DNA from: Acidobacteriota bacterium
Lineage (GTDB): Bacteria > Acidobacteriota > UBA890 > WLXD01
Assembly: GCA_965248695.1 (NCBI GenBank)
Contig: CBDFKD010000002.1
Coordinates: 1,408,001 to 1,472,000, forward strand
Reading direction: 5' to 3'
Length of the DNA stretch: 64,000 bases
The notes beneath the pieces are model-generated. The model saw only the letters and a program-made list of their open reading frames with translations. It was not told the origin of the DNA and did no database searches. A program made the position numbers and the translations under genes. This document shows, one piece after another, positions 1 through 64,000 of the stretch (positions within the stretch are counted from its first letter, which is position 1; every line of letters begins with the position of its first letter).

Positions 1-1335
1 GGCGCCGATCTGATCATCGAGGTCGGTGATCTCGAGGCTGGCGCGCTCGTAGAGTTGAGCGGAGATCAGGTTGCCGATGGCGTACGTCGGAAAGTAGCCG
101 ATAAGCCCGGCCGACCAGTGGATGTCCTGTAGCACTCCGCTGGCGTCGTCAGGTGGGGTCAGCCCGAGATACTCGCGGCATTTCTCGTTCCAGGCTTCCG
201 GCAGATCAGATACCGCCAGGTCGCCGCTCATCAAGGCCGTCTCGAGGTCGAAGCGCAGCATGACGTGGAGGCTGTAGGTCACCTCGTCGGCTTCCACCCG
301 GATGAGCGACGGTTCCACCTTGTTGATGGCTCGATAGAACGGGTCCAGCGGGATGACGCCGAGCTGGGCCGGGAACGCGCTCTGAAGCCGTCGATAGTAG
401 TGCGACCAGAACGGTCGCGACCGGCCGACCAGGTTCTCCCACAGACGCGACTGCGACTCATGCACCCCGAGCGACGTGCCACTGGCCAGCAGCGTGCGCT
501 CCAGCGACGCGTCGACGCCCTGCTCGTACATGGCGTGGCCGGCCTCGTGCAGGGTTCCGAACAGGCACGGCGACAGGAAGTCTGATTGCACCCGCGTCGT
601 GATGCGCACGTCGTTGATCGAGAAGCTGGTGGAGAACGGGTGCGCCGACCGGTCTTGCCGCCCGCGCTCGAGGTCGAAGCCGAAATCACGCGCCACGCCC
701 AGACCGAAGTCCCACTGCAACTGCTCGTCAAAGTGCTGGTGTAGACAGCTATCGTCCGGAACGGGATTCTCGGCGATGGCCTGAACGATCGGCACGAGCT
801 CTTCGCGGAGCTCCGAGAAGACCGCCCTTACCTGCGACGTGCGCATCTCGGGCTCGTACTCGTCGAGCAGCGCATCGTAGGGCGTCTCTTCATAGCCCAG
901 CGCCTCGGCCTTGCGTCGTAGCAAATCAACGAGGCGTTCCAGGTGCGGCCGGAAACGGGCAAAATCCGATTCTTCCCGCGCCCCTTTCCACGCCTGCTGG
1001 GACACCGCCGTGCTCCGCGCCAGCTCCGCCACCAGCGACGCCGGCAGCCGCGTGGCCTTGTCGTAGTCGCGCCGTACGACACGGATCATCCGAGCCTGAT
1101 CGGAGTCAGGCTCGAGCGCGCCGGCAGTCTGTTCGAGCTCTTGAAGCAGCTGGCCGACCTCGTCGGACGTGAAGCGCTCATGCGCCAGCTGCCCGAGCGT
1201 CGCCAGCTGCTGCGCCCGCGCGTTGACGCCGCCGTTCGGCATGTACGTCTCCTGGTCCCAGGAGAGCACCGCCTGCGCGGCGTTGAGGTCGACGACTTGG
1301 CCGAGTAGATCGCGCAGCCGGTCGATCGCCGTCAT
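1..1335 (-). CDS. M32 family carboxypeptidase (Taq-type), 3' end runs off the window
   Basis: Not in the ORF track because it is open at the edge. Manual minus-strand translation from ATG 1335 (overlapping the upstream TGA) gives MTAIDRLRDLLGQVVDLNAAQAVLSWDQETYMP, with M32 motifs HPFS, HEAGHAMYEQG, HESQSRLWEN, QDIHW, GYFPTY. Confidence 0.93.
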   Translation of the reverse strand, partial: MTAIDRLRDLLGQVVDLNAAQAVLSWDQETYMPNGGVNARAQQLATLGQLAHERFTSDEVGQLLQELEQTAGALEPDSDQARMIRVVRRDYDKATRLPASLVAELARSTAVSQQAWKGAREESDFARFRPHLERLVDLLRRKAEALGYEETPYDALLDEYEPEMRTSQVRAVFSELREELVPIVQAIAENPVPDDSCLHQHFDEQLQWDFGLGVARDFGFDLERGRQDRSAHPFSTSFSINDVRITTRVQSDFLSPCLFGTLHEAGHAMYEQGVDASLERTLLASGTSLGVHESQSRLWENLVGRSRPFWSHYYRRLQSAFPAQLGVIPLDPFYRAINKVEPSLIRVEADEVTYSLHVMLRFDLETALMSGDLAVSDLPEAWNEKCREYLGLTPPDDASGVLQDIHWSAGLIGYFPTYAIGNLISAQLYERASLEITDLDDQIGA

Positions 1336-1730
1336 CAGGAGCCGAAGATCGGCCGTCCAATCGCCATGATGCCCAGAACGATCAGGCCGGCGGATACGAC
1401 AACACCCAGCAACGGGCCGACATTGCTCTGCTCGGCTTCCGGCTTGCGCTTGTTGGTCATCACGAAGCCGTGCGCCGCGAACACCGCCGCAAACATCACG
1501 AAGATGTGGCCCAGCAGCTGCGGATAGAAGGGCACCAGCATCATGTTGATCAGCCCTAGCAGAGTCTGGAGGTCCAAGAAGCCGGTGTACATCGCGCTGA
1601 GCATGCGTGACATCTTGCCGAACGGCCGACGCTGCATCACGGCTACCAGCAGATAGGCAACGGCGATGATCGCCGCCAGCAGCACCAAGTAACGAAGGCC
1701 AGAGTGAGCCATGAAGATAAAGCCACGCAT
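1335..1730 (-). CDS. small 4-TM membrane protein, hypothetical
   Basis: 131-aa ORF with four hydrophobic segments, HSGLRYLVL and DLQ motifs; its stop overlaps the carboxypeptidase start. Confidence 0.75.
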   Translation of the reverse strand: MRGFIFMAHSGLRYLVLLAAIIAVAYLLVAVMQRRPFGKMSRMLSAMYTGFLDLQTLLGLINMMLVPFYPQLLGHIFVMFAAVFAAHGFVMTNKRKPEAEQSNVGPLLGVVVSAGLIVLGIMAIGRPIFGS

Positions 1731-1763
1731 GTCTTGTCCTCGATTAGCGGAGACGCGGGGCCG

Positions 1764-3443
1764 CTAGGCTACCTGCGACTCGATCTGTTCCGGAAGGTGC
1801 AGCCGCCACCACTCGACGGCGTGACGCTGAGTCCATCGCGCCCCAGTGTCCGCTTCGGCCAGCAACTGCGCAAACTCCGCCATGCTCTGTGGGCGATCCT
1901 CGGGTGCTTTGTGGAGGCCGGCGAGGATCGCCTGATCGAGTGATGGCGAGATCTCCACCTCGCTCCGCTTCGACGGCGGTACCGGCTCTTCCTGGACGTG
2001 CTTAAGCACCATTTCCATCGCCGTCACACCCTCGAAGACCAGCGCGCCTGTGAGCAGCCAGTAGCCCACGGCCGCCAGTGCGTAGACGTCGGTGCGCTCA
2101 TCCGCAGCGCTGGCCCCGCGAGCCATTTCCGGCGGAAAGTACGCTGGGGTACCGGTAGCCACACCCTCCACCGTGAGGCTCGTGGCGGCGCCTTCCGAGT
2201 TGTCGAACGACTTCACCAGACCGAAGTCGAGCACTTTCAGCCAGTCGTATTCGTCGGCCAGCGCTCCGACATGCAGATTGGCGGGCTTGATGTCGCGGTG
2301 AACGAGCCCGCGGGCGTGCGCCTCCCCCAGTGACCGTGCCGCCTGGGCCAGCAGGTGTGCCGCCCGTGCCGGCGGCAGCGGGCCGAATCGCTCGACGAGC
2401 TGCTCGAGATCGAGGCCGCTCAGGAACTCCATCACGTAGAAGAACGTGCCGCCCTCGGTGACTCCGAAGTCGTACAGCTGCACCGTATTCGGCGAGCGCA
2501 GCGTTGCCGTGGCGCGCGCCTCGCGCGTGAACCGCGCCGTCACCATGCCGGGATCCACCTTGCCGCCCAGCATCTCGGGCCGAATGATCTTGATCGCCGC
2601 GGGTCGAGCCAACATCCGATGCTCGGCGCGCCAAACCTCGCCCATGCCGCCCTCGCCGAGCTTGCCCAGCAACCGGTACATACCGGCGTCACCGGCCTCT
2701 GCGGCGGCCTTGCGGTAGCCACTGATCACCCAGGTTCCGAAGACTGCCAGAAAGCCGCCGAGAACCATCATGAACAGGACGAAGCTTGCCTGCTCTGCCA
2801 TGTTGATTTCTGCAAACTGCCGCAGCTGCGGGTAGACGTAGAAGGGCGCTAGCTGGGCGGCAACGCCCACGCCGCTCACCGCGAGGACGTAGCCCAACGT
2901 CTGTGTCCACCGTGCCGGGATCAGGATGGCGTACAGCGCCATGAACAGCACGTAGATCCCGGGCATTCGATTCGCCTGCAAGGTGTAGTTGAGCAGGTTG
3001 CCGCCGCGGATATCGACACCCAGTAGCATCACCTGGTTGAGCGCCGTGGAAAGCACCATCGCACCCAGCAAGAAGGCTTCGAGGATGCGGAGACCGCCCT
3101 CCTGTAAACGCCAGCGACGCAATGAGAGCAACACTGAGACCGCCAGGACGACGTTGAACAGCGTCACCGGCACCCCGTTCGGGTCGTAGACCGCGAACCG
3201 CGCCGCGGCCAGCGCGGAGCCCACCAACACGATGATGGCTACGGCCACCAGCCTGGATTGCAGCAGCGATGCGGTCTGTGACTCCAGACGCTGCGTCGCA
3301 CCGGCGTTCAGACCACGCCGGGGGCAGAAAAGCAGGCCCTCTCGTGGCCCCGCAGCTACGCTCGCCCAATCCGGCGCGTTGTCCGAGCCAGATGCGCCGG
3401 GCTCCAGCACGGTTTCAACGCTATCAGGGGCGGCGCGACTCAT
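1764..3443 (-). CDS. membrane-anchored Hanks-type Ser/Thr protein kinase
   Basis: LGEGGMGEVW, AAIK, HRDIKPAN, DFGLVK, GTPAY motifs after several N-terminal TM helices. Start placed at ATG 3443 (ATGA overlap with the dipeptidase stop). Confidence 0.93.
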   Translation of the reverse strand: MSRAAPDSVETVLEPGASGSDNAPDWASVAAGPREGLLFCPRRGLNAGATQRLESQTASLLQSRLVAVAIIVLVGSALAAARFAVYDPNGVPVTLFNVVLAVSVLLSLRRWRLQEGGLRILEAFLLGAMVLSTALNQVMLLGVDIRGGNLLNYTLQANRMPGIYVLFMALYAILIPARWTQTLGYVLAVSGVGVAAQLAPFYVYPQLRQFAEINMAEQASFVLFMMVLGGFLAVFGTWVISGYRKAAAEAGDAGMYRLLGKLGEGGMGEVWRAEHRMLARPAAIKIIRPEMLGGKVDPGMVTARFTREARATATLRSPNTVQLYDFGVTEGGTFFYVMEFLSGLDLEQLVERFGPLPPARAAHLLAQAARSLGEAHARGLVHRDIKPANLHVGALADEYDWLKVLDFGLVKSFDNSEGAATSLTVEGVATGTPAYFPPEMARGASAADERTDVYALAAVGYWLLTGALVFEGVTAMEMVLKHVQEEPVPPSKRSEVEISPSLDQAILAGLHKAPEDRPQSMAEFAQLLAEADTGARWTQRHAVEWWRLHLPEQIESQVA

Positions 3444-4576
3444 TCTCCGGTTTGCAGACCCTGCGCCACGGCTTCGACCTCGCGCCACACACGCAGCAGA
3501 TTGCCGCCCCAGAGCGCCGCGATGTCCTCCTCGCTGTAGCCCCGGTGGACGAGCTCGAGCGTCACGTTGAACGTCTCGCTGGCATCGTTCCAGCCCACCA
3601 CTCCGCCGCCGCCGTCGAAATCGGAGCTGATGCCGACGTGCTCGAGACCGATCAGGTTGACGGCGTGATCGATGTGGTCGACGAAGTCGGCCACAGTGGC
3701 GGGCGCATCGCCCTCCGCGGTGGTCTTCACGAAGTCTCCGAGCGCCACCATCTGGATTACGCCGCCGTTGTCTCGTAGCGCCAACAGCTGCTCGTCATCC
3801 ATGTTGCGTGATACATCACACAGCGCGCTGCAGGCCGAGTGCGAGCCGATCACAGGAGCCTGCGACAGCTCCGCCGCTTCGAGCATTGCCGCTTTGGAGG
3901 CATGCGAAACGTCGATCATCATGCCGACGCGATTGACCTCGGCGATCACCTCGGCACCGTAGTCGCTGACGCCGCCATACAGCTCGGCCGGCTCGCCATC
4001 GCGGGGATTGGTGGAGTCGGCGATCTGATTGTGGCCGTCGTGCACCAGCCCGAAGTAGCCACCCCCGAGCTCCTTGAAGCGGGCGAGGTTCGCAAGATCC
4101 TCACCCACGGGGTAGCCGTTCTCGATGCCAATCGCCGCGGCCAGCTTGCCGGCACCAACGATGCGCTCGACGTCGTCGGGGCTGGCCGCGAGCTCGATGG
4201 TGTCCGGATGCATCTCCTCGGTCATTCGGCGGATCGCGGCGAACTTGCTCATTGCCTGCTCGTAGGCACCGGCGAACCCCTCGTTGTCGTTCTCCCCTTG
4301 TCCGACGAAGACGACGAAGAACGCCACGTCGAGGCCACCCTCGCGCATCTTCGGTAGGTCGACCTGGCGGTCGCCGCGAACGCCCGGATCCACCTCGGAG
4401 GTGGCGAAGTTCGCGGGTATGTCGTCGTGCGTGTCGATCGTGATGGCACGCTCGTGAATGCCTCGCGCGACGGCATCGAGATCGGCTTCGGTAACTTCCA
4501 CCGGCTCCGGGGTGGCGCACCCCACCGCGATCAAACAGAGCGCCCCGACAGGCACGCACCAGTGTTTCTTCAGCAT
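3440..4576 (-). CDS. membrane dipeptidase (M19 family), probable lipoprotein
   Basis: IDTHDD, VDLPKMREGG, GIENG, DVSH, SHS, SSDFDG motifs; lipobox-like AVGC. Confidence 0.93.
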   Translation of the reverse strand: MLKKHWCVPVGALCLIAVGCATPEPVEVTEADLDAVARGIHERAITIDTHDDIPANFATSEVDPGVRGDRQVDLPKMREGGLDVAFFVVFVGQGENDNEGFAGAYEQAMSKFAAIRRMTEEMHPDTIELAASPDDVERIVGAGKLAAAIGIENGYPVGEDLANLARFKELGGGYFGLVHDGHNQIADSTNPRDGEPAELYGGVSDYGAEVIAEVNRVGMMIDVSHASKAAMLEAAELSQAPVIGSHSACSALCDVSRNMDDEQLLALRDNGGVIQMVALGDFVKTTAEGDAPATVADFVDHIDHAVNLIGLEHVGISSDFDGGGGVVGWNDASETFNVTLELVHRGYSEEDIAALWGGNLLRVWREVEAVAQGLQTGE

Positions 4577-4613
4577 CTCCGAATCTCCATTCTCAGCGGC
4601 CCGCAGGCCTTCG

Positions 4614-5558
4614 TCACTCCATGATCGTCAGCGCCGACATCACCTCACGCTGCGACTCGCTCCCGAGCGGTCGATTCACCAGCAGACCGTCCACTACCAG
4701 CGTGGCCGACCCACCGCCATCGAGATTGAGCGCCTCGATACAGCCGACGTCCCGCATGAGCTCGGCCAGCTCGCGCAGGTCCACACCACGGCTCTCACGC
4801 TGGCGACCGTCCACCACCATGACGATGAGCTCCCCATCGGCGGTCACGCCGGCGGCCGAACGGGGATGCTCCTCGTCGCTGGCGGTGCCGAAAAAAACCT
4901 CTTCGTGGCTCGTGACCCGTATCTCGCCGGCGTGGACCAGCACGGGCCCACCGGCGACGGCGTCGCGGACTGGCCACTCGATCAAGGCGTCGACCTGTGG
5001 CTCCGCCGCCGGTGCGTCCGGCGCGTTCTGCGGTGGATCGGCTTGCTCGTAAAGAACTCCCTCGTGCCCGGTTACCCATGCAACATCGGCAGAACCGTCG
5101 AGCATCAGACCGAGCGCCGCCCTGGCGACGTAGTAGCGCCGTTCCTCGTAGATGACCGACGTCAACGGCGGCTGCAGCAAGGCACTATCGACGAGCAATA
5201 GGCCGATATGTTGCGGTGGGTCGGTGTCGGTACGGAAGAACCCCGCATTGACCACCACCCGCGCTGATGTTCTGTCGGCGAACTCAGAAGCCGTCTCGAC
5301 TCCGTCGTCGTCGGCGGACAGCGACACTCCAGCCAGCAGCTCGCCGCCCTCACGCCGAACCCGCACATACCAGGCGCGTAACGGGATGCTGGGGTCGGCG
5401 CCCGAATACACCCGAATCCGGTCCGGGAGCCCGCGGTTGAGCGACTCCACCGGCGCCCAGGCAATGCGCAGTTCGCCAGGGGCCGGCTCACAGGCGCTAA
5501 GCGCGACGCCTGCCGCGCACACAACAACCAGCAGGCACCGCCGGAGGGGCGTCGTCAC
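4614..5558 (-). CDS. phosphodiester glycosidase (NAGPA-like) family lipoprotein
   Basis: VNAGFF, HPRSAAG, VVDGRQ, ALNLDGGGSA motifs; LSAC lipobox. GTG 5558 overlaps the NUDIX stop. Confidence 0.88.
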   Translation of the reverse strand: MTTPLRRCLLVVVCAAGVALSACEPAPGELRIAWAPVESLNRGLPDRIRVYSGADPSIPLRAWYVRVRREGGELLAGVSLSADDDGVETASEFADRTSARVVVNAGFFRTDTDPPQHIGLLLVDSALLQPPLTSVIYEERRYYVARAALGLMLDGSADVAWVTGHEGVLYEQADPPQNAPDAPAAEPQVDALIEWPVRDAVAGGPVLVHAGEIRVTSHEEVFFGTASDEEHPRSAAGVTADGELIVMVVDGRQRESRGVDLRELAELMRDVGCIEALNLDGGGSATLVVDGLLVNRPLGSESQREVMSALTIME

Positions 5559-6127
5559 TTGGTCCCCTGCAAGCCGAGAAAATGGAACGCAGCGACGACC
5601 AGCGAATGGTGGATCAGGCCGCCGGCGATGAGCTCCGGGATCTGCGCCAGGGGTAGCAAGCGGATGCCGAACTCTTCGTGCAGCTCCGGGGTTGGAGCCT
5701 GGGTGACGCACGCGTCGCGCACCAGCACGGTATGGCAGCGGTTGTTGAAGATCGCCGGATTGGGCGTCACGCTGCCAATCAGGCACGCTTCACTGCCCGC
5801 GTAGCCGGTCTCCTCGACCAGCTCACGCACCCCGGCCGCCAGCGGCGCCTCCCCCGGATCGACCATGCCGCCCGGTATCTCGAGTGTGACCTCCGCGTTG
5901 CCGTGACGGAACTGTTCGATCGCTACCACCTCGCCGGCCATTGTCAAAGCGATCACATTCACCCAGTCGTCGGAATCGATGTAGACGAACTCACCGGGCT
6001 GTTGTGGGCGCGCCGGCGAAGTGCCTCGACGACGACGCAGGGTGAAGATCCTGGTCTCTGCGATCGTCGAGTCATCGTCGTGGCGCCATGCCGGCACCAT
6101 CGTGAGCAGCGGTGGATCAGCCCTCAA
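5555..6127 (-). CDS. NUDIX hydrolase (ADP-ribose pyrophosphatase-like)
   Basis: Nudix box GGMVDPGEAPLAAGVRELVEETGY. Start may instead be ATG 6100. Confidence 0.92.
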   Translation of the reverse strand: MRADPPLLTMVPAWRHDDDSTIAETRIFTLRRRRGTSPARPQQPGEFVYIDSDDWVNVIALTMAGEVVAIEQFRHGNAEVTLEIPGGMVDPGEAPLAAGVRELVEETGYAGSEACLIGSVTPNPAIFNNRCHTVLVRDACVTQAPTPELHEEFGIRLLPLAQIPELIAGGLIHHSLVVAAFHFLGLQGTK

Positions 6128-6659
6128 GCGCGACTCCCAAGCCGTCGGCGATGCGGTTTACATATGCGTAGTACGAGATTACCTCGACGATGCCGAGAAT
6201 GTCCGGGTCGCCGAAGCTCGCCTTGCGCAAGGCGACCACGTCGTGGTGCTCCATCTGTGCCGGGTGCATGGTGAGCTTCTCGGCAGAGCGCAGCATGGCG
6301 AGCCGACGATCGTCGAGATTAGCGGCCTCGTAGTTCGCCTCGATACGGCCCCCGAGCTCGTCGTCACGCAGCAGCCGGCGCAGACCACGCCGGTGGTGGG
6401 TGATTCAGTAGCCGCAGCCGTTCAGCTTCGACACCAGCAACGCGATCATCTCGCGATCGACCGTGCGCAGCCCCGGTGAGCCGCGCATCACAGCCGTGTA
6501 AAGGTCGAAGTGGGCGCTCAGCCCCGCTGGATGCAGCGAGTGCACCCGCATGATGTTGTCGAGCTCGCCGGTCAACGGGTCGAGCACGCGATCGTACAGC
6601 TCGGCAAGCTCCGGCGAGGCGTCTTCGTTGCTGCGGGTTTCGATCCAGGCCGATTCCAT
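6117..6659 (-). CDS. AhpD-like/peroxidase-related (CMD family) selenoprotein, 180 aa, Sec at codon 85 (UGA 6405-6407)
   Basis: The 84-aa ORF ends REMIALLVSKLNGCGY-TGA. The same frame continues ITHHRRGLRRLL...AEKLTMHP...YYAYVNRIADGLGVALEG to TGA 6117. This gives the AhpD CxxC-xxH motif as CxxU, and a SECIS-like hairpin follows the UGA. Confidence 0.88.
6375..6407 (-). promoter_or_regulatory. bacterial SECIS element
   Basis: UGA + 11 nt (AUCACCCACCA) + 7-bp stem CCGGCGU/GCGCCGG with a GGUCU loop; same 18-nt UGA-to-GGUCU spacing as the E. coli fdhF SECIS. Confidence 0.8.
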
Positions 6660-6691
6660 GCGTCAGACTCCGGAAACGAGGATTTGGCAGA

Positions 6692-9600
6692 ATGATACGC
6701 ATGTCTCGTCGCCGCCGCCGGTTGTTCATCGTCTGCGCGTTCGCGGCGGCAGCAGCGGTCAGCGGAATCGCTGCGCTGCACACGCCGTGGGCGCGAGCCC
6801 GCGTGCTGGCGGCCGCACTGTCCCGGATCGCCCCGGACGGCAGCGTCTCGGCTGAACGGCTCGACTACCGGCTGCCGACGTTGTGGTTCCGGTTGCAAGG
6901 GCTACAAGTTCGAACTTCGGGCCAGGAGCGCCCGTACTTCACCGCCGAGGAGCTCAGCATCGATCTGCCATGGAGCGCCGCCTGGCGCGGGCTGGCTTTC
7001 CAGCACATCGAGCTCAGACGGCCGCGCCTGGCGGTCTTCGTCGACGCCGACGGCCTCACCAACTTCGCCGGTGAAGCGACCCGCATCGACACGCCGATCC
7101 CCTTCGATCGATTGCAGGTTTCCGGCCTGCAGATCGAGTGGCGCGACGATACGGCTGGCTACGCGTTCGAGGCCGATGGTATCGACCTCGAGCTCGGCGA
7201 CCTGGCACGGGGCCGGCTGCAGATGCCCGCTCCCGCCCGCGTGCGCGTGGCCGACCGGCGGCTGGAGATTGCCCTCGCCGGTGGCGACCTCGATTGGGAC
7301 GGACGCGACCTCGGAATCGACGCGCTGCGGCTGGACAGCGCCGCGTCGGAACTGAACGTTGACGGTTCCATCAAACAGCTGCTGGCCGATCGAGAGCTCG
7401 GTCTCGACATCAGCGCCCGGACATCGCTGGGCATGCTGACCGACATTGCCGGCCTCGACGTCGCCGGGGAGTCGCTCTTGGTGACCGGCCGCCTGGAAGG
7501 TCCGGCGCAGACGCCGACGGCGAACCTGGAGCTGGAAATGGACTCGGCGATGTGGCGTGACATCGCGCTTCGGGGAATCCGCGGCCACATCAACGCCGAC
7601 CATGAGACGGTGCGGCTGAGCGCCCTGCGCGCCGGGCTCGCTGGCGGCGAGGTGATCGGCGAAGTCGAGGTAGGTCTTGAATCGGATGCCGCCAGCCGCC
7701 TCACGGCGGAATGGAAGGACATCGATGCCGGCACCCTTGTGGAGGGATACGGCGCCACGTCGATCGTTCCAGCCGCCCGGCTCGATGGCGAGTTGCGCGC
7801 ACAATGGCCCGGCCCGCGGCCCTCTCTGGCTGGGGTCCGCGCGGTGCTATCCACGGAGCTCACTCGCGTGCCGACAAGTTCGGACGGAATAGCGCTCGAC
7901 GGCCGCTTCGATGCCGAGCTTGCGGCCGGTGAGTGGTTTGCTCGCGGCCAGGTCGCTGTCGCGGCCGCTATGCGGATCAACACCGATCTGAGCGGCAACG
8001 CTACAGCTCGGACCGTCGGCGGAACCATGCGGCTCGACGTCAACGATCTGGGCGCCGCGGCGCGACCCTTCGCCGGCCTCGCGCCCGGCCTGGCCCAACT
8101 GGCCGTCACCGATGGGCGAGCAACGGCGCGCTTGACCCTCGGGGGAACGGTGACCGACCCGACGATCTCCGGCAACGCTCGCATCGAACAGCTCCGGGTG
8201 GCGGACGCCGGGCCAATGACACTCGAAACCGACCTAATAGCCAGCGCCGAATCGCTCCGGATCCACAACGCGACGGTCGAGTTCCCCGGCGGCAGTCTGG
8301 AGGCGGACCTGCAGATCGATGCGGCCGGCCGATTGCACGGTCGAGTCGAGGGTGGCGCGTCCGAGCTGAGCCTGGCTGTCGCCCAGCTGCCGATCGGAGA
8401 CCGGATAGCCGCGGCCGGCGGCGTCAGCGGCTCGGCAACCTGGGACCTGACCCTCGAAGGCACGCTGCCGTTGCCCGACATCACGGGTACCGTCAGCGCC
8501 GAAGGAATCCGAATCGGCAGTAGTGTCCCGATCGACGCCAGCGCCCGTCTCTCGTCCAGCGACTACGGCATCCGCGTCGACGAGTTGATCGCGACCTCCG
8601 GCGACAACCGGTTGACCCTCAGCGGAGTCATCGGCGCCGAAGGTCAGTCGGTGGATCTACTGGGCGAGCTCGATGTGCAGGCGCCCGAAGCTCTCACCGA
8701 CCGACCGGAGCTCGCATATCTCCGCTCGGCCCGGGCGGAGATCGCCATCGGTATCGACTTTCCAGCATCGATCGTGGTGGTCGATCTCTGGTCGCTGCAC
8801 GCCGACTTGCCACGCTTCCCGGTCCGCAGCTTGACGCCGGGTCGGCTGACCTGGAGTCCCGCCGAGGTGAGCGTCGAAGACTTCGCTCTGCGGGTCGGCG
8901 ACCTCGACCTGGCCGTTGGCGGGACGCTCGGCGGCACGGCGACGCAGGGAATCCACGGACGACTGCGCGGCGACCTCTCACGCCTCTCCGACCTGGCAAC
9001 GATGGCTTTGGTCATCGCAACTGACGTGCCCGACAGGCAGCCAGTGGTCCTGTCCGGAAACCTCGACGTCGATCTTCGCCTCGGCGGCACGCTGGCCGAG
9101 CCGCGACCCCGGGGCTCGCTCCGGGTTAGCGACGGCAACGTCGTTGTCGACGGAATGGGCGCTCTCGAGGCGCTGCAGCTGAACGCCGAGATGGACAGCG
9201 ACGGCCTCCGAATCGGCCAGCTACGGGGACGGTTCCGTGGCGGCGAGCTGGAGGGCGAGGCATCTTTGTCGGTGCAGGCGCTGGTGCCGGCGCTGTCTCT
9301 CGACAGCGCCTCTGCAGACATCGTGCTGGACTCCTTGTTTGTGCGCCGCGACGAGGTGACGGTGTCGCAGCAGCGGCCAACGCGCCTGCGCTTGGAAGCG
9401 GGAACCATGCGTATCGTTGACTGGTTCTGGTCAGGGTCGGCGCAAGACGACCTCAGCCTGGCGTTGGCGGGGTCGGTCGAGCTCCGGCACCCGCGGGTGC
9501 TCGACCTGCTGCTGACCTCGAATCTCGGGCTCGCGTGGCTGGGCTCGATGACCGGCGCCGCGGCGCTCGACGGAGCGGCCCACGCATCGGTAACGATCAC

Positions 9601-12600
9601 CGGGACCGCCGGAGACCCCATCGTCAACGGCAATATCGACCTCACCGACCTGGGTTTCGTGATCGCGGATCCGCAAGTCGTGGTGAGCGACGTCAACGGT
9701 ACGCTGGCGATCAGCGGCACGGAGCTCCGGGCCGAGGGGCTTCGAGGCATCGCCAACGGCGGCGAGGCAATGCTGTTTCTCGACCTCGATCTCGCCGACC
9801 CCTTGAACCCCTCGGGGCTGGCGGAGCTGACGGCGCGCTCGATCGTCGTCGAGGTGGGCGGAGGACGAGCGCTGGGAGACGCCGACGTCACCGTCAGCGC
9901 GTCGCAGCACGGCGGACGCCGTGCGTTCGGCGAGATTCGTCTTCTCGCCGGCGGTTATCGTACCGACGCATCGCTGGCGGCGGACCTGGTTCGGGCGTCA
10001 GCTGTGAGTCAGACACCTGCGGCTGACCGCCCATCGCTATTCGACGATCTGGCTTACGACCTGCGCGTGACCACGGTCGAGGACCTCCGCATCGCCACGC
10101 CCTACGCCGAGCTCGGCCTGGCCACCGATCTCCAGATTGTCGGGACGTTCGCGCGTCCCGGGGTCCTGGGCCGGATGACGGTGCGGGACGGTGGCGTCGT
10201 GCGCCTTGCCGGGCATGCGTACAGCGTCGATCGTGGGGTTATCGAGTTCGCCGAGACCAATCGCGTTGCGCCGACGCTCGACATTGCCGCGCGAGCCGAG
10301 ATCGGTGGCGAGCAGATCAGCGTGCTGTTGACCGGCAGCGCATTCGATCCCACCGTCGAGGCCAGTGCGGAGTCGGGCCTGGACTCGGGCGACGTGCTGT
10401 CGCTCATGGCTACCGGACGGACGGCCGCCGCCGCTGGCGACGCCGGACGGGAGGTGCTGGCTGAGCAGGCCTTCGATCTACTCACGGGCCAGTACCTCGC
10501 CGGCGCCGTTCAGCGGCTCGGCTTCGAGTCGGTGCGATTCGAGCGCGGGGGATCGGCCGCCGGAGACAGCGAGCTGTTTCCGCGTGATACCGATCTGGCC
10601 TCGCGCCTGACGCTCACGCGCAGCATCCGCAACACGTTCGACCTGGTGTTCTCGCAGAACCTCACCAACGCCGACGAGCGCAGTTGGATCGGAACCCTGC
10701 GCCTACCGTTCGGTCTGGCACTGCGAGGCGGTACGTTCGACGACGGCACGCGGTCGCTGGAGCTGCAGCACCGGCTGACCCTCGGATCGAGGACGCCGAC
10801 CGGCGACAGCGGTGGCCGCGCTCCTCCGGTACGGTCGGTGCGCTTCGAAGGCAGCCCGGGCTATGCCGAGGACGTTCTCCGGCAACAGATTCGGGTGCGC
10901 GCCGGCGATCGTTTCGACTTCCTCCGCTGGCAGGAGGACCGCGATCGGCTCTTGCGCCTCTATCACCGCGGTGGGTTTCTCGAAGCCGACATCCGTGCTC
11001 GGCGCTCGCCGCCAGCCGGCACCGACCCGGTGACGATCGACGGCGTCGACCTGACCTACGCAATCGACCGGGGCGCCGAAGCGATCCTGACCATCGAGGG
11101 TGACCTGCCGAGCAGCGTACGCAAGGAACTGCTCGAGGCGTGGGGCGACAGCGTGCTGACGGAGTTTCTTCTCGAGGACATGCGACAGATCGTGCAGGCG
11201 CATCTCGCCGGCCGCGGTCACGTGCGCCCGGCGGTGGCCGCCGAGCTCATTCAGGACGGTGCTCGCAAGGAGATCCTGCTGCGCTTCGATGCCGGTGCGC
11301 GCTACCGGCGTGCCGACTCCATCATCGTTGGCAACACGGGACTCGACACCGAGCTCATCCGGCGCCGGTTACGCACGCGGGGGCTGAACGCAGCGGACTG
11401 GGCGCATCAGAACGAGCTCGCCGACGCGGTACGAAACCTGTATATCGAACGCGGCTGGCTCGACGCCGAGGTCAGAGCTTCCGGGCCGCTGATCGACGGC
11501 GACGACGCCCGACTGCGCATAGAGATCGACGAGGGGCGCCGCTACCGGCTCGGCAGCATGCGCGTCAGCGGCAACGCGCTGATCGGCTCGGAGCTCTTGC
11601 TCGATGCGCTGGCGCTGCAACCCGGCGACGACTACGACCGCGACGCGCTCGCCGCCGGTGGTGACGCGGTCCTCGAGGTCTACCTGCAGCGAGGACACAA
11701 CGGCACCACGGTACGTGCTGCTGCCGACGGCCGAGCAGAAACCGCCGTGGTCGATATCGAGCTGGTCGTCGAAGAGGCACCGCAACAGATCCTGACGGAG
11801 CTCAGGATCGACGGGCTGCAGCACGTGCGTCGCTCGGTTGTCGAGCGCGCCATCAGCGCGGAGCTCGGCACGCCGCTGGTGCGGAGCGATCTGCAGTCGG
11901 CCAGGCAACGCCTGTACGCCACTGGCGTGTTCGAGCGCATCAAGTTGGACGTGGTGACCAGCGGTGTACTGAGCGACGGACGTCAACCGGTCGTCCTGCA
12001 GGTAGAAGTCACCGAAGCGCCACGTTTGCAGCTTCGCTACGGAGTTCAGCTATTTAGCGATCAGACCCTCGAGGACCAGCGCGAGACGCGCCCAGGTGTT
12101 GCTGCGACGCTGAGCCACAGCGGATTGCTCGGACTCCCGGCGGACCTAAGCGCCACCGCTCGCTACCGCGGCAAGGACCGGCTGATCCGAGGGGTGCTCG
12201 GCTTTCGGGGTCTGTTCGGAGCCCCGGTGCGCACGGCGCTGATCGGCGAGCGCTCGCGTAGCGAGGTCGAGGGTTTCTTCACCACGCGCTCTGACGACAC
12301 ACAGTTCACCCTGGAGCAGCGCGTCAACGTGTCGACGGCGCTCACGGTGGGCTACAGCTACAACGTCAAGCACACGCGGTCGACGTTGCTCGGTCAGCAG
12401 CTCCAGCTGGAGCCGGTGACCTCCGCGCGCCTGGTACCGACGATCATCTACGACAGCCGCGACGATCGCCTGGACCCCGGCAGCGGACTGTTCCACAGCG
12501 CCACCCTGGAATGGGCTCCGGCCAGTCTGGGATCGGAGCTGCTCTTCCGCACGCTGCATCTGAAACAGTACGCGTTCCTGAGCCTCGGTCGGCTTACATT

Positions 12601-13030
12601 CGCCAGCGCCATCCGCTTCGCCAGCGGCGTGAGCCTCGATCCGACGTCAACGCGCCTGCCCCGCAGCGAGCGTTTCGTTGCCGGCGGCGCCACTTCGCTG
12701 CGCGGCTACCCGGACGATGCCGTCGGTGGCAGCGACTTCTTCGGGAGCTTCGTGCCCGGTGGCAACGCGGTCCTGGTGCTCAACCAGGAGGCACGCTTCC
12801 CGATCTGGCGCTGGATCCGCGGCGTTGCTTTCGTTGACGCGGGCAGCGCCTTCGAATCAGCCTCCGACATACGCCTGGGACGTCTGAAGGCGTCGACCGG
12901 CCTCGGCCTGCGACTGGCGACGCCATACCTGATGTTGCGGCTCGACTACGGCCTGCGCCTCGGCAACTTGTCGCACCTACCCGACGCATCGCGCGGACGG
13001 TTCCATTTCGGTATCGGCCATATCTTCTGA
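6692..13030 (+). CDS. TamB/AsmA-like domain fused to POTRA repeats and a BamA/TamA (Omp85) beta-barrel
   Basis: N-terminal signal anchor, long beta-rich AsmA-like region, DUF490-like segment (LQIVGTFARPGVLG..PTLDIAARAEI), POTRA-like repeats (VRFEGS, MRVSGNALI, LRIDGLQHV..LYATGVFE), Omp85 signature ERFVAGGATSLRGY, GLRLATP, C-terminal FGIGHIF. Confidence 0.88.
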   Translation: MIRMSRRRRRLFIVCAFAAAAAVSGIAALHTPWARARVLAAALSRIAPDGSVSAERLDYRLPTLWFRLQGLQVRTSGQERPYFTAEELSIDLPWSAAWRGLAFQHIELRRPRLAVFVDADGLTNFAGEATRIDTPIPFDRLQVSGLQIEWRDDTAGYAFEADGIDLELGDLARGRLQMPAPARVRVADRRLEIALAGGDLDWDGRDLGIDALRLDSAASELNVDGSIKQLLADRELGLDISARTSLGMLTDIAGLDVAGESLLVTGRLEGPAQTPTANLELEMDSAMWRDIALRGIRGHINADHETVRLSALRAGLAGGEVIGEVEVGLESDAASRLTAEWKDIDAGTLVEGYGATSIVPAARLDGELRAQWPGPRPSLAGVRAVLSTELTRVPTSSDGIALDGRFDAELAAGEWFARGQVAVAAAMRINTDLSGNATARTVGGTMRLDVNDLGAAARPFAGLAPGLAQLAVTDGRATARLTLGGTVTDPTISGNARIEQLRVADAGPMTLETDLIASAESLRIHNATVEFPGGSLEADLQIDAAGRLHGRVEGGASELSLAVAQLPIGDRIAAAGGVSGSATWDLTLEGTLPLPDITGTVSAEGIRIGSSVPIDASARLSSSDYGIRVDELIATSGDNRLTLSGVIGAEGQSVDLLGELDVQAPEALTDRPELAYLRSARAEIAIGIDFPASIVVVDLWSLHADLPRFPVRSLTPGRLTWSPAEVSVEDFALRVGDLDLAVGGTLGGTATQGIHGRLRGDLSRLSDLATMALVIATDVPDRQPVVLSGNLDVDLRLGGTLAEPRPRGSLRVSDGNVVVDGMGALEALQLNAEMDSDGLRIGQLRGRFRGGELEGEASLSVQALVPALSLDSASADIVLDSLFVRRDEVTVSQQRPTRLRLEAGTMRIVDWFWSGSAQDDLSLALAGSVELRHPRVLDLLLTSNLGLAWLGSMTGAAALDGAAHASVTITGTAGDPIVNGNIDLTDLGFVIADPQVVVSDVNGTLAISGTELRAEGLRGIANGGEAMLFLDLDLADPLNPSGLAELTARSIVVEVGGGRALGDADVTVSASQHGGRRAFGEIRLLAGGYRTDASLAADLVRASAVSQTPAADRPSLFDDLAYDLRVTTVEDLRIATPYAELGLATDLQIVGTFARPGVLGRMTVRDGGVVRLAGHAYSVDRGVIEFAETNRVAPTLDIAARAEIGGEQISVLLTGSAFDPTVEASAESGLDSGDVLSLMATGRTAAAAGDAGREVLAEQAFDLLTGQYLAGAVQRLGFESVRFERGGSAAGDSELFPRDTDLASRLTLTRSIRNTFDLVFSQNLTNADERSWIGTLRLPFGLALRGGTFDDGTRSLELQHRLTLGSRTPTGDSGGRAPPVRSVRFEGSPGYAEDVLRQQIRVRAGDRFDFLRWQEDRDRLLRLYHRGGFLEADIRARRSPPAGTDPVTIDGVDLTYAIDRGAEAILTIEGDLPSSVRKELLEAWGDSVLTEFLLEDMRQIVQAHLAGRGHVRPAVAAELIQDGARKEILLRFDAGARYRRADSIIVGNTGLDTELIRRRLRTRGLNAADWAHQNELADAVRNLYIERGWLDAEVRASGPLIDGDDARLRIEIDEGRRYRLGSMRVSGNALIGSELLLDALALQPGDDYDRDALAAGGDAVLEVYLQRGHNGTTVRAAADGRAETAVVDIELVVEEAPQQILTELRIDGLQHVRRSVVERAISAELGTPLVRSDLQSARQRLYATGVFERIKLDVVTSGVLSDGRQPVVLQVEVTEAPRLQLRYGVQLFSDQTLEDQRETRPGVAATLSHSGLLGLPADLSATARYRGKDRLIRGVLGFRGLFGAPVRTALIGERSRSEVEGFFTTRSDDTQFTLEQRVNVSTALTVGYSYNVKHTRSTLLGQQLQLEPVTSARLVPTIIYDSRDDRLDPGSGLFHSATLEWAPASLGSELLFRTLHLKQYAFLSLGRLTFASAIRFASGVSLDPTSTRLPRSERFVAGGATSLRGYPDDAVGGSDFFGSFVPGGNAVLVLNQEARFPIWRWIRGVAFVDAGSAFESASDIRLGRLKASTGLGLRLATPYLMLRLDYGLRLGNLSHLPDASRGRFHFGIGHIF

Positions 13031-13081
13031 GCCGCTCGCAGCCGGATCGGTCGCCGATTCAATGGCAACGTGCAGTGCGCC

Positions 13082-13771
13082 TCAACGCATCGCGGCGAGG
13101 ATCGCCATCACCTGTTGCCGCTCTGGGGCCTCCGGTGCGAGCTCCAGAAAACGCTCGAAATGGTTCGTCATCGACACGAGGTTGCCGGTCTTATTGTAAC
13201 TGAACCCGGCCCAGTAGTGGGCGTAGGCGAAACCGCCGTCGATCTGGAGCGTTCGTATGAAGGCGTCGCTCGCAGCGACGTAGTCATCGCGCGCCAGCAT
13301 CACGCGGCCATGCTGGAAATGCGCATACTTGTGCGCCAACTTGTCCCCGTTCGCCCGCTCCACCGCGCGTAGGGCGGCGATGGCGGCGCGATCGAGATCA
13401 CCAGCGACCAACGCTCCTGCCGACAGTCCCATCTGATGCCAGGGGTCGCTGTTGGCGAGCTGGTCGAGCTCCGCGTAGGTCTTGCCGGCACGACCTGACG
13501 CGTTCATGGCCTCCTGGCTCAGGCCCGCGACGAATAGCGCGTCGGCGTTGACGACGACCTCCGGTCCGCTCGCTTTGTCGACCGCGTCGACCACCGCCGA
13601 GAAAGCCCCACGCTCGAACAGAGGCAACACCTCGACCTCGACCGTCTGCTTCTCGGTCGCAGTGTTGTTCTTCTTCTTTTTCTTCTTTTTCTTCTGCGCC
13701 TCGGCGGTCATGGGAACAAGCAGCGCCAGCACCAGCACCGCGACCGTCGCTCGCCAAGCTTGGATTCTCAT
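13082..13771 (-). CDS. secreted tetratricopeptide-repeat protein
   Basis: Signal peptide ending AEA, a poly-Lys tract, then TPR-like helices (AYAHYWAG...FERFLELAPEAPE). Start set at ATG 13771. Confidence 0.75.
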   Translation of the reverse strand: MRIQAWRATVAVLVLALLVPMTAEAQKKKKKKKKNNTATEKQTVEVEVLPLFERGAFSAVVDAVDKASGPEVVVNADALFVAGLSQEAMNASGRAGKTYAELDQLANSDPWHQMGLSAGALVAGDLDRAAIAALRAVERANGDKLAHKYAHFQHGRVMLARDDYVAASDAFIRTLQIDGGFAYAHYWAGFSYNKTGNLVSMTNHFERFLELAPEAPERQQVMAILAAMR

Positions 13772-13909
13772 CTCGCTATCCACCGCCTCTACAGGGTCAG
13801 GAGCGCTCCCCCTACAATTCATTATAGGAACGGGCCGGGGTCCGACGCTCGTCCGGAGGCAAAAACCCCCTCGCGCGGGCCCACTGGGCAACGATCCGCA
13901 GGAGCATGG

Positions 13910-14104
13910 ATGATCACTGGACTGGAGCTGGGGCTCTGTTCCGATTGCGTTCACGCGCGTCGCGTGCACAACGATCGTGGTTCCGACTTCCTCCTGTGCG
14001 CCAAGGCAAGATCAGCACCGGAGTTGCCGCGCTACCCGCCGATTCCGGTTCGCGAGTGCACTGGACACCGGGCAATCCACGTCAAGCCTGTAGGAACAGA
14101 ATGA
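13910..14104 (+). CDS. small Cys-rich hypothetical protein (possible metal binding)
   Basis: 64 aa after a GGAG RBS: GLCSDCVHAR...SDFLLC...PRYPPIPVREC. Confidence 0.65.
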   Translation: MITGLELGLCSDCVHARRVHNDRGSDFLLCAKARSAPELPRYPPIPVRECTGHRAIHVKPVGTE

Positions 14105-15176
14105 CCGAGGTGTGCAAGCAGCCGGCGTGATCGAGCACCAGGTGGGGGAACCGGGAAACATCGATGGGCATCGTGGACGGGTTCTCGACGCAATAGCGCG
14201 GCAGGACGAATTCCGGCGCCTGGACCAGCTTCATGCCTGGTGCTGCCACCACGTGTTCGAGCAGCTCGTCGACGCTGAAAAACTCCGGATTGGGTGCATC
14301 GTTGAGGATCAACTCGGTGGCCACGATGACGAGCCCGTCCGCACGGCACACACGCGCCATCTCGCGCATCGACTGCGCCGCCGCCGCGTTGCCCCCGAAA
14401 TGCTCGATTGACGACAGTGAGAACACCACGTCGAATCGATCGTCCTCGAACTCGAGCTCGAGCGCATCCATCTTCATGAAGCGGAGATGGTCCTCGCGAT
14501 ACGCGAACGGCGCATACTTCGAGGGGTTGTCGATGACTTCGGGATCACCTTCGCGCGCCATGTGGTCGGCCCAGCCACCCTCGAAGAGGTCCGTGCCGAC
14601 AACCTCGCCGACGCGATTCGCCAGCCAGTACAGCAGCGCCTCGTGCCCGCTCGCCACGCCGAGACATCGCGTCGACTCGCGCAGTCGTCCGAGTACCTGC
14701 AACCCGTAGAGCGTCTGCACCCACTCGAAGCTCTTGCGGTGCATCAGCTGCGGTCGCGGGTCCAACCCGAGCTCCTCGAGTAGCGCCCGCCAAGCTGGCT
14801 CGAGCCACTTGCGTGGGTTGACGCACTCGTTCAGCTGCGCGCCGTCAAAGGGTTGCTCAGATACGTGGGGCTCGAACGGCACCGGCGATAGAACCTCGAT
14901 GAAATCCTCCAGCGCGTACCGGTAGGGGTAGTTGAATTTGTTCCCGTAGCGATACTCATCGGATCCCAGCAGCCCGTGCAGGAGCTCCGTGCGGTCCAGT
15001 CGGCCGAAGCGTAGCTCGTCAACGTAGAACTTCTTGCCGGGCCCGTCCGCCGGCCTCCCCAGGAGGACGCGATAAAGGACCTCGACGTAGTCGGCATCGT
15101 CGGCGAGGTCATACGTGCCCGTCAGCGGGACTTCCAGCTCTTGCTGTTCTTGCTCCACTGACCCCACCACCTTCAT
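14082..15176 (-). CDS. class I SAM-dependent methyltransferase with DUF4214-like N-terminal domain
   Basis: YVEVLYRVLLGRPADGPG...SDEY N-terminal domain; CLGVASG, MDALEL, FDVVFSLSSIEHFG. Confidence 0.85.
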   Translation of the reverse strand: MKVVGSVEQEQQELEVPLTGTYDLADDADYVEVLYRVLLGRPADGPGKKFYVDELRFGRLDRTELLHGLLGSDEYRYGNKFNYPYRYALEDFIEVLSPVPFEPHVSEQPFDGAQLNECVNPRKWLEPAWRALLEELGLDPRPQLMHRKSFEWVQTLYGLQVLGRLRESTRCLGVASGHEALLYWLANRVGEVVGTDLFEGGWADHMAREGDPEVIDNPSKYAPFAYREDHLRFMKMDALELEFEDDRFDVVFSLSSIEHFGGNAAAAQSMREMARVCRADGLVIVATELILNDAPNPEFFSVDELLEHVVAAPGMKLVQAPEFVLPRYCVENPSTMPIDVSRFPHLVLDHAGCLHTSVILFLQA

Positions 15177-15242
15177 CCATCAGGCGAAGTGTGCCCCGGC
15201 GCCGACCTGGAAAGACGGCCTCCAGCAGCCTATAAGTGTGCC

Positions 15243-15908
15243 ATGCCCCCTCCCGATCTTGAACGCAAGCCGCGCTGGTCGCTGACAACCGGACGACCGC
15301 TGATCATCGGCATCGCCGGCGGCTCCGGGTCGGGAAAGACGACGATCGCCGACGCCATGGCGGAGGAGATCGGCAAGGATCAATGCGCCCTCATCCTGCA
15401 CGACTCCTACTATCGCGACCTGAGTCATTTGCCTCCAGAGCAGCGCGTCCAGCAGAACTACGACCATCCCGAGTCACTCGAGACAGAGCTACTGGTCGAG
15501 CACCTGCACGCACTCACGAATCGTGTCCCCATCGACAAGCCGCTGTACGACTTCACGACCCACACCCGCCGGGCCGAGATCGAGCCCATCACGCCACGAT
15601 CCGTGATCCTGGTCGAGGGAGTGCTGGTGCTGGCGGAGGCACAGCTGCGACAGCTGATGGACCTGAAGATCTTCGTCGATACCGACGCCGACGTCCGGCT
15701 CATGCGCCGCGTCGAGCGCGATATCCGCGAGCGCGGCAGGACGATCGAATCGGTATTCGAACAGTACCTCGCCACCGTGCGGCCGATGCATGTGGAGTTC
15801 GTCGAGCCCTCCAAAGCCTATGCGGATCTGGTGATTCCAGAGGGCTACAACATCGGCGCGGTGGGCACGGTCCTGGCGATGATCCGGGAGTTCCTGCGAC
15901 AAGGCTGA
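15243..15908 (+). CDS. udk: uridine kinase
   Basis: IGIAGGSGSGKTT, HDSYYRD, NYDHP, DTDADVRLMRRVERDIRERGR, VRPMHVEFVEPSK. Confidence 0.96.
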   Translation: MPPPDLERKPRWSLTTGRPLIIGIAGGSGSGKTTIADAMAEEIGKDQCALILHDSYYRDLSHLPPEQRVQQNYDHPESLETELLVEHLHALTNRVPIDKPLYDFTTHTRRAEIEPITPRSVILVEGVLVLAEAQLRQLMDLKIFVDTDADVRLMRRVERDIRERGRTIESVFEQYLATVRPMHVEFVEPSKAYADLVIPEGYNIGAVGTVLAMIREFLRQG

Positions 15909-15920
15909 GGCACGGAGCGA

Positions 15921-17636
15921 TCAAGCAGGCAGGGTCGCTAGCTCCTCGCCCACACGGTCCATCAGCGGCGCGATGATGCTCTCATCGAAGGCAAGCTTCG
16001 CGCCGGCAGCCTCGAACAGGCCTGGGAGCGGGCGCGAGCCACCGAGCGCCAGGGCGGCGCGATAGTCGGACAGGCCGCGTGCCGGATCCTGCTTGTACGT
16101 GTTCCAGATCTGCAGCGCGCCGAGCTGGGCGATGCCGTATTCGATGTAGTAGAACGGGTAGCAGAAAATATGCAGCTGCCGTTGCCAGCTGGAGTGGCGT
16201 TGAGCGTCGTAGCCACTCCATTCAACCGCGGGCTCGAAACGCTCGCCGAGCTCCAGCCAGGCAGCCGTGCGCCCGTCGCGTGTGTGCGCCGGATGAGTGT
16301 AGATCCAGTGCTGGAAGGCATCGACCCGAGCAATCCACGGCAGCAACTCGATGATGCCTTCGAGGTGCTTGCGCTTGGCGCGAGCCGCATCCTCGCGGCT
16401 GTAGAACTCGTCCAGGTAGTCGTCGCCGAACAGTTCCATCGTCATCGAGGCGACCTCGGCAAATTCGATGGGCGCATGGCGATACTCGACCAGCGGCTCG
16501 TGGCGCGCCGCGAGAGCATGGAATGCGTGCCCCGACTCATGCAGCAGCGTCTCGACATCGCGATGCAGACCCGCTGCGTTCATGAAAATGAACGGGCGGC
16601 GGGCCTCCTCGAGCGAGGACTGGTAGCCACCAGGCGCCTTGCCCTTGCGCGACTCGAGATCGAGCTCGCCTGCCTCGATCATGCTGACGAACTGGGCCTC
16701 GAGATCGGAATCGAGACGCGCGAAGATGCGCCGGACGCCCTCCCCGAGCTCGTCGCCACCTTCGAATGGGCGTAACGGTGAACGGCCCAGCGGGTCGACG
16801 CCGAAATCCCACGGTCGCAGGTGGTTCACACCGAGCGCTGACTGACGATCCTCGGCCAACGACCGAACGAGCGGCATGACGTTCCGCGCGACCGCCGCGT
16901 GGAAACGGGCGCAGGATTCCGGCGTGTAGTCGAAACGGTGGTACGACTTGAACGTGTAGTCGCGATAGTCGGAACAATCGGCGTTGAGCGCGATCTGGTG
17001 CCGTAACCCCACGAGCTCGTCGAAGACCTCGTCGCAGCGGTCGCGATCCTGCAGCCGACGCTCCCAGATCGCTTCCCAGGCCTCGCGGCGGAGCCCCCGA
17101 TCCGTCTCCTCCAGGAACTTCCCCATCTGCGGCATGGTGCGCTCCTCGCCCCGGAACTCCACCGTCATCGCGCCGCTGATCTTCTGGTAACGCTGGCTCA
17201 GAACGCTCGCCTGAGTCTGCAGCTCGATGTTGTCGTCGCGATAAAGCTCGATGTCCATCGCCGTGCCGCGATCGAGAACGGCGTAACGGTCCGCGTCGAG
17301 CTCGGCGCGATACGGGCTGGCGACGTAGTACTCGTTGAGCTTGTGGAACCATGGCTTGGCCGCCGGCATGAAGTGCTCGACCAGCTCGAGGTAGCGGCTT
17401 TCAGCATCCTCGTCTTCGGTGTCGCAGGTCATGGCGATGTAACGCCGCGCCCGCTCTTCCGATACGCACGACTGCACCTCCGACAGGTCCAGCAGCCAGC
17501 GCTCCAGGTCGGCGGCCGAACCCAACTGCCGCTCCAGCAGCCTCTCGACCCACGGCTGTACCGCCTCCCAGTCGCCGAGATCGATGTCCTCGGGAATGAA
17601 GGTGCGGGGGAATTCCTTGCTGGATGATTGCGTCAC
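15921..17636 (-). CDS. M3 family oligoendopeptidase (PepF-like, M3B)
   Basis: DLESRKGKAPGGY, FMNAAG, LLHESGHAFH, EFAEVASM, PFYYIEYGIAQLGA. Start set at GTG 17636. Confidence 0.93.
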   Translation of the reverse strand: MTQSSSKEFPRTFIPEDIDLGDWEAVQPWVERLLERQLGSAADLERWLLDLSEVQSCVSEERARRYIAMTCDTEDEDAESRYLELVEHFMPAAKPWFHKLNEYYVASPYRAELDADRYAVLDRGTAMDIELYRDDNIELQTQASVLSQRYQKISGAMTVEFRGEERTMPQMGKFLEETDRGLRREAWEAIWERRLQDRDRCDEVFDELVGLRHQIALNADCSDYRDYTFKSYHRFDYTPESCARFHAAVARNVMPLVRSLAEDRQSALGVNHLRPWDFGVDPLGRSPLRPFEGGDELGEGVRRIFARLDSDLEAQFVSMIEAGELDLESRKGKAPGGYQSSLEEARRPFIFMNAAGLHRDVETLLHESGHAFHALAARHEPLVEYRHAPIEFAEVASMTMELFGDDYLDEFYSREDAARAKRKHLEGIIELLPWIARVDAFQHWIYTHPAHTRDGRTAAWLELGERFEPAVEWSGYDAQRHSSWQRQLHIFCYPFYYIEYGIAQLGALQIWNTYKQDPARGLSDYRAALALGGSRPLPGLFEAAGAKLAFDESIIAPLMDRVGEELATLPA

Positions 17637-17689
17637 GCGAGCTTGCTCCGGGTTGGTACGAGTCCGTCTGACGGATCGCGGCGGTAGTG

Positions 17690-19129
17690 CTACTCGGGCG
17701 GCTCCGGCTGCAGACCCGCATCCGGGAGCAGCGCGGAGGCGCCCGGCTGGGCAGGTGCGGGCTCCAGAAGCAGGTGGCTGTCGATGAAATCGCCGAGAGC
17801 GCTGCGCAGCCAGATGACGAAGGCGACAGACGACACCAGCGCCACCATGAGGAGGCCGACGAGCATGCCGTACATCTGCGGATAGCCGAGCCAGGACGCC
17901 ACCCGAATGCCGAGCAAGGCGAGCGGCACGGTGAGGATGACGGTGCGCACGACAGCCATGATCAGGCCTGGCTGTCCGCGCCCCATCGCCTCGAATACGG
18001 GCCGCATGAGGAAAAAGGGCGTACTCAGCAGACACGCGAAGGGAACCGAGTACAGGGCGAAGCGCGCATAGTCGACCGTTTCCGGCGACTCTGCCAACGC
18101 GCTGGCCAGCCAGGGCCCCACCAGCACGATCACCGGCCCGACGATGACGATCGAGTACAACGCCGAGGCCACCAACGACTGACGAATTCCCTGACGCAGA
18201 CCCTCCCAGTCTTGCTTGCCGACCAGCCGGCTGGCGAACGGCAGCATCGCCACAGACATCGCGATCAGCGGGTTCATCGCGAACAGCAGTACACGGTGGT
18301 AGATCGAGTACGCCGCGATCGCCGCGGTGGCGGTTCCGAGACCCGCAAGCATCGCGTTGATGACCGCCATCTCCACCGCGGTGAGCACAAAGCTCAGCCC
18401 CGCCGGCAGGGCAAGTGTCAGCTGCCGCCAGTAGGGCGCCGGATCCAGGCCGGGCACGGTGTGGGTGCCGGCGGCGCGCCGGCGATCCTCATGCTCCTTG
18501 GCCTTCTTCAGCGCGTAGACCAGGCCCCCGACGCGTCCGATGACGGTCGACAGCGCGATGCCGAAGATTCCCCAATGGAAGACGAACAGGAAGATCGTGT
18601 TGAGCACCAGATTGATGACGTTCGAGGCAATCCCCGCCCACATCGTCGAGCGCGTGTCCTGATGCGCCTTGACGATGGAATCCGGCATCACGGACCAGAA
18701 GGCGGTGAACGCCGATCCGCCCAGCATCACCGTGGCATACAGGCGGAAGCTCGCGAAGACCTCGTCCGAGAGACCGAACTGTGGCGCCAGGAACCAGATG
18801 AACGCCCCCAGCGCCACGAAGACCGGCGAGATAATCCAGGTCATCCGCCAGGCAGCGCTGAGGTACTGCTCGATCTTGTCGCCTTCGCCGGAAGCCATGC
18901 TGCGTGACAGCGCCGCGGTAAGGCCGGTCGACATGCCCACCCAGATGGCGATCATCAGAAACTCGAACGGGACCGTCAGGCCGATCGCGGCGACGGCAGC
19001 GTCGCCGATGGTGGCAGCGTAGATCGTGTCGACGAAAGTGAACGCGGCGCGCATGACGAACGACACCACGAGCGGTGCCGACATCTGGAACAGCGACGGT
19101 TCGCGCTGCGAGTTGACGAAGGAGGACAC
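17690..19129 (-). CDS. MATE family efflux transporter
   Basis: About 12 TM; VDTIYAATIG, NLVLNTIFLFVFHWGIFGIALSTVI pattern typical of MATE proteins. Confidence 0.9.
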   Translation of the reverse strand: MSSFVNSQREPSLFQMSAPLVVSFVMRAAFTFVDTIYAATIGDAAVAAIGLTVPFEFLMIAIWVGMSTGLTAALSRSMASGEGDKIEQYLSAAWRMTWIISPVFVALGAFIWFLAPQFGLSDEVFASFRLYATVMLGGSAFTAFWSVMPDSIVKAHQDTRSTMWAGIASNVINLVLNTIFLFVFHWGIFGIALSTVIGRVGGLVYALKKAKEHEDRRRAAGTHTVPGLDPAPYWRQLTLALPAGLSFVLTAVEMAVINAMLAGLGTATAAIAAYSIYHRVLLFAMNPLIAMSVAMLPFASRLVGKQDWEGLRQGIRQSLVASALYSIVIVGPVIVLVGPWLASALAESPETVDYARFALYSVPFACLLSTPFFLMRPVFEAMGRGQPGLIMAVVRTVILTVPLALLGIRVASWLGYPQMYGMLVGLLMVALVSSVAFVIWLRSALGDFIDSHLLLEPAPAQPGASALLPDAGLQPEPPE

Positions 19130-19169
19130 TGGCAGGCCGTGGTGAAAGCGTCGTGGATCTGGTTGCTAC
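19129..19169 (+). mobile_element. degenerate relic left end of the CTAG-MITE family
   Basis: CTGG-CAGGCCGTGGTGAAAG-cgtcgtggat-CTGGTTGC-tac aligns with the MITE end CTAG-CAGGCCGTGGTGAAAG-tgtggcgggc-CTGGTTGC-gac. Confidence 0.7.
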
Positions 19170-19363
19170 ACCGGGAGGGGTCACCGGGAGACTGGCAAGC
19201 AGCCAGTGTAGCCGAAGGGCCGCCCGCGGAAGCACCGACCGAACCGGCGAGTTCAACGACCGTATGGCAAACTCCAGCCTCGTCGATTTTCTCGGGGCAG
19301 GGATTCGTGGGGGTACGATCCCGGCCTTCTCCATTGAACCGCCAGCCCGCAGAACACTCGACC

Positions 19364-20614
19364 GTGCAGACTCAACGTCGTGTTCCCGTTTGGCTCGAGC
19401 GCCTCCTGCTGCTCATCGGATCACCACTGCTGTTTGTCGTGTTTGCCGAGCTCCTGATCCTGGGGCTGGGAATCGAGACGGACGTAGCGCGCAACGAAAA
19501 CGCGCAGATCGCGGTTCCCGTGTGGCTACTGGCGGACGAAGCCTGGGTGATGGAGCGTCAGGCGGATCTGCAGACAGAGCCCAACAAGCCATTGGCCGCC
19601 GCGGACCTCGCGTGGATGTACTACTTCGAGGAGGCGCGCTGGATCCAGTACCGGATGAAGCCCAACGTCGACGTCCGCGTCGTCAATCCGTTCAACAGCA
19701 TCGAGGTGGAGGCGGACATCACGTTCCGTCTGCACTCGAACAGCGACGGGTTCCGGGGCGCCGAGATCCTGCCCAAGCGCGCCGGGGTGACGCGCATCGT
19801 CACGATCGGCGACTCGAGCACGTTCGGTTGGGGAGCCGAGCCCGAGCACACGTTCCAGCAGATTCTCGAGGGGAAGCTCAACCGCGAGCTTCCTGGCGAG
19901 TACGAGATCATCAACCTGGGAATACCGGGGCAGAACAGCCGTCACGGGCTCGGCATGCTACGGCACTACGGAATGCCGCTGGAACCCGACCTGTTGGTCG
20001 TTAGCTACGGATCCAATGACGCCCGCGTCACGCCGCAGCGCACCGACGACCTGCTCGCTCCGGACGATACCCGGATCGGAGCCCTGCGGTTTCAGATGCT
20101 CCGGTTGCGGAGTTACCGGCTCCTGCGCCGGTTGATCTTCACGCTCCGCAACCCGCTGGCGCAGCGCCCCGGAGAGGCTCCGGCAGTCGCGCCGTCAGCG
20201 GCCGTACCGGTGAATGATTATCGCGACAACCTGATCGAGATCGTGCTGACGGCACGGGACGCCGGCGTGGAGACCCTCTTCATGTCGGTTTGCACCGGAG
20301 TCGACGTGTACGTCGCCAATATCAACAACGTGGCGAAATGGACCGATACTCCGATTCTCAACGTCGGCGTGCTATTCAACGAACGGCGCGAAGAGCTAAT
20401 CAACGGCAACCTCTACCCAGACAGGGTGGAGCACTACCGCTCGATATATGGTGAGGGCGTGTTGCAGAGTCGACCGCAGTTCTATGTCACCAACGACGGT
20501 TGCCATCCCAACTGGGTGGGACACAGCCTGATCGCCGACAGCATGCTGTCGATGGTCAGCGAGGCCCTCGGCGTCGCGCCCACCCAAGAACCGGACCCCG
20601 GAGGATCTCGATGA
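19364..20614 (+). CDS. SGNH/GDSL hydrolase family protein, membrane-anchored
   Basis: TM anchor, NSDGFRG, IGDSSTFG, NLGIPG, YGSND, DGCHPN. Start set at GTG 19364. Confidence 0.88.
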   Translation: MQTQRRVPVWLERLLLLIGSPLLFVVFAELLILGLGIETDVARNENAQIAVPVWLLADEAWVMERQADLQTEPNKPLAAADLAWMYYFEEARWIQYRMKPNVDVRVVNPFNSIEVEADITFRLHSNSDGFRGAEILPKRAGVTRIVTIGDSSTFGWGAEPEHTFQQILEGKLNRELPGEYEIINLGIPGQNSRHGLGMLRHYGMPLEPDLLVVSYGSNDARVTPQRTDDLLAPDDTRIGALRFQMLRLRSYRLLRRLIFTLRNPLAQRPGEAPAVAPSAAVPVNDYRDNLIEIVLTARDAGVETLFMSVCTGVDVYVANINNVAKWTDTPILNVGVLFNERREELINGNLYPDRVEHYRSIYGEGVLQSRPQFYVTNDGCHPNWVGHSLIADSMLSMVSEALGVAPTQEPDPGGSR

Positions 20615-21366
20615 CGAAGCGCCTTTTTGTTGCCGCGGTCGCGCTGTTACTTGCCACCGCTCCCGCCACCGGCGGCGAAGCGAGCATCACAAGCCCACAG
20701 ATCGATCCGCAGGCTCGGGAGCTGGCCGAGTCCGTCATGCAGTCGATGGGCGGCCAGGAAGCCTGGGACGCTACGCGGCACGTCGCCTGGAAGTTCTTCG
20801 GGCGCCGCCAGCACTACTGGGACAAGCACACCGGCAACATCCGCATCGAGATTCCGGCAAACGATCGTGGCCCGGAGATGCTCATTCTAATGAACCTGGA
20901 CAGCCGTAGCGGCCGCGTCTGGACCAGCGGCGAGGAGCTCGCCGGCACGGCGCTCCAGGAGGGTCTCGAGCGCGGCTGGCGATCGTGGGTGAACGACTCC
21001 TACTGGATGTTCATGCCCTACAAGCTGATGGATCCCGGCGTCAACCTGCGCCACGTCGGTGAGGACCTCATGGCCGACGACCGTGAAGCAGACGTCCTGG
21101 AGATGACCTTCGAAGGCGTCGGGGTGACGCCGAACAACCGGTACCTGGTGTACGTCGCCAGGGACTCGGGGCTGGTGGAGCAGTGGAGCTACTTCGCCGA
21201 ACGGGACCAGTCAGAGGCGGGCTTCACGATGCCGTGGGAAAACTGGTCCAGCTTCGGCAACATCCTGCTGTCGACTGGTCGCGGCGACGGCGCAGACTGG
21301 GACATCCACGTCTACGACGAGCTTCCGGAGGCGCTGTACAGCGATCCCGGCCACACGCTCAAATGA
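20611..21366 (+). CDS. secreted hypothetical protein (LolA-like/DUF6503-like)
   Basis: Signal peptide; MGGQEAW, WVNDSYWMFMPYKL.DPGV, GVGVTP..RY motifs; ATGA overlap with the upstream gene. Confidence 0.72.
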   Translation: MTKRLFVAAVALLLATAPATGGEASITSPQIDPQARELAESVMQSMGGQEAWDATRHVAWKFFGRRQHYWDKHTGNIRIEIPANDRGPEMLILMNLDSRSGRVWTSGEELAGTALQEGLERGWRSWVNDSYWMFMPYKLMDPGVNLRHVGEDLMADDREADVLEMTFEGVGVTPNNRYLVYVARDSGLVEQWSYFAERDQSEAGFTMPWENWSSFGNILLSTGRGDGADWDIHVYDELPEALYSDPGHTLK

Positions 21367-21417
21367 GCTAGAAGTCGACACGGGCGGCGCCTATCAACCG
21401 CACCGGAGCCGGCTCGA

Positions 21418-22398
21418 TTAGCGCGCCGGTAGCCCGATCGCCAGTCCCTGTGACCCGTTCACCATGGCCCCGGCGGCAAGCAGACGAAGCTTGCACTTGG
21501 CGACGTTGTCGAGTCGGTAGATCTCCGATTCGCCGAAGACGTCGAACCCGTCGACGAGGTAGACGCGCAGTTTCTGGCTGATGTCGATGCCGTTGATGCG
21601 CTTGAACGACTGATCGTCGCACAGGCTGTAGAGCTGCTTGTTTGCCAGCCAGAGGAGCTCGGCGCCGTTGCCGATGTAGATCGAGCCGTCCGGGTGCACC
21701 GCGAAGGCGCTGACGTCGAGACCGTCCCGGGCGTACAGGGCTTTCGGATGCCGGTAGTCGGGCATCCCCGTCTTGTAGATTGCATCGAAGTGCCACTGGT
21801 TGTTGGTGCCCGGCATGGGATTGCCGGCGCCCTTGTCAACGACGAAGAGCGTGCCCCACTCGTCCATGTCGAGCAGTGAGGGGTTCGCCCAGGCGTGACG
21901 CCCTCCGGCGCGACGGATGTTGCCGTCGGTGTCATAGACCCATACGGCGCCATCGCGTGGCCAGCGGCCGACGGACTCTCCGCCGGCGTCGGCGATCAGC
22001 AGGCGGCACTTGAAGCCCCATTCGACGTCGCGCACCTGCTTGAAGCGACGATCGGTGATGACCTCGACTTCGCCGGTCCAGACGTCGAACACGACGACGT
22101 TGTGGACATTGGCGATGGCCACCTTCTCGCAGAACTTCCGGTACGCGATGCCCTTCGGCTTGAGGCGCACACCTAGCGGTTGCTTGGTCACCGCTAGCGA
22201 GTTGTTGCGAGGCCGGAAGCGCAGCAGTGAGTCATTCTTGCCGGAGGCCGTAATCAGGTCTCCGTTGTCGAGAAACAGGTTGCCGCGTGCCGTCGAATCG
22301 CGTTCCTGCGCGACAGCCAGCGGTGCAACTGCGATCGCGAGAGCAATCCCCAACAGTGGAAGAACCCGTCTCAGCTGCCTCATCGTTGCCTCGTTCAT
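21418..22398 (-). CDS. secreted beta-propeller (NHL/SMP-30-like) protein
   Basis: Signal peptide, repeated blades (PKGIAY, LLIADAG, LDMDEWGTLFVVD, AVHPDGSIYIG, GIDIS..VYLVD). Confidence 0.7.
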   Translation of the reverse strand: MNEATMRQLRRVLPLLGIALAIAVAPLAVAQERDSTARGNLFLDNGDLITASGKNDSLLRFRPRNNSLAVTKQPLGVRLKPKGIAYRKFCEKVAIANVHNVVVFDVWTGEVEVITDRRFKQVRDVEWGFKCRLLIADAGGESVGRWPRDGAVWVYDTDGNIRRAGGRHAWANPSLLDMDEWGTLFVVDKGAGNPMPGTNNQWHFDAIYKTGMPDYRHPKALYARDGLDVSAFAVHPDGSIYIGNGAELLWLANKQLYSLCDDQSFKRINGIDISQKLRVYLVDGFDVFGESEIYRLDNVAKCKLRLLAAGAMVNGSQGLAIGLPAR

Positions 22399-22611
22399 CC
22401 CAGGCCCTGTCTCGTCACCCGAAACCAGGACATCGGCGCAGTGTACGAACGACTTGCTCTTCCAGGCAACGCGCCCGGGGCCGCATGCAGGACAGGGGCG
22501 GCCAGGCGCGGCCAAGCACGGCCAGCGGCGAATCGGCACCATCGGCCAACCGAGGCCTGCAGTCGCCATCGGCCTGCAACAGCGTGCACGGCCGTCCATG
22601 GGCCGCGCCCT

Positions 22612-25155
22612 TCACAGCTCGGAGCGCAGCACCTCCAGTGGCGGCAACCGCGTCGCCCCGCGGCTGCCGAGCAAGCCGACGCCGACGGTCAGCGAGACCA
22701 CCACGACCAGGAGGACGAGCAGCGGCCAAGCGACGGGAGCGAACGGCACTTCGAAGAACCATCGCGACAGCGCCCAGGACCCGCCGAGGGCGAGAACCAG
22801 GCCGGTGAGCGCCGCCAGCAGGCCGAGAGCTACGTACTCGACGGTCAGGATTCGGACGATCTGCGCTCGCGAAGCCCCGAGGGTGCGCAGCAGCACGCTC
22901 TCTCGCAGTCGTTGGAAGCGACTCGACAGAACTGCAACGACGAGCACTACGAGCCCACTAAGGACACTGAGACCCGCCATGAAGCGGAGCGCCAAGCTCA
23001 CCTGCGCTAGCATCGCGTCGATCGAAGCCAGGATCAGTCCCAGGTCCATCAGCGCGACGTTCGTGTAGCGCTCCACCACGCGCCGCTGGACTGCGGCTGA
23101 CTGTTCCGGCCCCGAGGCTCTCGAGACCATGACGATCTGTTGCGGCGCCGGTTCCAGAACACCGGTCGGAAACACGACAAAGAAGTTCGGCCTCACCTGT
23201 TCCCAATCCACCGTGCGCACGCTGGCCACACGGGCAGCGACCGCGACGCCCTGGACATCGAACTCCAGCGCGTCGCCGACGCCGACCTTCAACCGCTCGG
23301 CGATACCTTCCTCCAGTGACACCGGTACGGCGACCCCATCGACACCCTGTTCCGGCGACGCGTTCGCGACCCACTCGCCCACCGCGATTTGCTCGGTCTC
23401 AGCGAGCTCCGACCGATACGTGGAGTTGTACTCTCGGCGTAAGACCCAGGGCCTGATGTCTGACTCGTCGATCTCACCCACCGGGCGGCCCTTGACCGAC
23501 GCCAGGCGCATCGGCACGACGGGCGTCTGTTGAATCACTTCCAGCCCCTCGTCGGCGAGAATCTGGCGTACGCCGCCGACCTGATCGGGCTGAATGTCGA
23601 ACAGCACGAGGTTGGGGTTGCCCCCCATCTCCAGGCTGGCCACCGATTCGAGCAACGCCACCTGGGTGAGGTAGAGGGTAGCGATGAGGAAGACGCCGAA
23701 GCCCAGCGTCAGCATGACCACTCCAGTCTGGTTGTTGGGCCGGTACATGTTGGCCACACCTTGCCGCCATGGATATGGCCACGAGCTCGGCAGGGCGCGG
23801 CGCGCCACGAGCTTGAGCAGAGCTGCCACGAGGGCCAGCGCCGCGAGCACCGCAGCCAACGAACCGCTGATGGTCAGACCGACGCGCCAGCTGTCAGTCT
23901 GCACCACTGCCACGACCCCGACGCCGGCCCCAACGGCTATCGCGACTATCCAACGGGCTGGATCGCGTGATCCGCTCGACCGGTCGGTGGCAAACAACCG
24001 GAGCGCCAGCAGCGGGCTCACCCGGCGCAATGACAGCAGCGGCAACGCCGCGAACAACATCGCCACACCGACGCCGACCACTAGCCCCTCGACGAGCGCC
24101 AAGCCGTCGAGCCGAAACCTCACCGGCACCGGCAGCAGCGCCGCGAGCACACCCGGGAGCAGCGCCTGCAACCCGACGCCGGCGATCGTGCCACCGAGGG
24201 CGCCGACGAGTCCCATGCCGGCGGCCTGCAGCACGAAGACCTCGAGCGGTCCGCGCGCCGGAGCCCCCAGGCAGCGCAACACGGCGACGGCCTGCACCTT
24301 GCTCTTGACATGCAGGTGGATCGCGCTGGCCACTCCGATGCCCCCGAGCAACAGCGCCGCAAAGCCGGCCAGATACAAGAATGCGTACAGATCGTCGAGC
24401 GCATCGCCGACTGCCTCGCGTCGGAACTGGACCGACTCTGCCTCCAGACGCAGCTGGCGCAGCTCCGATTCGATCTCCCCGACCAGCACGGCAACCTGTT
24501 CAGGGGTCTGCTCGAGGCGAAAGAACACGCTGTAGGTAGCGCGGCTTCCACCACGGATGAGCCGCGTCTCCTCCAGGAACCGGAGCGGCACGAAAACCCG
24601 AGGACCGATTAACGAAGCCGTCGGGACCTCCCCGGGGATGCGCAAGAGCCGTCCGGCAATACGGAAGGTCACCTCGCCAATGCGGATCGGATCGCCGACC
24701 TGGACGCCGAACTGCAGCATCAACGTGTGATCCACGAGCGCCGAGCGTTGGGTGCGGAAGTCGCGTGCTGCGGTGGCGGGCTCCGTCTCGAGCGCACCGT
24801 AGAACGGATATCCGCCGTCAACCGCGCGCACGCGTACCAGACGCGAGCCGCCTGCTTGTGGAAAGTAAGCCATCGATCCCAGTGCCACCTGTCGTGCCTG
24901 GGCGCCGCCGATCCTGGCGAACAGGGCCTCCGACTCGTCCACGAACTGGCTACGTCCGTAGATCTCCAGGTCGGCGCCGAGCAATACCTTTGCCTCGTCG
25001 TCAACAGCACTAGCGACGTTGTCGGCGAACGAGCGCACCGCCACCAGCGCGGCGACTCCGGTAACGATGGTCAGGACGAACAACAGCAGCCGCTGGGGGG
25101 TCGCGCGCGCATCGCGCCAGGCCAGTCGCGCTACCCAGCGCCGACGCCCCATCAC
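22612..25155 (-). CDS. ybbP: ABC transporter permease, YbbP/FtsX-like
   Basis: LLGADL, RAVDGGYPFYG, LRCLGA, PNLVLFDIQPDQ, RTVDWEQVRPNFFVVF, LRTLGAS. Confidence 0.9.
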   Translation of the reverse strand: MMGRRRWVARLAWRDARATPQRLLLFVLTIVTGVAALVAVRSFADNVASAVDDEAKVLLGADLEIYGRSQFVDESEALFARIGGAQARQVALGSMAYFPQAGGSRLVRVRAVDGGYPFYGALETEPATAARDFRTQRSALVDHTLMLQFGVQVGDPIRIGEVTFRIAGRLLRIPGEVPTASLIGPRVFVPLRFLEETRLIRGGSRATYSVFFRLEQTPEQVAVLVGEIESELRQLRLEAESVQFRREAVGDALDDLYAFLYLAGFAALLLGGIGVASAIHLHVKSKVQAVAVLRCLGAPARGPLEVFVLQAAGMGLVGALGGTIAGVGLQALLPGVLAALLPVPVRFRLDGLALVEGLVVGVGVAMLFAALPLLSLRRVSPLLALRLFATDRSSGSRDPARWIVAIAVGAGVGVVAVVQTDSWRVGLTISGSLAAVLAALALVAALLKLVARRALPSSWPYPWRQGVANMYRPNNQTGVVMLTLGFGVFLIATLYLTQVALLESVASLEMGGNPNLVLFDIQPDQVGGVRQILADEGLEVIQQTPVVPMRLASVKGRPVGEIDESDIRPWVLRREYNSTYRSELAETEQIAVGEWVANASPEQGVDGVAVPVSLEEGIAERLKVGVGDALEFDVQGVAVAARVASVRTVDWEQVRPNFFVVFPTGVLEPAPQQIVMVSRASGPEQSAAVQRRVVERYTNVALMDLGLILASIDAMLAQVSLALRFMAGLSVLSGLVVLVVAVLSSRFQRLRESVLLRTLGASRAQIVRILTVEYVALGLLAALTGLVLALGGSWALSRWFFEVPFAPVAWPLLVLLVVVVSLTVGVGLLGSRGATRLPPLEVLRSEL

Positions 25156-25862
25156 GGTGCCGACCCTCCATCGGCGCCGGTACCCGCGTCCGGAACGACG
25201 AGGCCACTGCGCAATCGGATGACCCGCTCGGTACGGCTGGCAAGTTCCTCGTCGTGGGTCACGACGACCAGCGCGGTTCCACGCGCTGCGTTGAGATCGA
25301 ACAGCAACTTCTGCACACGGTCGCCGGTCTCACTATCGAGGTTGCCGGTGGGCTCGTCGGCAAACAACAACGACGGCTCGTTCATGAAGGCGCGCGCCAG
25401 CGAGACTCGTTGCTGCTCGCCACCGGACAACTGGACGGGGTAGTGATCGACCCGGTCGCCGAGCCCTACCTGGCCCAGTAGCTCGCGCGCCCGCGCTGCA
25501 GCGTTGGTGTCACCGCGCAACTCGAGCGGCACCATGACGTTCTCCAGCGCCGTAAGAGTCGCCAGCAGCTGGAAGTTCTGGAAGACGAATCCGACCTTGC
25601 GGTTGCGCAAGGCCGACAGCTCATCCTCGTCGAGATCGTTCAGCAGCTGCCCATCGATCAACACCTCGCCGGAGGTTGGACGATCGAGCCCGGCGCAGAG
25701 TCCCAGCAACGTCGTCTTGCCGCTTCCGGACGGCCCCACGACGGCGCACGTCGACCCCGGCGCGACAGCCAGATCGACATCGCGCACAACGGTGAGCTCG
25801 CCGTGCGATGCCACGAAGGTCTTCGTGACCCGACGAGCTTCGAGAATCGGCGCGGTGCTCAT
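25152..25862 (-). CDS. ybbA: ABC transporter ATP-binding protein, YbbA-like
   Basis: GPSGSGKTT, LSGGEQQRV, FADEPTGNLD; divergent from tesA as in the ybbAP-tesA locus. Confidence 0.92.
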   Translation of the reverse strand: MSTAPILEARRVTKTFVASHGELTVVRDVDLAVAPGSTCAVVGPSGSGKTTLLGLCAGLDRPTSGEVLIDGQLLNDLDEDELSALRNRKVGFVFQNFQLLATLTALENVMVPLELRGDTNAAARARELLGQVGLGDRVDHYPVQLSGGEQQRVSLARAFMNEPSLLFADEPTGNLDSETGDRVQKLLFDLNAARGTALVVVTHDEELASRTERVIRLRSGLVVPDAGTGADGGSAP

Positions 25863-25969
25863 GACGAGGTCCGGTCTGAGGGGAGGAAGCAATCATAGCC
25901 AGATCGCGCCGGTCCCGACGGTCCGATCGTCGGCCAGCCTTTGGATGTACACCCGCCGGGCCGCCGGCC

Positions 25970-26686
25970 GTGCTCGAGACCTCCGCTGTGCTCATCGCTA
26001 GAATAGTGGCTGGCATTGCGGCAACTTCCCCGAGCGCCTTTGCTTTGACTTCCAGATTCGTTCGCGTCTCGCTGGCGCTGCTGACGGCGCTCGCGGCCAC
26101 GGGCAACGCCGCGGCGTTGCAGGAAAGCACCGTCGTCTTCCTCGGCGACAGCCTCACCGCTGGGCTCGGCCTCGATCCCCAAGACGCGTTTCCGGCGCTG
26201 GTCCAGGCGCGCATCGACGAGCGCGGGTGGCCCTATCGCGTCGTCAACGCCGGAGTCAGTGGCGAGACAAGCGCCGGCGGATTGCGACGCGTCGACTGGC
26301 TGCTACGCGGCCCGGTCCGTGTGCTGGTGCTAGAGCTCGGCGCCAACGACGGGCTTCGCGGCACTCCGGTCGAGAGCACGCGTGAGAATCTCCAGGCGAT
26401 CATCGACCGGGCACGGGCAGCACACCCGGGAATCGAGATTATCGTCGTCGGCATGATGGTGCCGCCCAATCTGGGCGAGCCGTACAGCAGCAACTTTCGG
26501 GCGCTGTTTCCGGAGATCGCCGCCACCAACGCGACCGAGCTCGTCCCCTTCCTGCTCGACGGCGTCGGCGGCCTGCCGGAATACAACCTGGCAGATGGCA
26601 TCCACCCGAACATCGAAGGACACCGCATCGTTGCTGCCAACGTGTGGGACATCCTCGAACCCGTCCTGAGTCGGCTGTCCCGCTAG
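25970..26686 (+). CDS. tesA: arylesterase / acyl-CoA thioesterase I (SGNH)
   Basis: FLGDSLTAG, NAGVSGETSAGG, LELGANDGLRG, DGIHPN. True start may be slightly downstream. Confidence 0.93.
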   Translation: MLETSAVLIARIVAGIAATSPSAFALTSRFVRVSLALLTALAATGNAAALQESTVVFLGDSLTAGLGLDPQDAFPALVQARIDERGWPYRVVNAGVSGETSAGGLRRVDWLLRGPVRVLVLELGANDGLRGTPVESTRENLQAIIDRARAAHPGIEIIVVGMMVPPNLGEPYSSNFRALFPEIAATNATELVPFLLDGVGGLPEYNLADGIHPNIEGHRIVAANVWDILEPVLSRLSR

Positions 26687-26796
26687 CGGCCGCACGCGGC
26701 GGTCGACGTCAGCTCGGGCGGTCGCGTCGCGCGTCGGCCGGATAGTCGGCAACGAGTTGCTTGACCTCGGCCGCAGTGGTCATCGCGGCAGGATCT

Positions 26797-27540
26797 TCAG
26801 TCGCCGACTACCTTTGATCCGGGAACGATCTCGTCGTGGTCGCCCTCATCAAACCGCACCCAACACTTCGTGCCGCCGTCGTAATCGGGTGCGCGAAGCA
26901 CGAGCGTTGCCGGCTTGTCGAAGGCGGTGCAGGGAATCGATCCCTCGGGATCGAGACCACGCCATATGCGAATGAACCCGTTGTTCCCCCACTCCGCACC
27001 GATGGTCGTGTCGTTGGTGTGTCCGGGACAAACGCGAGTCTCCGGCGGCAGCTTCATCAGCACTTCCATGATGGAGTGCTTGATGTCGGCGTAGGTGGCA
27101 TGGCCGGGCGCCAGGGTGCCTCCGATCGTTCCCTCGAACAACGTGTCGCCGGTGAACACGACCTCGTCGTTTACCACCAGCGCCAGCATGCCGACGGTGT
27201 GGCCCGGGGTCAGCAGGGCACGGATCCTCAGGTCACCCGAGACGATCTCATCACCGTCGTTGAGATCGTGCTGGATGTCGGCGCAGAATTCGCGCTCGGT
27301 CGGATGCCCCCAGATGTCGACGCCGAAGCGCTCGACGTACTCCCCGTTGTTGATCACGTGGTCGATGTGGTGGTGGGTGAGTAGCAAGTGGGTGATGGTG
27401 ATGTCGTTGGCGTCGATGGTCTCGTAGATCGGGTCCACCGGTCCGCCCGAGTCGATGAGCACTCCGTGCCCACCAGGCTTGTCCGCGACGACGAAGCTGT
27501 TGGACAGATAGCCGTCGCTCATGCTGCGCTGAATGATCAT
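26797..27540 (-). CDS. MBL-fold metallo-hydrolase (glyoxalase II-like)
   Basis: THHHIDH, TPGHT, FTGDTLF, PGH motifs; GGGGAG RBS. Confidence 0.92.
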   Translation of the reverse strand: MIIQRSMSDGYLSNSFVVADKPGGHGVLIDSGGPVDPIYETIDANDITITHLLLTHHHIDHVINNGEYVERFGVDIWGHPTEREFCADIQHDLNDGDEIVSGDLRIRALLTPGHTVGMLALVVNDEVVFTGDTLFEGTIGGTLAPGHATYADIKHSIMEVLMKLPPETRVCPGHTNDTTIGAEWGNNGFIRIWRGLDPEGSIPCTAFDKPATLVLRAPDYDGGTKCWVRFDEGDHDEIVPGSKVVGD

Positions 27541-27549
27541 GGTTCTCCC

Positions 27550-27814
27550 CTAGCAGGCCGTGGTGAAAGTGTGGAGGGTCTGGTTACGGCGAGTTGGGGC
27601 CAGATGCAAGGCGGCCTGCTAGCCATCGTCGAGGAAGGCCAACGCCGCAGATGGCCCCAAATCGCCGTAACCCTTCGGGCGACTGGGGGTTGCGCGCGCA
27701 TGCTGCGTCGTTTGTCGTCAACGATGGGATTACCATCGCCTCCTCCTGTCTCCTGGCCTGCGCCTCGCAAAACCCTGTCGCCAGACCCACCACACTTTCA
27801 CCACCGCCTGCTAC
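27550..27814 (+). mobile_element. MITE-like element copy 1 (265 bp, 14-bp internal deletion)
   Basis: CTAG + TIR CAGGCCGTGGTGAAAGTGTGGAGGGTCTGG ... CCAGACCCACCACACTTTCACCACCGCCTG + CTAC; colinear with the copies at 36933 and 42822. Confidence 0.88.
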
Positions 27815-27856
27815 CGGGTTGACCCCGTTGGCACCAGAACGGTCAGGAACGTCGGC

Positions 27857-28960
27857 TCAGAAGGTGATGACCGAGCGGATCCCGTCCTGCGCCTCCATGA
27901 GGTCGAACCCCTTCATGACCTCGTCGAGCGTCAGGTGATGCGACACCAGGCCGTCGAGGTCGAGCTTCCCTTCCATGTACATGTCGACGAACTTCGGCAC
28001 GTGCGTGCGCCCCTTGGCGCCGCCGAAGCTGCCACCTTGCACCGTGCGACCGGTGATCAGGAACCGCGGGATGATGTCCAACGTCTCGCCCTTGCCGGCA
28101 ACGCCGAGCACCGTGCACACGCCCCAGCCGAAGCGCGCCGCTTCCACCGCCTGTGCCATCACGCCGACGTGTCCGGTGGCCTCGAAGGTGTAGTCGGCGC
28201 CCTGGCCGTCGGTCATCTCGAGGATCTTGTCGACGCTGTCGGGGCCACCGATCATCGTGTCAGTGGCGCCGTAGTGCCGCGCCGAGGCAAGCCGGTCCTC
28301 CGACATATCGACGGCGATGATGCGCTCGGCACCGGCGAGCTGGCACCCGGCAACAGCGCCGAGACCGACAAGGCCGCAGCCGAAGACGGCGCACGAGGAT
28401 CCGGGCTCCACCTCCGCCTTGTACAGCGCCGCCGCCAGACCCGTGGTGGCGCCGCAGGCGAGCGTGCAGATCTTGTCGAGCGCGGCGTCGGGATTGACCT
28501 TCGCGAGTGCGATCTCGGGCATCACGGTGTACTCGGCGAACGTGCTGGTACCCATGAAATGCCGGATCGGCGTGCCGTCGACAGACAAGCGCGGTGTGCC
28601 GTCGGGCAGGTAGCCCTGCCCCTGCTGCTCACGGATCGCGGTGCAGATGTTGGTCTTGCCGCTGGTGCAATGGGCGCACTCGCCGCACTCGGGTGAGAAC
28701 AGGCATACGACGTGATCACCGGGCTTCAACGACGTAACGCCTTCACCGACCTCCTCGACCACTCCGGCGCCCTCGTGTCCGAGCACCGTAGGCACGAATC
28801 CGCTCGGATCAGCGCCGCTCCATGTGTACATGTCCGTGTGGCATACGCCGCAGGCGTGCACCTTGACCAACGCCTCGCCGGCCTTGGGCGGTGCGATGTC
28901 GACTTCCTGGATCTCCAGCGGCTTGCCAAACTCCTGCAACAGCGCGGCGCGCATCTTCAC
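27857..28960 (-). CDS. Zn-dependent class III alcohol dehydrogenase (S-hydroxymethyl-thiol/formaldehyde dehydrogenase-like)
   Basis: GVCHTD, GHEGAG, CGECAHC..N.C, HFMGTSTFAEYTV, GCGLVG, GGSFGG; GGAGG RBS before GTG 28960. Confidence 0.92.
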   Translation of the reverse strand: MKMRAALLQEFGKPLEIQEVDIAPPKAGEALVKVHACGVCHTDMYTWSGADPSGFVPTVLGHEGAGVVEEVGEGVTSLKPGDHVVCLFSPECGECAHCTSGKTNICTAIREQQGQGYLPDGTPRLSVDGTPIRHFMGTSTFAEYTVMPEIALAKVNPDAALDKICTLACGATTGLAAALYKAEVEPGSSCAVFGCGLVGLGAVAGCQLAGAERIIAVDMSEDRLASARHYGATDTMIGGPDSVDKILEMTDGQGADYTFEATGHVGVMAQAVEAARFGWGVCTVLGVAGKGETLDIIPRFLITGRTVQGGSFGGAKGRTHVPKFVDMYMEGKLDLDGLVSHHLTLDEVMKGFDLMEAQDGIRSVITF

Positions 28961-29099
28961 GGCATGTTCCTCCTGTCCACCGCGGACATCAAAACCTCTC
29001 TCTCGACGACGGCGCACGGTAGCATACAGCGCGACAGTGCGGCCGGGCAGGCCTGGGCCGCAGGCCGGTGTTGGCGGCCGCGTTAGCGTCTACGCGTCA

Positions 29100-29133
29100 C
29101 AGGACCCACCACACTTTCACCACGGTCTGTTAG
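29100..29133 (-). mobile_element. solo terminal inverted repeat of the MITE family
   Basis: CAGGACCCACCACACTTTCACCACGGTCTGTTAG matches the TIR (CCAGGCCCGCCACACTTTCACCACGGCCTG-CTAG) with few mismatches; no internal element sequence beside it. Confidence 0.8.
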
Positions 29134-29141
29134 GGGCACCG

Positions 29142-30149
29142 ATGGAATCGTTGCTGGCACAACTCGAGGACACGGGTGCGCAGCAGCTGACGATCTTCAC
29201 CGACGTGGACTCCGGGCTGCGCGCCTTTCTGGTGATCGACGACACCACGCTCGGCCCTGCCGCCGGTGGCACGCGGACATGGGCCTACGCATCGGCCGGC
29301 GATGCGATCGCGGATGCTTGCCGCCTGGCCAGCACGATGACCCTCAAGTGTTCGCTTGCCGGAGTGGATGCCGGCGGCGCCAAGATGGTGGTGATGGACC
29401 GTCCCGAGCTGGATCGCGTTGCGGCGTTTTCGTTTCTGGGCGAGCGAGTCGAAGAGATGGGCGGCAGCTTCATGACCGCCGGCGATCTCGGCACGTCACG
29501 CGCCGATCTCGAGATCATGGCTTCGCGGAGCCAATGGGTGCGCAGCGACGAGACCGACCTCGCCGTCATGGTGGCACGGGGTGTCGTCGGCTGCGCCTGC
29601 GCGGAAATCGCTGGGCACGCGGGCCTGGAAGGACTCCGCGTCGGCGTCCAGGGTTGCGGCAGCATCGGCGCCGCAGTGGCCCACGAGTTCGCTGCCGCCG
29701 GAGCGCAGCTAGTGGTCACCGATCTCGACGAAGTCGCAGCGTCCAGCACCGCCGATGCGGTTGGCGCGCAACTCGTGGCACCCGAAGAGATCCTACGGGC
29801 CGCGGTAGACATCCTGGCACCCTGTGCGGCCGGCGGGTTGCTGACCACCGCGGCGGCGCGTGACTTGCGCGCCTGGGCAGTGTGCGGCGCCGCCAACAAC
29901 ATCCTTGCCGGGCCCGAGGTCGAGGAAGCATTGAGTGATCGCGAGATCCTGTTCGTGCCGGACTTCGTGTCCTCGTCGGGCGCGGTGATCCTCGGCGTTT
30001 GCCACTTCCACGAGCGCGACGACGCCGAGGCGCTGCTCGAGGGACTGGCACGCACGACTCGCGAGCTATTGCAAGAGTCGCTCACCAGCAGCGAGTCGAC
30101 GACCCGCCTGGCGGAACGCCGGGCGCGCAAGCGCATCGCGGCAGGGTAA
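29142..30149 (+). CDS. Glu/Leu/Phe/Val dehydrogenase family protein
   Basis: IDDTTLGPAAGGTR, MTLK, GGAK, VQGCGSIG, DILAPCA, GAANN, VPDF..SGAVI. Confidence 0.92.
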   Translation: MESLLAQLEDTGAQQLTIFTDVDSGLRAFLVIDDTTLGPAAGGTRTWAYASAGDAIADACRLASTMTLKCSLAGVDAGGAKMVVMDRPELDRVAAFSFLGERVEEMGGSFMTAGDLGTSRADLEIMASRSQWVRSDETDLAVMVARGVVGCACAEIAGHAGLEGLRVGVQGCGSIGAAVAHEFAAAGAQLVVTDLDEVAASSTADAVGAQLVAPEEILRAAVDILAPCAAGGLLTTAAARDLRAWAVCGAANNILAGPEVEEALSDREILFVPDFVSSSGAVILGVCHFHERDDAEALLEGLARTTRELLQESLTSSESTTRLAERRARKRIAAG

Positions 30150-30399
30150 CCAGCCAGGGCGCGCAAGCGCATCGCGGCAGGGTAACCAGCCAGGGCGCGC
30201 AAGCGCATCGCGGCAGGGTAACCAGCCAGGGCGCGCCAGCGTATCGCCGCAGGGTAACCAGCCAGGGCGCGCTAAGCGTATCGCCGCAGGGTAACCAGCC
30301 AGGGCGCGCTAAGCGCATCGCGGCAGGGTAACCAGCCAGGGCTCGCCAGCGCATCGCCGCAGGGCAACTGGCCAGGGCGCGCCAGCGTATCGCCGCAGG
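30121..30399 (+). repeat. tandem array of 7 full + 1 partial 36-37-bp units derived from the dehydrogenase 3' end
   Basis: Unit GGGCGCGCAAGCGCATCGCGGCAGGGTAACCAGCCA starts at 30121, 30157, 30193, 30229, 30265, 30302, 30339, 30375 with no spacers; a further copy spans about 30485-30530. Confidence 0.95.
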
Positions 30400-30600
30400 C
30401 CGCTAGCTCGCCACGTACTTCGTGATCCCGCCACCAGCCGTCGGTCTCGACCCCGGACCTTCTGCCGCATATACGTTGCCGTCGGCATCGCGGCAGGGTA
30501 ACCAGCCAGGGCTCGCCAGCGCATCGCCGCCGCCAGCGTACGCCGCTAGCTCGCCACGTACTTCGTGATCCCGCCACCAGCCGTCGGTCTCGACCCCCGG
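30399..30600. repeat. ~57-bp direct duplication of the NHL gene 3' end (30399-30456 and 30542-30600)
   Basis: GCCGCTAGCTCGCCACGTACTTCGTGATCCCGCCACCAGCCGTCGGTCTCGACCCC appears twice. Confidence 0.92.
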
Positions 30601-31642
30601 CCACACCCTGCAAGAACCGCACATCGTGCGGATGCGGCGGCACGAAACCGGTCAAACGATCTTCACCGGCCGGCCCGATCCTTACACCGGTCTTCCAACC
30701 CGGGTGATTCTGGACGCCGGACTCGGAATCGATCGCATAGAGCGTGTCGTCTGCAGTGATGAACAGCCCGCTGATGCGGCTGTACTGCGTATAGATGTCG
30801 AGCAGCTCGCCTTCCTGGTCGAAGATCTGGATCCGGTGGTTGCCCCGGTCGGCAACGTAGCGACGCCCCTGCGAGTCGAACTCCATCGCATGCGGGGTGC
30901 GGAACTGCCCCGGCCTGAAGCCGATCTCGCCCCACTGCTTGATGAAGGTCCCGTCGGCCGAGAACTTCAGAATTCGTCCGGTAGCGCCTTCCGGCGGATC
31001 GGGATTCTGGCCGCTGTGCCCATCAGAGACGAAGATGTCGCCGTTCGAGGCCGTAATGACATCGCACGGCTCGTTGAGCTGTCCCGGCCCGCTCCCCGGC
31101 TGACCGGCAGTTCCCAATCGGAGCAGCTCTTCACCCTCTGGACTGAACTTGATGACCTGGTGCCCCTTCGTTCCGGACTCGTTGCCCTGCGAGTCGGTCA
31201 CCCAGACGTTGCCCTCGTCGTCGACGTGCAGCCCGTGCGGCAACACGAACAATCCCTTACCGAAGGCCGCCATGATCTCGCCGGTGTCCTTGTTGAACTT
31301 GAAGACCGGATCACGATCGGAGTTCTCTTCGCACCCACCGGCCAGCGCCAGGCCGCCGCAGCGGTCATACGCCCAGACGTGGCCGTCGGGTCCGATGTCG
31401 ATCCCCGCCGTGGAACCCCACTCACGTTCGTCTGGCAGCGCCGCCCAGTTCAGCAGCACCTCTCCGGTCGGGTTCGGCAGCTGCCGATCGACCCAGTCGC
31501 TCGCAGTTCCCGTCTCCGCCGCCGCGCCGCTGTCGGCCGCAGGGGCCATCGCGTCACCGCCGCAGGCGGCGACGGTCGAGAACAGGACCGCTACGAGTGC
31601 TGCACCGGCACGCCTGCCGTGGAACCGTCGATCGTCAGTCAT
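30403..31642 (-). CDS. NHL-repeat (peptidyl-alpha-hydroxyglycine lyase-like) lipoprotein; 3' end scrambled/frameshifted in this sequence
   Basis: VAAC lipobox; PHGLHVDDEGNVWVTD, GDIFVSDGH, GQFRTPH, YVADRGNHRIQIFD. The natural tail DADGNVYAAEGPGSRPTAGGGITKYVAS* (30403-30489) is out of frame with the body. Confidence 0.85.
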
Positions 31643-31709
31643 TGCAATCCTCCCTGCAGGAATTCGAGCTGGCAGAATACGCGATCGGGGTCGGCGAACC
31701 CAGGGTGAA

Positions 31710-32627
31710 TCAGCTCCCGTGGAGCCTCGCGCCAAGCTCGCGTGCGGCTTCTGCAACGCGCGGGCCGGGCACGAGCATCCAAGCGGCGGCAAGGGTCACT
31801 ACCCGGACCTCGGAAAACCCTGGCAGGGTGCGCCACTCCGCCTCCAGCGTAGCTGCGGGAACGGCTTTCTGACCGTCAGAACGCAACTCCACCACGACGT
31901 CCGGTACGCGCGCGATAACCGCCTCGAGCCCGGCTTTGAACCCCGGGCGCGTCACATCGTCGAAGACGTTGCGGGCACCGGCGATCGTGGTGAGCTCCTG
32001 CAAGAAACCAACGCCGCCGTTCACCCACAGCTCGGCGAAGCTACCGTCGCGGCGCCCGAAAACCATCAACACGTTCGGCGGCTCGTCCGACGCGTAGGAG
32101 GCGCGCACCGCGTCGAGGTCGGCCCCTACCCTGTCGGCCGCCCGCGCGGCGTCCTCGGACAGGCCCAGCATGCGGCCCAGCTCGAGCATGTTGCGGAGTA
32201 GATCGCTGACGTCGGCGGTGGCGTAGTCGTAGGTGGCGATGCCGCTCGCCTCCAGCTGACGGCGCAGCGAGCCCTGGGACGGGTCGATGACCGCCAGATC
32301 GGGGCGCAGCGCGAGGATGGTCTCCAGGTCAGGGTCGATCAATCCTCCGACCCGCGGCAGCTGTTCCACCTCGGGGGGCCAGTGATCGAAGCTACTCACT
32401 CCGACGAGGCGCCCGCCGGCGCCGATAGCGAACAGCACCTCAGTAGCAGCAGGCACAAGCGAGACGACCCGTACGGGCGGCGCCTCCGCCCGCGCGCTCG
32501 CCGCCCACAGCGGCGTCGCCAACGAGAACGCGACCAGCACAAGGGTCGCAGAACGTGCCTGTGCCGGTAGCCTGAGACCGCGCAAGGATCCTGGAGAGAA
32601 TCGCGATTCTATGATTGCATGCGTCAC
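31710..32627 (-). CDS. btuF: cobalamin ABC transporter substrate-binding protein (helical backbone metal receptor)
   Basis: RVVSLVPAATEVLFAIGAG..LVGVS, PDLETILALRPDL, PGPRV; clustered with btuCD and the riboswitch. True start may be GTG 32540. Confidence 0.85.
   Translation of the reverse strand: MTHAIIESRFSPGSLRGLRLPAQARSATLVLVAFSLATPLWAASARAEAPPVRVVSLVPAATEVLFAIGAGGRLVGVSSFDHWPPEVEQLPRVGGLIDPDLETILALRPDLAVIDPSQGSLRRQLEASGIATYDYATADVSDLLRNMLELGRMLGLSEDAARAADRVGADLDAVRASYASDEPPNVLMVFGRRDGSFAELWVNGGVGFLQELTTIAGARNVFDDVTRPGFKAGLEAVIARVPDVVVELRSDGQKAVPAATLEAEWRTLPGFSEVRVVTLAAAWMLVPGPRVAEAARELGARLHGS
32597..32610. promoter_or_regulatory. perfect 14-bp palindrome AGAATCGCGATTCT, candidate operator
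   Basis: Self-complementary, AT-richer than background, between the divergent btuF and prepilin-like genes. Confidence 0.35.
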
Positions 32628-32660
32628 GATGTCACGGCTTCAACCAAGAGAGGTAGAGAT

Positions 32661-33134
32661 TTGGCAAGCGGCACAGCAGGGCATCGTCGCGCGGTGGATC
32701 CGGAGGCCGGCTTCTCATTGATCGAGGTTGTGGGCTTCTTCATCTTCGGCATCGCTATCGTTAGCGCCATCTATGTAATCACGCGCACCGAGGTAACCTA
32801 CGGCAGTTGGACTAACGTACCGCCCACCGTCGTGGCCGGGACCACCGGAACCGGCGTGTGGAGGATGGTCAAGAGCGTAGATGGCGGGCCAGGTCAGCCG
32901 CTCGAGGGCCGCTCGGTGAGCTTCCGCGTCAGCTGTGGACCCGGTGTGTCGGCAGTCATCAGCGCCACCCAAGGGGCGGTGGTGAGCCCCGCAGCAACGA
33001 CGACAGAAGCCGTCACCGATGCCCTGGGTCTCGTAAGAGTGACAATCGATCTGGACGGAGTTGGGAAATGCTACGTATTCGCAACCGACTCGGTTAGTAA
33101 ACGCACCGAGACATGGACCTTCGACGTGCCATAA
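32661..33134 (+). CDS. prepilin-type N-terminal cleavage motif protein with Ig-like (Big_1-like) domain
   Basis: G|FSLIEVVGFFIFGIAIVSAIYVI then GQPLEGRSVSFRV...AVTDALGLVRVTI; AGAGAGG RBS before TTG 32661 (ORF track starts at 32619). Confidence 0.65.
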   Translation: MASGTAGHRRAVDPEAGFSLIEVVGFFIFGIAIVSAIYVITRTEVTYGSWTNVPPTVVAGTTGTGVWRMVKSVDGGPGQPLEGRSVSFRVSCGPGVSAVISATQGAVVSPAATTTEAVTDALGLVRVTIDLDGVGKCYVFATDSVSKRTETWTFDVP

Positions 33135-33175
33135 ACAGGTCGCCGGTCGATCGTGACCTGCATACCCGCCGTGGC

Positions 33176-34198
33176 TCATGCATGGCGGACCCTCCTGCTG
33201 AGGAGCAACACGAGGAAAAACGGGCCGCCAAGGGACGCTGTCAGAATGCCGACGGGAAGCTCCACCGGCGCGAGCAAGACGCGAGCCACGGTGTCACAGG
33301 TGATCAGAAACGCGGCGCCGCCGAGCATCGATGCCGGCAGCACGATGCGGTAGTCGTGCCCTCCGAGGAGCCGCACGGCATGCGGAACGAGGATCCCGAC
33401 GAAGCCCACTGGGCCCGCTACCGCCACCGCCAGCCCGGTGACCCACGACGCCCACAACAAACCGCTCCGCGTCGCCGACGCTGCACTGACCCCCTGAGCG
33501 CGAGCCTCGTCAGCCCCGAGGCTCAAGAGGTTCAGTGCCCGCCCCTTGCCCAGCAGCGCCAGCCAGCCGGGCAGGCTCGCCAGCGCCAACAGCAGCAGCA
33601 TGCGATACGTCGCGGCGTCCAGATCTCCCATCAACCACCGGATCATACGTGCCGTCTCGGCGTGGTCGGAGAAGTACTGCAGCAACAGCACGCCGGCGCT
33701 GATGGTGAAGTTCAGCGTCACCCCGGCCAGCAACAACACGGTCGGCGGCAGGTCACCACGGCGCGAGGTCAGCAGCAGCAGCAGAGCCGTGGTCGCCAGG
33801 GCGCCGGCCAGTGCCAGCACCGGCACCGAGAACTCCGCAAACGCCGGCCCCGGAGAGAAGCGGATGGCCAGAAACGCCGCCAGCGTCGTGCCGGCAGTTA
33901 CCCCGAGCGTATAGGGGCTCGCGAGGGGGTTGCGCAGCAGCGACTGAAACGTCGCTCCGGCCAGCGCCAGCGTTCCTCCGACCATGCACGCGAGCAAGAC
34001 CCGTGGCAGCCGTGCGACGAAGAAGACCGCGGCATCCGGGTTGTTGCCCCAGTCGAACGGATCGGCCCATACGCGTTGCATGCTGACCGACGTCGATCCG
34101 ACCGTCGGCGCCAGCAGCAAAGCGACAGCCAGAGCCACCCCGCTGCCGATGAGAAGCGTCGAGCGACGGCGACGCGGCAGCGCCATGCGGCCACTCAT
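33176..34198 (-). CDS. btuC: cobalamin/iron-siderophore ABC permease (FecCD family)
   Basis: RLPRVLLA, FQSLLRNPLASPYTLGV, LNLLSLG...A..QGV, GPVGFVGILVPH, ELPVGILT. Confidence 0.92.
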   Translation of the reverse strand: MSGRMALPRRRRSTLLIGSGVALAVALLLAPTVGSTSVSMQRVWADPFDWGNNPDAAVFFVARLPRVLLACMVGGTLALAGATFQSLLRNPLASPYTLGVTAGTTLAAFLAIRFSPGPAFAEFSVPVLALAGALATTALLLLLTSRRGDLPPTVLLLAGVTLNFTISAGVLLLQYFSDHAETARMIRWLMGDLDAATYRMLLLLALASLPGWLALLGKGRALNLLSLGADEARAQGVSAASATRSGLLWASWVTGLAVAVAGPVGFVGILVPHAVRLLGGHDYRIVLPASMLGGAAFLITCDTVARVLLAPVELPVGILTASLGGPFFLVLLLSRRVRHA

Positions 34199-34989
34199 TG
34201 GGCACCCGCGCGGGTAAACGCGTCGGTGCCATAGGCCTCGTCAAGCAGGCTCGGAACCAGCGTCTCCAGGGGTGGGCCGGCGGCCAGCACCTCGCCGCGA
34301 CGGAGCACCACCACGCGGTCGGCGAGTTGCTGCACGAGCGCCATTCGGTGCGTCGAGATGATCATGCCGACGCCCGAAGACTTCAGGGCAGCCAGCGTCG
34401 CCGTCAGATCCAGCACGAACCCCGGATCGAGGGCGGCAAGAGGCTCGTCGAGCAGCAACAAGCCCGGGCGTGCTACGAGCGCGCGCGCCAGCAATACACG
34501 CCGCTGCTCGCCACCGCTGAGCTCGTCAAACGGGCGGCGCATCAGGCGGCGCGCCCCCACCCGCTGCAGCGCTCGCGCTACCGCCAGCCATTCGCGTCGG
34601 CTCTCCCAGCCGCGCGCCGGCAACAGCGCATACATACCCATCAGCACCATCTCGTAGACGGCGAACCCGGTGGCGGCAGGAATTCGCTGTGGCAGGTAAC
34701 CCATGCGGTGGGCGCGCTGCTCACGCGACAATTGCGATGCTGCGATGCCGTCGATCTCGACGTGTCCGGCGTGGGCCGTGAGTAGCCCGCCGCAGAGACG
34801 CAAGAGGGTGGTCTTGCCGGCGCCGTTAGCCCCCAGGAGGGCGACACACTCACCACCGGAAACGTCGAGATCCACGCTGCTCAGCAACGGGCGATCGTAG
34901 CCGAACACCAGCCCCTCGGCGCGAAGCGACACGCCGGCTGTGCTCTTGCCGTGTACCGCGGCCGCGGTAGACGGACGCGACTCTGCCAT
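34195..34989 (-). CDS. btuD: cobalamin ABC transporter ATP-binding protein
   Basis: GANGAGKTT, LSGGEQRRV, LLLDEP; start ATG 34989 directly after the riboswitch. Confidence 0.9.
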   Translation of the reverse strand: MAESRPSTAAAVHGKSTAGVSLRAEGLVFGYDRPLLSSVDLDVSGGECVALLGANGAGKTTLLRLCGGLLTAHAGHVEIDGIAASQLSREQRAHRMGYLPQRIPAATGFAVYEMVLMGMYALLPARGWESRREWLAVARALQRVGARRLMRRPFDELSGGEQRRVLLARALVARPGLLLLDEPLAALDPGFVLDLTATLAALKSSGVGMIISTHRMALVQQLADRVVVLRRGEVLAAGPPLETLVPSLLDEAYGTDAFTRAGAQ

Positions 34990-35024
34990 GGTGACACCCT
35001 TTCCCGCGAGGGCCGGCCGCCTGG

Positions 35025-35201
35025 CCGGTTCGGTTTCCTGGCTCTCGGATCGTCCTACTCGCCGCCACCTTCCCGGTGCTCCCAGTGGCGTTCCGGAGCC
35101 GGCCGCGGCATGCGGCCTCTCCTCGGGCGGCTTTCGTCCCCGATCACAGTTGCGCGGCAGCGCGGGATTCGCACCCGCTTCCCGACACAAGGTCGAACGG
35201 T
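35025..35201 (-). promoter_or_regulatory. cobalamin (B12) riboswitch
   Basis: Minus strand: GGGAAGCGGGTGCGAATCCCGCGCTGCCGCGCAACTGT, GCCACTG...GGGAAGG, AGCCAGGAAACC (B12 box); a CCCT..AGGG hairpin covers the btuD RBS region. Confidence 0.93.
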
Positions 35202-35286
35202 TGCGCTTATACCATGGGCACGTGAGCTATGTCCCGAGCCCGACATGCGAGCCTGGGCCGAACCTCGAGATACGCAGGAACCGTCC

Positions 35287-36936
35287 GTGACGGCAAACGA
35301 GATCCAGGCCATCCGCAACGCGGTCATTTACGACGGATCGGGTGGCCAGCCGCGGTTGGGAGACATCGTCATCGATTCCGGCCGCATCGACTCGATCGGC
35401 ACGCCCGGCAGTGCGCCATCGGCAGCGGCGCTGGACGTCGATGGCTTGGCGGTGTGTCCCGGCTTCATCGATATTCACGGCCACTCTGACGCCGCTCTGA
35501 CCCATCCCGAGGCGCCGGATCTCCTCGGTCCGTTCCTGCAACAGGGGATCACCACCCAGGTGATCGGCAACTGTGGGCTCGGCGTGGCGCCGGCGCCCGC
35601 CGCTCGGCGCGATGCTCTGCACGCGTTCATGGCGCTGATCGTGCCGCGTGGAACCGATCTGGCGTGGGAAACCTTCGCTGAGTACATGGCCTACCTCGAA
35701 GCCACGGGTCCGCCGCTGAACATCGCCGCGCTAGCGGCTCACGGCGCCATACGTTACGCGGTGATGGGCGGCGCCGCGAGCTCCGCAAGCGATCACGAGC
35801 TCGAGGCAATGTCGGCGCTCGTGCGCGAGGCGCTCGAAGCAGGCGCCTTCGGACTCAGCGCCGGCCTCATCTATCCACCCGGAATGTGGTCGGACACCGA
35901 CGAGATCGCCGCACTCTGCGCGCCCGTGGCCGCCGTCGACGGCCTCTTCGGATGCCATGTGCGCGGCTCCAGCGAGCTCGCAATCCACGCCGAGCGCGAG
36001 CTGCTCGAGATCGGCCAGCGAACCGGGGTCCGGCTGCAACACTCCCACCACGAGGCATTCGGACCCGGGTACTGGCACCTGACCCGCGAGACCATACGCC
36101 TCGAGGATGCCGCCCGCCGGCGTGGGGTGGATGTGGGGTCGGATGTGATCCCCTACCACGCGGTCAACACCACGTTGCTGGCGATCTTCCCGCCCTGGGC
36201 ACTGGCGGACGGGGTGCCGCAGCTGTGCGAGAAGTTGCCGAGTAAAGCCTACCGTCGCCGCGTCCAGCGCGACATAGAGAGCTGTGTGCCCAGCTGGCCG
36301 CCGTGGGATGGTGGCTGGGCGCACAACCTCGTCGGCGCCGGAGGCTGGGACGACATCGTGCTGTTGCAGGCCGCCTCCGACACCCACCGGAGCTGGCTCG
36401 GACGGAGCCTGGCCGAGATCGCCAAGCGCACGCTGTCGACACCGTTGGATTGCGCCGCCGAGATCGTCGCCGCGTCGGGTGGAGACGTGATGGCCCGCTA
36501 TCACGGGATCAGCGGCGCTCCCGACGACGACGGCGCGCTGCGCCAGCTTCTGGCCCACCCACACCATTCGGTGGCGGTGGACGTGATCCTCAAGGGTGAC
36601 GGGGTGGCGCATCCCGGTGGTTACGGCGCCATCCCACGGGTCCTCGGTCACTATGCGCGGGGCGAGGGCTGGTTTGACTTGTCCGAGGGCATCCGCAAGG
36701 CGACCTCGTTGCCCGCCGAACGTCTCCGCCTGACCGATCGTGGACGCCTGGCACCCGGCTACGCTGCCGACGCCGTGCTGTTCGATCCGGAGCAGATCGG
36801 CGAGCGTGGAACGTTCGCCGACCCGGACCAGAAACCTTCGGGGGTTCACGCCGTGCTGGTGAACGGAACGCTCGTGGTACGCGACGGTGTGCGACTTCCG
36901 TGCCGGCCCGGAACCGTGCTGCGGCGTCGTTCCTAG
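35287..36936 (+). CDS. N-acyl-D-amino-acid deacylase (D-aminoacylase)
   Basis: PGFIDIHGHSD, QGITTQVIGNCG, GLSAGLIYPPG, RGRLAPGYAADAVLFDP, VLVNG. GTG 35287 follows AGGA. Confidence 0.92.
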   Translation: MTANEIQAIRNAVIYDGSGGQPRLGDIVIDSGRIDSIGTPGSAPSAAALDVDGLAVCPGFIDIHGHSDAALTHPEAPDLLGPFLQQGITTQVIGNCGLGVAPAPAARRDALHAFMALIVPRGTDLAWETFAEYMAYLEATGPPLNIAALAAHGAIRYAVMGGAASSASDHELEAMSALVREALEAGAFGLSAGLIYPPGMWSDTDEIAALCAPVAAVDGLFGCHVRGSSELAIHAERELLEIGQRTGVRLQHSHHEAFGPGYWHLTRETIRLEDAARRRGVDVGSDVIPYHAVNTTLLAIFPPWALADGVPQLCEKLPSKAYRRRVQRDIESCVPSWPPWDGGWAHNLVGAGGWDDIVLLQAASDTHRSWLGRSLAEIAKRTLSTPLDCAAEIVAASGGDVMARYHGISGAPDDDGALRQLLAHPHHSVAVDVILKGDGVAHPGGYGAIPRVLGHYARGEGWFDLSEGIRKATSLPAERLRLTDRGRLAPGYAADAVLFDPEQIGERGTFADPDQKPSGVHAVLVNGTLVVRDGVRLPCRPGTVLRRRS

Positions 36937-37211
36937 CAGGCCGTGGTGGAAGTGTGGCGGGCCTGGTTGCGACGAGTTGGGGCCAGATGCAAGGCGGCCT
37001 GACGGAGGCGATGCACTAGCCATCGTCGAGGAGGGCCAACGCCGCAGATGGCCCCAAATCGCCGCAACCCTTTGGGCGACAGGGGGTTGCGCGCGTATAC
37101 TGCGTCGTTCGTCGTCAACGATGGGGTAACCATCGCCTCCTCCTCTCTCCTTGCCTCCACCTCGCAAGACCCTGTCGCCAGGCCCGCCACACTTTCACCA
37201 CGGCCTGCTAG
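36933..37211 (+). mobile_element. MITE-like element copy 2 (279 bp incl. flanking CTAG)
   Basis: CTAG at both ends; 30-bp TIRs 36937-36966 and 37178-37207 (1 mismatch); the left CTAG supplies the D-aminoacylase TAG stop. Confidence 0.92.
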
Positions 37212-37275
37212 CGTTCCGGAACAGAGGTTTCGCAGGATCCAAATGGCGCCGGCACCGCCGAGGGTAAGCTGGGAT

Positions 37276-38580
37276 CTACGTGTCTGACGAGGCGTTGCGG
37301 CCGTACGCCGCGTAGAGCAGCGCGCCGACGGCAAGCGCCACCGCCCCCGACGCCAGCGACACGGGGTCGGCGCCGAAGATGATCGCGATCGACGTCAACA
37401 CAGCGAGCACCGGAATCAGCGCGCCACCGGGAAGACGGAAGCCCTCGACCTCACCGCCTTGCCGACGCAGAACCGGGACCGAAGCACACGTCGCCACGTA
37501 GAAAACGAGCCGCGCCACGGCGCTGACTTTCGCCATCTGTTCGAACGAGCCGGACGCCGCCAGTGTCCACGCCACGGCGGCATAGAGCAAGATCGACACA
37601 TCGGGCGTGCGGTAGCGCTCGTGAACATGCGCCAGGACCCGCGGCAGCTGCCCGCGGTCGGCCATCGCGTACGTCACCCGCGGCCCCGCCAGCATCGTCC
37701 CGGCGTTCGACCCGGCGATCGAGATCACGCCGCCGATCGCCAGCAGGATGCCAGCGGCGGGGCCCAGGAAACCGGCCGCAGCATCGGCCAGCGGCGTTTC
37801 GGAGGAGGCGAGGTCGGCGAGCGTACCCACCGTGACCAATTGCACCGACATGAAGATGGCGCACACGACGCCGATGGTGGTGAGCAATGCGATCGGCACG
37901 TCACGACGCGGCGAACGCGCTTCGCCGGCCGGCAGCGTCGACAACTCGTAGCCGCCGAAGGCGAACATCAACAGCAAGACGGCCTCACCGGTGCCGGCGG
38001 TGATCGACATCGAGAACCCGGCGAAGTTGGCGGGATCGACGAAGAACATGCCTACCAGCACGAAGCCGAGCAATGGCACGAGCTTGCTCACTGTGAACAG
38101 GTTCACGGTCCACGAGCCGTAGCGCACGCCGAGGAAGTTGATCAGCGCCAACCCGCCGATGGCCACGGTCACCACCGCCAGCCGACCGCCGCCGGTCGAG
38201 GCCCCGGGGATGAAGTAGGCCAGGTACCGGGCCAGTGCGTTGGCGAGCGCCGCCAGCGACGCCAGCCGCGTCAGCCACAGCATCCAGGCCACCTCGAAGC
38301 CTACGAACGACCCGAAAGCCTGACGCGCGTACAGGTAGGGTCCGCCGGCGGCGCGGAATCGCGTCGACACCTCGGCGAAGCACAGCACGATCAGCGTGTT
38401 GGCCACCCCGGCGAGCACGAACGGCCACGGGCTCGAGGGCACCCCCACCAGCATCGCCACCGAGGCGGGAAGCACGAAGATTCCGCTGCCGATGACCTGG
38501 TTGACCCCCACCGCGGTGAGATCCCAGCGTCCCATCGCCCGAACCAAGCCACCCGCGGCTTCTTCGGGTTGCTGATTCAT
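37276..38580 (-). CDS. APC family amino-acid permease
   Basis: VIGSGIFVLP, CFAEV..AGGPYLYA..AFG, FAFGGYE, AGE..P.RDVP, GPRV.YAM..G.LP. Confidence 0.93.
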   Translation of the reverse strand: MNQQPEEAAGGLVRAMGRWDLTAVGVNQVIGSGIFVLPASVAMLVGVPSSPWPFVLAGVANTLIVLCFAEVSTRFRAAGGPYLYARQAFGSFVGFEVAWMLWLTRLASLAALANALARYLAYFIPGASTGGGRLAVVTVAIGGLALINFLGVRYGSWTVNLFTVSKLVPLLGFVLVGMFFVDPANFAGFSMSITAGTGEAVLLLMFAFGGYELSTLPAGEARSPRRDVPIALLTTIGVVCAIFMSVQLVTVGTLADLASSETPLADAAAGFLGPAAGILLAIGGVISIAGSNAGTMLAGPRVTYAMADRGQLPRVLAHVHERYRTPDVSILLYAAVAWTLAASGSFEQMAKVSAVARLVFYVATCASVPVLRRQGGEVEGFRLPGGALIPVLAVLTSIAIIFGADPVSLASGAVALAVGALLYAAYGRNASSDT

Positions 38581-38673
38581 CGTCTTACCTCCGAGGATCG
38601 GGCGGCGGCACAGCCGGGACAACACTCAGGCCCAGGGCGACGCCGCGAGAGGGTGGACGGACAGCACGAATAA

Positions 38674-38705
38674 TGCAACCAACGGCGGCAGCGACGGCGT
38701 CGTAT
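38674..38705 (+). promoter_or_regulatory. putative ECF-sigma (autoregulatory) promoter
   Basis: TGCAACC-N17-CGTCGTAT, matching the general ECF AAC/CGT pattern, upstream of the operon containing the ECF sigma. Confidence 0.4.
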
Positions 38706-38771
38706 GAGGCAAGAACGACCACAAGACCCCGACACGCCCGCGTGGCAGCTCGGAATGAGGAGCAACAGACG

Positions 38772-39212
38772 ATGGAATGGGTTGCGCAGGCAATGATCTT
38801 CATGATCCCGATCGTTGGCTCGATCGCCCTCTTCAGCTTCCTGGCGGTAGTTGGCTGGGCCGAACAGCGTCGCAAAGAGCGCGAGGCGTACTATCGCTAC
38901 GACTTCCGCAAGAAGCTCGTCGATGCGGGCGAGATGAATGCACGCCAGGTGCAAGATCTCATGCAGTACGAATTCGAGAACGAGCAGCAGCGCCGCCGCC
39001 AAGGCATGGTGGCGACCGGTTTCATCATCTCGGGCGTCGGGCTCGGTATGATCTTCGGGCTGCAGTTCATTCGCGACGAGCAAGTATGGATGGTAGGCAG
39101 CATTCCGCTGTTCATCGGACTAGGGATGCTGGCATACGCCATTCTGTATGCGCCGAAGACGGCGCCGGCGCCGCCGCCACTCGGTGCCTTCCCGCCACCT
39201 GACGACAAGTAA
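38772..39212 (+). CDS. small membrane protein (DUF6249-like) of an ECF operon
   Basis: TM - charged linker (RRKEREAYYR) - 2 TM (G.IPLFIGLG); GAGGAG RBS. Confidence 0.78.
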   Translation: MEWVAQAMIFMIPIVGSIALFSFLAVVGWAEQRRKEREAYYRYDFRKKLVDAGEMNARQVQDLMQYEFENEQQRRRQGMVATGFIISGVGLGMIFGLQFIRDEQVWMVGSIPLFIGLGMLAYAILYAPKTAPAPPPLGAFPPPDDK

Positions 39213-39238
39213 CCCGACGATCCAGCGGGAGGAGCTCC

Positions 39239-39865
39239 GTGGGGGTTGCTATCGCGACGACGGTCAAGCGGGATGTAGGCGTAGTGAACGATGCAACGCG
39301 CTACAACGATGACGCCAGCGCCGTACGACGAGTTCTTGCCGGCGACCCCGACGCCTTCGACGGCATCGTCAAGCGTTGGCAGGGGCCGCTCGTGAACCTC
39401 GCCTATCGCTTCTGCCGAGATCGAGGAGTTGCGGAAGAGATGGCGCAGGAGGCATTCCTCAAGATCTTCCGCGGGCTGTCAGGCTGGCGACAGGATGGGC
39501 GTTTTTCAACCTGGATGTTCCCGGTGGCGCTCAACCACTACCGCAGCTCGATGCGCCGACGGATACCGCAGGCGATAGAGCTCGACGAGATCGACTATCG
39601 CCTTGGCGCCGGTGATCACAACCTCGAACAGGATCGTGATCTGCGCGACGATGCGGTCCGGCGTGCGGTGGCGACGCTGCCAGCCAAGTATCGCGACGTG
39701 ATCATCCTCTACTATTTCCATGAGATGGACCTGGCGGAAACGGCGCGTACCTCGCGCCTGCGCGAGGGCACGGTAAAGGCACGGCTGTTTCGCGGCCGCA
39801 AGCTGCTGCGTGAGAAGCTCGGCGCGCTGATGCGCCCGCCGGTACCCGCTACCGAGGAGGCCTGA
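39239..39865 (+). CDS. ECF RNA polymerase sigma factor
   Basis: AEEMAQEAFLK, FSTWM, LPAKYR, GTVKARLFRGR (regions 2 and 4). Confidence 0.93.
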   Translation: MGVAIATTVKRDVGVVNDATRYNDDASAVRRVLAGDPDAFDGIVKRWQGPLVNLAYRFCRDRGVAEEMAQEAFLKIFRGLSGWRQDGRFSTWMFPVALNHYRSSMRRRIPQAIELDEIDYRLGAGDHNLEQDRDLRDDAVRRAVATLPAKYRDVIILYYFHEMDLAETARTSRLREGTVKARLFRGRKLLREKLGALMRPPVPATEEA

Positions 39866-39867
39866 CG

Positions 39868-40230
39868 ATGGACGATCTGGACCGCATCCTCGCCGACGAG
39901 CGCGTCATCCGCCCCAGTAAGGGATTCACCGCGGGTGTCATGAAGGCAGTGCATGAGCAAGCCGCGGTGCCGCCGCCCCTCGAGTTCCCGTGGAGCCGCT
40001 TCCTGCCCGGTCTCTTTACATGCATCGGCCTGGTCTTCGCCACGTTCATGGTTCTCGGCTGGACCGGAGGCGCGGGGATCGGCAGCGACACGCAGCTCTG
40101 GTTCGATGCGATCGACACACCCTTCGGGCAGGCATTGGTACTTGCCGGCGCGGCGATTCTCGGAAGTCTGGCGTTCGCCGCGATGATCTTCCGATCCGTA
40201 GGTCGTGGCGGCACATCGCCGACGATCTGA
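39868..40230 (+). CDS. probable membrane anti-sigma factor
   Basis: PSKGFTAGVM motif followed by 2 TM, directly after the sigma gene. Confidence 0.65.
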   Translation: MDDLDRILADERVIRPSKGFTAGVMKAVHEQAAVPPPLEFPWSRFLPGLFTCIGLVFATFMVLGWTGGAGIGSDTQLWFDAIDTPFGQALVLAGAAILGSLAFAAMIFRSVGRGGTSPTI

Positions 40231-40371
40231 GCGCCTGGATTGGCCGGACCTCACCTGTTGCCCGGTAGTGTGATCGAACATACGCTCACCGAGAGCATGT
40301 TCGCGACTCCGGAGCACGCCGACTCCCTCGAAGGCCGCTACGGCTGATACCGGTCCCTCCGTGCAAAGCCC

Positions 40372-42825
40372 ATGGCCAAGCCGCCCTCGAAAAATCAGCG
40401 AGCAGGTCCGCCCAAGACGCTAGAGGTCGTATCGCGGTCGGGCACGCGCACGCGCTTTCTCCGCGGCATGGTGACCCACGATTTAGTGCGACGCGGCGTC
40501 GAGTTCGAGGAGGCGTACGCCATCGCGCGCCAGATTCGCGATGATCTCAAGGACCGCGATGAGGTCGCCAAGAGCGAGCTGCGAGAGCTCATCGCCGCAG
40601 CGCTGGCGCAACGGCTCGGCCCCGATGTGACCTCCGAGCTGGCGACGACGGACGAGTCTGAGCCGTTCATGGAGGTGGTTACGAAGGGGCAGACACATCC
40701 GTTCTCCAAGGGGTTGCTGGCGGAGTCGATCTACGCCAGCGGGGTCGCTGCCGAACACGCTTACCGGCTGGCTGCGGAGGTCGAGGCACAACTCCGGAGC
40801 GAGGCCGTCGACAGCCTGCCGAGTACCGAGGTCGCGCGCCGTGTAGACGTGCTCCTGGAGCGCCACGCCGGCGTCAAGGCCAAGCTGCGGTACCGAACGA
40901 TCCGCCGCATCAATCGATTGCCGCGCCCGGTGATCGTCTACATCGGAGGTGCAAGCGGCACCGGCAAGTCGAGCCTGGCGCTGCAGCTCGCCCCTTTGCT
41001 TCGCATCTATCGAGTCTCGTCGACCGACACGATCCGTCAGGTCATGCGCATGGTATTCACGCCCGAGATCCTGCCGGCACTGCATCACTCGAGCTTCGAG
41101 ATCACCAGCCGAGAGACTGGCGCCGACCATTTCATGGCCGACACCCCGGGCACCCTGCTGGAGAGCTACGAGGAGCAGGCACGGCGCGTTTGCGTCGGCA
41201 CCCGCGCGGTCATCGAGCGCGCCATCGAGGAGAACGTCAGCATCATCGTCGAAGGCGTCCACCTGCTACCGGGCCTGGTGCCCTTCACGGATCTCGCCGG
41301 CGAAGCGTACCAAGTGGCCATCATGCTCGGCACTCCCGACGAGGAGTCGTTTCGCGCCCGCATCCTCACGCGTGCTCCCGGCGGGCCGCGGCGGGCGGCG
41401 CGCTACCTCGACGCCCTGGACGACATCCGGGCGATCAACGATCACCTGATGCATATGGCTGAAGCGCACGATATTCCGTTCCTCGACACGTCCCGCGACG
41501 GCGATCCCGAGAGCCACGCGGTGCAGCTGGTGACGGCTGAGCTGGAGCGTCAGGTACCGGCGCTGGCGCACGCCGACTGGGTCGAATCGCACGGCGAGAC
41601 GGCCACGCTGCTGCTGATCATCGACGGGGTCGCAGATCGGCCGGTACGGGCTCTCGGCGGCCGCACCCCGCTGCAGGCGGCGCACACACCGAACCTCGAT
41701 CGGCTGGCGCGTGAGGGCATTCTCGGGTTGGCGGACCCGGTGGCGCCGGGCGTGGTGCCGGATACGGCCGCGGGCACGCTGGCTTTGTTCGGCCAATCGC
41801 CACGCGCCTTGAAGCGTGGACCCGTGGAGGCGCTCGGCGCCGGCCTGGAAATGCATCCCGGTGACGTCGCGGTGCGCGCCAATCTGGCGACCATCGACGA
41901 TGACGGCAACGTGGTCGATCGACGCGCCGGACGCATACGCGACGATGCCGATGCGCTGGCTGCGGCTCTGGATGCGATCCAGCTACCGGAGAGCATCACG
42001 CGCGGCGTACAGGTGCGAATCAAGGCGGCCACCGAACACCGACTGGCGATCGTCGCCCACGGGCCGAACCTGTCACCGGCGATCACTGGCAGCGACCCCG
42101 GCGACGTCGCGTCTGCTGGGCCGCCGCTCGTGGTGGAGCCCATCGACGCCGCGAACAAGGCAGCCTCCCACACCGCAGCGGTGCTCTCGGCGCTCGAAGC
42201 CGAGGCTCGCGCGGTACTGGAAGCTCACCCGATCAACAAGCGACGAAAGGAGCACGGCAAGCCGCCGGCCAACGCCGTGTTGAGTCGTGGAGCGGGCCGA
42301 TTGCACCGGCTGGTCACGCTCGAGGAGGCTGGAATCCCGCTGCACGTCTCGTGCATCAGCGGCGATCTGACGATCATCGGACTAGCTCGCTGGCTGGGAG
42401 CGGAAACCGTCTGCGAGCCGCACATGACGGCCAACCTCGACACCGACCTGGCCGCCAAGATGACCGCGGCGATGAACGCGCTCGAACAGGGCGACCTGAC
42501 GATCGTGCATGTCAAGGGCGCTGACATCGCCGCCCATGACCGCCGACCGGATTTGAAGATGCAGTTTCTCGAGCGACTCGACCGCGAGCTGGGCGTCTTG
42601 CTCGACGCGTACGCCGACCGGCCCTTGCGCATCGGCGTGGCATCGGATCATGCGACGCTGTCGGAAAGCGGCCAGCACGCTGCCGACCCGTTGCCGGTGC
42701 TGCTGTGGGGCGCCGGCTTCGAAGCCGACGGTGCGCAGCGATTCGACGAGCTCGCGGCGGCAACGGGTGCGCTCGGTCGGTTCCCGCTGCAGATACTGCT
42801 CGGGCGGCTGTTCGAGCTCGGCTAG
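40372..42825 (+). CDS. fusion: 2x ATP-cone + 2-phosphoglycerate kinase + archaeal-type cofactor-independent phosphoglycerate mutase-like domain
   Basis: RFLRGMV/PFSKGLLAES ATP cones; GGASGTGKS, STDTIRQVMR, LHHSSF, IVEGVHLLPG (2PGK); IIDGVADRP..TPLQAAHTPNLD, RGPVEALG, DRRAGRI, HVKGADIAAHD, SDH (ApgM-like). Confidence 0.88.
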   Translation: MAKPPSKNQRAGPPKTLEVVSRSGTRTRFLRGMVTHDLVRRGVEFEEAYAIARQIRDDLKDRDEVAKSELRELIAAALAQRLGPDVTSELATTDESEPFMEVVTKGQTHPFSKGLLAESIYASGVAAEHAYRLAAEVEAQLRSEAVDSLPSTEVARRVDVLLERHAGVKAKLRYRTIRRINRLPRPVIVYIGGASGTGKSSLALQLAPLLRIYRVSSTDTIRQVMRMVFTPEILPALHHSSFEITSRETGADHFMADTPGTLLESYEEQARRVCVGTRAVIERAIEENVSIIVEGVHLLPGLVPFTDLAGEAYQVAIMLGTPDEESFRARILTRAPGGPRRAARYLDALDDIRAINDHLMHMAEAHDIPFLDTSRDGDPESHAVQLVTAELERQVPALAHADWVESHGETATLLLIIDGVADRPVRALGGRTPLQAAHTPNLDRLAREGILGLADPVAPGVVPDTAAGTLALFGQSPRALKRGPVEALGAGLEMHPGDVAVRANLATIDDDGNVVDRRAGRIRDDADALAAALDAIQLPESITRGVQVRIKAATEHRLAIVAHGPNLSPAITGSDPGDVASAGPPLVVEPIDAANKAASHTAAVLSALEAEARAVLEAHPINKRRKEHGKPPANAVLSRGAGRLHRLVTLEEAGIPLHVSCISGDLTIIGLARWLGAETVCEPHMTANLDTDLAAKMTAAMNALEQGDLTIVHVKGADIAAHDRRPDLKMQFLERLDRELGVLLDAYADRPLRIGVASDHATLSESGQHAADPLPVLLWGAGFEADGAQRFDELAAATGALGRFPLQILLGRLFELG

Positions 42826-43100
42826 CAGGCCGTGGTGAAAGTGTGGCGGGCCTGGCGACAGGGTCTTGCGTGGTGGAGGCAAGGAGAGAGGAGGAGGCGA
42901 TGGTTACCCCATCGTTGACGACGAACGACGCAGCATACGCGCGCAACCCCCTGTCGCCCAGAGGGTTACGGTGATTTGGGTCCATCTGCGGCGTTGGCCT
43001 TCCTCGACGATGGCTAGGGCATCGCCAGTGGCAGGCCGCCTTCCATATGGCCCCAACTCACCGCAACCAGGCCCACCACACTTCCACCACGGCCTGCTAG
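42822..43100 (-). mobile_element. MITE-like element copy 3 (279 bp, inverted relative to copies 1-2)
   Basis: CTAG at both ends, same TIRs; reverse complement is colinear with copy 2; the left CTAG supplies the TAG stop of the kinase-mutase gene. Confidence 0.92.
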
Positions 43101-43110
43101 CCGGGCTCTC

Positions 43111-44280
43111 CTACTCGGCGCCGCCCAGGACGGTGTCTGCCGGCTCACTGATTACGGTGTCGCGCAGGAAGCCCGGGGTCCCGTCGGCCAGGGACACGCG
43201 ATAGTAGCTTCCCGTCGCCGCCCAGATGCGTAGCCGCGTGTCGGCATCGAGCTGGCGCAGCACGTCGGATCGACGGCTCGGGCGCTCCTGCAGAGCGGTC
43301 TCGTCGCCGCGCGTGATGCCCCAAGCGCCAACTCGGCTGGCGTCAGCGCTCACCGCCACCGGATCGGCGCGCGGCTGACGAAGGAAGTTCGTCGGATCGA
43401 TCGGCCCGTTCGAGTAGATGGCAAAGTGGAGATGCGGTGGGGTCGTGCGCGCGTTGCCGCTGTTGCCGACATACCCGACCACGTCGCCGGGCTCCACCCA
43501 CGTACCAGCCTCCACTGCCTGTGACTCGAGGTGGGCGTAGTAGAGGCTCAGGCCACGTTCGCGGTCGTGTAGCCACACTACGTTGCCGCCGAGGCGCTGC
43601 TCACCGACTCGCCGCACGTAGGCACGCGACGTCGCCAGCGCCGGCGTGCCGCGGCCGGCGAAGATGTCGACGCCATGATGGCTGCGACGACCGGCATCCC
43701 GCGGCGCGCCGAACGAGCTCTGGATGTCGGTGACATCGTGGTCCTGGACAGGGAACTGGAGCGTCGGAACCAGGCGCATCTCGAGCTCGAACTCGCCGCC
43801 GCGAAGGAGCTCCGGCTGCAGTCTGAGCAGGTATTCGGCATCGCGCCGCGGCTCAAACATGAGACGCGTCTCGGTTGCCGGCGCGCTCGCCACGTGAAGC
43901 GGCTCGGCATCGGCATCGACCCGAAACAGGTCGAGAAAGAGACGTGGAGGCGTGTCAGAGTCGATCTCGACCGCCACTTCGATTCGCTGGCCCCGAAGCG
44001 CCGAGAAACGGTAACCGGAGCCGTGCGCGGCCCGCGCATCGAACGCTCCGCGCTCGCGGTATGGCAGCTGCAGGCGAACGGGATTGTCGGTGGCGCGCGC
44101 CGCAGCGTCCACCCAGTCGCGCGCCAGGGCGCTCGATGCCAACCCCGCCTCGTAGAGGCCGTGCCGGTAGGCGTCCCAGGCGCTACTGGGTCGATAGGGC
44201 TCCGGGACGATCTCCTCCTGAGCGCACGCCGAGCACGCCAGGAGGACCAGGGCGGCGCGGCAATTGCGGAGATTCGGCAC
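43111..44280 (-). CDS. M23 family metallopeptidase lipoprotein with C-terminal SH3-like domain
   Basis: CSAC lipobox; HHGVDIFA, YYAHL, VGNSGNARTTPPHLHF. Confidence 0.92.
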   Translation of the reverse strand: MPNLRNCRAALVLLACSACAQEEIVPEPYRPSSAWDAYRHGLYEAGLASSALARDWVDAAARATDNPVRLQLPYRERGAFDARAAHGSGYRFSALRGQRIEVAVEIDSDTPPRLFLDLFRVDADAEPLHVASAPATETRLMFEPRRDAEYLLRLQPELLRGGEFELEMRLVPTLQFPVQDHDVTDIQSSFGAPRDAGRRSHHGVDIFAGRGTPALATSRAYVRRVGEQRLGGNVVWLHDRERGLSLYYAHLESQAVEAGTWVEPGDVVGYVGNSGNARTTPPHLHFAIYSNGPIDPTNFLRQPRADPVAVSADASRVGAWGITRGDETALQERPSRRSDVLRQLDADTRLRIWAATGSYYRVSLADGTPGFLRDTVISEPADTVLGGAE

Positions 44281-44391
44281 CGATTCGTCCGGGGATGGGC
44301 GGCACGTTTGGCGACGCCAACTGGCGAGAGGCGCGCCATTTAAACACGGCCCCCCGGGCCGACCGCAACGTCAAAGGCCACGGTTCGACGG

Positions 44392-45330
44392 ATGTATGAT
44401 CCCATCATGAACCCCGTCCGCCCCCTGTTGCTGGCGATGGCCGCCTCGCCGACGTGGAAGAGGTTGCTGACCGGATTGCCGTTGACACACCGAGTCGTCG
44501 CCCGCTTTGTGCCCGGCGAGACCCTCGCGGAGGCGCTCGGAGCCGTCCGTCAGCTGAACGACGACGGCATGCTGGCAACATTGAATCCACTGGGCGAGAA
44601 CGTCAGCGGTCCGCAGGAGGCAACGGCAGCAACCGATGCGTACATCGAGATACTGGAGCGCATCGCGGCCGAGAAGCTAGATTGCAACATCTCGCTCAAA
44701 CTGACGCTACTGGGACTCGATTCGGGTGCTGATCTGGCAACGGCCAACCTGGAGCGCGTGCTGTCGGTGGCGGCCAGCTTCGGCAACTTCGTGCGCATCG
44801 ATATGGAGGCCTCGGAGTATGTCGACGCGACGCTTGAGGTGGCCGAGAGCCTGCGTGGGCGCTTCGATAATTTCGGGCTCGTGGTGCAGAGCTATCTGTT
44901 GCGCACCGCGGACGATGTCGAGGCACTGGTGCGAAGCGGGACACCGCTCAGGATCGTCAAAGGGGCGTACAACGAACCGGAGACTGTCGCGTTCGCCGCC
45001 AAGGCAGACGTCGACCGTAGCTACGGTCGCATCCTCGATCGGCTGGCAGCGGAAGACGCACGTGGAAACGGGGTAAGGGTGGCGGTGGCTTCGCACGACC
45101 CGGCGCTCGTAGCCCATGGGCGCGAGATCATCGACCGACTCCGGTTGGAGGGTTGGGAGTTCCAGATGCTGTACGGCATCGGACGACCCCTCCAGCGGCA
45201 GCTGGTCGAGGAGGGGTACACCGTCCGTGTCTACGTGAGCTACGGCCCCTCGTGGTATCCGTGGTTCATGCGGCGACTGGCGGAGCGCCCCGCCAACATC
45301 GGCTTCTTCTTGCGTCATCTATTCGGCTGA
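44392..45330 (+). CDS. monofunctional proline dehydrogenase
   Basis: RFVPGET, LGE, SLKLT, RIDME, RIVKGAY, ASHD, EFQMLYGI, YFM/WFMRRLAERPAN. Confidence 0.95.
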   Translation: MYDPIMNPVRPLLLAMAASPTWKRLLTGLPLTHRVVARFVPGETLAEALGAVRQLNDDGMLATLNPLGENVSGPQEATAATDAYIEILERIAAEKLDCNISLKLTLLGLDSGADLATANLERVLSVAASFGNFVRIDMEASEYVDATLEVAESLRGRFDNFGLVVQSYLLRTADDVEALVRSGTPLRIVKGAYNEPETVAFAAKADVDRSYGRILDRLAAEDARGNGVRVAVASHDPALVAHGREIIDRLRLEGWEFQMLYGIGRPLQRQLVEEGYTVRVYVSYGPSWYPWFMRRLAERPANIGFFLRHLFG

Positions 45331-45461
45331 GAGAGTCGCCCGGTGTCACCGCTCGTTTTCCCCCCGAACCCACGGTACGCTCTCGGATTCTGGCAGACCG
45401 CCATCATGCTTCCTCCACGGCCCGCCAGCTAGCGAGATCACCGCACTCAGGAGACCGGTCG

Positions 45462-46025
45462 TTGGGCATTCCCGCTACACAGATCAAGCGCGGCATGGTG
45501 CTGGACATCGACGGCGAGTTGCTGCGCGTCCACGAATTCACCCACGTCACGCCGGGGAAAGGTCAAGCGGTCATGCAGACCAAGCTGCGCAACATGCGTA
45601 CGGGGACGCTGATCGACAAGCGCTTCCGCTCGGCGGAGAACCTAGAGACGGCGCACGTAGATCGACGCACGATGCAATACCTCTATCTGGACGGCGATCT
45701 CTACACGTTCATGGATCTGGAAACCTACGAGCAGACAGGATTGGCTGCCGACAAGCTGCAAGAAGAGGCACCCTTCTTGCTGGAGAACACCGAGGTCAAG
45801 GTGACGTTCGTGGGCGCGGAAGCGCTGGCGATCGAGATGCCTGGAACGGTCGAAATGGAGGTCACGCAGACGGACCCCGCCATCAAGGGCGCCACCGCTG
45901 CGGCCCAAACAAAGCCCGCCACACTGCAAACCGGGCTGGTGATCCAGGTGCCACCGTTCATCAACCAGGGCGACCGCGTGCGGGTCGATACGAGCACCGG
46001 CGAGTACCTGACGCGGGCGAATTGA
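45462..46025 (+). CDS. efp: translation elongation factor P
   Basis: HVTPGKGQA, QYLY, FMDLETYEQ, KPATLQTG..VPPFI..GD; AGGAG RBS before TTG 45462. Confidence 0.96.
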   Translation: MGIPATQIKRGMVLDIDGELLRVHEFTHVTPGKGQAVMQTKLRNMRTGTLIDKRFRSAENLETAHVDRRTMQYLYLDGDLYTFMDLETYEQTGLAADKLQEEAPFLLENTEVKVTFVGAEALAIEMPGTVEMEVTQTDPAIKGATAAAQTKPATLQTGLVIQVPPFINQGDRVRVDTSTGEYLTRAN

Positions 46026-46071
46026 GCCACGCTGCAGTCTGCAGCGGTGGCCCAGCGGAGCGCGCCGCGAG

Positions 46072-47247
46072 ATGACAACCGACCCCTCGGCCAGCAGCGA
46101 ATCCGGCAACGGTCCCGGGGTCGGTCGACGACTAGCCGCCGACGCGCTCGCGGCCGTAATCGGCACGCTGCTGGCGTTCGTTCTGTTGCTCTACTTGCAC
46201 GGCGATCGGCATCCGGGCTGGACCTGGGCGCTCGTCTGCGGCGGCCTGGGCGGCGTCGCGATGCGCCGTTTCGTCCGCCCCAGCTACATCACCTTTCCGC
46301 CCTACCTGCGACGCCCGCTGAGCATCGGGGTGATCACGATGGGAACAGTCTTCGCCACCTGGGCCACACTCGCCCGGGAGCCTGCGTCGTACTGGTTGCT
46401 GCGCTGGCGCGAGGCGATCACTCTGCCCGTCGTCGGCGGAATCCTGGGCATCGGCCTGGCGTCGCTGATCTATACCTACCGACGTCTGGAACGCGAGATC
46501 GAGGCCAAGCAGCGGTTGGAGGACGACCTCCAGATCGCCAGCCGAATCCAGCAGAGCCTACTGCGCGGTCGCGTAGCGACACAGTCGTGGGTCGAGACTC
46601 ATGCGGTCAACATCGCCTCGCGACAGGTGGGCGGCGATTACTACGAGGTGCTGGATCGTGGCGAGCAGGGCATCTCCTTCGCGGTTGGCGACGTGTCCGG
46701 CAAGGGAGTCCCAGCGGCATTGCTCATGTCGTCCCTGCAATCCGCGTTTCTGGCTGCCTACTCGGTGCACGAAGACCTCGGCAAGGTCTGTGGGCTGGTC
46801 AATCGATTCCTCGTCGAGCGCACCACTCCGGAGCGCTACGCGACCTTCTTCGTCGGCCATCTGGCGCCGAACGGATGTCTGCGCTACGTCAATGCAGGCC
46901 ACAACCCCCCGCTGCTCATCAGCGCCCAAACCTCGGCGCGGCTGTTTGGCGGCGGGCGGCCACTGGGGCTGTTCAGCGACAGCGCCTACGAGCTGCAGGA
47001 GCGCGTCATGGAGGCCGACGAGATCCTGTTGGTCTACACCGACGGCGTCACCGAGGCAGCTGACGGCGGCGACAACGAGTTCGGCGAGGGGCGCCTGGAA
47101 CATGTGACGCGGGCGCATCAGGCCGCCACCGCCGCCGACATCAGCGCCGCTGTGCTGAGCGCAGTACACGACCACACCGGCCCGCTGGCCGATCAGGCAG
47201 ACGACATCACGCTCCTCGTACTGCGGCCACGCGAGCTCACGACGTGA
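46072..47247 (+). CDS. PP2C/SpoIIE-family protein phosphatase with 4-TM sensor
   Basis: IQQSLL, VGGDYY, GDVSGKGVPAALLM, NAGHNPP, YTDGVTEA, DDITL. Confidence 0.93.
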   Translation: MTTDPSASSESGNGPGVGRRLAADALAAVIGTLLAFVLLLYLHGDRHPGWTWALVCGGLGGVAMRRFVRPSYITFPPYLRRPLSIGVITMGTVFATWATLAREPASYWLLRWREAITLPVVGGILGIGLASLIYTYRRLEREIEAKQRLEDDLQIASRIQQSLLRGRVATQSWVETHAVNIASRQVGGDYYEVLDRGEQGISFAVGDVSGKGVPAALLMSSLQSAFLAAYSVHEDLGKVCGLVNRFLVERTTPERYATFFVGHLAPNGCLRYVNAGHNPPLLISAQTSARLFGGGRPLGLFSDSAYELQERVMEADEILLVYTDGVTEAADGGDNEFGEGRLEHVTRAHQAATAADISAAVLSAVHDHTGPLADQADDITLLVLRPRELTT

Positions 47248-48347
47248 GCCAGGCGACGACTCCCGCCGCCCGGCCAGCACACCGGATCGGGCTTCGAGGC
47301 GTGGTTTCGGACCTCGCCGCGGCTCTCGGCGGGGCGCTCGTGTCGCTGGTGTTGCTTTGGTACCTGCACGGCGGCTGGGAGCCGGGTTGGGCGTTGCTGT
47401 GTGGTGGCCTCAGCGGCATCGTCTTCCGGCGCCTCGTCGAACCCAGCTACGCGAGCTTTCCCTCCTACCTCCGCAACCCCATCGACAAGGCGCTGATCCT
47501 GCTGGGAACCATCGTTACGAGCTGGGCGACGCTCGTTAGGGAGCCCTCGTCGTACTGGCTGCTTCGCTGGCGCGAGGCCGTGACATTGCCCGCTCTGGCG
47601 GCGGTGCTGGGACTCGGGCTGGCCGGGGTGATCTACTCCCATGCACGCATGCGGCGGGAGATCGAGGCCGCCCGCGCCCGCGAGGCGGCAATGAGGGAAG
47701 CCGCCCTGCACGCGCGACTGCGGGCGCTGCAAGCGCAGATCAACCCACACTTCCTCTTCAACGCCTTCAACGCGCTCGCCGAGCTGACCCACGATGACCC
47801 AGCGGTCGCCGAGCAGCTCGTCGGCGACCTGGCGCACCTGCTTCGCTACACGCTGCGTTCGTCAGCCGAGGGTACAGTGCCGCTCTTCAGAGAGCTGGAG
47901 GCTGTCGGCCACTACATTCGAGTCGAGAAGGCGCGCCTCGGCGATCGCCTGCGATTCGAGCAAGAAGTCGATGCAGCTGCGCTGCAGCGCAGCATTCCGG
48001 GCCTGGTGCTGCAGCCACTGGTGGAGAACGCCGTCCAACACGCCGTTGCCACTCGCGCCGACGGCGGTACGGTCCGCCTCGGCGTGGAATGCACCGCCGA
48101 CATGTTGATCGTACGCGTCGAGGATGACGGGCCAGGCCTGCCGGATGAGTTGCAGCGACGGCTGGCATCGAGTGCCGCTGATGATGCATCCCTCGCCGAC
48201 GTCGAGCTCAGCCCGGGGACGGGTGGCGCCGGGGGCGGCCTGGCCAATGTCCTGCAACGCCTGGCGTTGCGCTACCGTGGCGCCGCCACGCTTGTGGCCG
48301 CCGGGCTCGATCCAGGAACCCGAATCGAGATGAGGATTCCGTCATGA
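47244..48347 (+). CDS. LytS/YehU-type histidine kinase with paralogous 4-TM sensor
   Basis: LQAQINPHFLFN, LQPLVENAVQH, VEDDGPG, GGGLANV. Confidence 0.93.
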   Translation: MSQATTPAARPAHRIGLRGVVSDLAAALGGALVSLVLLWYLHGGWEPGWALLCGGLSGIVFRRLVEPSYASFPSYLRNPIDKALILLGTIVTSWATLVREPSSYWLLRWREAVTLPALAAVLGLGLAGVIYSHARMRREIEAARAREAAMREAALHARLRALQAQINPHFLFNAFNALAELTHDDPAVAEQLVGDLAHLLRYTLRSSAEGTVPLFRELEAVGHYIRVEKARLGDRLRFEQEVDAAALQRSIPGLVLQPLVENAVQHAVATRADGGTVRLGVECTADMLIVRVEDDGPGLPDELQRRLASSAADDASLADVELSPGTGGAGGGLANVLQRLALRYRGAATLVAAGLDPGTRIEMRIPS

Positions 48348-49117
48348 GCGTCCGCGCCGTAGCTGTCGACGATGAGCCGCTTGCCCGGCGGCGTTTGAAG
48401 AGGCTGCTCGGCGAGCACAGCGATATCGAGCTCGTCGGCATGGCGACCAACGGCACGGATGCCATCAAGGTAGTGCTCGAAGAGCGCCCGGACGTGGTCT
48501 TTCTGGACGTGCGAATGCCCGACAAGGACGGCTTGGAGACGCTGCGTGCGCTGCACGAGTTGCTACCTCAGAACGTGCGGCCGTTGGCCGTGTTCACCAC
48601 CGCCTACGAGGACCACGCCGTCGACGCGTTCGCTCTCGAGGGTACCGACTATCTCGTCAAGCCGATCGATCGCGAACAATTGTCGCGCGCCCTGAGACGC
48701 GTGCGGCAGGCACTCTGGCAGCGGCGCCCGCAGACCGACGAGGCGAGCGCCGCCGCCCCGGAGGCGGAGGCGAGCCGACGGGTGAGCGGCCACCTGGCCG
48801 GCCACCGAGCCAGCAAAATCGTCAACCTCCAGCTCGAGGACATCGCCTGTGTGAGCGTGGAGGACACCATCACCTGGGCAGATACGCCGCAGGGACGCTT
48901 CCGACTCAAGCTGGCGCTCCACGAGGCCGAGGAGCGACTGCCCTCGCCGCCGTTCGTTCGCGTGTCGCGCGCTGCGATCGTCAACCTGGAATGGATCGAT
49001 CACCTGGCACCCATGTTCTCGGGCACATACACCGCGGTGCTGCGGTCGGCGGTAGGCATCCAGGTACACGTTTCTCGACGCCGCGCCCGCGGGCTGCGCG
49101 AGCTACTCGGATGGTAG
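48344..49117 (+). CDS. LytTR-family response regulator
   Basis: DDEPLAR, FLDVRMP, TTAY, DYLVKP, FVRVSRAAIVN, VSRRR. Confidence 0.95.
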   Translation: MSVRAVAVDDEPLARRRLKRLLGEHSDIELVGMATNGTDAIKVVLEERPDVVFLDVRMPDKDGLETLRALHELLPQNVRPLAVFTTAYEDHAVDAFALEGTDYLVKPIDREQLSRALRRVRQALWQRRPQTDEASAAAPEAEASRRVSGHLAGHRASKIVNLQLEDIACVSVEDTITWADTPQGRFRLKLALHEAEERLPSPPFVRVSRAAIVNLEWIDHLAPMFSGTYTAVLRSAVGIQVHVSRRRARGLRELLGW

Positions 49118-49379
49118 TCACCGCCCCGAGGCCAAGGCTCACGTGGCCGCTCGGGGACCGCAATCGACCGATGGCACGGCCACCCGGCCATTCCACCTCT
49201 TTCCGTGGGCGAGCCCCGGCAGCACTGCGATACTCGAAGCTGTCGCGTTCCACCGCCCGCAGCAACCTCGGAAGTAACACATGAGAGTCGTCACGCCGCT
49301 GAGCTTCCCCCGCAACGAACAGACGAACCGGCCCTCGCCGTGCCGGGACATCCAGCGCCTCGAGCGGCGCGGCGCGAGG

Positions 49380-50603
49380 ATGCAGCGGCTGGTCATGCTG
49401 GGACTGGCCGCCCTCGTGGCGTTGAGCCTGCCCGCCGGGACCGACGGGGTTGCGTCCGCGTCATCCGTACCGTCGAGCAGCCAGGATCCTGCCGAGCCTC
49501 CACCCACGCCGGCCCCGGAGCAGTCGATGCCAGCGATCGAGCCTCCGGCGCGACCCCGCTTCGACAGCGTGATCAGCGAGCGGGTGCGCGATATAGGCGG
49601 CGACATCTTCCTATGGGGTCAAAGCGTCACGCTGGCCGGACGCGTCGGTCACAACGCTTTCTTCGGGGCGCAAACTGGCACCGTCGCAGGACACGTCGAG
49701 GGCGACGTCTTCGCGTGGGCGGGCGGGATCACGGTGTCGGGAGAGATCGACGGCGACCTGTACGTCGGCACCGGCGGCGCCACGATCATGGAAGGCGCCG
49801 AGATCCACGGCAACCTGCTCTGCTTCTGCGGCTCGCTGAACATGGACGGATCCGTTGGCGGAGCCCTACTCGGAAGCGCCGGCGGCGCCAGTATCAGCGG
49901 CACTGTTTACGCCATCGACATGGAGGTCGGCCAGCTGACCTTGACAGAGACCGCCGTCGTTCTTGGCGACATCACCTACGAGTCCAACGACGAGGCAGAG
50001 ATCGCCGACACGGCGCAGATTGGTGGCCAGCTGAACTGGAACCGTGAAGTGGAGTCCGACGACGAAGACGAGGCGGACGAAGCGCCGGGGTTCAGTTTCT
50101 GGAGCATTGGCTGGAAGATCTGGGCTTACCTGAGCAACTTGATCGTCGGTGCGGTGTTCTTGCTTCTCGGCGGCTCGGCCGCCCGCGCACCGGCGGCGAG
50201 GCTGCGCAGCGCACCCGCGCCGGGGCTCGGCTTCGGCTTCGTGGTTACGGTGGTCTTCCCGGTTGCCTGCCTGGTCGCCATCGCCCTGATCGTGACCCTA
50301 CCGCTGGGCATCCTGGGCCTCATGATCTTCGCCCTCGCCGCCTTCATCGCACGCCTGGTGACCGCACAGTTCGTCGGCGACTGGCTGCTGGGCCGGCTCG
50401 GCAGCGCCGGTTCTTCAGAATACCTATCGCTAGCCGCCGGACTACTGCTCTTGTTCGTAGTGGCGGAGATTCCGTATGTCGGCTTCCTGATCCGCATGGT
50501 GGCGATCATCCTCGGTATCGGCGGCATCTATCTGGCGCTCCGGGCCGGCGGGTTCCCGTCCGTAGCGCCGCCTCAGCCGCCCGTAGGAATGCCCGGCGAG
50601 TGA
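49380..50603 (+). CDS. bactofilin/polymer-forming-like beta-helix protein with C-terminal membrane domain
   Basis: Signal peptide, repeated G.V.GD motifs (GHVEGDVF, GEIDGDLY, EIHGNL, VLGDITY), then about 5 TM helices. Confidence 0.75.
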   Translation: MQRLVMLGLAALVALSLPAGTDGVASASSVPSSSQDPAEPPPTPAPEQSMPAIEPPARPRFDSVISERVRDIGGDIFLWGQSVTLAGRVGHNAFFGAQTGTVAGHVEGDVFAWAGGITVSGEIDGDLYVGTGGATIMEGAEIHGNLLCFCGSLNMDGSVGGALLGSAGGASISGTVYAIDMEVGQLTLTETAVVLGDITYESNDEAEIADTAQIGGQLNWNREVESDDEDEADEAPGFSFWSIGWKIWAYLSNLIVGAVFLLLGGSAARAPAARLRSAPAPGLGFGFVVTVVFPVACLVAIALIVTLPLGILGLMIFALAAFIARLVTAQFVGDWLLGRLGSAGSSEYLSLAAGLLLLFVVAEIPYVGFLIRMVAIILGIGGIYLALRAGGFPSVAPPQPPVGMPGE

Positions 50604-50610
50604 GTCACAC

Positions 50611-51540
50611 GTGGTAATCCAGGCAACCGGACTGCGGAAAGACTACGGCTCAACGGTGGCGCTCCGCGGCGTCGACCTCGAGATCGACGGTGGCGGCGTG
50701 GTGGGGATCCTGGGGCCCAACGGCGCCGGCAAGACGACGCTCGTGGAGATCCTCGAGGGACTCCGACAACCGACCTCCGGAAGTGTGTCGGTTCTGGGGC
50801 TCGATCCGTCGACGCAGAGTCGGGCGCTCAAAGAGCGTCTCGGGGTGCAGTTGCAAACGACGCCGCTGCCTACCGAGCTCACGGTGCGAGAGCTGCTCGA
50901 CCTGTTTGCTTCGTTCTACGCGTCGGCGCAGCCTGCCGAGGCAATCCTGGAGCGCGTCGATCTGGAAGAACAAGCCGATCAGAAGGCCGACACCCTGTCG
51001 GGTGGGCAGAAGCAGCGCCTGGCGATCGGCATCGCTCTCATCCATGACCCCGAGCTGGTCATGCTCGACGAGCCCACTACCGGCCTCGATCCGAAAGCGC
51101 GCCGCGATCTCCATCAGGTCGTCCGGGAGCTTCGTGCCCAGGGACGGACGACGTTGCTGACGACGCATTACATCGAAGAGGCCGAGCACCTGTGTGACCG
51201 CGTCATCATCATGCGGCACGGCGAGATCGTTGCCGACGGCACGCCTTTCGATCTGGTGGGACAGTCGCAGGAATCTTCGACCATCTGGATCCAGGTCGAC
51301 GGCACCATGGATCCTGCGCCTCTGCTGGCAGCGGGTGTGGAGCCCCTCGGGGAGCAAGGCGGCCACCACAAGTTCTCCACGGCCGATCCGACCGAGACGA
51401 TCCTGGCGCTTGGCGACATGCTCCGATCGCAGCATCTGCGCCTGATCGACCTACGCCTCAAGCGTCCAACGCTGGAGGATGTCTATCTCGAGCTGATGGG
51501 AAGCGACGCCAACAACGAGGACGAAGAGGTGCCGTCGTGA
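50611..51540 (+). CDS. ABC-2 type exporter ATP-binding protein
   Basis: GPNGAGKTT, LSGGQKQR, LDEPTTGLDP, TTHYIEEAE, PTLEDVYL. Confidence 0.94.
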   Translation: MVIQATGLRKDYGSTVALRGVDLEIDGGGVVGILGPNGAGKTTLVEILEGLRQPTSGSVSVLGLDPSTQSRALKERLGVQLQTTPLPTELTVRELLDLFASFYASAQPAEAILERVDLEEQADQKADTLSGGQKQRLAIGIALIHDPELVMLDEPTTGLDPKARRDLHQVVRELRAQGRTTLLTTHYIEEAEHLCDRVIIMRHGEIVADGTPFDLVGQSQESSTIWIQVDGTMDPAPLLAAGVEPLGEQGGHHKFSTADPTETILALGDMLRSQHLRLIDLRLKRPTLEDVYLELMGSDANNEDEEVPS

Positions 51541-52388
51541 GCCAACTACGCGGATTGGGCCCGTTGACGCGCGCCGGACTGCTGCAGGCGTTCCGCTCAC
51601 CGACGGCGATCTTCTGGAGCATGATCTTTCCGCTCATCTGGCTCTTTCTCTTCGGCTTCATCTTCTTCCGCGGTGCCGGCGACAAGGTCCTGATGATGCC
51701 CGGGCTGTTCACCATCAGCATCATGTCCGGCTCGTTCTTCGGTGTCTCGTACCTGATGGTGCAGGAACGCGAGGCCGGAATCCTGCGCCGCTATCGCGCC
51801 ACACCGGTGTCGGCCGCGACGATCGTCATGGCGAACGGCATCCGGGCAATCGTAACCATGTCGCTTTCGGTCGCTACGCAGGCGATCGTGGGCTGGCTGG
51901 TATTCCGCTACCAGGTCGACGGATCGCTTCTGCTCACAATCCTGGTTCTGCTCATCGGCGCGGCGGCATTCGTGCCCCTGGGTCTGTTCGTGGGAAGCGT
52001 CGCACAGGACATGCGCAGCGCACCGGCGATCACCAACCTGCTGTTCTTCCCCATGATTTTCGGATCTGGCGCGGCGTTGCCAGCATTCCTATTGCCCGGG
52101 TGGGCGCAGACGGCGTCACGGATGGTCCCCTCGAGTTACCTCGTCGAGTCGCTCCACGGCGTGATGGTCCGCGGTTACGGGGTAGCGCAATTGATGGGGC
52201 CCGTGTCGGTGCTGCTGGTGACCATGGGCGTCGGCATCTGGGCAAACAGTCGCCTGTTCCGCTGGGAAAGCAGCGAGCCGGTCGACCGCCGCAACCTGCT
52301 GCTGATCGTGGCGGTGATCGCCGCGGTCTACCTGCTGGCGGCGCTGGTAGCGCCAGCGTTCCAGATGACACGCGCGCCGGGCAACTAG
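51537..52388 (+). CDS. ABC-2 type exporter permease
   Basis: ERE.GILRRYRATP, FFPMIF.SG, LPGW; 6-7 TM. Confidence 0.92.
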   Translation: MSQLRGLGPLTRAGLLQAFRSPTAIFWSMIFPLIWLFLFGFIFFRGAGDKVLMMPGLFTISIMSGSFFGVSYLMVQEREAGILRRYRATPVSAATIVMANGIRAIVTMSLSVATQAIVGWLVFRYQVDGSLLLTILVLLIGAAAFVPLGLFVGSVAQDMRSAPAITNLLFFPMIFGSGAALPAFLLPGWAQTASRMVPSSYLVESLHGVMVRGYGVAQLMGPVSVLLVTMGVGIWANSRLFRWESSEPVDRRNLLLIVAVIAAVYLLAALVAPAFQMTRAPGN

Positions 52389-52515
52389 CGACGATCGAAC
52401 GCGCCGCGGCGGACCGGCGGACGCCCACTAAAGGGCTTCGACCGGCCGTGCGGCCGGGCTATTCTCTGTCGGTAGCCAGTCGTGACAGGCGTTTCTCGTT
52501 CCGCCGGAGTACGCA

Positions 52516-54177
52516 ATGCTGAAGCTCAGCCGCGCAGATCTCGTGCTGACCGCCCTCGGGGCCGTCGGTCTGACGGCCATCGTCGCGCTCCACGAGTCGG
52601 CGTTCCCGTTGGCGCTGGTGGAAATGGAGGTTACTCGCGAAGGAGCGGTCGCCAGGGCCACCGAGTTCGTAGAGGAGCTGGGCGCCGATCTCGACGACTT
52701 CCGACAGGCGGCGATCTTCTCGGGCGACAGCGAGGCCCTCAACTTCCTGCAACGCACTGTCGGCGACGAAGAAGCGGGACGCTGGGCGCGCGAAGAGGTT
52801 CCCGTTTGGCGTTGGGACGTTCGCTGGTTCAAGCCGCTGGATGCCGAAGAGTGGCTGGCGGAGGTGGGTGTCGACGGAGAGGTCGTTGCATTCCGGCACG
52901 TGGTAGAGGAGGCGGCCGCGGGGGCCGATCTGGAGGAGCCCGCGGCTCGCGCAACCGCCGAGGATTTCCTTCGTGCGAGGGGTTGGGATCTGTCGCGCCT
53001 GGAGGCCGTGTCCGCGTCGGCGGACCGGAAGGACAACCGCACGGATCATCTGTTCGTGTGGAAGGTCCGTGGTACCGACATCGTCTGGCGCCCGGACAAC
53101 GATCAGGCAGGCACCGGGTATGCGCGACTGTCGGTGCGTGTGCTGGGCGACGAGGTTGGCGGCTACGTGCGGTCCATGCGCGTACCCGAGGAATTCTCGC
53201 GTGAGCTACAGGGAGTGCTCAGCGTCGGCAGCTTGCTGGCGGTCGGCAGCATCGTACTGACCGTGCTGCTCGCGCTAGCCGGCATGGGCATCGCGATCGC
53301 GCGCTACCGAACCGGCAACATCGAGTGGCGTGTGGCGATCATCTGCGGCGCGATCGTCGGCCTGATGTTCGCCATCTACACCGCCTCGAGCTGGCCTAAC
53401 GTGTTGTTCTCCTACCAGACCCAGATCGGCTGGCCGGTGTTCGTCGGCATGTCGGTGCTCGCGCTAACGCTCAGCGCCGTTTTCTACACCGTGTTCGTCA
53501 TGTTCCCGACGGCCGCCGGCGAGTCGATGGCGCGCGACTACTTTCCCGCCAGCATCGACGGCTTCGCGGACGCCGTGCGCGGCAAGATATTCAATCGTCA
53601 CTTCGGTGCCGCGGCGTTGCGCGGCTATGCGCTGGCCGCCGCCCTGCTTGGCTTCCTGACCGGTTTCTACTGGTTCGCACAGCGCTATCTGGGAGCGTGG
53701 CTACCGGCCGAGGGCCCGTATTCGGAGATCTTCAACAACCTGTACCCGTTCCTGACACCGCTGACCATCTCGCTCGTGGCGGCGATCTCCGAAGAGACCA
53801 TCTACCGGTTGTTCGGTATCTCGCTGTTCAAGAAGCTGTCCGGGTCGACCGCGGTGGCGCTGCTGATCCCTGCAGCGATCTGGGCGTTCGGACATTCGAA
53901 CTACCCCGTGTTTCCGGTATATATCCGCGGCATCGAGCTCACCATCGTCGGCACGCTCTTCGGCATCGCCTTCCTGCGCTTCGGGCTGGTCACCTGCATC
54001 GTCGCCCACTACGTCATCGATGCCGTGGCACTGGGGCTCCCCCTGGTCACCAGCGGCAACTCGACGTACCTGGTCAGCGGCCTGACGATCATCGGCCTGG
54101 CTCTGCTGCCGGGAGTGGTGGGTCTGGTTGCCGGCCGTGATCGTCCTGATCCCCCGTTGGCGGCGGCGCACACGTAG
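52516..54177 (+). CDS. CPBP (CAAX/Abi) intramembrane glutamic protease with extracytoplasmic N-terminal domain
   Basis: AISEETIYR, WAFGH, IVAHYVID motifs. Confidence 0.9.
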   Translation: MLKLSRADLVLTALGAVGLTAIVALHESAFPLALVEMEVTREGAVARATEFVEELGADLDDFRQAAIFSGDSEALNFLQRTVGDEEAGRWAREEVPVWRWDVRWFKPLDAEEWLAEVGVDGEVVAFRHVVEEAAAGADLEEPAARATAEDFLRARGWDLSRLEAVSASADRKDNRTDHLFVWKVRGTDIVWRPDNDQAGTGYARLSVRVLGDEVGGYVRSMRVPEEFSRELQGVLSVGSLLAVGSIVLTVLLALAGMGIAIARYRTGNIEWRVAIICGAIVGLMFAIYTASSWPNVLFSYQTQIGWPVFVGMSVLALTLSAVFYTVFVMFPTAAGESMARDYFPASIDGFADAVRGKIFNRHFGAAALRGYALAAALLGFLTGFYWFAQRYLGAWLPAEGPYSEIFNNLYPFLTPLTISLVAAISEETIYRLFGISLFKKLSGSTAVALLIPAAIWAFGHSNYPVFPVYIRGIELTIVGTLFGIAFLRFGLVTCIVAHYVIDAVALGLPLVTSGNSTYLVSGLTIIGLALLPGVVGLVAGRDRPDPPLAAAHT

Positions 54178-54356
54178 CAGCCACCACAGCGAATCGTCGC
54201 TCGAACGTCCGTGCGGCTCGGTTGGCAGATCCACGCCCGCAGGCAAACCCGCGGGGTGCATGTCGCCGGGCGAGGGCGCATTGTCGATCGAGTCCGACGC
54301 GCACGCGGCGCGATAGCATGGCGGCGTTCGGCCCTGTCGTGAACCCGGAGCGTCCG

Positions 54357-55250
54357 ATGCTGAGAGCCCAACGTCCGATCCACACCGTCGCGTTCCTCGT
54401 CGTCGTATCGGCCGGAGCATTGCTGCTGGCGACCTCGGCCACGGCTCAGCAAGGTCCCGAGCACGGTTCCCTGGTTATCGTCGGCGGCGCCATGCGCGAT
54501 CCGCAGATTCTCGATCGCTTCATTCAGCTGGCGGGCGGCAACGACGCCGCCATCGTGGTGGTCCCGACCGCAGGCGGTGCGGCCGACTACGACGACAGCT
54601 GGGGCGGCATGGACACCTTTCGTGAAGCCGCGGCCGCCAGCGTGACGCTGCTGCACACTTACGACCCTGAGGTCGCCGACCGCGAGGGCTTCGCGGCGCC
54701 GATCCGTGAGGCCACCGGCGTCTGGTTCACCGGTGGCCGGCAATGGCGACTGGCGGACGCTTACCTCGGTACCCGAGTCGACACCGAGCTACGCGCCTTG
54801 CTGGGACGGGGCGGCGTGATCGGCGGATCCTCGGCCGGGGCAACGATCCAGGGCGACTATCTAGCACGTGGCGATAGCAGCACGAACACCATCATGATGG
54901 GCGATCACGAACAGGGGTTCGCCTTCGTCGAGGGTGTGGCGATCGACCAACATCTGCTACAGCGCAACCGCCAGTTCGACCTGCTCGAGATCGTCGGTGC
55001 ACGCCCCGATCTTCTCGGCATCGGGATCGACGAGGACACCGCGATCGTCGTGCGCGGCAACCGGTTCGAGGTGATCGGCTGCGGCTACGTGGCGATCTAC
55101 GATGCCCAGCGCCAGATAGACAGCGGTGGCAGCTTCTATTTCCTCGCCCCGGGGGACCTCTACGACCTGGCGGCGCGCGAGGCCTCGCGGCCCCAAACAG
55201 TGTTGCGACCGCTGGACCGCGTGGTCAGGCGTAAGTCATCGAAACAGTGA
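54357..55250 (+). CDS. cyanophycinase (S51 peptidase), signal-peptide bearing
   Basis: LVIVGG, VPTA, FTGGRQ, GGSSAGA, IDQH..RNR, GIGIDEDTA. Confidence 0.9.
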   Translation: MLRAQRPIHTVAFLVVVSAGALLLATSATAQQGPEHGSLVIVGGAMRDPQILDRFIQLAGGNDAAIVVVPTAGGAADYDDSWGGMDTFREAAAASVTLLHTYDPEVADREGFAAPIREATGVWFTGGRQWRLADAYLGTRVDTELRALLGRGGVIGGSSAGATIQGDYLARGDSSTNTIMMGDHEQGFAFVEGVAIDQHLLQRNRQFDLLEIVGARPDLLGIGIDEDTAIVVRGNRFEVIGCGYVAIYDAQRQIDSGGSFYFLAPGDLYDLAAREASRPQTVLRPLDRVVRRKSSKQ

Positions 55251-55457
55251 GCGCTGGCGCGGCGCGGACGTCTCCTTATGGCCTGGTATCCGGCCCATCG
55301 ACTTCGCGTGTAGATAGGCGGCGCGGGTAGCGCGGGCCGGGACAAGCCCGGCAACCGGTGGCCACGAGCGGACGAATTTCGCCAGAGCAGCTTTTCGTCT
55401 TCTGATTGTGCCCTCGGACGGTCAATACTCAGCGAAACCGACTTCCAAGAGGAGCCG

Positions 55458-56354
55458 ATGGCCAAAAGCAATAGACGCCGATTGCGCAACTACCTGCTGA
55501 AGCCGCGCCTGCAGTTCCGTTACGCGCTGGTCTTCTTCTTTCTAAGCACCGCCGGGGCAGCAGTCGTCTAGCTGGTCTCCTATCTGACCGTTCGGCGCGT
55601 CATCCAGCGGATTCTGACCGAAGCCGGTGACAGCGCCACGGCGCTCATACCGGTCGTCGATGTCGCCATGCGCACCGAGCTGTTGCGCGCCATGTGGGTG
55701 CTGCCGCTGCTCGGCATCGCCACCCTGGTTCTCACCGCTGTCGTGCTGCATCGTTTCATCGGACCGTTGGTGCCCATCGGACGTCACATTCGCAAGCTCA
55801 GCGACGGCGACTACGATGCGTTCTCTCGGCTTCGTGCGAAGGACGAGCTCAACGAAGTTGCTGGCGATCTCAACGAGCTTTCGGCAACTCTGAAGGCACG
55901 CTACGACAGCACCGCGGAGGAACCGCAACGAGCGGCGAACGGCACCGACGGATTCTCGCTCGTCGAGTTGCTAGTCATTCTGGCGGTCGTGATGGTCATC
56001 GGAATGCTCGGCGTGGCGCAGTTCATCACCGCCTTCGATCGTGCTCGTCAGCGAGGCGCGCTCGCCGACATGCGCACGATTGCCGCCGCCAACGGTACCC
56101 ATGCGGTCGACAAGGGCGACTATGCCGCCGACGTCGCCGACCTGACGCCTTACTACCTGGGCGTGCTGCCCCCGATCGATCGCTGGGGTTTCGCCTGGGG
56201 CTACACCTACAGCAACAAGACCTACACGCTGTCGTCGCAGGGCGCTGACGGTACCGCGGGGCCGGCAGCGCCGACCGGATGGGACGGCGATCCATTCGAG
56301 TGCGATCTGGTGCTGTCGAACGGGGCCTTCATACAGTCGCCGGCGACCAACTGA
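55458..56354 (+). CDS. 2TM-HAMP protein fused to a GspG/type IV pilin-like domain; in-frame TAG at codon 38 (55569-55571), possible pseudogene
   Basis: AGAGGAG RBS, ATG 55458: MAKSNRRRLRNYLLKPRLQFRYALVFF..VV*LVSYL; the same frame continues into HRFIGPL..GDY..LRAKDELNEVA (HAMP), then G|FSLVELLVILAVV..RARQ..DRWG..YTLSSQGADG (GspG-like). Confidence 0.75.
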
Positions 56355-56401
56355 CGTCGCCGCCGCCGGAAGAGATACCTGCCACACCTCGACTGCGTCT
56401 G

Positions 56402-56749
56402 CTACGACGACGCCGGCATCTCTACCCGTTGCAGCGGCGTATCGAACACGACGGCGACCTCGTGGCCAGACTCGCGGGGCTCTGAGCGGCTCACCTTGCC
56501 GTAGATCATGGTGCGGCCGATCTTGCCTGCACCTCCGGGGAAATGGGTCAGGCAGCGCACGCCGGGCGCGACCGCACGGTCGAGACGCGCCATGAGCCCA
56601 CCGCAGCCGACGTTTACCGTCTCGCCGCTGGCGCGAAAGGGCGTCTCGCTGTCGTCGTAACCGTGTATCTCTACATCGAGCACGATCGGCAGTGCCAGCG
56701 GCTGACGATCATGAGTCCTTCGATCGTCCTGCCCTTGACCCAAGTGCAC
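56402..56749 (-). CDS. PilZ domain protein
   Basis: RRTHDR (RxxxR) and NVGCGG (D/NxSxxG-like) motifs, small beta-rich domain. Confidence 0.78.
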   Translation of the reverse strand: MHLGQGQDDRRTHDRQPLALPIVLDVEIHGYDDSETPFRASGETVNVGCGGLMARLDRAVAPGVRCLTHFPGGAGKIGRTMIYGKVSRSEPRESGHEVAVVFDTPLQRVEMPASS

Positions 56750-57677
56750 CCCCCTTGCGTGCGCCCAACAGCACGAAGTTCGCCGCCAATATCAAGGCAC
56801 CTCCGAACCAAACGGACTCGCCGACCAACTCGCCGAAAACGACGTACGCGGCGAACGCTGCGACCAGGGGCTCGAGCATGAGCAGCATGCCGGCCACCGA
56901 CGCGTCAACGCGTCGCATGCCCCATTGTAAGAGGATCATCGGTACCAGATTGGCGAACAGAGTGTACAAGGCCACCAGGCGCCAGTGCACCAGCAATGGT
57001 GCGGGCGACAAACGCAGCCACTCCAGCGGTCCGAGCGTCAAGCGCAGAATCGGCCAGACGAGTAGCAGAATCAGAGACGACGAAGCCATGTAACCGAATG
57101 CGGTGGTCACCGGCGCGTTGCCACGTAGCCCGCTCATGCGTCCCAAGATCAGCCACAACGACAACATGACGCCGGCCAGCAACACCGCCACCATGCCGAT
57201 CCAAGAATGGTCGAGGTCTGCGGCACCTGGTCGGAAGAGCAGCAACGTCCCCGCGGCCGCAAGGATGAGTGCGCCGATCTTGCGGCGCGTCACCGGCTCG
57301 GCCAGGAACATGCGGCCGAACCACAGCGTCCAGATCGGCTGGGTATAGAGCAGCAGTCCCACGAGCGCGATCGGAACCCCGAGCACGACGCCGGCAAACT
57401 GGCTCAACTGCAGCACTGCACCGACCACCCCGTAGGTCAGGAACAGACCCCGATCGCGACGTTTCGGGCGCAGCTCTGGTCGAGCAATCAGCACTGTTCC
57501 GAAGACCAGGCTCGTAGGCAGAATCCCAGTCAGCGAGATCTCGTACAGCGAGAAGCCGAGTTGCGAGAAGGCCCGGCCAACGACGATCAAGCCGGCGAAC
57601 AGCGCCGCGGCGACCGCCACTACGAGGCGCGCAAAGGGTCCGTCGTTCGCGCTCTCGGTGTTCAGTCGCTGAACCAT
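56709..57677 (-). CDS. EamA/DMT family transporter
   Basis: About 10 TM; LLLYTQPIW..F..E, A.MLLMLEPLVAA..GE. Confidence 0.9.
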   Translation of the reverse strand: MVQRLNTESANDGPFARLVVAVAAALFAGLIVVGRAFSQLGFSLYEISLTGILPTSLVFGTVLIARPELRPKRRDRGLFLTYGVVGAVLQLSQFAGVVLGVPIALVGLLLYTQPIWTLWFGRMFLAEPVTRRKIGALILAAAGTLLLFRPGAADLDHSWIGMVAVLLAGVMLSLWLILGRMSGLRGNAPVTTAFGYMASSSLILLLVWPILRLTLGPLEWLRLSPAPLLVHWRLVALYTLFANLVPMILLQWGMRRVDASVAGMLLMLEPLVAAFAAYVVFGELVGESVWFGGALILAANFVLLGARKGGALGSRAGRSKDS

Positions 57678-58627
57678 TCACCAAATCGGGTCGGGTCTAC
57701 GTTGCCGCCGCTGAGCACAATGCCGACTCGCAGGCCTCGAACATCGACAACCTGCTCGAGCACCGCCGCGGCCGCGAGCGCGCCGGTGGGCTCGACCACC
57801 AGCTTGAGACGCTCGAACAGGAAGCGCATCGTGCGCAGCAACGCCTCGTCCGACACCGTCGCCATGTCGGCCACCTTCGAGCGCACGATCGGAAACGTGA
57901 TGTCGCCCAGCGCCAGTGTGCGAGCACCGTCGGCGATCGTATCCGGGTACTCGACGCTCTCGAGCTTGCCGCTGCGAAACGAGCGGTTGGCGTCGTCCCC
58001 GGCCTCCGGTTCGACACCGATGACGCGACAGCCCGGAGCCATGGCGCCGGCCGCGATGGCGCAGCCCGACAGTAGACCCGCGCCACCGCATGGCGTCAAC
58101 AGCATGTCGAGCCCACCGGTCTGCCGTAGCAGCTCACGTGCGGCGGTCCCCTGCCCGGCGACGACGTCGACATGGTCGAAGGGCGGCACCAACACGGCGC
58201 CGCGCTCATCGCGAATCGACGCGCTGATATCCTCGCGCCGCTCGGTGATCGGATCGTAGTGGATGATCTCGGCCCCGTAGCCGCGCGTCGCCTCCAGCTT
58301 CACCCGCGGAGCATCGTCGGGCATGACGATCGTCACCGGGATCTGCAGGAGCTTGCCGGCAAGCGCCACCGCCTGCGCATGATTGCCGCTCGAGTAGGCC
58401 ACCACCCCGCCGGCGGCCAGCCCATCCGTCAGCTTCGAAAGGGCGTTGTAGGCCCCGCGGAACTTGAAGGCTCCGGTGCGCTGCAAGCTCTCGCACTTGA
58501 ACGCCACCGTGCCGCCGCAGCGATCGTCGAAGCTACGCGACCGCAACACCGGTGTGCGGTGCGCCACGCCGCGGAGACGCCGGGCAGCCGCCACGATGTC
58601 GTCGTAGTCGACGGCAGGGGCGTTCAT
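57662..58627 (-). CDS. PLP-dependent threonine/serine dehydratase family (threo-3-hydroxyaspartate ammonia-lyase-like)
   Basis: KCESLQRTGAFKFRGA, SSGNHAQ, PCGGAGL, VVEPTGA, LSGGNVD. Confidence 0.93.
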   Translation of the reverse strand: MNAPAVDYDDIVAAARRLRGVAHRTPVLRSRSFDDRCGGTVAFKCESLQRTGAFKFRGAYNALSKLTDGLAAGGVVAYSSGNHAQAVALAGKLLQIPVTIVMPDDAPRVKLEATRGYGAEIIHYDPITERREDISASIRDERGAVLVPPFDHVDVVAGQGTAARELLRQTGGLDMLLTPCGGAGLLSGCAIAAGAMAPGCRVIGVEPEAGDDANRSFRSGKLESVEYPDTIADGARTLALGDITFPIVRSKVADMATVSDEALLRTMRFLFERLKLVVEPTGALAAAAVLEQVVDVRGLRVGIVLSGGNVDPTRFGEWFSD

Positions 58628-59601
58628 GAGTCGTCCTGGGAACCGTCGAAGGGTTCAGCGACGTGTAGCGGCAGTTGGGGCCGCTCGTCAACACTGAGTC
58701 GAAACACGTCGCCGCGACCGTAGTGTCCCACCGCATCGAAATCGTACTTGGCGCGGGCAATCTCGCGCATGTCGAGATCCACCACGAGCGTTTCTTCGGC
58801 GCCGTAAAGTGGGCCGGCCAGACGTTCGCCCAACGGCGAATACACCACACTACCTCCGCGGCACACTTGCTCGGGAAGCGCGTCGATCTCGGGGCCGGCG
58901 AGGTCTGAGGGATACATGTCGCGCGTCACGAACTGATTGCAGCCAAGCACGAAACAGCGCCCCTCGACCGCGATGTGCCGCATCGTCGCCTGCCATGCAT
59001 CGCGGCAGTCCGCCGTCGGGGCGACGTAGATCTCGACACCCTTGGCGTACATCGTCGCCCGGGCGAGCGGCATGTAGTTCTCCCAGCAGATGAGTCCGCC
59101 TAGCGTCGCCCACTCGGTCTCGACGGTGCTCAGCGTGCTGCCGTCGCCCTCGCCCCAGATCAGCCGCTCGGATCCTGTCGGCTTGAGCTTCCGATGCTTG
59201 GCGAGCAGCTTCCCGTCCGGGCCGAAGTACGCCAGCGTGCAATAGAGGGTACCGGCACCGAACGCGGCGTCCTTCTCGATCAACCCGATCGCCAGGTAGA
59301 CGTTGTGGCGCGCCGCGATATCGCCGATACGCTGCGCCACCGGATCACCGAGATCGACCGAGTTGGCCCAGTACCGAGCCCACAGGTCACGGCCTTCCTC
59401 ACTGCGACTCCCGACAACGGCGCCGAACGACAGGCCGCGAGGATATGCCGGTATGAACGCCTCTGGTAACAGCACCAGGCGCGCTCCCTGCGAGGCGGCA
59501 TCGGCGACCAGGTCGGCGAGCTTGTCGATGGTCGCGTCACGTTCAAACAGCACCGGAGCAGCCTGTACGACCGCCGCGCGCACTACAGGAAAATCACTCA
59601 T
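58624..59601 (-). CDS. nitrilase (carbon-nitrogen hydrolase)
   Basis: PEAFIPAYP, HRKLKPT..ER..WG.GDGS, ICWENYMPL (E-K-C triad), FDAVGHY.R. Confidence 0.95.
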   Translation of the reverse strand: MSDFPVVRAAVVQAAPVLFERDATIDKLADLVADAASQGARLVLLPEAFIPAYPRGLSFGAVVGSRSEEGRDLWARYWANSVDLGDPVAQRIGDIAARHNVYLAIGLIEKDAAFGAGTLYCTLAYFGPDGKLLAKHRKLKPTGSERLIWGEGDGSTLSTVETEWATLGGLICWENYMPLARATMYAKGVEIYVAPTADCRDAWQATMRHIAVEGRCFVLGCNQFVTRDMYPSDLAGPEIDALPEQVCRGGSVVYSPLGERLAGPLYGAEETLVVDLDMREIARAKYDFDAVGHYGRGDVFRLSVDERPQLPLHVAEPFDGSQDDS

Positions 59602-60554
59602 CTTTGCGCGAAGAACTCCTGCAGGATGTCGATGACCTCGAGGGGGCGCTCCTCGTGCGGATAGTGCCCTGCCCCGTCGATCACCGCCACACGCTCGAGG
59701 CCCGGCGCACGCGCCTGCAACCCCAGATATTCCTCCAGCGGAATGAGCAGATCGCGCCCCCCGATGATGGCAATGACCGGAAAGCTCATGCGCGACCAGT
59801 CAGCTCGCGTGCGCTCGCCCAGCCGCCAATCATCCTCGATATCCAGATCGCGAAAGTAGCGCGCCATGGCAGCACGGACATCACCGCGACCAAAGGAGTC
59901 GATGTGGTGCTGGACGCGCTGCGCCGGCAGCGCCTCGATTCCTCCCGCGACCGTCAGGCCGAGCATCCGCTGCACGAAGAGCTCGGCGTTCAACATCAGC
60001 GCCCTGGCCGACTCGGGATCATTGTGCAGATCCCGCAGATCGGGCATGCGACTGAGGTCGTAGCGCTCGACCGGGGCACTGATGTGCGCGTAGCCGAGTA
60101 TCCGTTCCGGGTGTTCGCCGGCCATCCTGGCGCCGATCATGCCGCCCCAGTCGTGACCGGCGAGATAGAACCGATCGACGCCGATCTCTGCCAGCACAGC
60201 AGCCAGCTCGTCGGCCATCGCCGCGACGCTGTAGTCGCCGTCGGCTGTACCGGACCACCCTGCACCCTTGAGGTCGACCGCCAGTACGCGGAAGTCGGTG
60301 GCCAGCGTCTCGATGAGGTGGCTCCAGGCATACCAGCTCTCGGGAAAGCCGTGCAGGACCACCAGCGGCGGGCCCGAGCCCGACTCCACCCAGTGCCAGC
60401 GGTCGCCGCCGACGGTCGCGAACCGATGCACGGCGCCCGGGACGAGCGGCTCGGCATCACCATCCGCTGGGCCGCAGGCGACCGCTCCCCAGGCGACAAT
60501 CGCGAGGCAGACCACGGCCTGCCGACCGGGGCTCGACACCGATCTCAATCTCAA
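59598..60554 (-). CDS. alpha/beta hydrolase (epoxide hydrolase-like), probable lipoprotein
   Basis: LHGFPESW, GHDWGG, GAGHYPHEERP; AVAC lipobox. Confidence 0.9.
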   Translation of the reverse strand: MRLRSVSSPGRQAVVCLAIVAWGAVACGPADGDAEPLVPGAVHRFATVGGDRWHWVESGSGPPLVVLHGFPESWYAWSHLIETLATDFRVLAVDLKGAGWSGTADGDYSVAAMADELAAVLAEIGVDRFYLAGHDWGGMIGARMAGEHPERILGYAHISAPVERYDLSRMPDLRDLHNDPESARALMLNAELFVQRMLGLTVAGGIEALPAQRVQHHIDSFGRGDVRAAMARYFRDLDIEDDWRLGERTRADWSRMSFPVIAIIGGRDLLIPLEEYLGLQARAPGLERVAVIDGAGHYPHEERPLEVIDILQEFFAQR

Positions 60555-61117
60555 TCTGATGCCCGACAGTCGAGTGTGACCACGTCACCATCGAAATACA
60601 GTGCGCGGTTCAAGAAAGGAACCAGCGTGACCACAAGGCCGGCGACGTACAGCGCCCGACGGTCCATCACCCCGCGGGTAAAGTGCCCTATGGCACCGCC
60701 CTTGTGCTTGCTGTTCTGCTGCCCGGTCAGCTCGTCCATCACCAGGCCGAGCTCGTGTCCCGCCAGCACCCGCCGGGCGACTTCCGGCGGCAGCTCGAAG
60801 TACGGCGAGCTACCCAGGGCCTCGTGGCCCTGCTGGTCGACGACACACATTCCACCGAATGCAAAGACGCGCCCCGCTTGCTCGACGATTCCACCTTCGA
60901 TGCCGACGAAATAGTCGGCCCGGTGGGCCTCGTCGACTGCCCGAAGCGCCCGGGCACGGTGGCGGGCCCCGAACAACGTCTCGTCGTTGATCGGTTGGTC
61001 GGGCACCTCCGACGGCACCGCGATACCCAGCACCTCGGAGATGTCGAAGAACAGCCCGAAAGCCTCTTCCACGGCGCCGCGCTTCACCGGGTTCTCGGAG
61101 CCGACGAGAACTTTCAC
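60551..61117 (-). CDS. yjjX: inosine/xanthosine triphosphatase (DUF84)
   Basis: GSENPVK, SEVPDQP, ET..GA..RA, GIEGG, ELG.VMD, GAIG..T. Confidence 0.92.
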   Translation of the reverse strand: MKVLVGSENPVKRGAVEEAFGLFFDISEVLGIAVPSEVPDQPINDETLFGARHRARALRAVDEAHRADYFVGIEGGIVEQAGRVFAFGGMCVVDQQGHEALGSSPYFELPPEVARRVLAGHELGLVMDELTGQQNSKHKGGAIGHFTRGVMDRRALYVAGLVVTLVPFLNRALYFDGDVVTLDCRASD

Positions 61118-61605
61118 GAGCCGCCCGACGGCGACTTGGCACGAACGAAATCCAGCCGGTTGCCGCTCGGGAAGAACAGCGTCAGGGCATCCGCTTCGAC
61201 CGCCACACGGGCCGCTTCGGTCACTGCCTCTTCCGGCCGCCGCGCCGTCATTCGCAGCGGGGCTTCAGCCAGACCCGCCATCGCGTCCCCGACCGACAGG
61301 TTGAGCTCGTGGAGAAACGTGAGCCGGTCGCCATCGAGCTGATACGTGCCGCCTTCGGCCGAGCCCCGACGTGGACCGCCCGACGAATCGATCACGAAAA
61401 ACAACACCTGCCAGTGTCCGGAGTGAAAGAAGATGCGGCCGCGCACCGGATGGCGGCTGCCGTCCGCGAGCAGGTATGTGTGGGCGTTCCACGCGCCCTC
61501 GATACGCGCCTGGCCGGCGCCCGGCGACGCCTCCGACAACCCTGTGTGACCCACCGCGACAAGCAACGTCAGCGGCAGCACCAGTCGTAGCATCGTTCGT
61601 CCCAT
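61114..61605 (-). CDS. secreted lipocalin-like hypothetical protein
   Basis: GGAGG RBS, signal peptide, IEGAW and GTYQLDGDRLT beta-barrel motifs. Confidence 0.65.
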   Translation of the reverse strand: MGRTMLRLVLPLTLLVAVGHTGLSEASPGAGQARIEGAWNAHTYLLADGSRHPVRGRIFFHSGHWQVLFFVIDSSGGPRRGSAEGGTYQLDGDRLTFLHELNLSVGDAMAGLAEAPLRMTARRPEEAVTEAARVAVEADALTLFFPSGNRLDFVRAKSPSGGS

Positions 61606-61658
61606 CCGCCACCTCCGAACCTCTACAATATTCACACCCTCTGAAGCGAGTGTTCCTG

Positions 61659-61982
61659 ATGCAATTGCAGACACGAATCGAAAGCAAGCTACGCGACGCG
61701 CTCAGCCCCGACCGGCTCGAAGTCGTCAACGAGAGCGGCATGCACAATGTGGCGCCGGGATCCGAGACGCACTTCCGCGTCTTCGTGGTATCGGCCGCGT
61801 TCGACGGCCAGACTCTGGTGCGGCGTCACCAGCGCATCTACCAGCTGCTCGACGCCGAGCGACGCGATGGCATCCACGCGCTCGGGATCCAGACGATGAC
61901 GCCGGAGGAGTTCGCCGCGACCGAAGCAGCACGGGTGGAGTCGCCACCGTGCCTCGGCGGCGACGGCACGATCGAGACCTAG
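61659..61982 (+). CDS. bolA: BolA family protein
   Basis: LEVVNES.MH, SETHFRV.VVS..F.G, RHQ.IY, IHAL, SPPCLGG. Confidence 0.93.
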   Translation: MQLQTRIESKLRDALSPDRLEVVNESGMHNVAPGSETHFRVFVVSAAFDGQTLVRRHQRIYQLLDAERRDGIHALGIQTMTPEEFAATEAARVESPPCLGGDGTIET

Positions 61983-62003
61983 GTGCCGCCGCCCGCGCCA
62001 CGC

Positions 62004-62588
62004 TCAACGCTTGCCGAAGAGTCCCCCGAGCAGGCTCGCTCCCATGCGCAAGACGTCGTCTGTCGCGTCGCCGTCGCCGTCGGCATCAAGGAGCTGTCCC
62101 AGCATCCCGGGCGCCTGACGCTCGACACGCGCCTGCTCGCCGGAGAGCATCCCCGCCAGTCCCTCGGCATCGAGACCCTGCTGACGCTGCTGTCTGCCGA
62201 GCATGCCCATCACGATCGGCGCCAGCAGAGGTAACAACCGGGCGATCGTTCCGGCATCGAGACCGCTGGAGCGGCTGACGCCCTGCTCCACCGCGCCACG
62301 ACCGTTGCCGAGAACGTGACCGAGGATCCCGTCGCCGGCGCCCGAACCGCCGCCGAGCAACCCTCCGAGGTCATCGAGCACGCTACCGTCATGGTCACGC
62401 TGCAGAGCGCTCGACAGCGACTCGGCACCGCCCGGCGCCGCCGCATTCCGTGCCAGGGCGCCGACCAGCGCGGGCAACGCCGCGCTCACCGCGCGTCCGG
62501 TGGCGTCCTCGTCGGAGCCGAGCTGACGAGCAAGGTCAGTGACCAGGCCACCGCCTGCTTGCTGGGCGAGCATTTCCAGTAGTGACAT
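62004..62588 (-). CDS. DUF937 family protein
   Basis: ALPALVGALARNA, HDGSVLDDL, GDGILGHVLG, LAPIVMG, LDADGDG. Confidence 0.88.
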   Translation of the reverse strand: MSLLEMLAQQAGGGLVTDLARQLGSDEDATGRAVSAALPALVGALARNAAAPGGAESLSSALQRDHDGSVLDDLGGLLGGGSGAGDGILGHVLGNGRGAVEQGVSRSSGLDAGTIARLLPLLAPIVMGMLGRQQRQQGLDAEGLAGMLSGEQARVERQAPGMLGQLLDADGDGDATDDVLRMGASLLGGLFGKR

Positions 62589-62711
62589 CGAAGTCCTCTC
62601 TCTGGTCAGCTGGGGGAAGGTCGTGCAAAAGGCAGCGAATCGCACCAGCGCTCGAGGCGCAAGCCGCGGTATTCTCTGCGACACGTTGTCGGAAACCCGA
62701 GGAGAAGCGCC

Positions 62712-63614
62712 TTGCGAACCGTCACCTCGAAGCTGGTCATGTTGCTGGCATGTGCGGCAGCGGCGTTCGCCCCCGCCGCCATCGGGAGCCAGGCGGCACC
62801 GGGAACCGATATCTTCCTGGCCGATCTGGATCTCGTGACGAGCCCGCCGACCGTAGGTCCGCCGCGAAATCTCACCAACCGCCTGGGGTACGACAACCAG
62901 CCTCATTTCGAGCCTGAGGGCAGTGGCCTGCTCTACACTTCGCAGCGCGGCGAGCAGACCGACATCTTCCGCGTCGATCTGCCATCAGGGGAACACTCAC
63001 AGATCACCGCCACCGCGGAGTCGGAGTACTCCGCCAGCGTCGTGTGGCCGGACCATGAAGAAATGTCGGTGGTGCGCGTCGAGTCCGACGGGAGCCAACG
63101 ACTGTGGGCCTTTCAACGTGACGGCACCTCGCCGCGACTGATCCTTCCGGACGTCGCCCCGGTCGGCTACCACGCCTGGAACCGGTACGGGTCACTGATC
63201 CTCTTCATCCTCGGGGAGCCACCGACGGTGCAGCTCGCGAACCTCTACGACGACTCCACGAGGACGGTCGCCCAGGATGTCGGACGCTCGCTGCAGGCGC
63301 GCCACGACCCCGACTTCTTCAGCTTTCTACACCGTGACGGCGATCACTGGGAGATCCGACTCGTGGACCCCGGCAACGGGGCCATGTTCGAGCTCGTCGA
63401 AGCTCTGCCGGGGAGCGAGGATCTGGCGTGGACTCCCGACGGTCGCATGCTGATGGCGGCGGGCTCGAGGCTGTTCATCCGTGACCCGTTCAAGGACGAC
63501 GACTGGATGCCGGCGGCGGATCTCTCGGCGGCGGGATTGACGTCGATCACCCGGTTGGCGGTAAGTCCGTCCGGCGATCAGCTCGCGCTGGTGGCTGAGG
63601 ACACTCACGACTGA
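62712..63614 (+). CDS. secreted TolB-like (PD40) beta-propeller protein
   Basis: Signal peptide; GYDNQP.F, QTDI, ESEYS, PVGYHAW, WTPDG, RLAVSPSG. Confidence 0.8.
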   Translation: MRTVTSKLVMLLACAAAAFAPAAIGSQAAPGTDIFLADLDLVTSPPTVGPPRNLTNRLGYDNQPHFEPEGSGLLYTSQRGEQTDIFRVDLPSGEHSQITATAESEYSASVVWPDHEEMSVVRVESDGSQRLWAFQRDGTSPRLILPDVAPVGYHAWNRYGSLILFILGEPPTVQLANLYDDSTRTVAQDVGRSLQARHDPDFFSFLHRDGDHWEIRLVDPGNGAMFELVEALPGSEDLAWTPDGRMLMAAGSRLFIRDPFKDDDWMPAADLSAAGLTSITRLAVSPSGDQLALVAEDTHD

Positions 63615-63641
63615 AACGTCGACCGCGCGGGTGCTGTCAGC

Positions 63642-64000
63642 CTAGCTCGCGTGGGCCCGCGCAAGTTGCGAGAAGCCGGCCACCCCGAGCCGCTCGAGCA
63701 CCGCCTCCAGGCCGCAGATCACATCGCACTCCGCCGGAACATGGCCGGCATAGCGTTCGCTGCGGTCGAGCAGGATCGCCTCCATACCGACGCCACGAGC
63801 TGCCTCCCAGTCCTTGCGGAGGCTATCGCCTACGTGCAACGTCTGCGCCGCCTCGACATCGAGCTCGGCCAGGGCGCGCTGGAAGATCCCGGCGTCGGGC
63901 TTGGCGACGCCGGCGCGCGAGGAATACACCAACGAGTCGAACCAGATGCTCATGTTGAGCGCCAGCAGCACATCTTCGATGCGTGAGTCGAAGTTGGACA
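63642..64000 (-). CDS. HAD-superfamily hydrolase, 5' end outside the window
   Basis: SNFDSR at the window edge, then KPDAGIF and HVGDS..D..AA..VG motifs. Confidence 0.88.
   Translation of the reverse strand, partial: SNFDSRIEDVLLALNMSIWFDSLVYSSRAGVAKPDAGIFQRALAELDVEAAQTLHVGDSLRKDWEAARGVGMEAILLDRSERYAGHVPAECDVICGLEAVLERLGVAGFSQLARAHAS

Follow-up and report, generated by a model that had tools for sequence, protein, structure and literature searches.

A single gene in the 64,000-nucleotide stretch of Acidobacteriota DNA analyzed here (the window) very probably encodes a 180-residue selenol/thiol oxidoreductase of the AhpD fold, in which an in-frame UGA would be decoded as selenocysteine (Sec) to give a C-G-Y-U motif. 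Read-through of this UGA had been proposed from the DNA letters alone. It is now supported by TGA at the same codon in 79 of the 80 best-matching loci in GTDB, by the conservation of both halves of the protein, by Cys opposite the UGA in homologues, and by a covarying SECIS-type hairpin. The gene is a further member of a known, predicted selenoprotein family. Its recognition corrects an annotation error, as gene-callers tend to cut the gene in two, and the presence of the gene probably marks an uncultured lineage of Acidobacteriota as a user of selenium. The hidden part of the family is large, with at least 479 candidate stretches in GTDB, of which 79 of the best 80 carry the UGA. Current views of selenium biology are unchanged.

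The family itself is on record. Table 1 of PMC13188914 lists "AhpD-like protein, TIGR01926, CxxU" as predicted with high confidence and not experimentally verified, in agreement with the sequence-only reading, which had named AhpD-like proteins as a reported bacterial selenoprotein family. The Sargasso Sea (PMC1088965) and GOS (PMC2398784) surveys described it with 27 and 299 sequences, respectively, and BSepDB holds a page for it (PMC13326102). BSepDB or published supplements may already list the sub-clade or the organism. The window gene matches the family (TIGR01926 / COG2128, "AhpD-like 1") in its CxxU motif, its in-frame UGA and its downstream bSECIS. Likeness was judged by the TIGR01926 profile, CxxU and bSECIS, and by these measures there is no categorical difference.

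Gene structure

The gene runs from 6659 to 6117 on the minus strand, a point that the sequence-only reading had left out; translation of the plus strand over 6117-6659 gave nothing meaningful. The ATG at 6659 opens a frame of 84 codons that ends at the TGA at 6407-6405, within NGCGY*ITHH, and 95 more codons then lead to the TGA at 6119-6117. The minus-strand translation thus agrees with the earlier statement that an 84-residue ORF stops exactly where the CxxC motif of AhpD has its second Cys. Stops are present in both other frames of the 3' half, and the third-position GC is coding-like in both halves (0.87 and 0.82). A search for sigma-70 promoters over 3300-6900 found none. The features of the gene are collected in Table 1.

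Table 1. Features of the predicted selenoprotein gene in the window (window coordinates)
Feature	Position	Strand	Remark
AhpD-like / peroxidase-related (TIGR01926) selenoprotein gene, predicted	6117..6659	-	180 aa if UGA85 is read through
N-terminal 84 codons, the truncated ORF of gene-callers	6408..6659	-	100% identical to the 84-aa record P0122
Glu70 codon, proton-relay Glu	6450..6452	-	invariant in 80/80 alignment rows
Cys82 codon, first Cys of C-G-Y-U	6414..6416	-	Cys in 81/81 sequences
In-frame UGA, codon 85, inferred selenocysteine	6405..6407	-	TGA in 79/80 best GTDB loci, TGC in 1
SECIS-type upper stem-loop, codons 89-95, including the end of the His89 codon	6375..6393	-	7 bp (5-bp conserved core), 5-nt loop
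Apical loop GGUCU, first G 18 nt past the UGA; putative SelB contact	6382..6386	-	GG[TG]CT in 79/80 best loci
C-terminal 95 codons past the UGA	6120..6404	-	TIGR01926 positions 84-173
Terminal TGA, true stop	6117..6119	-	homologue column carries TAA/TAG too

Protein family, fold and active site

The 180-residue read-through protein scored 124.6 bits against the TIGR01926 profile (cut-off 81.8), covering model positions 2-173 of 178. The separate halves reached 36.8 and 67.7 bits, both below this cut-off, over positions 2-81 and 84-173. The Pfam CMD cut-off was likewise passed by the read-through protein only (39 vs 23 bits). The claim that the 95 further open codons complete a peroxidase-related CMD protein is borne out by these two profiles. 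The protein failed the cut-off of TIGR00777, the profile for AhpD proper (23.7 vs 191.95). It also failed that of NF041238 (AhpD_rel_CFYUT), a distant AhpD-fold selenoprotein of the CFYUT type; this is a different family, with a model of 357 positions, which the window protein matches weakly (E 4e-12; 46 bits vs 175).

A structure model was built on an 80-row alignment (the window protein, 65 of the 80 loci and 14 database proteins) and was folded with Cys substituting for Sec. Its pLDDT was 96.7, and it replaced a single-sequence model with a pLDDT of 41.3. Among the best solved relatives (3c1l, 2pfx and 6k40), the second Cys of CxxC stands opposite the UGA in all three. The model superposed on 6k40 (Deinococcus DR1765) with a TM of 0.91 and matched 2prr, 6k40, 3c1l, 2pfx and 2oyo at full length, with Z of 23.4-23.7, rmsd of 1.8-2.1 and 175-179 aligned residues. 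These proteins, DR1765 (6k40), Mlr4105 (3c1l), 2pfx, 2oyo and 2prr, have the same length and fold as the model (TM 0.88-0.91), and their first Cys, Tyr and His align with those of the window protein. They differ in having Cys where the window gene has UGA, and they lack the Arg-Arg that precedes the loop-making Gly in the window gene.

The arrangement is that of an AhpD-like protein of the CMD fold: a helical hairpin and a Glu / C-x-x-C / His relay, the second Cys being the UGA. All 80 alignment rows have E70, C82, Y84 and H89; together with U85, these residues are spaced as Glu118, Cys130, His132, Cys133 and His137 of the AhpD relay (PMC3141380), so that by spacing Glu70 is the equivalent of M. 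tuberculosis AhpD Glu118. The helical hairpin and the relay spacing are common to M. tuberculosis AhpD, P. aeruginosa PA0269 and the window protein, whereas M. tuberculosis AhpD is a weaker structural match (Z ~11) and the window gene has no linked ahpC.

The solved structures bear also on the chemistry. A selenoprotein with a chemistry other than peroxide or disulfide reduction, for instance reductive dehalogenation like that of Bmp8, is an unlikely reading, and one that touches function only. The debrominase Bmp8 does have its fold in common with the model (Z 18.9, rmsd 2.7, 173 aligned; profile E 1.4e-5), and the recurrent neighbours of the gene include no peroxiredoxin partner. The five peroxidase-related structures are nevertheless far closer (Z 23.4-23.7, with 24-33% identity vs 17% for Bmp8), mutants of DR1765 are H2O2-sensitive and the protein needs both of its Cys residues (PMC8945050), and PA0269 has weak peroxidase activity (PMC3141380). 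A literature search on Bmp8 returned no paper for comparing catalytic residues. Neither AhpC/AhpE nor a lipoyl partner was found among the 23 annotated recurrent neighbour clusters within 5 kb.

Conservation of the UGA among homologues

The GTDB search used an alignment of the C-terminal halves only as query, so the identity of codon 85 was not selected for. It returned at least 479 relatives among 591 stretches, and the best 80 loci were read. By record label, these belong to Actinomycetota (35), Planctomycetota (23), Acidobacteriota (9), Pseudomonadota (1), Chloroflexota (1) and Gemmatimonadota (1), with 10 unassigned. Of these loci, 79 have TGA at codon 85 and one has TGC; TAA, TAG and TGG do not occur at this position. 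The terminal stops of the same 80 genes are TGA in 59, TAG in 18 and TAA in 3. In all 80 loci the frame is open for at least 83 codons before codon 85 and for 94-112 codons after it. The mean identity of the window protein to the 80 homologues is 64% in the C-terminal half vs 54% in the N-terminal half. Alignment with homologues, suggested earlier as a check, placed Cys opposite the UGA in 12 of the 21 full-length database matches (among the best 120 of 564), as it did in 3c1l, 2pfx and 6k40. The UGA thus sits in frame on a conserved Cys column, with flanks conserved on either side.

These comparisons speak against two readings in which the UGA is not decoded. One is a pseudogene, a Cys gene with a recent nonsense mutation or an error of sequencing. 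It would require one change only (TGC or TGT to TGA), yet it is refuted by the same TGA in 79 of the best 80 loci from at least six phyla and by a 3' half that is conserved at least as well as the 5' half; we consider it extremely improbable. Alternatively, the UGA could be a true stop between two translationally coupled half-genes, whose products assemble one AhpD fold. Databases do list the halves separately, many with M or V at position 86, and TGA is the commonest stop in the window, ending 33 of its 44 long ORFs. On the other hand, the codon that follows the UGA is ATC in the window gene, and it is ATG or GTG in just 21 of the best 80 loci. TAA and TAG are found at codon 85 in none of the 80, a split would delete the catalytic residue, and the covarying hairpin would be left unexplained. 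This reading has, in our estimate, a very slight chance of being correct.

Relationships were read from a quick version of a tree, which held 65 of the 80 loci, the window gene and 14 database proteins. The window gene forms a group with three MAGs of Acidobacteriota (support 99, 78-80% identity) that have its gene order in common, which makes an acidobacterial source organism very probable. Locus L033 is from a cultured organism with a complete genome, Engelhardtia mirabilis Pla133, and has the same UGA and hairpin; a literature search for Engelhardtia and selenocysteine found no usable report. The single TGC belongs to an Acidobacteriota locus (L059:9998-10000) nested among UGA forms in the quick tree, and its hairpin has the only broken closing pair among the loci, as is expected once the codon reverts to Cys. 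From its sequence, this one case is a probable Sec-to-Cys reversion. A search of plasmids gave 292 records, every one of which was below 60% identity. Second, distant AhpD-like genes lie within 10 kb of the UGA gene at two loci (L034:2372-2905, minus strand, and L055:16996-17280, plus strand; 28% and 33% identity).

The column of the terminal TGA behaves differently from codon 85: in the 80 homologues it holds TGG in 44, TGA in 12, TAA in 2, TAG in 1 and other codons in 21. The window clade lacks a short C-terminal tail, lost probably through a change of TGG to TGA. The terminal TGA was also considered as a Sec codon, since it passed the loose SECIS filter, and was rejected: the hairpin overlaps the start of the Nudix gene, read-through gains 14 residues only, and the homologues carry TAA or TAG at this column.

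Split records in databases

Among the best 120 of 564 matches to the full protein, 98 are C-terminal halves that start at residue 86-88. The other matches are 12 full-length CxxC forms, 8 CxxW forms, 1 CxxL form and 1 partial CxxG form. All 38 matches to the N-terminal half end at NxCxY, one of them being the 84-residue product of this very gene (P0122). The prediction that pipelines would split the gene was therefore accurate. None of the 158 protein matches is a record with U, although U may not be displayed in such records. One record, P0010, at 70% identity, reads CDYG and has Arg in place of His88; it is possibly a decayed copy or a mis-call.

The Trp and Gly records raise the possibility that every UGA in the genome stands for Trp or Gly (code 4 or 25), which would make the motif CxxW or CxxG. 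Eight full-length matches have Trp and one partial match has Gly at this column, and the terminal TGA too sits on a conserved Trp column. A code change is, however, excluded for the window, where TGA ends 33 of 44 long ORFs and 265 codons are TGG; TGG is found at codon 85 in 0 of the 80 best GTDB loci, and the terminal column also holds TAA and TAG. In the quick tree, three Trp forms and the Leu form nest inside the UGA clade, and three other Trp forms branch outside it. We give a changed code hardly any weight. Given this nesting and the absence of TGG from the best 80 loci, the Trp forms would seem to be artefacts of alternative-code gene calling.

The SECIS-type hairpin

Starting 11 nt past the UGA, 6393-6387 pairs with 6381-6375 in an upper stem of 7 bp with one U-G pair, which closes the loop GGUCU (6386-6382) with an energy of -11.9 kcal/mol. 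Folding thereby confirmed the stem, loop and spacing that had been noticed by eye. The stability of the hairpin alone is unremarkable, with folding z-scores of +0.59, -0.95, -1.45 and +0.32 over four cuts. A shuffled window is expected to contain the pattern UGA-N18-GGTCTG 0.53 times, and synonymous re-coding of the same peptide gave a 7-bp stem with GGTCTG in 0.33% of 20,000 draws. The decisive support comes from the homologues, through codon 85, covariation and codon choice, and not from single-sequence stability.

In most loci, the peptide that spans the hairpin was set by the search patterns. Amino-acid conservation in this region is therefore biased, whereas the choice among synonymous codons is unbiased. 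Gly92 is GGT in 77 of 81 sequences, compared to 17% of the 839 Gly codons at other places in these genes; for Leu93, CTG is used in 80 of 81. Over the 77 distinct rows of the alignment, 91.7% of cells are paired. Changes on both sides of a pair were found in 18 cells vs 5.6 expected from shuffles, a level reached in 0 of 500 shuffles, though this test is inflated by kinship among the sequences. The true register was the best, and no slid register came near it in cells paired. RNAalifold independently returned a 5-bp core. The outermost pair is weak, being unpaired in 32 of 77 rows, and the conserved stem is therefore 5-6 bp and not 7. At the third positions of Arg90 and Arg94, the G-C pair is replaced by A-U in 6 loci, C-G in 3, U-A in 2 and G-U in 7, and is unpaired in 2; the loci with changed pairs fall on several separate branches of the quick tree. 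A stem of at least 5 bp together with GGT was present in 72 of the 80 best loci vs 1.8 expected from random synonymous codons at window usage. The strict SECIS filter passed 77 of 80 family UGAs vs 167 of 28,558 other TGAs scanned. As judged by these sequence comparisons, the hairpin is under selection at the RNA level, apart from the protein sequence.

The bSECIS consensus, as given in PMC13188914, has a loop of 3-9 nt, an upper stem of 4-16 bp, G in the first two loop positions, a distance of 16-37 nt from UGA to loop and an energy of -7.5 kcal/mol or lower. The corresponding values of the window hairpin are 5 nt, 7 bp, GG, 18 nt and -11.9 kcal/mol, and its structure is kept independently of the protein, as seen in the compensatory synonymous changes and the fixed rare codons.

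The hairpin had been called fdhF-like, which proved right for the loop sequence and the offset and wrong for the pairing register. In E. coli K-12, fdhF has GGUCUGC at +19 to +25 and the start of the stem at +12 past the UGA, both in common with the window. Its predicted fold, however, has a bulged U and a 4-nt GGUC loop closed by A-U, whereas the window hairpin has an unbulged stem, a 5-nt loop and another pairing register, and is thus not of the E. coli fdhF type. The Moorella SECIS bound to SelB (PDB 1WSU) may be a closer type than fdhF; a literature search on the Moorella SECIS found no text confirming this.

The 5' arm of the hairpin is built by the codons of Arg90-Arg91 (6387-6392, minus strand). 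This pair of residues is typical of UGA forms and occurs in 0 of the 12 full-length Cys forms; its count in GTDB is biased by the search pattern. The RNA hairpin may have fixed Arg90-Arg91 in the protein, in which case the motif would owe its sequence to the structure of the RNA.

Sec machinery and the residue inserted at the UGA

E. coli SelA, SelB, SelD and FdhF were used as queries against the window and 1,083,018 bases of homologue flanks. Loci L015 and L058 have both selA and selB nearby, and L018 has selA; selD and fdhF had no match in the window or in these flanks. At L018 the selA gene (L018:1286-2308) follows the selenoprotein gene in the same orientation, after a gap of about 65 nt. 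A tRNA-Sec was found at L058, L067 and L070, and in an Rfam scan of nine loci these tRNAs scored 64.6-66.1 bits vs a cut-off of 47. Sec machinery is therefore near 5 of the 80 best loci, all of them Actinomycetota, L067 and L070 being near-copies of each other. The 64-kb window holds no selA, selB, selD or tRNA-Sec, and the same is true of the flanks of the nine Acidobacteriota loci. The absence from the window says little, as the contig measures 5.76 Mb and the window makes up about 1% of it. Acidobacteria and Planctomycetes that use Sec have been reported (PMC1794560, PMC12013277, PMC4807772), and we infer the Sec trait in the source organism.

Sec and Cys at a UGA are indistinguishable from sequence, and SECIS-controlled read-through could insert Cys, either with a Sec-like tRNA(Cys) UCA that is served by a second SelB or along some other route without Sec. 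Desulfobacterales have tRNAs of this kind (PMC7609411), and neither the window nor the surroundings of the loci of the Acidobacteriota relatives showed Sec machinery. We nonetheless regard insertion of Cys as improbable: the cases on record come from deltaproteobacteria, the UCA tRNAs adjacent to homologues score as tRNA-Sec and occur with selA and selB at L058, and, as noted above, users of Sec are known from the Acidobacteria and Planctomycetes. It is just as doubtful that this Acidobacteriota lineage does without conventional selABCD and decodes the UGA and SECIS non-canonically, for example with a Cys-charged UCA tRNA and a SelB of its own. This idea keeps its small share of probability because neither the window nor the surroundings of the nine Acidobacteriota loci contain Sec machinery. 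Decoding of the UGA as Sec is the reading that we prefer and consider very probable.

The Rfam scan of the window returned a cobalamin riboswitch only, with no SECIS and no tRNA-Sec. Of the 1,409 TGAs in the window, 22 passed the loose SECIS filter, 11 of them with an open frame on both sides; besides the gene described here, the 10 other candidates were judged by eye to be shadow frames or to lie outside genes. With the loose and strict filters, the window yielded no second selenoprotein candidate, and a second candidate at L065:9066 was a shadow frame. A tRNA at L002:18533-18607 has an 8-nt anticodon loop (agca) according to ARAGORN and is an ordinary tRNA according to Rfam.

Proposed mechanism

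SelB is known to bind the loop of the hairpin and to bring Sec-tRNA to the UGA (PMC13188914, PMC4605307). By analogy with this bacterial pathway, the winged-helix domains of SelB would bind the GG loop of the window transcript and deliver Sec-tRNA(Sec) to the UGA, with the genes for SelA, SelD and tRNA(Sec) presumably located in other parts of the chromosome. In cells short of selenium, translation would be expected to end at codon 85 and leave an inactive half. By homology, Glu70 and His89 would activate the Sec85 selenolate, which would reduce peroxide or an oxidized partner such as a peroxiredoxin. In work on M. tuberculosis AhpD, the second Cys position is reportedly the attacking one. Cys82 would then resolve the intermediate as a selenenyl sulfide, and a cellular dithiol, probably the lipoyl system, could recycle the enzyme.

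Gene neighborhood and other features of the window

The minus strand also carries, downstream of the selenoprotein gene (3440-6127), genes for a Nudix hydrolase (likely start at ATG 6100), an NAGPA-like phosphodiester glycosidase and an M19 dipeptidase. A divergent gene 32 nt upstream (6692-13030, plus) encodes a 2112-residue TamB-POTRA-Omp85 fusion. This gene order is kept in the nearest Acidobacteriota loci. The recurrent neighbors are lineage-specific, the Nudix, NAGPA-like and M19 dipeptidase genes being present in 6-8 loci.

The window also contains an intergenic repeat of 265-280 bp with 34-bp terminal inverted repeats and a MITE-like look. Its three full copies (27550-27813, 36933-37212 and 42821-43100) are 86-94% identical, and one of them is inverted. 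Lone ends of the repeat are found at 19129-19166 and 29100-29133, and the repeat is also present at L002:289-570. A tandem array of about 8 units of 36 nt occupies 30093-30533, followed by two 66-nt repeats (30394-30602). The cobalamin riboswitch (RF00174, 35031-35184, minus strand, 51.1 bits) lies upstream of the ORFs of 31710-35190, which by eye resemble genes for an ABC ATPase, a permease and a binding protein.
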